From Narcine bancroftii (taxonomy: Eukaryota): a stretch of DNA of 64,000 nt. The DNA lies in contig NC_091470.1 in the NCBI RefSeq assembly GCF_036971445.1, positions 140,120,001-140,184,000 of the forward strand. Reading direction: 5' to 3'. This document shows, in pieces, positions 1-64,000 of this stretch (position 1 is its first letter; the number at the start of each line of letters is the position of its first letter). The notes beneath the pieces were generated by a model. It had not been told where the DNA came from. It searched no databases and saw only the letters and a list, made by a program, of their open reading frames with translations. The position numbers were made by a program, and so were the translations under genes.

Positions 1-758
1 AGATGTGGTTCATTCCAATGGCATTCCCGCCTCTAGAAGATTTGGTTCAATCTTCCTGAGATCGCGATTACCTTGCCGGTTTGTATAAGAGTTGGTTATA
101 TTACCCCTCCCCACCCCGCCCCTACAGCGGACACACGTCTGAATTACCCATCTCCCAAAGAGATTATTTGATCTAACAGCGTGCGCAGTTACGCTTCTGA
201 CCCAGGAGAGCGAGAGAGGCATATTTACTGGAGTGTATTGGGTTCAAATAGGAACCGAACGAAGAGAGAGAGAGTTAGGGGAGTCGAGGGGGAGGAAGGG
301 GAGATGGGGAAGAGAGAACTGGAGAGAGACAGTGGATAAGGGAGGAATGGAGGGCAGTAGAGGGAATGAGAAAGGGAAGGGGTGAGAGAGTGAGCGAGTC
401 ATTGGGGGAAGGAGGGAGAGGGGGTGAACGGCAATGGGAGATGGAGGGGGAAGGAGTGGAGGGTGGGAGAGGGAGGAGAGTTGGAGTGAGGCAGTGCGGT
501 AAGAAGGAGATGGGGTGAACGGCAATGGGAGATGGAGGGGAAAGGGGGTGGTGGGAGAGGGTGTGAGGCAGTTGGGAGGGAGGAGGAATAGAAAAGAAAG
601 GAGAGAGGGTGTGAGACAGTGGGGAAGGAGGAGGGATAGAAAAGAAATGAGTGAGTGATAGAAGGATGAAGAGAGGCAGTTGAAGGGAGAGAGAAAGAGA
701 CAGAGAGAGAGATCAGTCCCACCGGGAGCATGTTTTCTAAGCATTTGTTCCTCTAGAC

Positions 759-1774
759 CAGGGGTGTCAAACTCAAATTCACGGAGGGCCAAAATTAAAA
801 AACTTGGACTAAGTCGAGGGTCGAACTAAATATTTATTGAAAATTTTCAACAACATGTGCATGTTTTCACTTCTTTCAACGTATGTAATGTTAAACTTTT
901 TCTTATTAAAATAAATGTTTAATAATAGTTTTGGATAAACTCTTTCCAGAAGCATTAACAAATGAGAAATAAAATATTCAATAAATAATATTTCTCTATA
1001 GAGGATTTGTCAAATGTTGATAGTGTGCAGTCGAATAGTAAAATTTGAGGGCTATTGAGAATGTGGGAGAATAACATGATTCCTGAAACAATCAAATGGT
1101 TGACCGATTGTGGGCATGAACTCTAGCAGGGTTATTTGCCATGCCCTTTTTCCATTGGTACAGATATCCTTTGATTTACACACTTTTCAAGTTTTATGCC
1201 TAATGAGCTTGTATCCAGGTGCAGGACCATTTTTAACCAGGAATATATTTATCACTGTGACATGAAACTATTGGAAGATCGTTTTATCCTGAGATTAAAG
1301 TTCATAATACTTACTCAGGCCTGTGTGCGGAAGGGCGGGGTTTGCGGGCGATCAACGACAGTGCCGGGGCATCGGCTCTCGCTGCAGGGCGCCATCACGG
1401 CGGATCAGCGGCCCCGTCACCGTGAGTCGCGGATCGGCCTGCGGCAGGGAGGGGGAGTGGGCAACGGTCCTGGCGAGGTCAGGCCCGAGGCCTCCGGTTC
1501 CAGGCGCTGGGAAGCGGCCTTGGCTTCCCCTGACACCGGCCAGGCCCCAAAACCAGAGTCCACGGTGAGACCCTGCAACGTAAACAGAGGAGGTGGGAGC
1601 GATTAGCAGGCTGACGCCAATGCATTCTGGGATTTGTTGTATTACTGTGCATGCGCTATACTGGCGCGGCGGCCAGCGGGCAACCTCTAAATCATTTTTG
1701 AAATTATCTTGCGGGCCAAATATAATTATATCGCGGGCCAAATTTGGCCCGCGGGTCAGAGTTTGACATGTGTG
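759..1774. mobile_element. Non-autonomous hAT (Charlie-like) DNA transposon / MITE
   Basis: Termini CAGGGGTGTCAAACTC and GAGTTTGACATGTGTG are imperfect inverted repeats. Flanks CTCTAGAC (751-758) and CTCTAAGC (1775-1782) resemble an 8-bp TSD of the NTCTAGAN type. No transposase ORF. Confidence 0.75.
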
Positions 1775-2149
1775 CTCTAAGCGTTCGTTTTTCTCTACCC
1801 TGAGCTAGCTAATATTTCAGAGTTGGTGCGACCCCTACATTACAGGTCTCCATAAGAGTTGGGAAGATCCCATCGCCAGGCCTGTTGCCGTTTGGGTTGC
1901 TGTAAGAGTTGGTTCCCCGCACCCCCCCCCCCCCCCCACCTCCACAGCGGACGCACGCCTGGATGTCCCAACTCTGGAAAAGTTGTTTTGGTCTTACCGT
2001 GCGCGCGTTTGCATTTCTAGTCTCCTGAAGGATTTGGTTCGATTCCACCGGAAACAGTTGGCTTGCCGGTTTCTATTAGAGTTTGATTCCGCACAGCCCA
2101 TTCTGACCGGAAATCGCCGAAAGCGATCGACTAGGCTGATAGGTTGTTG

Positions 2150-2860
2150 GCAGCGTTACAAAATTACTTAATGTGGGATATAAAATTGCTAATTATAATT
2201 TTTGACATCAATTATATTTAACTCCTGAAAAGTTGAAGAAATGCCGTTTTCGTTCTTTCGATTTGTGTTTTTGATGTAGGGACAGGCAGGTACTTTTTTG
2301 TTTACATTCTGTTTGGGTATGTAGAAAAGTTAAACACTTTTGGGGGAAAAGTTATAAGTTTTTTGAGAGATTTATTTAAGGTCGATTTGCAATTGAACCC
2401 GTTGATGTTTTTATTGGGTTATATGAGTACATTAAAGACAGGGTTACGGTTGGATAAACCACAATTAGTTTTTTATACGTTTAGGGTTGGCTGTAGCAAG
2501 GAAGTGTATAGCTATTACGTGGTAAAATGATGTAGTATTGAATATACAAAGATGGCATAGTAAATTGCAACCGCATTTGTATTTGGAAAAGATAACATAA
2601 TTTGCGAAATAATGATCCTGTTTTTGTTAAGATGTGGAGTTTATATTTGGAATATATGTTTAGATGTTAAATAAATGATATGTAAAGGGTTGGCACACCA
2701 AGCAGTAACCATTAAATACCCGGAAAAAATTAGCTCCTGGGGGTGGGTGGGGTGGGTGGGATTGAATAGTTTAGGTGGGGTGGGGAAGGATTGGACAGGG
2801 ATTTTTGGTGTTGATTTATTTTATGCTTTGTAAAACTTTTAAATTAAATTTTCAAAACAA
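2150..2860 (+). mobile_element. Degenerate L1-type LINE ORF2 3' end with AT-rich tail
   Basis: Broken frames give a CFxC..GT..LHSVWVC..K zinc-finger-like segment and LAVARKCIAITW, typical of fish L1 ORF2 C-termini; ends in an A-rich run. Confidence 0.6.
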
Positions 2861-4273
2861 AAAACCAGGCTGACAGGTGGGTCGACCTTCACTGACAATC
2901 CAGAGATTCCACATATTAGTTAGCTTAATGGAAACAAGCGATCAATTGGCAAAATATCCCATCTCATTTATAAAAATAACGCAGGCGGTGGCGTGAAAAT
3001 AGACCACGATCACTTGGAAGTCCTACCCCCTCTATTTGTAGGGCCATAGCTTGCGGAAATGAACAGCTGCGTACCTGCGAGGTTGGGAGGGGGGATCTAA
3101 TTTTAAAGAATAAATATGTCACTTTTTGTAAAGGTCTGGAAACCATTCCTGGTCCACAAGGGTTCATGTTTCCTGTCCCACTAACAACATGTCTGTATCG
3201 GGAGTTCTCCCTTTCAATCCTCGGTTTGACGCCTCCGTACTTGCAGTGAGCGCTTTCGACCTCAAGAGCCCCGATCGTTGAATCACTCTTCGTGCTCTTC
3301 GGCGTGGAAATGAAGACGAGAGCGAATGCTCCGAGGGTGGTTAGTTTCCAATTCTGCGCCGAGTGGGGGGGGGGGGGGGGCGCAGTCGGGACTGGGCGAC
3401 GGTGGAGGTCGGAGGATGGGATCGGGCCACTTCGCCCGGGCTGGGGTTCCTGGGATTTGAAAGGGAAGTTAACGAGGGGTGGCGAGGTAGGGAGCCGGGA
3501 CAACAAGCAGTGGCAGGGGAAGGAGGGATGGAGGGGAGAGAGGGGGAGTGAGACAGAAGGGGAGGGAGAGAGGGAGTGAGGCAGTGAAAGCGGGAGGACG
3601 GAGGAAAGAGAGGGGTGAGGGAGGGTCGGGGAAAGAGCGGGGAAGAGTGAAAGGAGGAGAGAGGTCGAGAGGCACGGAGAGAAGGGAGAGAGGGGAAGAG
3701 AGACGGGGTGAGAGAAGCGGCAGAGGGGAGAGAGTGGGTGAGAGAGAAGGAGAGAAAAGAGGATGTGAAGGAGAGAGGGGGAGATAGAGGGTGAGAGTGG
3801 GAGAGAGAGGGAGGAGAAAGATCGGGAGGGGGCGAAAGAAGGAGAGAAGAGGAAACAGGAGGAGAGAGGGGAGAGAGAGCGTTACAGAAGGAGAGAGGAG
3901 AGAGAGGGTGAGGAGAAAGATAAGGAGAGGTGGAGAGAGATCAAGAGAGGGGATAGTGGGGAAGAAAAGGGAGAAATGGGGAAGAGAGAGGGGAGAGAAG
4001 GAGAGATGGAGAGAGAAACAAAGAGAGGGTGGAGTGAGAGGGGAAAACAGATGAAGAGAGAAGGAGAGGAGATGAAAATGTGTCTGCAAGGTGGTGGGAG
4101 GGAGAGCGGGAGAGCGAGAGAGGACAGGGTTGGAGACGGATGAAATGGGAGAGACTGGAAATAACTGAGAAAAGGGAAGGAGAAAATGAAACCCGGGATA
4201 GACACTGGGACCAAATAAAACTCGGCTGGGGTCCAGCTGTTCGCGAGGAGGACCCTTGAGCCGGTCGCCACTC

Positions 4274-4301
4274 CTTTTTTGTATGACTGTTTATTACCGT
4301 G
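4274..4301 (+). other. D1 5' recombination signal sequence (12-RSS)
   Basis: Nonamer CTTTTTTGT (4274-4282), 12-bp spacer (4283-4294), heptamer TACCGTG (4295-4301). Confidence 0.92.
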
Positions 4302-4312
4302 GGGACAGGGGG
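4302..4312 (+). other. TRBD: TCR beta diversity segment D1 (GGGACAGGGGG)
   Basis: Matches the vertebrate-conserved D-beta core GGGACAGGGGG(C). Flanked by a 12-RSS and a 23-RSS. All three frames are open (GTG/GQG/DRG). Confidence 0.95.
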
Positions 4313-4351
4313 CACGATGTTGCGTTCCAATGTGGTCCCCGTACAAAAACC
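4313..4351 (+). other. D1 3' recombination signal sequence (23-RSS)
   Basis: Heptamer CACGATG (4313-4319), 23-bp spacer (4320-4342), perfect nonamer ACAAAAACC (4343-4351). Confidence 0.95.
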
Positions 4352-4708
4352 TCCCCCACGCTGGGGCCCGGCAGATCCGAAGCATCCGGTTATGGGCAGG
4401 GTTAACATCCTGCTCCCTGCTGTCACGATCTGTCCATGTCGAACACTCACTCCCATTCTGTCACCCTCTCCCCGTCCCGCTCTCATCCCCGTCTCCTCCT
4501 CTCTACCCCTCTCCCCGCTCTCTCCCCTCTCTCTGCTCTTTCACCCCGCTCTCTCACTCCTTCCTCCCCTCTCTCTTCCCCTCTCCCCTCTCTCTTTCTC
4601 TCTTTCTCCCCTCCGCCTCCTCTCGTCAATTTCTCTCTCCTCTGACTCTTTCTCTTTCTATCCCCTCAGTCTCCTGCAATTCCTTCCCCTCTCATCCATT
4701 TCTCTCTC

Positions 4709-4897
4709 NNNNNNNNNNNNNNNNNNNNNNNNNNNNNNNNNNNNNNNNNNNNNNNNNNNNNNNNNNNNNNNNNNNNNNNNNNNNNNNNNNNNNNNNNNNN
4801 NNNNNNNNNNNNNNNNNNNNNNNNNNNNNNNNNNNNNNNNNNNNNNNNNNNNNNNNNNNNNNNNNNNNNNNNNNNNNNNNNNNNNNNNNNNNNNNNN
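4709..4897. other. Assembly gap (N run) between D1 and D2
   Basis: Run of N inside a pyrimidine-rich tract. Confidence 1.
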
Positions 4898-5168
4898 TTC
4901 TCTGCCATGTCCCTTCCCCCCTCCCCATCTTTCACACACCTCTCTCCAAAATTCATCCCTCTCCTCTTCCCTTTCCCGGCGCTTCTCCTTCTCCCCTCCA
5001 TTTCCCCTCAGTTGTTCACTGCACCACTCTCCACGAACTCCTCCGTCTTCCCTCTTTTTGCCCTCTCTCTCTGGCGTGCGCATTCTGAAAGAGAGAGAGA
5101 GAGGGGAAGAGGGGGGGAGAGAGAGGGGGGAAAGAGAGAGAGAGGGGGAGAGAGAGAGAGAGAGAGAG

Positions 5169-5216
<48 letters not shown>

Positions 5217-5749
5217 AGAGAATCGATTTCTCCAGTCATGAAAATCTAGCCGCTTGGTTGAAATCCCCATTTTGAAGACGGGCTGTGAGTTCAGTCTGTT
5301 CAAACCCCCTTGTGCTCCATACAAGAGGAAACGACGCACTCGAGTGTTCCGTCTGAAATCAGGGAACCCGACGGTGACCCGTGGAAGACGAGGTCACCCA
5401 AGTTTCTATGGCAAGGCATTAAAGTGGCCGATCGGGAGGGTCTCGGTTTGTGCACTTCCAACGAGAGATGAATCTCTCTCTCTGAATCATTCCCTGAGCC
5501 CGGTGAATATTCATCACATCTTTGCCCAGAATCGCCTGGAAGTTGGAGGAGTGAGATTGGACTGTCAATCAAGGATCTTTTCTGAACTTATACACATATT
5601 ACACACACGTGCGCTTACAATAAGAAGGGGTTTAAGGTAGGTTAATATAATAATTTAGAGTTTGATCCTGTTTTTATGTTTAAAGAAAGTAACTTTTGTT
5701 GAAGTCACCATTTGTCTTGGTGAATTTATATTACTGCTGGGTTTTGGTA

Positions 5750-7010
5750 CATAGAACACTGCAGGTCCTTTGGTGTCGTTCGACCCCCTTCCTAAATGTT
5801 TCCTCTCCCGTATGCCTCTATTTTGCTTCCATCCATAATGCCTCTCCAAGAGTCTCTTAAATGCACTCCCAGTGTTCCAGCCTTCGCACCAAGTCATTCC
5901 AGGCCCCCACAACTCTCTGTGTTAAAAGCAAAATATCCCCTAAACTTCACGTTCTATAGACGTCCTCTGGTGTCTGCTGATTCCGCCCTAGGGAACAGGC
6001 TGTCGGCTGTCCGCCCCTGTCATGTAGACCCGCTGTTAGGTCTCCTCTCATCCTTCTTCGCTCCAAGAGTGAAAGGTCCCATCTCTGCTAACCTGGCCTC
6101 CTTGTTTCACAATCCAGGTGTCTCTCCTCGGCACCCTCTCCAGAGATTCCCCGTCTTTCCTGTAATAAGGTGGCCAGACTGGACGCCGCACTCCAAGTGT
6201 GGTTTCACCAAAGGTTTGTTGAGTCGCAACATGACCTCTTGACCTCTGAATTCAATCCCCCTATCAACGAATCACCTGGGAAACAGGCGTTGGCCGTCCA
6301 CCCCAATCTCTGCCTCTTGTAGACCTATATCAAGTCTCCTCTCATCCTTCCAGGCTCCAAAAGTAAAGGTCTCAGCTCTGCTAAACCTGGCCTCGTGAGT
6401 CTTGTTTCCCAATACGGGCAACGTCCTGGTGGTTCTCCTCTGCACCCTCTCCATAGCTTCCCAATCCTTTCTGTAATTAGGTGGCCAGAACCGGACGACA
6501 CACTCCGTGTGGTCTCGCCAGAGGTTTGTAGAATTGCAACATGACCTCTCGTTCCAAATTCAATCCCCCTATGAATGAAGCCCAGCGACCCTTAGGCCAT
6601 AACTATCCCATCGACCTGTGCAGCGACCTTGAGGAATGTAGGGATGTAGGCCCCAGGGACCCAATGTTCGTGCAAACCTTTCCCTTTGGAGCATTGAAGG
6701 ATGAGAGGAGACTTGATAGACAATCTACAAGAGGCATCGAGAGAGGTGGACGACCAGCGCCAATTGTACATAGAGAAGGGAGGGAGGTTTAGGGGAGATA
6801 AAAGTTGTTTTCACACGGCGAGTTGTGGGTGCCCGGAACTCCTTAGTGGTAGAGGCTGGAACATTGGGGGCATTTAAGATGGACAAGTCGAATAAAGGGA
6901 AATAGAGGGTTATGGAGTAGGGAGGGGTCAGTACTTTTATGGAAAGGGATATATGGGTCAGCACAACATCGAGGGCCGAGGTCTGTACGGTGCTGTGATG
7001 TTCTTGTCCA
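5750..7010. mobile_element. Cluster of degenerate CR1 LINE 3' fragments (both orientations)
   Basis: Minus-strand remnant translates to MERVQRRTTRTLP.LG..; plus-strand 3' tail GGGTCAGCACAACATCGAGGGCCG..TGCTGTGATGTTCT. Confidence 0.65.
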
Positions 7011-7039
7011 TTCTTCACTCCATCGGCGGCTTCGATAAG

Positions 7040-7230
7040 AGGTGGCCTCTATCCTTAAGGACTCCGATCACCCCCCCACCCCCAGGCTGTGCCCTCTTCA
7101 CCTTCACTCCGCTACCATCAGGGGCAAAGATCTAGGAGCCTGAAAACGAGTCCCCAGTGGCACAAGGACAGCTCCTTCCCTCTGCCATCAGAATCCTGAA
7201 CGATCAACGAACCAAAGACATTGACTCACT
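7040..7230 (+). mobile_element. L2/Rex-type LINE 3' fragment
   Basis: LPSG..RSL....KDS.FP.AIR.LN-like C-terminal motif of L2/Rex-Babar ORFs; followed shortly by (AT)n at ~7256-7290. Confidence 0.5.
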
Positions 7231-7251
7231 TTCCATGCACTAGTATTTCTA

Positions 7252-7294
<43 letters not shown>

Positions 7295-7539
7295 TTGTGG
7301 TCAGGTGTTCATCATATGGACGTTTGTGCTATGATTTTGCCGCGAAAACACCGAATTTCACGACTTGTACATAATACATTCTGCATCTCGATTCTCCCCA
7401 TAACCGTTTATTAACAAAGGGAAACCCATTTGTTGTTCTCCTACCCTCCACTACCTCCCGAGACACCAAGGAGAATTAAACTATCATTGGCAATGCCCCG
7501 GAAATTGCCTCCCTTGCTCCCAGAAGTAATCTGGAATAT

Positions 7540-8055
7540 ATCTAGGAATGCAGATACATAAATCCATGAAAGTGGCATCACAGGTGGACAGGGTTGTAAA
7601 GGAAGCTTTTGGCACATTGGCCTTCACAAATCAAAGTATTGACTCCAGGAGTTGGGATGATCTTTTAAAATTGTGCAAGACATCGGCGAGGCCATATTTG
7701 GAGCATTGTGTCGGTTTTAGTCACATAAATACAGGAGATATCTCAATACAATAGAAAGAGGGCAGAGAAGATTTACTGGGATGCTGACCAGGCTTCAGGG
7801 ACTAAGTTACAGGGAAAGTTTCGACAGGTTCTGGACTTTATCCCCTGAAGATTTATTGGGATGTTCCCGGTCGTCAGGGACTGAATTACAGGGAAAGGTT
7901 CAGCAGGTTCAAGACTTTATCCCCTGAAGATTTACTGGGATGTTGCCCAGACGTCAGGGATTTAGTTACAGGGAAAGGTTCAACAGGTTCGTGATTTTAT
8001 TGCCTGAAGATTTAATAGGATGTTGCCCAGACTTTGGGGACTAGGTTACGGGGAA
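7540..8055 (+). repeat. CR1 fragment ending in a ~78-bp tandem array (GAAGATTTACTGGGATGTTGCCC...TTTATCCCCT)
   Basis: About 4 consecutive copies at 7767-8055. The same unit recurs at ~13340-13500, ~25410-25540 (-) and ~27630-27900 (-). Confidence 0.75.
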
Positions 8056-9255
8056 AGGTGATCAGAAAGGTTGATGAAGGTAGAGCAGTTGATGTGGTCT
8101 ATTTGGATTTCAGTAAGGGTTTTGAAAATGTTCTGCATGGAAAGTTAGTGAAGAAGGTTCTATCTCTAGGGATCAATATAGAGATAGTCAGATGGATTCA
8201 GAGGTGGCTGGAGGATAGGTACCAGCGAGTTGTGGTGGACAATTGTTTGTCAGGATGGAGGCCGGTGACGAGAGTTGTGCCTCAAGGATCAGTGTTGGGT
8301 CCATTGTTGTTCATTATTTATATTAATGATTTGGATAATGGGGTAGTAAGTTCAGTGAGTAAATATGCATATGATGCAAAAATAGGGGGAGTTATGGATA
8401 GTGAAGAGGGTTTTCATGTACTACAGAAGGATTTGGACTGTTTGGAAAATTGCGCTAAAGGTGGCAGATTGAGTTTAATGTAGATAATTTTATGATGCTT
8501 CATTTTTGGAGGAATAACCAAAATTGGACAGATGCAGTGAAGGGAAGGGCATTGAAAAATCCAGAGGAACAGAGAGATCTTGGAATGACGGTTCAGCATT
8601 CCTTGAAGGTTGACTCACATGTGGATAGGGTGGTGAAAAAGCCTTTTTTGGTATGCTGGCCTTTATAAATCATAGCATAGAATATAGGAGCTGGAAGGTG
8701 ATGTTGAGACGGTTTAAGGCTTTGGTGAGGCCAAGTTTGGAGTATTGTGGGCAGTTCTGGTCTCCAAATTATAGGAAGGATATAAATAAGGTAGAGAGGG
8801 TACATAAAAGTTTTACAAAACTGCTGCCAGGATTGCAGTATCTAGAATACAGAGAAAGATTTAGTAGATTGGGACTATATTCGTTGAAGCAGCGAAGGTT
8901 GAAAGGGGATTTGATAGAGGTGTTTAAAATTATGAATGGAATAGACAGAGTAGATGTGAATAGGCTCTTTTTCCTGAGGGCAGGGGAGAATGGAACAAGG
9001 AATCATAAGTTAAGGTTTGGGGGCAAAACCTTAGGAGTAATATAAGAGGAAGCTTCTTCACTCAGAGTGTGGTGGCTGACTGGAATGATATACCAGAAGA
9101 AGTAGTTGCGGCAGGGTCAATTCTGTCATTTAAGAGGAGGTTAGATGAGTACATGGATGTGAGGCGGTAGAGGGTTAGTGCGACTCGAAGAAATAACATT
9201 TCTGCACCGACTAGAAGGGCAGAAGGGCCAGTTACTGTGCTGTAATGATCCATTG
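8056..9255 (+). mobile_element. 5'-truncated CR1 LINE, reverse transcriptase and C-terminus (frameshifted)
   Basis: ORFs 8034-8483 (VDVVYLDFSK..VPQGSVLGPLLFIIYINDLD..KYAYDAKIGG) and 8653-9045 (ALVRPSLEYCGQFWSP..RRLKGDLIEVFKIM) are CR1 ORF2 motifs. 3' tail GAAGGGCCAGTTACTGTGCTGTAATG. Confidence 0.9.
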
Positions 9256-9697
9256 TTCGATCTCAACTGGGAACTTGTCAATCCGGTTTCTTAGCCTCAA
9301 CATGACCTTGTTCTACACATATACAGAAAATGTTCCAGCCTCCACCACCATCCCTGGCAAGGTATTCCAGGCCCCCACTACTCTGTGATCCCTCAATCTC
9401 CTTCTGTACAGACGACCTCTGGGTTCTGCTGATCATGCCCCTGCGAAACAAGCGCTGGCTCCTCTCGTCCATCCACGCTCCAAAGAGAATAATCCCCAGC
9501 TCTGCGAACCTGGCCTCGTGGGACTTGTTTCCCAAGCCGGGCAGTGTCCTGGTGAGTCTCCTCTGCCCCCTTACCAGAGCTACCCCGTCCTTCCTGCAAT
9601 GAGGCGACCTCAACTGAGCCCAAGGGTGGTCTAACTGCTCTTTCACGTCACATACTTCGTGTTAACGAATTGGGTGGTCCGTTTCCCACGTCATCGT

Positions 9698-9725
9698 CTT
9701 TTTTGTACCACTCTGTATCACCGTG
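9698..9725 (+). other. D2 5' recombination signal sequence (12-RSS)
   Basis: Nonamer CTTTTTTGT (9698-9706, identical to that of D1), 12-bp spacer, heptamer CACCGTG (9719-9725). Confidence 0.92.
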
Positions 9726-9739
9726 GGAACAGCGGGAGC
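9726..9739 (+). other. TRBD: TCR beta diversity segment D2 (GGAACAGCGGGAGC)
   Basis: 14-nt G-rich core between a correctly spaced 12-RSS and 23-RSS. All three frames are open (GTAG/EQRE/NSGS). Confidence 0.9.
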
Positions 9740-9778
9740 CACTGTGTTACAATCAGATTGAGCGTTCGTTCAAAAAGC
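9740..9778 (+). other. D2 3' recombination signal sequence (23-RSS)
   Basis: Heptamer CACTGTG (9740-9746), 23-bp spacer (9747-9769), nonamer TCAAAAAGC (9770-9778; 7/9 consensus). Confidence 0.88.
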
Positions 9779-9904
9779 TCCCGGAGCGCGGAGTCGTACG
9801 GTTTGAGTGGGGGGGGCAGAACCAGGGCGAGCGAATCCACGCTTCACAGAGATACAATGGGTGTATTGCCCCTTGGGGAGGAGTAAAACAGACAGGAGCA
9901 GGGA

Positions 9905-10710
9905 GGGGGGAGTGATCTGGTGGCTGTAGAGTAGAGGGACCTGGGGAGTGTTGTAGAGCAGAGGGAGCTGGGGGAGTGTTGTAGAGCAGAGGGATCTGGG
10001 GGAGTGTTGTGGTGCAGAGGGATCGTGGGGAGTGATGTGGAGCAGAGGGATCGGGGAGTGTTGTAGAGCAGAGGGATCTGCGGAGCGTTGGAGAGCAGAG
10101 GGATCTGGGGGAGTGTCGTGGAGCAGAGAGGTCTGGGGAGAATAGGGAACAGACGGGTCTGGGTATGTGTTGTTGAGCAGAGGGATCTGGCGGAGTGTTG
10201 TAGAGCAGAGGGAGCTGGGGGAGTCTCGTAGAGCAGAGAGACATGGGGAGTGTTGAAAATCACTGGGATCTGGTGGAATGCTGTAGAGCAGAGGGACCTG
10301 GAGAGTGTTGTAGAGCAGAGGGACCTGGGGAGAGTTGTAGAGCAGAGGGATCTGGGGGTCTGTCGTGCAGCAGTGGGATCCTGGGGAGTGATGTGGAGAA
10401 GAGAGATCTTGGGGAGTGTTGGAGAGCAGAGGGATCTGGGGGATTGTTGTAGAGCAGTGGGATCTGTGGAGTGTTGGAGAGTAGAGGGATCTAGGGGGAG
10501 TGTTGTAGAGCTGAGGGATCTGGGGGAGGGTTGTGGAGCAGAGGGGTTTGGGGGAGTGTTGTAGGGCAGAGGTGTCTGGGAAGGATGTTTGTTGAGCAGA
10601 GGTGGGTGTTGTAGAGGGATCCCGGGAGTGTGTTGTAGACGGGTCGGAGGGACGACTATTATAGAGGGTTTTGTGGTGTGTGTTGCTGAGCAGAGGGATT
10701 TGGGGAGAGC
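9905..10710 (+). repeat. ~29-30 bp G-rich minisatellite (GGGGAGTGTTGTAGAGCAGAGGGATCT)n between D2 and J1
   Basis: Directly visible tandem copies; the unit translates to the CR1 ORF2 motif SVVEQRDLG. Confidence 0.85.
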
Positions 10711-10823
10711 CCTCTCACAGGGGTTTTCGTAGAAACTCCCGCTCGATCCGCGACTGTCGGGGATCAAGTCGACACAGTGGGGTGTGAGAGGGGTGGGTTC
10801 GGAGGCGCCGCCCGATCGTTGTG

Positions 10824-10873
10824 TACCTACAGCGAAGCATATTTCGGAGGTGGGACGAGACTGGTGGTGGTCG
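10824..10873 (+). CDS. TRBJ: TCR beta J segment J1 (TYSEAYFGGGTRLVVV) with upstream 12-RSS at 10796-10823
   Basis: FGGGT motif, heptamer CGTTGTG (10817-10823), 12-bp spacer, weak nonamer GGTTCGGAG, phase-1 donor G|GTGAGT. Confidence 0.93.
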
Positions 10874-22949: not shown

Positions 22950-23300
22950 ATACCTCCTTGCCGCTGAAGGACCCGAACGTGGTCCTGCTGCCGCCCTCTC
23001 TGCGCCAGTTGCAGGAGTGGCAACGGGCCTCGGCTGTGTGCGTCGTCAGCGGCTTCTACCCCGACAACGTCAGGATCATTTGGGCCATCGACGACGCAGA
23101 CCTGGCCGACAATGACACCAGGGTGCAGAGCGATGCCGAGTCGGTCAGCAGCGACGGAAACAGGACCTTCAGCATCGCCAGCCACCTCTACCTGTCCCTG
23201 GAAGATTACCAAAGAAGCAGACGACTGCGCTGCAAGGTGGACCACTACCAAAGTGGATCGAACCCCAAGAGGTTCGACGCCAGCGTTGACATCGACACGG
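22950..23300 (+). CDS. TRBC: TCR beta constant region exon 1 (Ig C1 domain)
   Basis: Acceptor CAG at 22947-22949, phase 1 matching the J donors. Sequence DTSLPLKDPNVVLLPPS..SAVCVVSGFYPDNVRIIW..FSIASHLYL..LRCKVDHY..DIDT has both Ig cysteines and the Trp. Donor G|GTAGGT. Confidence 0.95.
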
Positions 23301-24540
23301 GTAGGTGTCGAGTTTCCCCCTTTTCTGATGGGGTGCGCGGGGGAATCTAGATGAGCAGGGAACGTCGCACGTTGGAGCATAGAAGAGGCCCTTCGGCCCT
23401 CGATGTTGTGCAGACCCAACAACATACTCACCTGGCAATCCACCAGAGTTCCCAATATGCCCGTCTCAGGGTCATTTGCATGCCTCTAATATTCCATCCC
23501 TGGGGGGAATAAACATGCGCTCACTGTCCACTCCGCACCCCTGTCTATGCTTCTATCGACCCTCCTCCTGTCCTTCCCCATCCCGAAGAGAAACGTCCCA
23601 GCTCTGCTAACCTTGCCCTCGGGTGGTACGTCCACTGGCCTGGCCTCGTCCGTGGTGTTTTGCAATCCCTGGGAGCGTCCCCCAGCACTGCAAGGGGACG
23701 TTCACCCACTTCGGGGTTGTTGTAAATGCCCTGGGACCTCACTGACCCATCCCTTCCCTCTTCTCCGCCCGCTCCTGTCGAGATCCCGATGTAACTGCCC
23801 GCAACGCCTCTCCTAAGTCTCCACCCTGTCTGTATCCCGTTGAAACTTTCAACACTGTCCACAGCCCCTCTCTCCACTCCCTGTCCTGTCTGTATCCCGT
23901 TGTAACCTTCTACACCGTCGACAACCCCTCTCCCAACTCTCCATCCTGTATGCATCTTATAGGATGGACGTGGAAGCTATGGAGAGGGTGCAGGGTAGAT
24001 TCACTAAGATGTTTCCTGGATTGGAAAATAAGTCTCATGAGTGCAACGTCGGCAGAGCTGGTTCGTTTCCCTTTGGGGCGTAGAAGAATGAGAGCAGTCT
24101 TGATAGAGGGTCTACAAGAGGCGTAGAGAGGAGTGGAGAGTCAGCGCCTGTTTCCCGGGGAAGGAATAGCAAACACCAGAGGAGGTCGGTACATCCTGAA
24201 GGGAGGCATCAGGGATGAGGTTTTCTACCCAGAGAGTGGGTGCCCGGAAAGCCTTGGCGGGGAGGCTGGGAGGGGTCGTTTACAGGACCTCCATCCTAAT
24301 CTCCACGTGCCCTGTCCACGCCAGACCTGTTCTCCGCCCCAGCCGAAGAGCTTCACAGCTCTCCTGAGAGCAAGCCTGGAGGCCAATTCTCCTGGTCCCT
24401 GTCCACCCACCCGGTGGCCCGGTCGGGGCTGAATCCGTCAGTGCATTCCCAAGGCGCCTGACCGCGTTACTCCTAGCTGGTCAGTTCTCTCTCCTGCTGT
24501 TATAGATGCTCACTAAATGTCTTTATATTTGCTTTTGCAG

Positions 24541-24561
24541 ACACGTGCGGTTTAAGCAAAG
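24541..24561 (+). CDS. TRBC: TCR beta constant region exon 2 (hinge, DTCGLSK, interchain Cys)
   Basis: Polypyrimidine tract + TTTTGCAG acceptor, 21-nt phase-1/phase-1 exon, donor GTGAGT; typical TRBC mini-exon. Confidence 0.92.
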
Positions 24562-26091
24562 GTGAGTCCTCCAACCGCCCCTTATCCGTGACCCTGATAT
24601 GGCATCGACCACGATCATGGGAGCCGAAAGAGGCCACTCAGCCCATTGAGGCTGCCCCGCCAGTCAGTCATGAGCGCTCACACTCGTGGCGAACCACCGG
24701 TCACAGTATGAGCCACTCTTTTCCAATATAGTCCCCTCCAGAGCGGCGCCAGGCCCTTCAGCCCCTCGACTTCGTGGCGACCCAGATATTCATTACGACT
24801 CCTACCCTCTCAAACGCCCCTGATGTTCCACCCACCACCACCCCTCAGCAAGGCGTTCCGAGTCCTCACAGCTCTCTGCCTTGAAAAGAAACTCCCCTCC
24901 CTTCACTGCTCACTTGCTGCCCCCCCATCCCAAAGTGAGACACGTTCTCCAATCCCCTCGCGAGTCCTGTCTGCACCCTCTGCGCGGCTGCCCCGTCCTT
25001 ACCGCAACTGGGTGTCCTGAACTGAATAAGCTACCCCAGGTGATGTCTCACCAGAGGTTTGTCATTCTCTTGACTCATGAACCCGATCCCCAGCGTCGCC
25101 TCGGCCTTCTTGTCCACTCTGCCAACCTGTCCGATGACCTTGAGGAATGTATTGATTTGGACACCAGTGTCACTCGGTTCAACGACACCCTTAAGTAAGC
25201 AGCCATTAACCCTGTACTCGGCCTCAGGCTCGTCCTTCCAAAACGCATCACCACACACATCTCGAATCCAGTTGGCCACCCCGGTGTCTGAACCCGTGTA
25301 CTCTTCTTTGTATATTACAATCGGGGAAAAAGCCGACCGACGTTAACTCTGTCCGTCCCCCTCGTCATTTTAAATATCAAATCTCCCCCACATTCTTCGA
25401 CACTCCTGGGAACCTGTTTAACCTTTCCCTGTAACTCAGTCCCTGACGTCCGGGCAACATCCTAGTAAATCTTCAGGGGATAAAGTCCCGAACCTGTTGA
25501 AGTCCCTAAAACTCTGTCCCTGAACCACCTAGTAAATCTTCTCCGCCCTTTCTCTACCTGATTTGAGATCTGTCCTGTCGTTCGGTGACCAATACCTACA
25601 CACAATGCTCTCAATTTGCCCTCTTGTTCAACTTAACCAGAACGTCCTGGACTCGATGTTCTGATTTATGAAGGCCAATGTGCCAAACGCTCTCTCCTCG
25701 ACCCTGTCCCCACTTACAGGGAATGATGTCTCCGCGTTTCCCAGGTCCCTCTGTCCCACCGCACCCTTCAGGGCCCTGCCGTTCTCCTTCCGAAATGCCC
25801 TAGTCGGCATGAGATTCCATTAGCCCATATTCCTCTGGAAGCTTTGAAACCCCTTTCTCGACCCCCTTTACCCCGCCAACGTATACAGACGACAAACAGC
25901 ACGGTACGTACTACTGAGGTCAGGATCACCTCTGTCATTCACTGGGTGACATTGGCACATCGGAAAAACAGGATCCCCCGACAGTCCTGACCCACGTGTG
26001 AGACCAAATGAAAAATACCTGACGGAGGTGAAATCGCCCGCCCGTTCAAAGCTTTGCGTGTTAATATACCCCTGTGTTCTTCTCTTAACAG

Positions 26092-26198
26092 AGGATAAAT
26101 TACAAGCTATGGAAATTGGAAAACTGACCTATCTGATCCTTATTTGCAAAAGCCTCGTCTACGCCACCTTTGTGTCCGTTCTTGCCTGCAAAGCGAAG
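26092..26198 (+). CDS. TRBC: TCR beta constant region exon 3 (connecting peptide + transmembrane)
   Basis: EDKLQAMEIGKLTYLILICKSLVYATFVSVLACKAK carries the single TM Lys and the Y..L...K...Y antigen-receptor TM motif. Acceptor TTAACAG, phase-0 donor AAG|GTACGT. Confidence 0.95.
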
Positions 26199-26553
26199 GT
26201 ACGTCTGGGGTCGGCGGCGTTCGGACGCATCCGTGGACGGGACGGGTGTATTGAGACGCGGGACCGGATGGCGAGGAATGATCTGTGTCTGGACGGGTCT
26301 GGAGGGACGCGGGCCGCACGGCTCCGTGGACGCGACGGTCTTAGAGCAGGGGGGCGAGTTTACCTGAGGGGTGGGGCAGGTTCTTCCACACGAATGGTAG
26401 TGGGCGCCCGAAATGACGAGACTGCGGTTCCGGCCCAAGAATGGGCGTAGGGAGCCGAGATCCGGGCACCAGCGGGCCTGATCCCCGCACCCCATTTCCC
26501 CCTTCCACCAGGCGACCTCATCAATCCTTTTCCCCGTCTATCGTCCACTGCAG

Positions 26554-26580
26554 AACAGTTACCACAAGCGATTCGACTGA
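26554..26580 (+). CDS. TRBC: TCR beta constant region exon 4 coding part (cytoplasmic tail NSYHKRFD-stop)
   Basis: Acceptor CTGCAG at 26548-26553, in phase with exon 3; TGA at 26578-26580. Short SYxKRFD tail as recalled for cartilaginous-fish TCR beta. Confidence 0.9.
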   Translation, partial: NSYHKRFD

Positions 26581-26740
26581 AGAGATGAGGGCAAGAGTTT
26601 GTTTGAGCCGCCGGAGTTGAAGGAGATGATGAAGGAGATTCTCCCACCAACTCCTCCTGAATTCATGCTGATTTCAAGATTTCGTAAATTCGTGATTTTT
26701 TTTTTGTTCATGTTTGTAAGATTTCAGGAGATTTTATGAT

Positions 26741-26746
26741 ATTAAA
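26741..26746 (+). terminator. Possible polyadenylation signal ATTAAA for TRBC
   Basis: Variant hexamer ~160 nt after the stop, followed by T-rich sequence; unverified. Confidence 0.35.
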
Positions 26747-26984
26747 TTTTCAGTTTTCAGATTTTAAAATTCCGTAATTTTATCGTTATTTTCTATCCGT
26801 TCATGATTGCATGATTTCGTGATTCCAGTTCCCGATTCAACGATCTCGTGACGTGTTGACACTCCTGCCCGTGGATCGACCCGATTATTTTTTTAACAGT
26901 CAAGATCAAATCTGCATTCCCCATTTCATGCCATACCCCCACCCGCTCTCTCTCCCCTGAAAGCGATAACCAGTACATTCAGTT

Positions 26985-27520
26985 TGATCCTGTAAGAAAA
27001 TTAAAGATTTTAGGGAGGAAATTATAAAATTTTTGAGAGATTTGTTTAAAATGGATATTCGGTTGGATCCAAATTATGTTTATGGGATTATGATAAGGGC
27101 CCATTTGTCGATTTGAGAATGCATAAACTCACTTTCTTAAAGTTAACCTTGCAGTAGCAAGAAAATGTATAGCTGCGACATGGAAGAATGATGTACAACT
27201 AAATTTGCGAAGATGGCAAAATGAAATACAATCTTGTTTGTAATTAAAAGGTTAACATACAATGTGAAAAACAAATATTCTTTCTTTATTATATGTTCGG
27301 ATTATATTTGAAATGTAGAGCTATAGAAATTAATTAATTGTAATACGTTTGGCACACCAATCAGGGAATATTGATTTTTGTTGTGAGTTTTTGGGGGAAG
27401 GTGGATTGGAGAAGTTTGTTTTAGGATTTTTAGTGTTTGTTTTTGTTGTAGGTGGGAAGGGGAGGGTTATAGCAATTTATTTTGTGTGTAATTTGAAAAT
27501 TTAAATGAATTGTTTTTAAA
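26985..27520 (+). mobile_element. Degenerate L1-type LINE 3' fragment
   Basis: LAVARKCIAATWKND..RRWQNE remnant, homologous to the fragment at 2150-2860. Confidence 0.6.
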
Positions 27521-27948
27521 AGCGATTATCTGTTGATCCACAAATCCCAGTGGAAACATCCCACTCTATGTCTACCCCTCACAATCTCGTAACCCTCGAT
27601 CAAGACTCCACTCAATCTTCTTCGCTCTGAAGAATAAAGACCCGAACCTGTTGAGCCTTTCCCTGTAACTTAGTCCCTGACGTCCGTGCAACATCCCAGT
27701 AAATCTTCAAGGGATAAAGTCCCGAACCTATTGAACCTTTCTCTGTAACTCGGGCCCTGACGTCCGGGCAACATCCCAGTAAATCTTCAGGGGATAAAGT
27801 CCCGAACCTGTCGAACCATTTCCTGTAAATCAGTCCCTAATGTCCGGGCAACATCCCAGTAAATCGTCAGGGGATAAAGTTCCGAACCTGTTGAACCACT
27901 CATTGAAGATTTACTCCACCACTCTATCTGCCATCTTTCTCCTTCTAC

Positions 27949-27997
<49 letters not shown>

Positions 27998-29721
27998 TCT
28001 CTCTCTCCTTTTTCTCACTGTCGGTATGTCTTTCTCTCTCCTCCTCTTTCTCCATCTTCCTCTACCCCTATCTCTCTCACCTTTCTTACTCGCTCTCCCT
28101 CTACCTTTCTCTCTCTCCCTCTCCACACTCTCTTTCTCTCTTTTTTCTCTCCCCCTCTCTCTTTCTCTTCCCCCTCTCTCCCATCGATTCTCCCTTTCTC
28201 CCGCTCTCCTTCTCTCTCCCTCTTTTTCTCTCTCTCTTTCTCTCTCTCCCATCACCTCTCGCACCCCCTCTCTCTTTCTTTCTCTCTCCTCCCCCCCACC
28301 ACGTTCAGGAAGTCTAACCCCAGAGGGTCCCATTTTGAACGTGAGAAAGGAGGGGGAGATTTAATGTTAAACGTCCTGTTACACCCAGAAAAAAAATATT
28401 TCAGCAGGAGCTACCGCGTTTTTACTGTTGCTGATGAACAGGTTTCACGTCCGGTGTTTGTTTGAATCAAATAGAAAAGATGGGGGGGGCGGGGGATGAC
28501 AGGGAGGAAGACAGAGATAGAGAGAGAGCGGGAGGGAGGGAGAGAGTGTGAGGGAAGGAGAGAGAGGGAAAGAGGGGAAGGAGGGTGAGAGTAAGAGAGG
28601 GAGAGGGAGATAGAGGGAGAGACAGAAAGTTAATGGAGGGGGAGTGAGACAGAGGGAGAGGGTGACAAGGAGATATAGAGGGATTGATAGAGAGACCGGA
28701 GAGAGAGGCAGAGAGAGGGAGAGAGTTAAAGGGAGTGAGAGAGAGAGAGAATAGACAGAGAGTGGGAGGGAAGAGAGAGAGAGAGAGGGTAAAAGTGGGA
28801 GAGATGAGAGGGGTGGAAGAGAGGGAATGTTGAGGTATGCTGGGAGAGTGGAGAGAAGGAGGGTGGAGGGAGTGAGAGAGGGGGAGAAGTGAGAACGAAA
28901 TATGGAGAGAAAGAGAAAAGGGGCAAGGAGGAGGGGGCGTGGATGGTTGGATGGGGGTGTGAAAGAGGGAAAGAGAGGAAGTGAGACATAAGGTGAGGGA
29001 GAGAAAGTCAATTCATGTCCAACCCAACAGAACTGCGTTCTCCGGTCATCAGTACAAAACACTCAGAAATAAGACACGTAGAAACATAGCACAGGGCACG
29101 GATAACATCCACACTAATAAATAGATATATATGGCTTCCTGGGTATCAGGGCAACGGGTGGTTAGTGTATGAATTTCCTATGGGGGAGAGAGATGTGGAA
29201 AAGAGAGGAGACAGAGAGATATCGAGTGAGGATGATAGGGGAGAGAGATGGGGAGGGGGGAGAGACGGGGGAGAGAGGAGAAGGGGAGGGGACAGGAGGA
29301 GAGAAGGGGAGAGCAGGGGAGAGAGAGACGTAGAGAAAGGGGGAGAGAAGGGAAAGAGAGGCAGAGAGAGGGGAAAGAGGGGGAGAGGGAGGATGTGAGA
29401 GGGAGTGGGGTGGGAGAGGGGCGAGGAGATAAAGTGGAGAGAGTGGAGAGAAGGTCGAGAGAAAGAGTGGAGAGGGGAATAGAGTGGGAAGAGTGGGGGA
29501 GAGAGGAAATAGGGAGAAAGAGGAGAGAGTGGGGTGAGAACAGGGAGAGAAGGGGAGGAGAGAAAGTTTGAGATAGAAGAATTAGAGTTGATGAGAAGGA
29601 GCGAATGGGAAGAGAAGGGGAGAGGGAGAGGGGGAGTGAGGGAGATAGATGGGAGAGAGGGGAGACAGAGGGAGAGTGAGAGAAGAGGGAGGGGAGAGGG
29701 GGAGAGAAGGGAGAGGGAGGG

Positions 29722-29962
29722 GCAGTGCCACGAAAGCCAGAACCACAACACCGGCTGCCCCGGTGTCAGAGACTCCACAGGATGTGGTTGGAACCAAAGT
29801 TTTCTGCAAATTTCCGCTTCAACGTGTCGAGCACAGGTTGCCATGTAGGTCAGGATGTTCCAGGCTGTGTCTGTGGTCAGGCAGGAGGATGTGACAGTAT
29901 GTGTGGGGGAGACAGAGATCTCGGTTTACAGCGTCAACACCAGCTGCTCACTGCACCTGCAC
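29722..29962. promoter_or_regulatory. Candidate TCR beta 3' enhancer (E-beta-like)
   Basis: Unique island between low-complexity tracts. Motifs: RUNX AACCACA (29741-29747), ETS-RUNX composite ACAGGATGTGGTT (29777-29789), ETS CAGGATGT (29851-29858), RUNX TGTGGTC (29872-29878), GAGGATGTG (29885-29893), E-boxes CAGCTG (29941) and CACCTG (29954). Lies ~3.1 kb 3' of the C stop. Confidence 0.65.
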
Positions 29963-30578
29963 TCTCAACCCTCTCCTCCCCTCTCCCCTTCCCTCTCTCT
30001 CCCTTCTCTCCCCATCTTCCCCCTTTCCACCTTCACCCCCTCTCCGCCTCTAAACACTCTCTCCCCACTCTATCCTCTCTCCTCCTCTCTTCGCTCTCTC
30101 TCCCCTCCCCTCTTTTTTCCCTCTCTCCCAACTCTCCCCTTCCCATCTCTCCCCCTTTCCCTTCTCCCATTCTCTCCCCCTCTCCCATTCCCTCCCCTCT
30201 CCCACTCTTTCCTCCTCTCCTGCTCTCTTCTCCTCTCCCACTCTCTCCTCCTCTCCAGCTTTCTCCTCCTCCTTTCCCACTCTCCCTACTTTCTCCACTC
30301 TCTCTCCACTCCCTCCCCTCTCTCCCTCTCTATCCCACTCTCTCTCTCCTCTCTCCTCTCTCCCCTCTCTCTCCCCCTCGTCCTAATCTGCACTTTCTCA
30401 CCCTCTCTCCTCCTCTCTCCTGCTTTCTTCCCCACTATGTCCCCCTCTCTACACCCTCTCTGAATCTCCCCTCTCTCTCCCTCCCCTATCCCCACTATCT
30501 CTCACTCTTTAACCCTCACTCTCCAATTATCTCTCCCATCTACACCACCATCTCATCTTCTCCCCCCCTCTCTCTCTC

Positions 30579-30614
<36 letters not shown>

Positions 30615-33600
30615 CCCCTCTCTCCCACTCTTTGCCACCCTCTCCACCACTCTCTTCCTGTCTCCTACTCTTTCTTTCCCACTCTCCACCTCTCTGTCCC
30701 ACTCTCCCCTCCTCTCTCACCCTCACACCCTCTCTTGGCCACTCTCTCCCCTCTCTCCTCCTCTCTTGCCCTTTCTATTACCCTCTGTCCCCCTCTATCT
30801 CACCCTCTCTCAACCCCCCTCTGTCCCCCTCTCCACCTTTCTCTTCCTCTATCTCTCCTCTCTCTCTCCCTCCCTCTCCCCATCTCACTCCCTCTCTCCC
30901 CCTCACCATCACACACAATCTCTCCTCCTCTCTCACCCCTCTCTCTACTCTCTGTCTCCACATCTCATTCCCTCTCCCCTCTCTCACACACTCTCTCTCC
31001 CTCCCTCCTCTCTTGCACTCTCTCCCCCTCTCTCCTCTTTGCACCCATTTTATTTTCCCCTCTCTTTCCCCCTCACCCTCTCCTGCCAACTCTCTCCACC
31101 ACCTCTCCCCATTAACCTCCCCTCTCTCTCCCCATAAACACATTACCACCCCCCACATACCCTTATAAATAAACCTTCTCACATACAAACTTACTCATAA
31201 ACACCCCCAACACACATCCACTTACAAACATAAACAACCCCCCCCCCACACACATACACTTACACTAAAGCGGGCCTCCACAAACATACATTTGTACATA
31301 AACATCCCCCACACATAAACTTACACATAAACACCCACCACACACATACACAGACATACACACCCCCACACATAGACTTACACATAAATACACCCTACAC
31401 ACATGCATGTACACATAAACACGCCATGCACACATACACTTAAACATAAACACCCCCACACACATTCACATACATATAAACACCCCCACACACATACACT
31501 TACACATAAATACCACCCACATGTAGACTTACACATAAATACCCCACACACATATGACCTTACACATAAACAACCCCACATAGACACACATAAATAACCC
31601 CCACACACATGCACTTACACATGAACATGCCCCACAAACATACACTTTCACATAAACACACCTACATCCATTTGCACATAATCACCCCCACACACATACA
31701 CTTACACATACCCCCCACTCCACACATACACTTAGACATAAACACGCCACAAACACACATACACATATACATAAACATCCCCATCACAAACACATACACT
31801 TACACATTATCATCCCATTCATACATTCACACTTACATAAAAATCCCCACACCTATACATTTAAACATAAACACCACCCACAGATATAAACATCAAACAC
31901 ACACTAACACTTACACGTTAAAACCAGACACTTACACATAAACACCCCCAAACATACCCATACACATTAAAACCGCCCCACATATACACATACACATAAA
32001 CAATCCCCACACACATACACCTACGCTAAAACACCCCCCACACACATACACTTATTCATTAAGACATCTCTATTCAGACGATTACACATAACCACCCCCA
32101 AACGAACATACCCTTACACATAAACATCCCCCAAACACCATACACCTACATATATACAATGCCCCACACACAAACACATACATGTAAAAATCCCCCACAC
32201 ACTTAAGCAAAAACACCCACACACACAAAAACGTACACATAAGCTCCCACAATACACATACACATACATAAACACAACCCAATATCCATACACTTAGACA
32301 TAACACACACCACACCCATACACGTATACATAAACAAACCCCCACAAACCTACACTTTGACATACACAACCCCACACATATACACAAACGCATAAACAAG
32401 CCCCACACACATATATATACACATAAACACCCCCATACATACACTTACTCATAAACACCCCACCGCACACATGCATTTGAACATAAACATCCCTCACACA
32501 CATAAACTTACACATAACACCCTGCTCTGCACATACACATAAACACCCCCCACACACATACACTTATACATAAACAAACTCTCTTACACATGCACTTACA
32601 CATAAACACGTCCCCACACGCATACCCTTATACACAAACACCCCACCATACAAATGTATATGAACATAAACACCCCTCACACACATACACACCGCACACA
32701 CATACGCTTAAACATAAAACCCCCCACACACGTACACTTACACATAAACACCACCCTACGTACAGACACCTACATATAAACACCCCACACACATATGCAC
32801 TTATAAATAAACATACCCCCCTACACATGCACTTACACATAAACACCTCCACACGCACATACTCTTATATGTAAAAACACCCCACACACACATACAGTTA
32901 CATAAAAAACCCCAAACACTTACACACACATCACACACATTAACATCCACACAAACACAAACGTACATATAAATAGACACCACATATATATACACTTACA
33001 GATAAACACCATCACAAACTCACATACACATAAACACGCCTACACACATACATGTAGTCATGAACAACACCTACAAACATACACTTACACATAAACAATG
33101 CCCCACAAACATACACGTAGACGTACACACTCCTCATCACAGATACACCTACATATAAACACCCACCATACAGAGATGTACACATAAATACACCCCATGC
33201 ACATGCACTTACACAAAAATACCCACATACACATAAACATACACATAAACACCACCAGACACCTATAAACATACACGTAAACACCCGCCACGCCCATGCA
33301 CTTACATATAAACAAACTCCTTCAAACCTACATTTTGACATACCCACCCCCACACACATACACAAAGACATAAACAACCTCCCCACATATACATTTACAC
33401 ATAAACACACCCCGCACACACATACATTTACACTTAAACACCCTCAAAAAAACATATACACTGTTAAAAGCATCACACACATACACTTACACATAAACAG
33501 CACCCACACTTACATACACTTACACATAAACACCCCCACAACATAGACCTACACATAAATACACCCAAACACATGAACCTACACCTAAACAATCCCACAC

Positions 33601-33989
33601 ACACATACACTTACACATAAAATCACCAAAACCCATAGTTACAAATAAATACCTGCATACACATACACCTACACATAAACAGCCCCACACATATTAGTAC
33701 ACATAAATACCCCCAACACACATGCATTTAAACATAAACACACCCTGGAAAACTACACTTACACAAAAAACCCACACATTCACTTGCACATAAACATCCC
33801 CCACACACATACACATGCACATATCCCCCTGCTCTGTACTTACACTTAAACAGCCCCAAAAACACACATAAACACTACATTAAAAAAACCCACACACATA
33901 GACTTACACATAAAAACACCTTACACACATACACTTACACATAAACAACCCCCACACACACATAAATACCCCACAAACACATAAACACA

Positions 33990-34048
<59 letters not shown>

Positions 34049-35235
34049 AATACATAAACACTCCAGGACACACACATACCCTTACACATGAACAGCACCT
34101 GCACACATAAACATACACATAATCACCCACACACACACATACACTTACACATCTTCACCCGCACTCACACATACACTTACACATAAAAACCCCAAACACA
34201 CTTATACTTACACATAAACATAAACATCCACACACACAAATACTAACCCATAAACACCCCTCATACACATATATTTACAAATAAACACCCCCAAACTCAC
34301 ATACACATACATAAACACCCCTCATACCCATACACATACACATAAAAACCACCTACACACATTCACTTATACATAAACACCCCCACACACATACACTGGG
34401 ACATAAACACCCCCTCCCACACATACACATACACACACACATACACGTAGACATAAACACACCCTACACACATACACTTACACATATAAAACCGCACAAA
34501 CATAAGCATACACATAAACATCCCCCACACACATACACTTATACATAAACACCCCCCAAGAAAAATATACACTTACACATAATCACCCCACATGCACAGA
34601 CACATTCACTTACACATAAACACCCCACATACACATACACGCACATAAACACCCTCCACTCCTACAATTACACATAAATACCTACACACACACAAACACT
34701 TACTCATGAACACACACCCACACACATACACCAGCAAATAAACACCCCCCACACACATGTACAGTTGCACATAAGCACCCTCACACACCTACACTTACAC
34801 GTAAACACCCCCCACACCCATACACCACAAAAACACCCCCATATACCTTACTCATAAACATCACCCACACATAGACCTACACATACATACCCCGCACACA
34901 CATGACCTTACACATAAACAACCCCACATACACGCCCATAGACTTTAAAAAAACACCACACACTCATGCACTTATATATAAACACCACCCACACACAAAC
35001 ACTTAAACATTATTTTCCCCCACATGTACACTTACACATAAACACTCCACACAAACATGCACCTACAAATAAACGCACCCCACACACACATACACTTACA
35101 CATAAATATCCCACTACACATACATTTGGACATAAACACCCCCCACACACATACATTTACACATAAATAAACCACACGCACACATACACTTACACATAAA
35201 TATGCCACAAACACACATACACTTACACATAAGCA

Positions 35236-35268
<33 letters not shown>

Positions 35269-35738
35269 AATACATAAACACTCCAGGACACACACATACC
35301 CTTACAATGAACAGTGCCTGCACACATAAACATGCACATAATCACCCACACACACACATACACTTACACATCTTCACCCCCACTCACACATACACTTACA
35401 CATAAAAACCCCAAACACACTTATACTTACACATAAACATCCACACACACAAATACTAACCCATAAACACCCCTCATACACATATATTTACAAATAAACA
35501 CCCCCAAACTCACATACACATACATAAACACCCCTCATACCCATACACATACACATAAAAACCACCCACACACATTCACTTATACATAAACACCCCCACA
35601 CACATACACTGGGACATAAACACCCCCTCCCACACATACACATACACCCACACATACACGTAGACATAAACACACCCTACACACATACACTTAAACATAA
35701 ACACCCCCACACACACATACACTGATAAATCTACATTT

Positions 35739-38700
35739 TCTTCTATGGCTTGGCTTCCCAGACATAGATTTATGGAGGGGTAATGTCCATGTCAGCTGCA
35801 GGCTCGTTTGTGGCTGACAAGTCTGATGTGGGACAGGCAGACACGGTTGCAGTGGTTGCAAGGGAAAATTGGTTGGTTGGGGTTGGGTGTTGGGTTTTTC
35901 CTCCTTTGTCTTTTGTCAGTGAGGTGGGCTCTGCAGACTTCTTCGAAGGAGGTTGCTGCCCGCTGAACTGTGAGGCAGCAAGATGGACGGTTTGAGGCGA
36001 TATCAGCCCAATGGCGGTGGTCAATGTGGCAGGCACCAAGAGATTTCTTTAGGCAGTCCTTGTACCTCTTCTTTGGTGCACTTCTGTCTCAGTGGCCAGT
36101 GGAGAGCTCGCCATATAACACGATCTTGGGAAGGCGATGGTCCTCCATTCTGGAGACGTGACCTACCCAGCGCAGTTTGATCTTCAGCAGCGTGGATTCG
36201 ATGCTGTTGGCCTCTGCCATCTCGAGTACTTCAATGTTGGAGATGAAGTCGCTCCAATGAATGTTGAGGATGGAGTGGAGACAACACTGGTGGAAGCGTT
36301 CTAGGAGCCGTAGGTGATGCCGGTAGAGGACCCATGATTTGGAGCTGAACAGGAGTGTGGGTATGACAACGGCTCTGTATACGCTAATCTTTGTGAGGTT
36401 TTTCGGTTGGTTGTTTTTCCAAACTCTTTTGTGTAGTCTTCCAAAGGTGCTATTTGCCTTGGCGAGTGTGTTGTCTATCTCGTTGTCGATCCTTGCATCT
36501 GATGAAATGGTGCAGCTGAGATAGGTAAATTGGTTGACCATTTTGAGTTTTGTGTGCCTGATGGAGATGTGGGGGGGCTGGTAGTCATGGTGGGGAGCTG
36601 GCTGATGGAGGACCTCAGTTTTCTTTAGGCTGACTTCCAGGCCAAACATTTTGGCAGTTTCTGCAAAACAGGACGTCAAGCGCTGAAGAGCTGGCTCTGA
36701 ATGGGCAATTAAAGCGGCATCGTCTGCAAAGAGTAGTTCACGGACAAATTGCTCTTGTGTCTTGGTGTGAGCTTGCAGGCACCTCAGATTGAAGAGACTG
36801 CCATCCGTGCGGTACCTGATGTAAACAGCGTCTTCATTGTTGAGGTCTTTCATGGCTTGTTTCAGCATCATGCTGAAGAAGATTGAAAAGAGGGTTGGTG
36901 CCAGAATGCAGCCTTGCTTCATGCCATTGTTAATGGAGAAGGGTTCAGAGAGCTCATTGCTGTATCTGACCTGACCTTGTTGGTTTTCGTGCAGTTGGAT
37001 AACTATGTTGAGGAACTTTGAGGGGTATCCGAGGCGCTCTAGTATTTGCCAAAGCCCTTTCCTACTCACGGTGTCGAAGGCTTTGGTGAGGTCAACAAAG
37101 ATGATGTAGAGTCCTTTGTTTTGTTCTCTGCACTTTTCTTGGAGCTGTCTGAGGGCAAAGACCATGTCAGTAGTTCCTCTGTTTGCGCGAAAGCCACACT
37201 GTGATTCTGGGAGAACATTTTCGGCGACATTAGGTATTATTCTATTTAGGAGAATCCTAGCAAAGATTTTGCTTGCAATGGAGAGCAGCGTGATTCCCTT
37301 GTAGTTTGAGCAGTCTGATTTCTCGCCTTTGTTTTTGTACAGGGTGATGATGATGGCATCATGAAGATCCTGAGGCAGCTTTCCTTAGTCCCAGCAGACC
37401 TTGAAAAACTCATGCAGTTTGGCATGCAAAGTTTTGCCACCAGCCTTCCAGACCTCTGGGGGGGATTCCATCCATACCTGCTGCTTTGCCACTTTTCAGT
37501 TGTTCAATTGCCTTATATGTCTCTTCCCGGGTGAGGACCTCATCCAGCTCTAGCCTTAAGGGCTGTTGAGGGAGCTGGAGCAGGGTGGATTCTTGGACTG
37601 AGCGGTTGGCACTGAAGAGATTGGAAGTGTTCTGACCATCGGTTGAGGATGGAGATCTTGTCGCTAAGGAGGACTTTGCCATCTGAGCTGTACAGCGGGC
37701 TTTGGACTTGGGGTGAGGGGCCATACACAGCCTCGTAAAAACCCCTGAAGTCGCCAATGTCCACGCTGAGCTGGGTTCGTTTGGCGAGGCTAGTCCACCA
37801 CTCATTTTGGATCTCCTGGAGTTTGCGCTGAAGATGGCTGCATGCGTGATGGAAGGCTCGTTTCATCTCTGGCCAGGACGGCTTTGCAAGGTGAGCCTGG
37901 TGGGCAGCTCACTTCTTTGCCAGGAGCTCCTGGATTTCCTTGTTGTTTTCGTCGAACCAGTCCTTGTTTTTCCCTGGAGGAGAAGCCCAGTACCTCTTCG
38001 GTGGATTGCAGTATGGCAGTCTTCAGCTGATCCCAGAGGGTTTCGGGGGATGAGTCCGTGAGGCAGATTGCATCCTCAAGCTTTGCTTTGAGGTTTGCCT
38101 GGAAGTTTCCTCTCACTTCATCTGACTGCAAGCTTCCAACATTGAACCTCTTTCTGGGGGATTTACTGTTCCTGGACTTTGGCTTGAAGTGAAGGTTGAG
38201 CTTGCAGCGAACCAGCCGGTGGTCAGTGTGACATTCCGCACTGGGCATGACCCTGGTGTGGAGCACATCTCGTTTGTCTTTTTCTCATACCAGGACATAG
38301 TCCAGGAGGTGCCAGTGTTTGGATCAGGGATGCATCCAGATAGTCTTTAGGCTGTCCCTCTGCTGAAAAAGGATGTTTGTAATGACAAGCCACTGTTCTG
38401 CACAGAGCTCCAACAGGAGACGCCCATTGTCGTTGCACTTGCCGACACCATGCTTGCCCAGGATTCCTGGCCAGGTTTCTGAGTCTTTATCGACGCAAGC
38501 ATTGAAGTCGCCAAGGATGACAACCTTGTCAGCTGTAGGGGTGCGTTGATGAGGTTGCACAGATCAGTGTAGAACTTGTCCTTTTCTGCTGGTTCCACCT
38601 GGAGGGTTGGAGCATAGACACTGATGAGGGTGATGCGACGCTTGTTTTGAAGGGGGAGTCACATGGACATGATCTGGTCCAAGTGGCCTGTCGGGAGGTT

Positions 38701-39240
38701 TTCGAGTTTGGAGGCAATGGAGTTCTTGACCATGAAGCCTACACCAGATAGGCATCGTTCATCCATAGGCTTGCCAGACCAGTAGAGTGTGTAGCCCGCG
38801 CCGCGTTCTTGGAGGCTGCCTACATCTGCAAGGTGGACTTCACTGAGAGCGGCTATGTCGATGTCAAGTCTGAGGAGTTCATGTACGATGAGGGCAGACC
38901 GACGTTCAGGTCGGTGGCTGTCAGCCTTGTCCAGCATGGTTCTGATGTTCCAGCATGCTAGCTTGAGTTTGTGAGCATCTTTTGAGGGGGAGGACGTGGA
39001 GGGGGAGGATGTGGACATATCCTCGGGCCTGCGCAAAGGAGCTTTTAGGTGGAGTGCAGTGTGCGCAGTACTGGCCCCACCCTTTACACCCATGGTTCGT
39101 ATGCTGTGGCCAAGCAAGCTGGGACGTGGCAGCAAGGTCCTTGGGTCGTAGGTTTTATATCGGAGTGGCCTTCTCCTATGCAGGTTGCTTACGCGGGCTG
39201 GAGGGGCCTGCCTCCCCTCCTAGGTTGGACCATACCTGGT
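35739..39240 (-). mobile_element. Near full-length RTE-clade (BovB-like) LINE, APE endonuclease + RT, frameshifted
   Basis: Endonuclease motifs [31 protein letters not shown] and CHTDHRLVRC; RT motifs FVDLTKAFDTV..GMKQGCILAPTLF..LLFADDAAL. The 5' boundary is approximate. Confidence 0.92.
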
Positions 39241-39399
39241 CGCAAATCAGCTGTGTACATGGCCTAGGTAAGTTTAATTGGGTTCTCTAACTATCTCTGA
39301 GGTAGGTCAGGGACCCGGTTGGATTCTGACGGGGTTGACCGAGTCACACCCTTTCTTACTGCTGTGTAACTGGGGTGTAAAATGTAAAAAGCTAGGGGG

Positions 39400-39960
39400 A
39401 GGCGGCAGTCCCGGCCTCGACAGAGTGGAGCAGTTGGAAGCCCCGGTCCGGGCAGAAAGAAGGAGGCGGCAGCCCCGGTCCGGGCACAGGGAAGGCGGCG
39501 GCGGCCCCACCCCCTGTCCGAGCAGAAGGTAGGCAGCGGCGGCCCCGATCCAGGCAAAAGTGAGGGGGAGGTGGTGGCCCCGGCCTTGGTAGAGCAAAGC
39601 AGGTGGAGGCCCCGATCCAGGCAGAAAGAAGGAGGAGGCGGCCCTGGTCCGGGCACAGGGAAGGCGGCGGCGGCCCCGGCCCCAGTCCAAGCAGAAGGTA
39701 GGTGGCGGCGGCCCTGATCCGGGAAAAAGCGAGGGGGAGGTGGTGGCCCCGACCTCAGTAGAGCGAAGCAGGCGGAGGCCCTGGTCCGGGCAGAAAGAAG
39801 GAGGCGGTGGCCCCGGTCCAGGCACAGGGACGGTGGCAGCGGCCCCGGCCCCAATCCGAGCAGAAGGTAGGTGGCGGCGGCCCCGATCCGGGAAAAAGTG
39901 AGAGGGAGGCGGCAGCCTCGGGCTCGGTAGAGCAAAGCAGGCGGAGGCCCCTGTCTGGGC
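39400..39960. repeat. GC/CpG-rich ~170-bp tandem array (~3.3 copies)
   Basis: Unit starting CC.GGTCCGGGCAGAAAGAAGGAGGCGG recurs at ~39441, ~39611 and ~39779. Confidence 0.8.
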
Positions 39961-42900
39961 AGATACATAAACATCCGACAACACACATACACTTATACAT
40001 AAACAGACCCTCCTACACATGCACTTACACATAAACACCTCACCACAAACATACACTTGGACATAAACAACCCCCACACACATACACTTACACATAAATA
40101 AACCACACACACACATACACTTACACATAAATAAACCACACACACACATACACTTACACATAAATATGCCACAAACACACATACACTTACACATAAACAC
40201 CACACACACATACACTTACACATAAATACACTCCACACACATACACTTACTCATGAACACCCACCCATACACATACACCTACAAATAAACACCCAACCAC
40301 ACACACATGTCCAGTTGCACATAAACACCCTCACACACCTACACTTAAACATAACCCACACACACCCCCACACACACATACACTGATACATAAACACCCG
40401 ACAACACACATACACTTATACATAAACAGACCCTCCTATACATGCTCTTACACATAAGTACCTCCCCACACACATACACTTACACATAAACACCTCACCA
40501 CAAACATACACTTGGACATAAACAACCCCCACACATATATACTTACACATAAACATCCCCCATAGACTTAAACATAAATACCCCACACACACATTCACTT
40601 AATCATAAACATCACCCCAAACATACACTTACACATAAACATCCTAAACACACATACACTTACACATAAACATCCCACCACACACATACACATGGACATA
40701 AACATGCCCCCACACATACACCCCTTGCTCCACACATACACTTACATATAAACATGCACCAAACAAACATACACTATACATTAACACCACGCACACACAT
40801 ACACTTACACTAAACATCGCCCCTCACATATATTTACACATTAAAATCCCCACACAGACAGACACATACACATAAACACCCACCAGACGCATACACTTAC
40901 ATAAACATACCCTTCTACACATGCACTTACTCCTAATCACCACCACACACACATACTTTAATACATAAACACCCCACACACACACACTTACACTTACACC
41001 TAAACACCTCTAAACTCACATACACATAAATAAGAACCTCACACACACATTACATATAAACAATCCCCCACACACATACATTTACATGTAAACACCCACC
41101 ACACACATACACTTATACATGAACAAACCTCCACACACATACATTTACACTTAACACCACCACATAAACACAAACACTTACACAGAAACATATCCCCCAC
41201 TCACACATACACTTCCTCATAAACACCCACCCAAAATATACATTTACACATAAACACCCTCCACATACATATACACATAAACACCAGCACACACATACCC
41301 TTACTAAAAAAAAACTCAATCATGCACTTACACATAAACACACCTCCACACACATCCACTTTCATATAAATTTCCCCCACACACATACACTTACACATAA
41401 ACACAACCCCACACACACCTAACCACACTCCACACACATCCATTTGCACATAAACACACCACACACACACACACACACACACACTTATATTCAAACACCC
41501 CGCACACAAATACACTTACACATCAACACCTCCTGCAGGCATAAATATACACATAATCACCCACACAGACACATACACTTACACATCTTCATCCCCCATA
41601 CACATACACTAACACATAAACGCCCCACACATACACATACACATACACATACACATGAATTCATCCCCACACACATACACTTACACATAAACACTCCCCG
41701 CATACATACATTTAGACTTAAAATCCCTCCACACACCTACACGTACACATAAACAGCCCCTACACACATACACATACACATAAACACACCCCAAACACAT
41801 AAACTGATACATAAACAACCCCAACAAATATATACACTTACACATAATCACCCCACACACACACATTCACTTACACAAAGACACACCCCACACACATACA
41901 TTTGCACATAAAAACCCTCCACACTCATACAATTACACATAAATACCCACACACACATACACTTACTCATGAACACACACCAACACACATACACCAGCAC
42001 ATAAATACCCCCCACACATGTGTACAGTTGCACATAAACACCTACACTTACAAATAAACACACACACAAATATAATTACACATAAACATCACCCACAAGC
42101 ATACATCTACACATAATCTACCCCACACATACACGTATACATAAACACCACCCACACACACATACACACACATAATCACCCTGCACACACATACACTTAC
42201 ATATAATCACCCTACACCCACACATTCACGTACACATAAACACACACACGCACACATACTCTTGCACATAAACACCCTCCACACACATACAATTGCACAT
42301 AAATATACCCACACACAAATACAGTTGCTTATGAACACACTCCCACACACATAAACCTGCACATAAACACCACCCAACACGCATACATGTACAGTTGCAC
42401 ATAACACCCTCACATACCCACACTTACACATAAACATCACCCACAAACATACACTTACACATTAAAACATCCACACACACATACACTTACACATAAACAA
42501 GCCGCAAACACCATACACTTACACATAAACACCCCCCAACATTCGCATACACTTACACTTAAACATCCCCAGACACATTCACTGGGACATAAACAACACC
42601 CACACGCAGACATGTCGACATGAATACCCCCAACACACATACACTTACACATGAACAAACCCCCAGAAACATGCACTTAGACATACACACCCCACACACA
42701 CATATGCAAACACATTAAAAAACCCACACACATACACTAACACATAAACAACACACACACAGGGACGTATAATTATATACCCCCCCCACACATATACAAT
42801 TACACATGCACCGCACACATTCACTGACACATAAACACCCCACCACATACACAGACACTTACGCATAAAGTCCCCCGCATACCTACATTTATATATAAAC

Positions 42901-45900
42901 ACGTCCCACACACATACACTTACACCTAAACACTCCCAATAACACATACCCTTACTCATAAACACATACACCTGCATTTACATATAAACACACCTCACAC
43001 ACATACTCTTAAAACACTCCGCACATTTACACTTAAACATAAACATCACCCACAATCATACATCTACACATAAACACACCGAACACATACACTTACACAT
43101 AAACACCGACCGTACACATATACACCTACTCCATACATACACATGAATAAACACCAGTCAAACTCACATACACTTGCACAATAACACCCTATTACACACA
43201 GACACTTACACATAAAGAATCTCCACACAAATACACTTACTCATAAACAGCCACCACATACATGCACCTAAACATAAACACCCTTCACATAAACATACAC
43301 TTACACATATATACCCCCACACACATACAATTATACATAAACACCCTCCCACACACATATACCTACACATAAACACGCTCCATACACAGATACACCTACA
43401 CATAAACAGCGCACACATACGTACATTTGCACATAAACACCTCACACACAAACACATACATGAACTCACCTCCACATACATACACTTACACTTAATACCA
43501 CCCCACAAATGCAAACACTTACACAGAAACATATCCCCCACTCACACATACACTTACTCATAAACACCCACCCAAAATATGCACTTACACATAAACACCC
43601 TCCACACACATACACATAAAGACCCACACACACACACCTAACCACACCCCACACACATACACCTAGACATATGCAACCCCACACACATATACACATACAC
43701 AAAAACACACCCACACACATACACTTACGTAAAAACAACTCCAAACACACATACACCTACACATAAACACAACCCCACACACACCTAACCACATCCCACA
43801 CAGATACATTTGCACATAAACACACCACACACACACACACATTTATATTTAAACACCCCGCACACACATACACTTACACAACAAAAACACCTGCACGCAT
43901 AAAAATACACATAATCACCCACACAAACATACACTTACACATCTTCATCCCCCACATCATACATACACTTATACATAAATACCTCTAAACTGACATACAA
44001 TTATAAATAAACACTCCCCACACACATACACTTAAACATAAAATACCTCATATACACTTACACATAAACATCATCCACAAACATACACCTACACTTAAAC
44101 ACCCCCAACACATACACTTATTCATAAACACCCACGCACACACACACATACACTTACAAATAAACTGCCCCCATTCACATACATTTACATATAAACACCA
44201 CCCACAAACATACACTTACACATAAACACTCCCCACACTCATATATTTACAAATAAATACCCCACCATGCACATACACTAACCATGAACACACGCCCACA
44301 CACATACACTTACACATATACACCTACCATTCACATACATTTACATTTAAACACATACACACAAACACACACTTACACATAAACACTCCCCCCACTCATA
44401 CATTTACAAATAAATACCCCACCATGCACATACACTAACCATGAACACACGCCCACACACATACACTTACACATATACACCTACCATTCACATNNNNNNN
44501 NNNNNNNNNNNNNNNNNNNNNNNNNNNNNNNNNNNNNNNNNNNNNNNNNNNNNNNNNNNNNNNNNNNNNNNNNNNNNNNNNNNNNNNNNNNNNNNNNNNN
44601 NNNNNNNNNNNNNNNNNNNNNNNNNTACCCATACACAGATGCATCGACATAAATATCCCCTGCACACATACACATACTCATAAACAAACGCCCAAAAATA
44701 TACACTTAGAAAAACACACCACCACACACATACACAAACACATAAACAACCCCCACACACATACACTTACACATAAACAACTCCACACATATAGATATAC
44801 ACATATATAACCCCCCCACACATATGTACTTACATGTAAACACACCCCACACATATTCACTTGCACATAAACACCACCCCACACACATACACTTACAAAT
44901 ACTCTTACACCACACAACACATACATTTACTCATAAACACAACCGACACAAACACTTACACATACACACCGATGGTACACACACATACAACTACACATAA
45001 ACACCATACTCCACACATACTCATGAATAAACACCCCTCAAACACACATATACTTACATAATAAAACCCGAACAAACAAATACTCTTACAAATAAAGATG
45101 CTCACACACATACACTTACACTTAAATACACCCACACACATTCACTGGGACATAAACATCCCCCACACACATACACGTTAACATACATACCCCCTACACA
45201 CATGTACTTACACATAAACAACACCCACACACATACACTTACACATAACACCGCCCACACACATACTTATTCATAAACACCACCCACACTCATACACTTA
45301 CATATAAACACCCACCACACATACTTTTACTCTTAAAGACATCCGACACATACACATAAACACCGACCGTACACAAACATACCCCTACTCCACACATACA
45401 CATGAATAAACACCCCCCCAAACTCACATACACTTGCACAATAACACACACATACACTTACATATAAACACTCTCCACACAAATACAATACCTCATAAAC
45501 ACCCACCAAATACATACACCTAAACATAAACACCCTTCACATACACATACACTTACACGTATACACCATTCACACATAAAATTATACATAAACACACTCC
45601 CACACACATATACCTACACATAAACACCCTCAAAACACACATACACCTACACATAAACAGCACCCACATATGTACATTTGCACATAAACACACCCAACAC
45701 ATACAGTTACACATAAACAACCCCCACACACACTTACACATAAACACCACCCACAAACATGCACTTACACATAAACACTCCCCACACTCATACATTTACA
45801 AATAAATACACTGCGATGCACATACACTCTCTCATGAACACATACCCACACACATACACTTACACATAAACACCCCCGACACACATAAACTTACACATAA

Positions 45901-48154
45901 CCACCCCCCACCAATTCACATACGTTTACACTTAAACACACACATATTCACTGGGACATAACCAACACCCACACACAGATGCAACGACATATATAAACCG
46001 TACACACATACACATACTCATAAACTAACCCACAGAAATATACACAGACATACACACCCCACACACATACACAAACACATAAACATCCCCACACATATGT
46101 ACTTACACATAAACACCGCCCCACACACATACACTTACAAATACTCTTACACCACACAACACATACACTTACTCAGAAACACAACCGACACATACATTTA
46201 CACATAAACACTGATGGTACAAACACATACACCTACACATAAACACCCTACTCCACACCTACTCATGAATAAACACCCCTCAAATACAATATACTTACAT
46301 AATAAAACCCGAACAAACAAATAATCTTACAAATAAAGACGCCCACACACATACACTTACACTTAAATACACCCACACACATTCACTGGGACATAAACAT
46401 CCCCACACACACATACGTTAACATAAATATCCCCTACAATTATATACTTACACATAAGCAAACATCTTCAAATATACACTTAGAAATACACATCCCACAC
46501 ACACATACACAAGCACATAAACAACCCCCACACACATACACTTACATATAAACATCCACCACACATACTCTTACTCTTAAAGACATCAAACACATACACT
46601 TACACATAAACTCTGACCATACACACATACATCTACTCCACACATACACTTGAATAAGCACCCCCAAACTCACATACACCTGCCCAATAACACTCTATCA
46701 CACATATATACTTACACATAAACACTCTCCACACAAATACACTAACTCATAAACACCCACCAAATACATACACCTAAACATAAAAACCCTTCACATACAC
46801 ATATACAACCCACACATACAATTATACATAAACACCCTCCCACACACATACACCTACACATAAACAGCTCCCACATACATACATTTGCACATAAACACAC
46901 CCAACACATACAGTTACACATAAACACCACCCCACTCACATGCACCTTGACATACGCCACCCCACACACAAATACACATACACATAAACACACCCACACA
47001 CATACACTTACACATAAACAACCCCCACACACATACACTTACACATAAACACCCCTCCACACACACTCATAAACTTACACATAAACACCACACACACGCA
47101 CGCAATTACACATACACACACCCAACACATACATCTACACATAAATACACACCACACACATACACTTATGCATAAACACCCCCCAATAACACATACACTT
47201 ACAGATTAACACCCTCCACACACATACACAGACTTACTCATAAATACCCCTCACACATACACTTAAACATAATCGTCCCCCACACATATATACGTACACC
47301 TAAACATGAACACCCCCCCAAATACATACACTTATACATAAATTCCCCCAACATACACATGCACTTACACATTATCGCCCAACACACACATTCAGTTACA
47401 CAGAAACATCCCCCCCCACACACATAGACATGCATATATACATGCCCCACACACATATATTTACAAATATGTCCCACTACACATACACCTACTCATGAAC
47501 ACCCATCCCCACACACATACACTTACAAATGAATACCCCCACACACACATACACTTACACATGAACTCCCCCCACATACATACACTTACACATTAACACC
47601 ACCCTCAAACATGCACTTACACATAAACACTCACCACACTCATACATTTGCAAATAAATACACTGCCACGCACATACACTCTCTCATGAACACACACACA
47701 CCCACACACATACACTTACACATATACACCCACCACACACATAAATGTACACATAAACACCTCCGACACACATACACTTACTTATAATTACAACCCCACA
47801 CACATAAACACCCCACGATATACACATACACTTACACATAAAGCCCCCCAAACAAATGCACTTATATATAAACACATCTCACAAACATACATGTACACCT
47901 AAACACTCCCAATAATGCATACACGTACTCATAAACACCCCCACACACATACACTTACACATAAACATGCCCCGCACATATACATTTACACGTAAACAAT
48001 CCCACACACATACATTTACAAATATTTAACCGCCACACACATACACTTGCACATAAACAACCCACAAACACCATACACTAACACATACACACTCCCCAAC
48101 ATTCACATACACTTACACTTAAACATCCCCTGACACATTCATTAGGACATAGAC

Positions 48155-48211
<57 letters not shown>

Positions 48212-50901
48212 ACAGAAATACAACCTACACACATATTCTTACACATAAACAATCCCCCAGAAACATACACTTAGACATACACACGCCCCACACACATACG
48301 CAAACACATAAACAACCCACACATACACTAACACATAAACAACACCCAAACGTAGATGTACACTTATATACCCCTCACGCATATGCACTTACACATAAAC
48401 AACCCCCACACACAAACACATAAACTTAAACCTAAACACTCCCAATAACATATACCTTTACTCATAAACACCTACAATTACATATAAACAAACATCATAC
48501 ACATACTCTTAAAACACTCCCGACATATACACTTAACATAAAAATCACCCACAATCATACACCTACACATAAACACACCCAACACATACACTTACACATA
48601 AACACCGACTGTACACACACATACACCTACTCCATACATACACATGAATAAACACAAGTCAAACTCACATACACTTGCAGTATAACACCCGATCACACAC
48701 ATACACTTACACATAAACACTCTCCACACAAATACACTTACTCATAAACAGCAACCACATACATACACCTAAACATAAACACCCTTCACATAAACATACA
48801 CTTGCACATATACACCCCCACACACATACAATTATACATAAACACCCTCCCACACACATATACCTACACATAAACACCTCACACACACACAAAAACATAC
48901 ATGAACACATCTCCACATACATACACTTACACTTAACACCATCCAACAAACACAAACACTTACACAGAAACATATCCCCCACTCACACATACACTTACTC
49001 ATAAACACCCACCCAAAATATACACTGACACAAAAACACCCTCCACACACATACACATAAAGACACCCACACACAACCAACCACAACCCACACACATAAA
49101 CCTAGAAATACGCAACCCCACACACAAATACACATACACATAAACACACTCATGCACATACACTTACGCAAAAACAACTCCCAACACACATACACCTACA
49201 CATAAACACAACTCCACACACACCTAACCACACCCCACACAGATACATTTGCACATAAACACACCAGACACACACACACATTTTTTAAACACCCTGCACA
49301 CACATACACTTACACAACAAAAACACCTGCATGCATAAAAATACACATAATCACCACACAAACATACACTTACACATCTTCACCCCCCACCACACAATAA
49401 CTTATACATAAATACCTCTAAACTGACATACAATTATAAATAAAGACCCCCACACACATACACTTACATATAAACACTCCCCACACACATACACTTAAAC
49501 ATAATATACCCCATATACATTTACACCTAAACATCACCCACAAACATACACCTACACTTAAACACCCCCAACATATATACTTATTCATAAACACCCAACC
49601 ACACACACATACACGCACATAAACACCCTCCACACAAATACTTACACATAACCCCAACACACACACATACACTTAAATATAAATGCCCCGCACCTACATA
49701 CACTTAAACAAAAATACACACCCACACACATACACTTACACATAAACACTCACTGCACACATACACATACACTTATACTTAAACAACCCCACATAAAAAT
49801 ACACATAACCCCACCAACCACACATATACTTCCAGATGAACACACCCCGAACACAAACATTTTCACTTAACACCATCGCACAAAAATGGACACTTACATA
49901 TAAACCCCCACCAGACACACATACACCTACACATAAAAATATGCCCACATACACTTAGACATAGACACCATTTGCAAACAAATACTTACACGTAAACACT
50001 CCCCACACACATACATTTACAACTAAATACCTCACCACACACATATACTTACTCATGAACACCCCCACACACACACACTTACAAATAAACTCCCCCCACA
50101 CACATACACTTACAAGTAAACGCCCCCACATACGTATACATACATATAAACACCGCCCACAAACATACACTTACACATAAACACTCCCCACACTCATACA
50201 TATGCAAATAAATACCGTGCCACACACATACACTTACTCATGAACACTCACCCACACACATACACATACAAATATACACCTACCATTCACATACACTTAC
50301 ACATACACAACCCCGACACACATAAACTTTCACATAACCACCCCCCACCATTCACATACACTTACACTTAAACACACACACACACACATATTCACTGGGT
50401 CATAACCAACACACACACACACACAGATGCATCGACATATATAAACCGTACACACATGCACATACAATAAACTAACCCACAGAAATATACACTAAGACAT
50501 ACACACCCAACAAACACATAAACAAACACATAAACAACCCGACACATATAGATAAACACATACATACCCCCACGCATATGTACTTACACATAAACACACC
50601 CTGCACATATTCACTTACACATAAACACCGCCCCACACACATACACTTACATATACTCTTGCACCACACAACACATACACTTACTCATAAACACAACCGA
50701 CACATACACTTACACATAAACACCGACGGTACACACACATACACCTACACATAAACACCCTACTCCACACATACTCATGAATAAACACCCTTCAATCACA
50801 CATACACTTACATTTAATTGCACCCACACACATTCACTGGGACATAAACATGCCCCACATACATATACGTTAACATAAATACCCCCTACAAACATATACT
50901 T

Positions 50902-52728
50902 CTTTCTTTGGCTTGGCTTCGCGGACGAAGATTTATGGAGGGGGTAAAAAGTCCACGTCAGCTGCAGGCTCGTTTGTGGCTGACCAGTCCGATGCGGGAC
51001 AGGCAGACACGATTGCAGCGGTTGCAAGGGAAAATTGGTTGGTTGGGGTTGGGTGTTGGGTTTTTCCTCCTTTGCCTTTTGTCAGTGAGGTGGGCTCTGC
51101 GGTCTTCTTCAAAGGAGGCTGCTGCCCGCCAAACTGTGAGGCGCCAAGATGCACGGTTTGAGGCGTTATCAGCCCACTGGCGGTGGTCAATGTGGCAGGC
51201 ACCAAGAGATTTCTTTAGGCAGTCCTTGTACCTTTTCTTTGGTGCACCTCTGTCACGGTGGCCAGTGGAGAGCTCGCCATATAATACGATCTTGGGAAGG
51301 CGATGGTCCTCCATTCTGGAGACGTGACCCATCCAGCGCAGCTGGATCTTCAGCAGCGTGGACTCGATGCTGTCGACCTCTGCCATCTCGAGTACCTCGA
51401 CGTTAGGGGTGTGAGCGCTCCAACGGATGTTGAGGATGGAGCGGAGACAACGCTGGTGGAAGCGTTCTAGGAGCCGTAGGTGGTGCCGGTAGAGGACCCA
51501 TGATTCGGAGCCGAACAGGAGTGTGGGTATGACAACGGCTCTGTATACGCTTATCTTTGTGAGGTTTTTCAGTTGGTTGTTTTTCCAGACTCTTTTGTGT
51601 AGTCTTCCAAAGGCGCTATTTGCCTTGGCGAGTCTGTTGTCTATCTCATTGTCGATCCTTGCATCTGATGAAATGGTGCAGCCGAGATAGGTAAACTGGT
51701 TGACCGTTTTGAGTTTTGTGTGCCCGATGGAGATGTGGGGGGGCTGGTAGTCATGGTGGGGAGCTGGCTGATGGAGGACCTCAGTTTTCTTCAGGCTGAC
51801 TTCCAGGCCAAACATTTTGGCAGTTTCCGCAAAGCAGGACATCAAGCGCTGAAGAGCTGGCTCTGAATGGGCAACTAAAGCGGCATCATCTGCAAAGAGT
51901 AGTTCACGGACAAGTTTCTCTTGTGTCTTGGTGTGAGCTTGCAGGCGCCTCAGATTGAAGAGACTGCCATCCGTGCGGTACCGGATGTAAACAGCGTCTT
52001 CATTGTTGGGGTCTTTCATGGCTTGGTTCAGCATCATGCTGAAGAAGATTGAAAAGAGGGTTGGTGCGAGAACACAGCCTTGCTTCACGCCATTGTTAAT
52101 GGAGAAGGGTTCAGAGAGCTCATTGCTGTATCTGACCCGACCTTGTTGGTTTTCGTGCAGTTGGATAATCATGTTGAGGAACTTTGGGGGACATCCGATG
52201 CGCTCTAGTATTTGCCAAAGCCCTTTCCTGCTCACGGTGTCGAAGGCTTTGGTGAGGTCAACAAAGGTGATGTAGAGTCCTTTGTTTTGTTCTCTACACT
52301 TTTCTTGGAGCTGTCTGAGGGCAAAGACCATGTCAGTGGTTCCTCTGTTAGCGCGAAAGCCGCACTGTGATTCTGGGAGAATATTCTCAGCGACACTAGG
52401 TATTATTCTATTTAGTAGAATCCTAGCGAAGATTTTGCCTGCAATGGAGAGCAACGTGATTCCCCTGTAGTTTGAGCAGTCTGATTTCTCGCCTTTGTTT
52501 TTGTACAGGGTGATGATGGTGGCATCACGAAGATCCTGAGGCAGTTTACCTTGGTCCCAACAAAGCTTGAAAAACTCATGCAGTTTGGCATGCAGAGTTT
52601 TGCCGCCAGCCTTCCAGACTTCTGGAGGGATTCCATCCATACCTGCTGCTTTGCCACTTTTCAGTTGTTCGATTGCCTTATATGTCTCATCCAGGGTGGG
52701 AACCTCATCCAGCTCTAGCCTTAGGGGC
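50902..52728 (-). mobile_element. 5'-truncated RTE-clade LINE with uninterrupted RT ORF
   Basis: ORF 50958-52937 is open across the element from PLRLELDEV to the C-terminal C..C zinc finger (FPCNRCNRVCLSRIGLVSH); AAG/AAAG tail at 50902. Confidence 0.95.
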
Positions 52729-55700
52729 ACATAAGCAAACACCCACAAACATACACTTAGAAATACACATCCCATACACACATACACAAACACATAAACA
52801 AACTCCACACACATACACTTACAAATAAACACCCCTCCACACACACACATAAACTTACTCATAAACACCACACACATGCATGCAATTACACATACACACA
52901 CCAAACACATACACTTACACATCAATACACACCACACACATACATTTACGCATAATCACCCCCCAATAACACATACACTTACAGATTAACACCCCCCACA
53001 CACATACACAGACTTACTCATAAATACCCCTCACACATACACTTAAACATAATCATCCCCACACATATATACGTACGCCTAAACAGCTCCCACACTCATA
53101 CACCTAAACATGAACACACCCCCAAACACATACACATATACATAAACACCCCCAACATAAACATGAACTTACAGATTATCACCCCACACACACACATTCA
53201 CTTACACATAAACATCCCCCCCACACACATATACTTGTATATAAACACGCTCCACACACATACATTTACAAATAAATGTCCTGCTACACACATAAACCTG
53301 CACAATAACACACTATCACACACATACACTTACACATAAACAACCCCACCAATATGTACTTACATATAAACACACCCCGCATATATTCACTTACACATAA
53401 ACACTGGCCCACACACATACACTTACATACACTCTTACACCACACAACACATACATTTACTCATAAACACAACCGACACATACACTTACACATAAACAAC
53501 GACAGTACATACACATACACTTACACATAAACACCGACCGTACACACACATACACCTACTCCATACATACACATGAATAAACACAAGTCAAACTCACATA
53601 CACTTGCAGTATAACACCCGATCAAACACATACACTTACTCATAAACAGCAACCACATACATACACCTAAACATAAACACCCTTCACATAAACATACACT
53701 TGCACATATACACCCCCACACACATACAATTATACATAAACACCCTCCCACACACATATACCTACACATAAACACCTCACACACACAAACACATACATGA
53801 ACTCACCTCCACATACATACACTTACACTTAACACCACCCTACAAACACAAACACTTACACAGAAACATATCCCCCACTCACACATACACTTACTCATAA
53901 ACACCCACCCAAAATATACACTGACACAAAAACACCCTCCACACACATACACATAAAGATCTCCACACACAACCAACCACACCCCACACACATACACCTA
54001 GAAATATGCAACCCCACACACAAATATACATACACATAAACACACCCATGCACATACACTTACGCAAAAACAACTCCCAACACACATACACCTACACATA
54101 AACACAACTCCACACACACATAAACACACCCCACACAGATACATTTGTACATAAACACACCAGACACACACACACACATTTTTAAACACCACGCACACAC
54201 ATACACTTACACAACAAAAACACCTGCATGCATAAAATACACATAATCACCACACAAACATACACTTACACATCTTCACCCCCCACCACACAATAACTTA
54301 TACATAAATACCCCTAAACTGACATACAATTATAAATAAAGACCCCCACACACATACACTTACGTATAAGCACTCCCCACACACATCAACTTAAACATAA
54401 TATACCCCATATACACTTACACCTAAATATCACCCACAAACATACACCTACACTTAAACACCCCCAACACATACACTTATTCATAAACACCCAACCACAT
54501 GCACATACATGCACATAAACACCCTCCACACAAATACTTACACATAACCCCAACACACACACAAACACTTAAATATAAATGCCCCGCACCTACATACTCA
54601 AACAAAAATACACACCCACACACATACACTTACACATAAACACCCACCGCACACATACACTTATACTTAAACAACCCCACATAAAAATACACATAACCCC
54701 ACCAACCACTCATATACTTCCAGATGAACACACCCCGAACACAAACACTTTCACTTAACACCATTGCAAAAAAATTGACACTTACATATAAATCCCCACC
54801 AGACACACATACACTTACACATAAAAATATGCCCACATACACTTAGACATAAACACCATTTGCAAACAAATATTTACACGTAAACACTCCCCACACACAT
54901 ACATTTACAACTAAATACCCCACCACACACATATACTTACTCATGAACACCCCCCCACACACACACTTACAAATAAACTCCCCCCCCACACACATACACT
55001 TACAAGTAAATGCCCCCACATATGTACACATACATATAAACACCGCCCACAAACATACACTTACACATAAACACTCCCCACACTCATACATATGCAATTA
55101 AATACCCTGCCACACACATACACTTACTCATGAACACTCATCCACACACATACACTTACAAATATACACCTACCATTCACATACACTTACACATACACAA
55201 CCCCGACACACATAAACTTTCACATAACCACCCCCCACCATTCACATACACTTACACTTAAACACACACACACACATATTCACTGGGACATAACCAACAC
55301 ACACACACACACAGATGCATTGACATATATAAACAGTACACACATACACATACACATAAACTAACCCACAGAAATATACACTTAGACATACACACCCAAC
55401 AAACACTTAAACAAACACATAAACAACCCCACACATATAGATAAACACATATATACCCCCACGCATATGTACTTACACATAAACACAACCGACACATACA
55501 CTTACACATAAACACCGACAGTACACACACATACACCTACACATAAACACCCTACTCCACACATACTCATGAGTAAACACCCCTCAATCACACATACACT
55601 TACATTTAAATGCACCCACACACATTCACTGGGACATAAACATCCCCAACACACATATACGTTAACATAAATACCCCCTACAAACATATACTTACACATA

Positions 55701-57170
55701 AGCAAACACCCACAAACATACACTTAGAAATACACATCCCACACACACACATGCACAAACACATAAACAAACTCCACACACATACACTTACAAATAAACA
55801 CCCCTCCACACACACACATAAACTTACTCATAAACACCACACACATGCATGCCATTACACATACACACACCCATCACATACACCTACACATCAATACACA
55901 CCACACACACACATTTACGCATAAACACCCCCCAATAACACATACACTTACAGATTAACACCCCCCACACACATACACAGACTTACTCGTAAATACCCCT
56001 CACACATACACTTAAACATAATCGACCCCCACACATATATACGTGCACCTAAACAGCTCCCACACTCATACATCTAATCATGAACACACCCCCAAACACA
56101 TACACATATACATAAACGCCCCCAACATAAACATGCACTTACAGATTATCACCCCACACACACGCATTCACTTACACATAAACATCCCCCCCACACACAT
56201 ATACTTGTATATAAACACGCTCCACACACATACATTTACAAATAAATGTCCTGCTACACACATAAACCTGCACAATAACACACTATCACACACATACACT
56301 TACACATAAACAACCCCACACATATGTACTTACATATAAACACACCCCGCATATATTCACTTACACATAAACACTGGCCCACACACATACACTTACATAT
56401 ACTCTTACACCACACAACACATACATTTACTCATAAACACAACCGACACATACACTTACACATAAACAACGACGGTACACACACATACACTTACACATAA
56501 ACACCCAACTTTACACATACTCATGAATAACCATCCCTCAAACACACATACACTTACATAATAAAACCCAAACAAGCAAATACTCTTACAAATAAAGACA
56601 CTATCACACATACACTTACACTTAACTACATCCACACACATTCATTGGGACATAAACAGCCCCCACACACATACACAGTAACATAAGTACCCCATACACA
56701 CATATACTTACACATAAGCAAACACCCACAAACATACATTTAGAAATACACAACCCACACACACATACACAAAATCATAAACAACCCCCACACACATGTA
56801 CTTACACATAAACAACACCCAAACACATACACTTACACATAACATCCCCCACACACATACTTATTCATAAACACCACCCACACACATACATTTACATATA
56901 AGCACCAACCACACATACTCTTACTCTTAAAGACATCCACACATAGACGTACTCATATATACCCCCCACACATATGCACTTATGCATAAACATGACCTGC
57001 ACACATTCACTTACACATAAACACATCCGCAAACACATACACTTACACATAAACACCCCCCAACATTTGCATAAACTTACACTTAAACATCCCCAGACAC
57101 ATTCACTGGGACATAACCAACACCCACACACAGACACGTCAACATAAATAGCCCCTACACACATACACTT

Positions 57171-57343
57171 CTTTGGCTTGGCTTTGCGGACGAAGATTTA
57201 TGGAGGGGTAAAGTCCACGTCAGCTGCAGGCTTGTTTGTGGCTGACAAGTCCGATGCGGGACAGGCAGACACGGTTGCAGCGGTTGCAGGGGAAAATTTG
57301 TTGGTTGGGGTTGGGTGTTGGGTTTTTCCTCCTTTGTCTTTTG
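57171..57343 (-). mobile_element. Short 3' fragment of the same RTE LINE family
   Basis: Near-identical to 50905-51080 (RQRRKNPTPNPNQ.IFPCNRCNRVCLSRIGLVSHK). Confidence 0.9.
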
Positions 57344-60300
57344 ACAAACACGCATATGCATTTACACATAAACACCCCCACACACATACACTTATACATA
57401 AACACCCCACGCACACCTACACGTACACAAAAATACCATGCCGCACACATTCAGTTACACATAAAAACCTACACACACATGCATTAAACATATCACCTCC
57501 CCCACACACAAACAGATATATAAATAAACGCCCCCACACACATACATTTACACACAAACAATCTCCACACAAATACACTTACACATAAACAGCGCCCACA
57601 TACATACATTTACACATAAAAAAACCCACACATACACTTACATATTAACACCACCCCACACACATGCACCTAGACTTATGCAACCCAACACACAAATACA
57701 CATACACATGAACAACCCCATACACCTACACTTACACATAATCATCCCCCCACACACACATACATAAACACCCCCACACACATATACTTACACATAAACA
57801 CCCCAATAACACATACACTTACTCATAAATAGCCCCCCCACACATACTTACTCCTAATCACAGCACCACGCATACACTTACATTTAAACACCCACCAAAC
57901 ATACTATTACTCATAAACACAAACAACACCTACACTTACACATAAACACCGACCGTACACACACATACACCTACAAATATACTTTAATAGACACACATAT
58001 ACTTTAATAAACATATCCCAAACACAGGTACACTTACACAATAACACCCTCTCACATACATGCACTTACACATAAACATCCTCCACACCAGTACACTTAC
58101 ACAGCACCCACATACATAAACATATACATAAACATCCTTCACATACACATACAGTTACACATATACAGCCCCACACACATACAATTATACATTAACACCA
58201 GACAACACTCATGCACCTAGACATACGCAACAATACAGACAAATACACAGACACATAAACACACTCACACACATAAACCTACACATAAACACCCTCCACA
58301 CTGACATACACGTACACATAAACAGTGCACACATACATACATTTACACAGAAACACCCCCCACACATACATTTACATCTAAACACAACCCCACACAAATG
58401 CACCTAGACATATGCAACCCCACACACATGCACCTAGACATACACAACCCCACACACAAATACATATACACATATACACACCCACACACATACACTTACA
58501 CATAAACAACCCCACACACATACACTTACAAATAAACACCCCTCCACACACACACATACAGGTGAACATAAACAACTCTATACACAAACAATTACACATA
58601 AACATCCCCCGCACACATACACATATTAACACCACATACACTTAAACATAAAAACTCTCATATACACTTAAACATAAACATCACCCACAAACATACACCT
58701 ACACATAAACACCCTGCACACTGACATACACTTACACATAAACAGCGCACACATACATACATTTACACAGAAACACCCCCCACACATACGTTTACACCTA
58801 AACACATCCCCACACACATGCACCTACACATATGCAACCCCACACACATGCACCTAGACATACGCCACCCCACACACAAATACATATACACATATACACT
58901 CCCACACACATACAGGTGAACATAAACAACCCCATACACAAACAATTACACATAAACATCCCCCGCACACATACACTTAAACATAAAAACTCTCATATAC
59001 ACTTAAACATAAACATCACCCACAAACATACACCTACACTTAAATACCCCGAAACATACACTTACACAAAAAACCCACACACACACAAATACTTACACAT
59101 AAGAAACCCCCATATATACTTACACACAAACAACTTCCACACCATAAACAGCCCTACATACATAAACCTACACATAAACAATCTTCACATACACTTACAC
59201 TTACACATATACAGCCACACACACATTCAATTATACATAAACACTCTCCACACACACATACAACTATACATAAACAACCCACATAAACATACACATAACC
59301 CCCAAAACACACACACTTACATATGAACACACCCCGACACACAAACACTTACACTTAGCACCATTGCAAAAACACAAAATTTACACATAAACACATACCA
59401 CACACACATACACTTACATAAAACACCCCCACACATGCACTTACACATAAACACCCCCATAAATACTTACACATAAACATCACCCACAAACATACACCAA
59501 CAAATAAACACCCCAAACCCTTACACTTACATAAACGCCCACCCACACACCCATACACACACATAAACACCCTCCACACACATACACTTATACATAAACA
59601 ACCCCAAATAAACATACACATGACCCTCCCTAAACACACATACACTTACACATGAACACACCCCGACACATAAACACTTACATTTAGCACCATTGCACAA
59701 ACACAAAACTTACACATAAACACAGACCACACACACATACACTTACACATAAACAACACCCACACAGATGCACCTAGACATACGTAATCCCACATACAAA
59801 TACACACACACATAAACACACCCACACACATACCCTTACACATAAACAACCCCCACACACATACACTTACAAATAAACACCCCTCCACATGCACATACAA
59901 TTGAACGTAAACACTCCCATACACCTACACTTACACCTAAACTCACCCCACACACATACTCTTAAAACACTCCCCACATATACACTTACACATAAACATC
60001 ACCCACAAATATACACCTACACATGAACACCCCCCAACACATACACTTACAAATAAACACCCACCCACACACACAACATACACACACATAAACACCGTCC
60101 ACACACATACACTTACATATAAACATACACAACACACATACTCTTAGAACACTCCCCACATATACACTTACACATAAACATCACCCACAAACATACACCT
60201 ACACATATACACCTACACATAAACACCTACACATAAACACCCAAACACATACGCTTACAGATAAACACCCACCCACACACACAAAATATACACATATAAA

Positions 60301-60982
60301 CACCCTCCACACATGTTCACCTGCACATAAACACCCCCCGCACACATACACTTACACATAAACACCCACCAACACACACATACACTTAAACATAAACACC
60401 CTCCACACACATGCACTTATACATAAACAACCCCACATAATCATACACATATCCCCAAACACACATACACTCACACATGAACACATCCCAACGCACAAAC
60501 ACTTACACTTAGCACCATTGCACAAACACAAAACTTACACATAAACACATACCACACATACACTTACACAAAAACACCCCACACATACACTTACACATAA
60601 ACAACACCCACACATGTGCACCTAGACATATGTAACCCCACACACAAATACACACACACATAAACACCCACCCACACACACAACATACACACAAATAAAC
60701 ACCACCCACACACATACACTAACACATAAACACCCCAAACACATACACTTACACATAAACACCCACCCACACACACAACATATACGCATATAAACACCCT
60801 CCACACACATTCACCTGCACATAAACACCCCCTGCACACATACACTTACACAAAAACACCCACCCACACACACACATACACTTAAATGTAAACACCCTTC
60901 ACACACATACACATACATAAACAACCCCACATAAACATACACATACCCTCCAAACAAACATACACTCACACATGAACACATC

Positions 60983-61857
60983 TGTCTTGGGTAAACTTAT
61001 ACCTCTCATTTTGTTCGTTTTAGATTGGTCACAGTGTTTGAGCTACCGAAAGAAACTTTATATGTGGATATGTTGTGTGTGTGGGTGGGTGTTTATCTGT
61101 AAACATACAATTACACATAAAACCCTCCCACACACATACACCTACACATAAACACCCCTCCACACACACATACAATTGAACATAAACACCCCCATACACC
61201 TACACTTACACATTAACTCACCCCACACACATACTCTTAAAACACTCCCCACATATACACTTACACATAAACACACCAAGTCCAGTTCAGTTTATACAAG
61301 GCTTTATTACTAAATCTAAAGCTGAATTCACACTACCATATGCAAGCCCTTCCCAATTATACTTATCAATGCCTGGACAGGTCCTAATTGCCGAAGCGAG
61401 GCAATGACTGCACACTTGTAGTAGGTTGTCGGAGCGCCGGTAGCAGCTTCTCTACCTCCCTTGACCGGGACGTTAGCTGGACTCTTGAAGTTCTTCTTCT
61501 TGCTGAGAGATGTTGCCACATCTTGGAGAGTCTCAAACTTCAGCAGTGGGACCATGGCTTATTTACCCAAAAGTTGTTTACTGCAGATCTTATCTCTTTG
61601 AACAAATGATTTAATTATTTTCAAGGTCTCCTGACTGCAACCAACAAAAGACAACTGCATCTCTGGGCCTCATGGTGGAAGTTGGATGTCTACTGATTCA
61701 TATGCACCCCTGGGCCCCATGGTGGAATTTAGTGTGTGTACTAATTCATATGCAACAAGCAGGTTCTCAGCCTTGGCTACAAAAGTAATAAACATGGTTT
61801 AAATCTTCCATTACATTCAACCCCTTGGTCGCAGCCTGTCATTTATGTGACCTTACA
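60983..61857 (-). mobile_element. Probable solo LTR, interrupted by ~200 bp of satellite
   Basis: TG...CA termini (TGTCTT at 60983, CTTACA ending 61857); AATAAA on the minus strand (TTTATT at ~61303). No clear TSD. Confidence 0.45.
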
Positions 61858-61999
61858 AGCATTTGAGTACAGAACGAGCGAAAAAGAGAAACAAAAACTA
61901 TAATAAGTAGAAAAATAAACAATAATGTGAGCAACCAACGGAGAATATTGTGGTCCAATCCCCCAAATATACCATTTAACCATGAAAAAGGATTCAAAC

Positions 62000-62527
62000 T
62001 GTGAGAGATGAGTAAAACTAATATGAAAATATGAAAGATGAAGAAAACTAGTATGGATATATGTGTAATGAATAAAGCCAGTATGAATAGGATAAGGATA
62101 GATAATCTGCTGTCTGGAAGTAAAGTTAGTCTGAATAAGATAAGGGTCTTCTAGCCTTAGACAGAATTAGCAAGTTCTGCATATAAGAAGTTAGTAAGTC
62201 CTGAGGGTCGGGAAGGTGTGAATAAGGACAAAGGCAGGTTTGTGAATAAGGACAATAAGGACAATGACATGATGGGACACCGACAGGATACCCCCTGGTC
62301 CTCCAAGTTCACAGAAAAACAGCACGTAAGCAGACAGGATGAAGAATGTAAGGGGAAGGGTACTTCTATACTGAAATGAACTGTATAAAAGTTGGGTGAG
62401 ACCCAGTGTATGTGTGTATTCCCAGGGTAAGGGGAAGCACCCAACTTTGCATTGTTGTATAATAAATGTTCTTTGTTCTCAATTTTTGTCTCGAGCAATT
62501 TCTGTCAAGGTACTTCTGTTTCTCACA
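62000..62527 (+). mobile_element. 5' LTR of an endogenous retrovirus
   Basis: Inverted termini TGTGAGA...TCTCACA, TATAAAA at ~62384, AATAAA at 62461, immediately followed by a PBS. Confidence 0.88.
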
Positions 62528-62529
62528 AA

Positions 62530-62547
62530 TGGGGGCTCGTCCGGGAT
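62530..62547 (+). other. Primer binding site complementary to tRNA-Pro
   Basis: TGGGGGCTCGTCCGGGAT, the canonical 18-nt Pro PBS, 2 nt after the LTR end. Confidence 0.95.
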
Positions 62548-62759
62548 CCCACTCCTTCCACTGACAGAGTGCCCGACGACGAGGGTAGGTGCACCCTGGC
62601 TGATTCAGCTGGACTCACGGACGGTGGGTGACTTGTCAGTGGATGAAGCAAGTGATATCCGAGAAGAGGCATTGAGAACAAATGACAGGAGGACGTTAAG
62701 GAAGCGTGCTAGGAATAGCTACTGGATCCCGGTAAGAGGAATTTTACTTACCTGTTAGT

Positions 62760-63729
62760 ATGGGAGGTGTGAGTAGCAAGGGAAATAGTCCTAAGGAAGG
62801 ACAGGACAATCAGATAACTAAGCAAAGTCCATTAGGATTAATGCTATCTGATTGGGGTGTGGGGAAAACCCGTGGGAAAGACAAACAGACCATAGTCAGG
62901 TATTGCTGTCTGGAATGGGTTAAAAAAAAACCCGATAAAAGGGAATTCGGTATATTGGCCAAAGTTCGGATCTGATGAGGACTGGATGTGTCAGGCATTG
63001 AACATCTGACTCTATCAAAATCAAACAGATAATATTGAGAGCAGAGAATGTGCAGCCTAGCCTGCTGGCTCAGTGGATCGGTTGATCAACTGGTTTTGAA
63101 TGAAAAGGAATGTAAGGACAAGAAGGATGAGGAAACGTTTGTCCCTGAAACACAAGGATGGGATGTGTTACATTCCCTTCCTCCACCTTATGCTCCTCCT
63201 ATGCTGGCTCCTATCTTTCCCCTCTCTCCTTTGCTCTACCCTTCTGCACCTTCCCCTCCTCCCCCACAGCTAAAGAAAGGAGAAGAAAGTAGGGGTGGTA
63301 TGATGACCTGTTCACAAAGTACTAGATTACCACCTCAATTGACAAGAGAGAGAGAGGAGACTTTGATTCAAAACAGTGTGAGACCCTCCGGGAGGGAAGG
63401 GCAGAACCCTTTGATTCATTTCCCGGAGAGCAGGAATCTAGCCCAAAAAACAGAAAGGAAAGGCTAAGATTTTGATGCAGGCAGTCAAGGAAGTCGTGAA
63501 GGGACAGCAAGGAAAGGGTAGGGGCTGTGTGCCAGCTCCTGGACATTGGGAGGAGCTCTGGGAGTGGGAGAGTGGAGACCAGAGCAGGGACAAGGGTAGA
63601 GGGGAATTCCAGGGACGACGACCGTTCCTGGGACCTCGTGGTAATCCCGGTAGGAATTGGGAAACAGGAGCATTAGTTTGCTACCATTATAAAAAGGAGG
63701 GACATTTTAAGAGAGAGTGCCCAATGTGA
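62760..63729 (+). pseudogene. gag: Class I (gamma/epsilon-like) ERV gag pseudogene, frameshifted and internally deleted
   Basis: Myristoylation-type start MGGVSSK, matrix-like SPLGLML..W and WPKFGS, PPPY late domain (LPPPYAPP), degenerate zinc knuckle CYHYKKEGHFKRECP. Confidence 0.8.
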
Positions 63730-64000
63730 GCCAGGGAGATGCGATCTTACGCACTGATGTGTTGGAATATAGGGGTTAATTAATCATAGAAAATATGTAG
63801 AATATATGCTTATGTACTATTCAGTTTGTATACATGAATCCAGTACTATGTAACAATTTAATATTTACCTCATGGTGAAGGGAAAGAGTAATGTAAGTAA
63901 GGGGCAGCCACAGTATGTAGCAAAGTTGGCTGATTACAGTAGGTTTAGAATTGCCTGCTCCCAAAATACAAAAGAGAGGATAAGTATGAAACAATTTAGT

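What the first reader, a model, noticed from the sequence alone, without database searches (positions are those of the whole stretch)
29722..29962. Candidate E-beta enhancer retaining the mammalian-type ETS-RUNX composite site
Seen: a ~240 bp complex island embedded in kb-scale simple repeats, 3 kb downstream of C. It holds three RUNX sites, three GGATGT ETS cores and two E-boxes, including ACAGGATGTGGTT. Established: the mammalian TCR beta enhancer lies a few kb 3' of C-beta and its core depends on ETS-RUNX composites of the form CAGGATGTGGTT. Inference: position and motif grammar may be conserved from the jawed-vertebrate ancestor.
Basis: partly seen in the sequence, partly recalled or inferred. 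Interest (0 to 1): 0.75.

Follow-up and report, generated by a model that had tools for sequence, protein, structure and literature searches.

The report
Candidate ray TCR-beta enhancer, duplicated
A 240-base non-coding island 3 kb behind a cartilaginous fish's T-cell receptor beta gene carries the exact ETS-RUNX binding site of the human enhancer of that gene and keeps it in a second, old copy of the locus, so it is likely the fish's T-cell switch for this gene, though activity and descent from the mammalian enhancer's ancestor are untested.

Summary
Observation confirmed. The island (29722-29962) holds three RUNX sites, three GGATGT cores, two E-boxes and one CAGGATGTGGT, the 11-mer published for the human TCR-beta enhancer. 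It lies 3.1 kb behind the stop codon of an intact TRB D-J-C cluster and is not a dispersed repeat. New here: the genome has a second, head-to-head TRB cluster with an 84%-identical island 5.3 kb behind its own C gene. Four inverted V segments follow that copy, matching the mammalian order C, enhancer, inverted V. Overall the island is no better conserved than the introns (16% divergence each). Within it, substitutions avoid the listed motifs (2 of 47 against 35 of 182, P=0.007; 0.037 without CpG). Five of seven motifs survive; one RUNX site and one GGATGT do not. Against strict membership: only one perfect composite (mammals have two), no GATA site, no alignment to mammalian or other fish sequence, and no activity data. 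The scan noted similar candidates earlier in a shark and two skate-like genomes (unchecked; no sequence look-alike found). Verdict: likely a T-cell enhancer working like E-beta (0.7); common descent about 0.45.

The parts
29722..29962 (.). Candidate TRB 3' enhancer island; unique sequence, found only at the TRB clusters
29778..29788 (+). ETS-RUNX composite CAGGATGTGGT, identical to the published human TCR-beta enhancer site; lies in a 16-bp run identical in both clusters (29777-29792)
29742..29747 (-). RUNX site, kept in cluster B (13-bp identical run 29735-29747)
29885..29895 (+). Second, degenerate ETS-RUNX-like site GAGGATGTGAC (10 of 11 to the published TCR-alpha enhancer site; RUNX half off consensus), kept in B (14-bp run)
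29853..29858 (+). GGATGT core, lost in cluster B (one substitution beside an 11-bp gap)
29872..29877 (+). RUNX site, lost in cluster B (first base changed)
29811..29818 (-).
29941..29946 (.). E-box CAGCTG, kept in B
29954..29959 (.). E-box CACCTG/CAGGTG, kept in B
28368..28465 (.). Second unique non-coding block shared by the TRB clusters (86% identity), 1.3 kb upstream of the island; possible accessory element
29190..29721 (+). Purine-rich simple-repeat flank (a similar tract is present in B)
29963..31040 (+). Pyrimidine-rich simple-repeat flank (a similar tract is present in B)
22950..23300 (+). TRBC exon 1 (Ig C domain), AG/GT bounded
24541..24561 (+). TRBC exon 2 (21 nt, with Cys)
26092..26198 (+). 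TRBC transmembrane exon (with the intramembrane Lys)
26554..26580 (+). TRBC cytoplasmic exon to the stop codon
4302..4313 (+). D-beta 1, GGGACAGGGGGC, between 12- and 23-spacer signals; the vertebrate-conserved TRBD sequence
9725..9739 (+). Second D segment with signals, shared with cluster B
10828..19275 (+). Four J segments with FGxG motifs starting at 10843, 11878, 13256 and 19240

Best explanation
The island is a unique, motif-dense non-coding element 3.1 kb behind an intact TRB D-J-C cluster and is likely the T-cell enhancer of that cluster, predicted to work like mammalian E-beta. Shown: the locus, the motifs, a second copy in the same position behind the other TRB cluster, and preferential retention of the motifs between the copies. 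Inferred from mammalian work: ETS1 (or a related ETS factor) and RUNX1/CBF-beta would bind the CAGGATGTGGT site cooperatively, helped by the upstream RUNX site, the second GGATGT site and E proteins on the two E-boxes. They would recruit CBP/p300, loop to the D-segment promoters 20-25 kb upstream, and open D-J chromatin for germline transcription and RAG recombination. Each duplicated V-D-J-C cluster would then carry its own enhancer.
For: (1) The locus is TRB: conserved D-beta 12-mer, four J segments, an intact four-exon C, and V segments whose single-chain PDB hits are mostly TCR-beta chains (one V tested). (2) The 11-mer equals the human TCR-beta enhancer site (PMC2787013). It occurs 3 times in the 520 kb read, all three in this island's copies, and has about a 0.8% chance per 10 kb genome-wide. 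(3) Position: mouse E-beta lies about 6 kb and bovine about 8.7 kb 3' of the last C; here 3.1 kb in A and 5.3 kb in B. (4) Not a dispersed repeat: 3 matches from 3 candidates, all at TRB, while the neighbouring island 29000-29190 gave 40 matches (40 of 108 candidates scored). (5) Paralog test: listed motif columns carry 2 of 47 substitutions against 35 of 182 elsewhere (Fisher P=0.007; non-CpG columns only P=0.037; 4 of 240 circular shifts as low; random blocks P=0.007). The motif list came from copy A alone. (6) Of 20 other genomic 13-mer sites, none had more than 1 extra RUNX/ETS site; A has 4 and B has 2. (7) In cluster B the island lies between C and four inverted V segments, as mouse E-beta lies between C-beta2 and V-beta31. 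(8) The shark Runt domain is almost fully conserved (PMC3974841).
Against: Whole-island divergence between A and B (0.162) equals that of three alignable intron blocks (0.156-0.161) and the D flank (0.155), so the island as a whole shows no excess conservation. At that divergence an 11-mer survives by chance about 15% of the time. Two of seven listed motifs are lost in B. There is only one perfect composite, where mammalian E-beta has two; the second site has an off-consensus RUNX half. No GATA site in A or B, whereas it is conserved in mammals. Only one independent paralog pair was tested, and gene conversion may have shaped it. No inverted V was found within 174 kb 3' of copy A. No cross-species sequence or activity data.
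Confidence: 0.7

Rival explanations
1. The island is neutral unique DNA carried along when the TRB cluster duplicated, and the motifs are a chance cluster noticed afterwards.
For: Island divergence equals intron divergence. The 11-mer has 2723 copies in the genome. E-boxes and loose RUNX sites are not enriched over shuffles. GGAGGATGTG also occurs in the purine flank at 29388. The island was chosen by eye.
Against: The literature-defined 11-mer sits within 3.2 kb of the C stop. Substitutions avoid the motif columns (P=0.007; 0.037 without CpG). The cluster is denser than 20 of 20 control sites. Most sequence between the 3' UTR and the island does not align between A and B, while this island and one other block do.
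Confidence: 0.18
2. It is a functional ETS-RUNX element but not the main E-beta equivalent: an accessory enhancer working with the 28368-28465 block or another element, or a general haematopoietic enhancer.
For: One perfect composite only and no GATA site. A second shared block lies 1.3 kb upstream. ETS/RUNX composites occur at many T-cell enhancers. CAGGAAGTGGT also occurs near the inverted V segments.
Against: It holds the only exact CAGGATGTGGT in the 520 kb read. Mammalian TRB relies on one known 3' enhancer. About 30 kb of satellite follows copy A, with no gene seen in the stretches read, so a neighbouring gene's promoter is unlikely.
Confidence: 0.1
3. The island is a relic of a transposon, a small RNA gene or an unannotated exon.
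For: A weak Rfam hit (MIR1858, 33 bits against a cut-off of 137) spans the island and its flanks.
Against: The hit is far below threshold and takes in the GA/TC flanks. Only TRB-linked copies exist. The long open frames are low-complexity read-through, and an 11-bp gap separates A from B.
Confidence: 0.02

Closest known systems
Mammalian TCR-beta enhancer E-beta (mouse betaE1-6, human Tbeta2-4; PMC2787013, PMC5288706, PMC13639285, PMC2685407)
   Same: A few kb 3' of C-beta; exact CAGGATGTGGT composite; several RUNX and ETS sites plus E-boxes within about 240 bp (bovine conserved core 187 bp, mouse core 560 bp); in cluster B it lies between C and inverted V segments.
   Different: One perfect composite instead of two; no GATA site; CRE half-site not kept in place; one element per D-J-C cluster in two head-to-head clusters, where mammals have one enhancer for tandem clusters; homology not tested by alignment; no function shown.
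TCR-alpha enhancer E-alpha (single composite GAGGATGTGGC, PMC2787013; PMC7696796)
   Same: A single composite a few kb 3' of a C gene; the island's second site matches this sequence at 10 of 11 bases.
   Different: The locus is TRB, not TRA; no TCF/LEF match in the island.
Mouse TCR-gamma enhancers, one behind each C-gamma (PMC7696796) and salmonid TRB1/TRB2 loci in opposite orientation (PMC10464911)
   Same: Precedent for one enhancer per duplicated cluster, and for opposed TRB loci on one chromosome.
   Different: E-gamma uses MYB-RUNX composites and no MYB match was found here; the salmonid paper has no occurrence of 'enhancer'.

Membership tests
E-beta (TRB 3' enhancer) | Lies a few kb 3' of a TRB constant gene | tested here: met
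   3.1 kb (A) and 5.3 kb (B) behind the stop codon; TRB identity
E-beta (TRB 3' enhancer) | ETS-RUNX composite CAGGATGTGGT | tested here: met
   29778-29788, identical in B
E-beta (TRB 3' enhancer) | Two composite ETS-RUNX sites (betaE4 and betaE6) | tested here: inconclusive
   One perfect site; the second, GAGGATGTGAC, is conserved in B but its RUNX half misses the YGYGGY consensus; binding not testable
E-beta (TRB 3' enhancer) | E-box (kappaE2-type, betaE3) | tested here: met
   Two E-boxes kept in A and B; not enriched over shuffles; the CAGGTG pattern is recalled
E-beta (TRB 3' enhancer) | GATA site (betaE1/Tbeta2), conserved in mammals | tested here: not met
   No WGATAR (recalled consensus) in A or B (mammalian conservation)
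E-beta (TRB 3' enhancer) | CRE element (betaE2) | tested here: inconclusive
   One TGACG half-site in each copy but at different places
E-beta (TRB 3' enhancer) | Between C-beta and an inverted 3' V segment | tested here: inconclusive
   Met for cluster B (four inverted V, 17-25 kb beyond); none found within 174 kb 3' of A using three V families as queries
E-beta (TRB 3' enhancer) | Alignable sequence homology to mammalian E-beta | not testable with these tools
   Full sequence not in the texts or supplements searched; four primary papers not held
E-beta (TRB 3' enhancer) | T-cell-specific enhancer activity required for D-J recombination | not testable with these tools
   No chromatin, reporter or knock-out data available
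Dispersed repeat | Many unlinked genomic copies | tested here: not met
   3 matches, all at TRB clusters; a control island nearby gave 40; the tool warns that counts are lower bounds

The most novel reading that the evidence does not exclude
The island descends from the same ancestral element as mammalian E-beta. The ETS-RUNX switch that opens the TCR-beta locus, and the order C, enhancer, inverted V, would then date to the last common ancestor of jawed vertebrates. In this ray each of two opposed V-D-J-C clusters would carry its own copy, a natural test case for how beta-chain exclusion works with two independently switched loci.
Probability: 0.45. Interest if true: 0.7.

Novelty: new member of a known kind. 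Interest (0 to 1): 0.52.

Why it matters
Five library searches (listings only) turned up no description of a TCR-beta enhancer in a cartilaginous fish. If the element is active, it gives a 240-bp testable sequence for asking whether the T-cell regulatory code of V(D)J recombination is as old as the receptors themselves. The duplicated pair already shows which sites were kept (composite, upstream RUNX site, second GGATGT, both E-boxes) and which were lost. That bears on the question left open in PMC13639285 of what E-beta needs beyond its ETS/RUNX motifs, including the untested role of E proteins.

Tried and rejected
Cross-species test through sequencing runs: one search with window 22930-26700 (DNA, WGS) listed no run; this is no evidence, and no reads could be laid. 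Look-alike searches in the scan's index with copy A, copy B and the wider locus found no related stretch (one search returned one unrelated note sharing 4 of 180 words). A PDB search with the C domain alone did not identify the chain: the best 60 of 5232 hits were nearly all immunoglobulin domains, so TRB identity rests on D, J, V and exon layout. The third island copy (B') was rejected as independent evidence: it is identical to B over 239 of 239 bases, its flanks differ by about 0.3%, and it begins at a 200-N gap. Whole-island conservation was rejected as evidence because it equals the intron background. E-box number and loose RUNX count were rejected as enrichment. The Rfam hits are all far below their gathering scores. 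The mammalian E-beta sequence was not found in the main texts or in the supplements held for PMC5288706 and PMC2685407; figures are not held, and the bovine-human-mouse alignment is such a figure.

Full report
Observation. The island has balanced composition between a 90% purine tract and a 90% pyrimidine tract. In 20000 dinucleotide shuffles, three GGATGT had P=0.0001, three TGTGGT P=0.010 (0.092 for TGYGGY), the 11-mer P=0.0004 and the E-boxes P=0.22; 0 of 20000 had three of both RUNX and GGATGT. These values are post hoc. The fairer figure uses the literature-defined 11-mer: 2723 copies in 3.33 Gb, about 0.8% per 10 kb. The 13-mer has 115 copies.

The locus. The window is G000:C5:140120001-140184000. 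It holds D1 GGGACAGGGGGC at 4302 with recombination signals, the TRBD sequence reported as conserved across vertebrates (PMC11754216 passages; PMC6170632 passage). A second D lies at 9725, four J segments follow, and a four-exon C gene has intact splice sites and frame. The C domain alone did not identify the chain by PDB search; one V segment from the region hit mostly TCR-beta chains among single chains. The genome search found two close C exon-1 matches (100% and 97%) among 31 hits; the rest were 29-36%, and the four I translated look like immunoglobulin domains. That the animal is a ray comes from earlier scan notes on this genome (unchecked).

A second cluster. A search with the island gave 3 matches from 3 candidates, all on C5; a control island 500 bp upstream gave 40 dispersed matches. 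Reading 520 kb around the window (maps in 53, 54, 57) showed two head-to-head V-D-J-C clusters. Cluster A (plus strand) is the window's. Cluster B (minus strand) has a D, three J matches, a C gene, the island 5.3 kb behind its stop, and four inverted V segments 17-25 kb further on. A third island copy, B', belongs to a duplicate of B's 3' side that starts at a 200-N gap and is identical to B across the island. It may be an uncollapsed haplotype or a very recent duplicate and was not counted as independent. No inverted V was found in 174 kb 3' of A; about 30 kb of satellite follows it.

Paralog test. A and B differ by 4% in C exon 1, 7.6% in the next intron block, 15.6-16.1% in three further intron blocks, 15.5% around D2, 25% in the transmembrane exon (16 of 35 third positions) and about 31% in the start of the 3' UTR. 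The island differs by 16.2%. As a whole it is therefore no more conserved than the introns, a result against the reading, although it is more conserved than the nearer TM exon and UTR, and the gradient suggests gene conversion at the 5' end (inference). Inside the island the seven motifs listed from A alone carry 2 substitutions in 47 columns, against 35 in 182 other aligned columns (Fisher P=0.007; 12 gap columns set aside, P=0.0008 if counted). Without CpG columns P=0.037; 4 of 240 circular shifts of the mask were as low; random placement gave P=0.007. Kept: the upstream RUNX site, the composite, GAGGATGTGAC and both E-boxes. Lost: GGATGT 29853 and RUNX 29872. As a further control I took 20 of the 112 other 13-mer sites (about every fifth of the 100 listed): 15 had no extra RUNX or ETS site in an island-sized window and 5 had one, against 4 in A and 2 in B.

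Mechanism. In mammals E-beta lies about 6 kb 3' of the C-beta2 unit and before the inverted V31 (PMC8016127 passages; PMC13639285 passages and section 14). It has two composite ETS/RUNX sites bound cooperatively by ETS1 and RUNX1 (PMC7696796 outline, section 9 and first part of section 10). Mutating both RUNX sites abolishes activity, while one site leaves partial activity (PMC5288706, part 1 of 4). The human site is given as CAGGATGTGGT, and ETS1 knock-down removes RUNX and CBP from it (PMC2787013 passages). The shark Runt domain is almost fully conserved (PMC3974841 passages). I infer that the island would be bound the same way, loop to the D promoters and open D-J chromatin. None of these steps is shown for this animal.

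Comparison and membership. Met: position, exact composite, E-boxes. Inconclusive: second composite, CRE, inverted V (true for B only). Not met: the GATA site that is conserved among cow, human and mouse (PMC2685407 passages). Not testable: alignment to mammalian E-beta, and activity. I therefore file it as working like E-beta, not as a proven orthologue. Inverted 3' V segments are described for amniotes, salmonids and some amphibians and cited as a shared feature of the beta and delta loci (PMC12227049 passages); whether these four belong to that clade was not tested. PMC10464911 and PMC4856961 were seen as passages. The GATA, CRE, kappaE2, MYB and TCF patterns are recalled, not from a call.

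Novelty. Five searches (listings only) showed no paper on a chondrichthyan TCR-beta enhancer; the library lacks most subscription papers. The scan itself noted similar candidates in three other genomes, a shark and two skate-like fish. These are unchecked AI notes, I could not see their sequences, and no sequence look-alike was returned, so they are a lead for the cross-species test and not support.

Noticed in passing
G000:C5:139.89-140.15 Mb (L014-L036 and window 1-30000): Two head-to-head TRB V-D-J-C clusters, each with its own V array, C gene and 3' island.
   Followed up: partly
L036 and L037; G000:C5:139889558-139897371: Four inverted V segments of one family 17-25 kb 3' of cluster B's island, like the 3'-inverted TRBV of amniotes; the fourth lacks the conserved Trp.
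   Followed up: partly
G000:C5:139960504-140028068 against 139854001-139922083: Duplicate of B's 3' side (97-99.7% identical by block) ending at a 200-N gap: an uncollapsed haplotype, or a third cluster whose 5' half is in the gap.
   Followed up: partly
window 28368-28465: Second unique block shared only by the TRB clusters (86%), 1.3 kb upstream of the island, with forkhead-like words (recalled pattern); function unknown.
   Followed up: partly
window 22950-26760 against cluster B: Identity falls from 96% (C exon 1) through 92% and 84% (introns) to 75% (TM exon) and about 69% (UTR), a gradient suggesting gene conversion at the 5' end; the TM exon ends LACKAK in A and LVWKAK in B.
   Followed up: partly
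window 3480-4708: D1 sits, like the enhancer candidate, in a unique island between a purine tract and a pyrimidine tract.
   Followed up: no
cluster B, G000:C5:139.924-139.964 Mb: No copy of D1 or of the fourth J was matched in cluster B; only D2 and three J segments.
   Followed up: no
window 9925-10602 and L018-L019: A 28-bp minisatellite between D2 and J1 spans 0.7 kb in A and about 5 kb in B.
   Followed up: no
G000:C5:139890240 and 139892744: CAGGAAGTGGT, the other ETS-RUNX composite form, lies in purine-rich spacers about 1.8 kb upstream of two inverted V exons.
   Followed up: no
window 31180-61000: About 30 kb of CA-rich 31-bp satellite interrupted by two related insertions (about 35740-39400 and 50900-52730) that read like non-LTR retrotransposons; labelled by reading only.
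   Followed up: no
window 61280-64000: Start of an LTR-retroelement or provirus-like insertion; observed only.
   Followed up: no
window 29000-29190: Fragment of a dispersed repeat inside the purine tract, absent from cluster B.
   Followed up: yes
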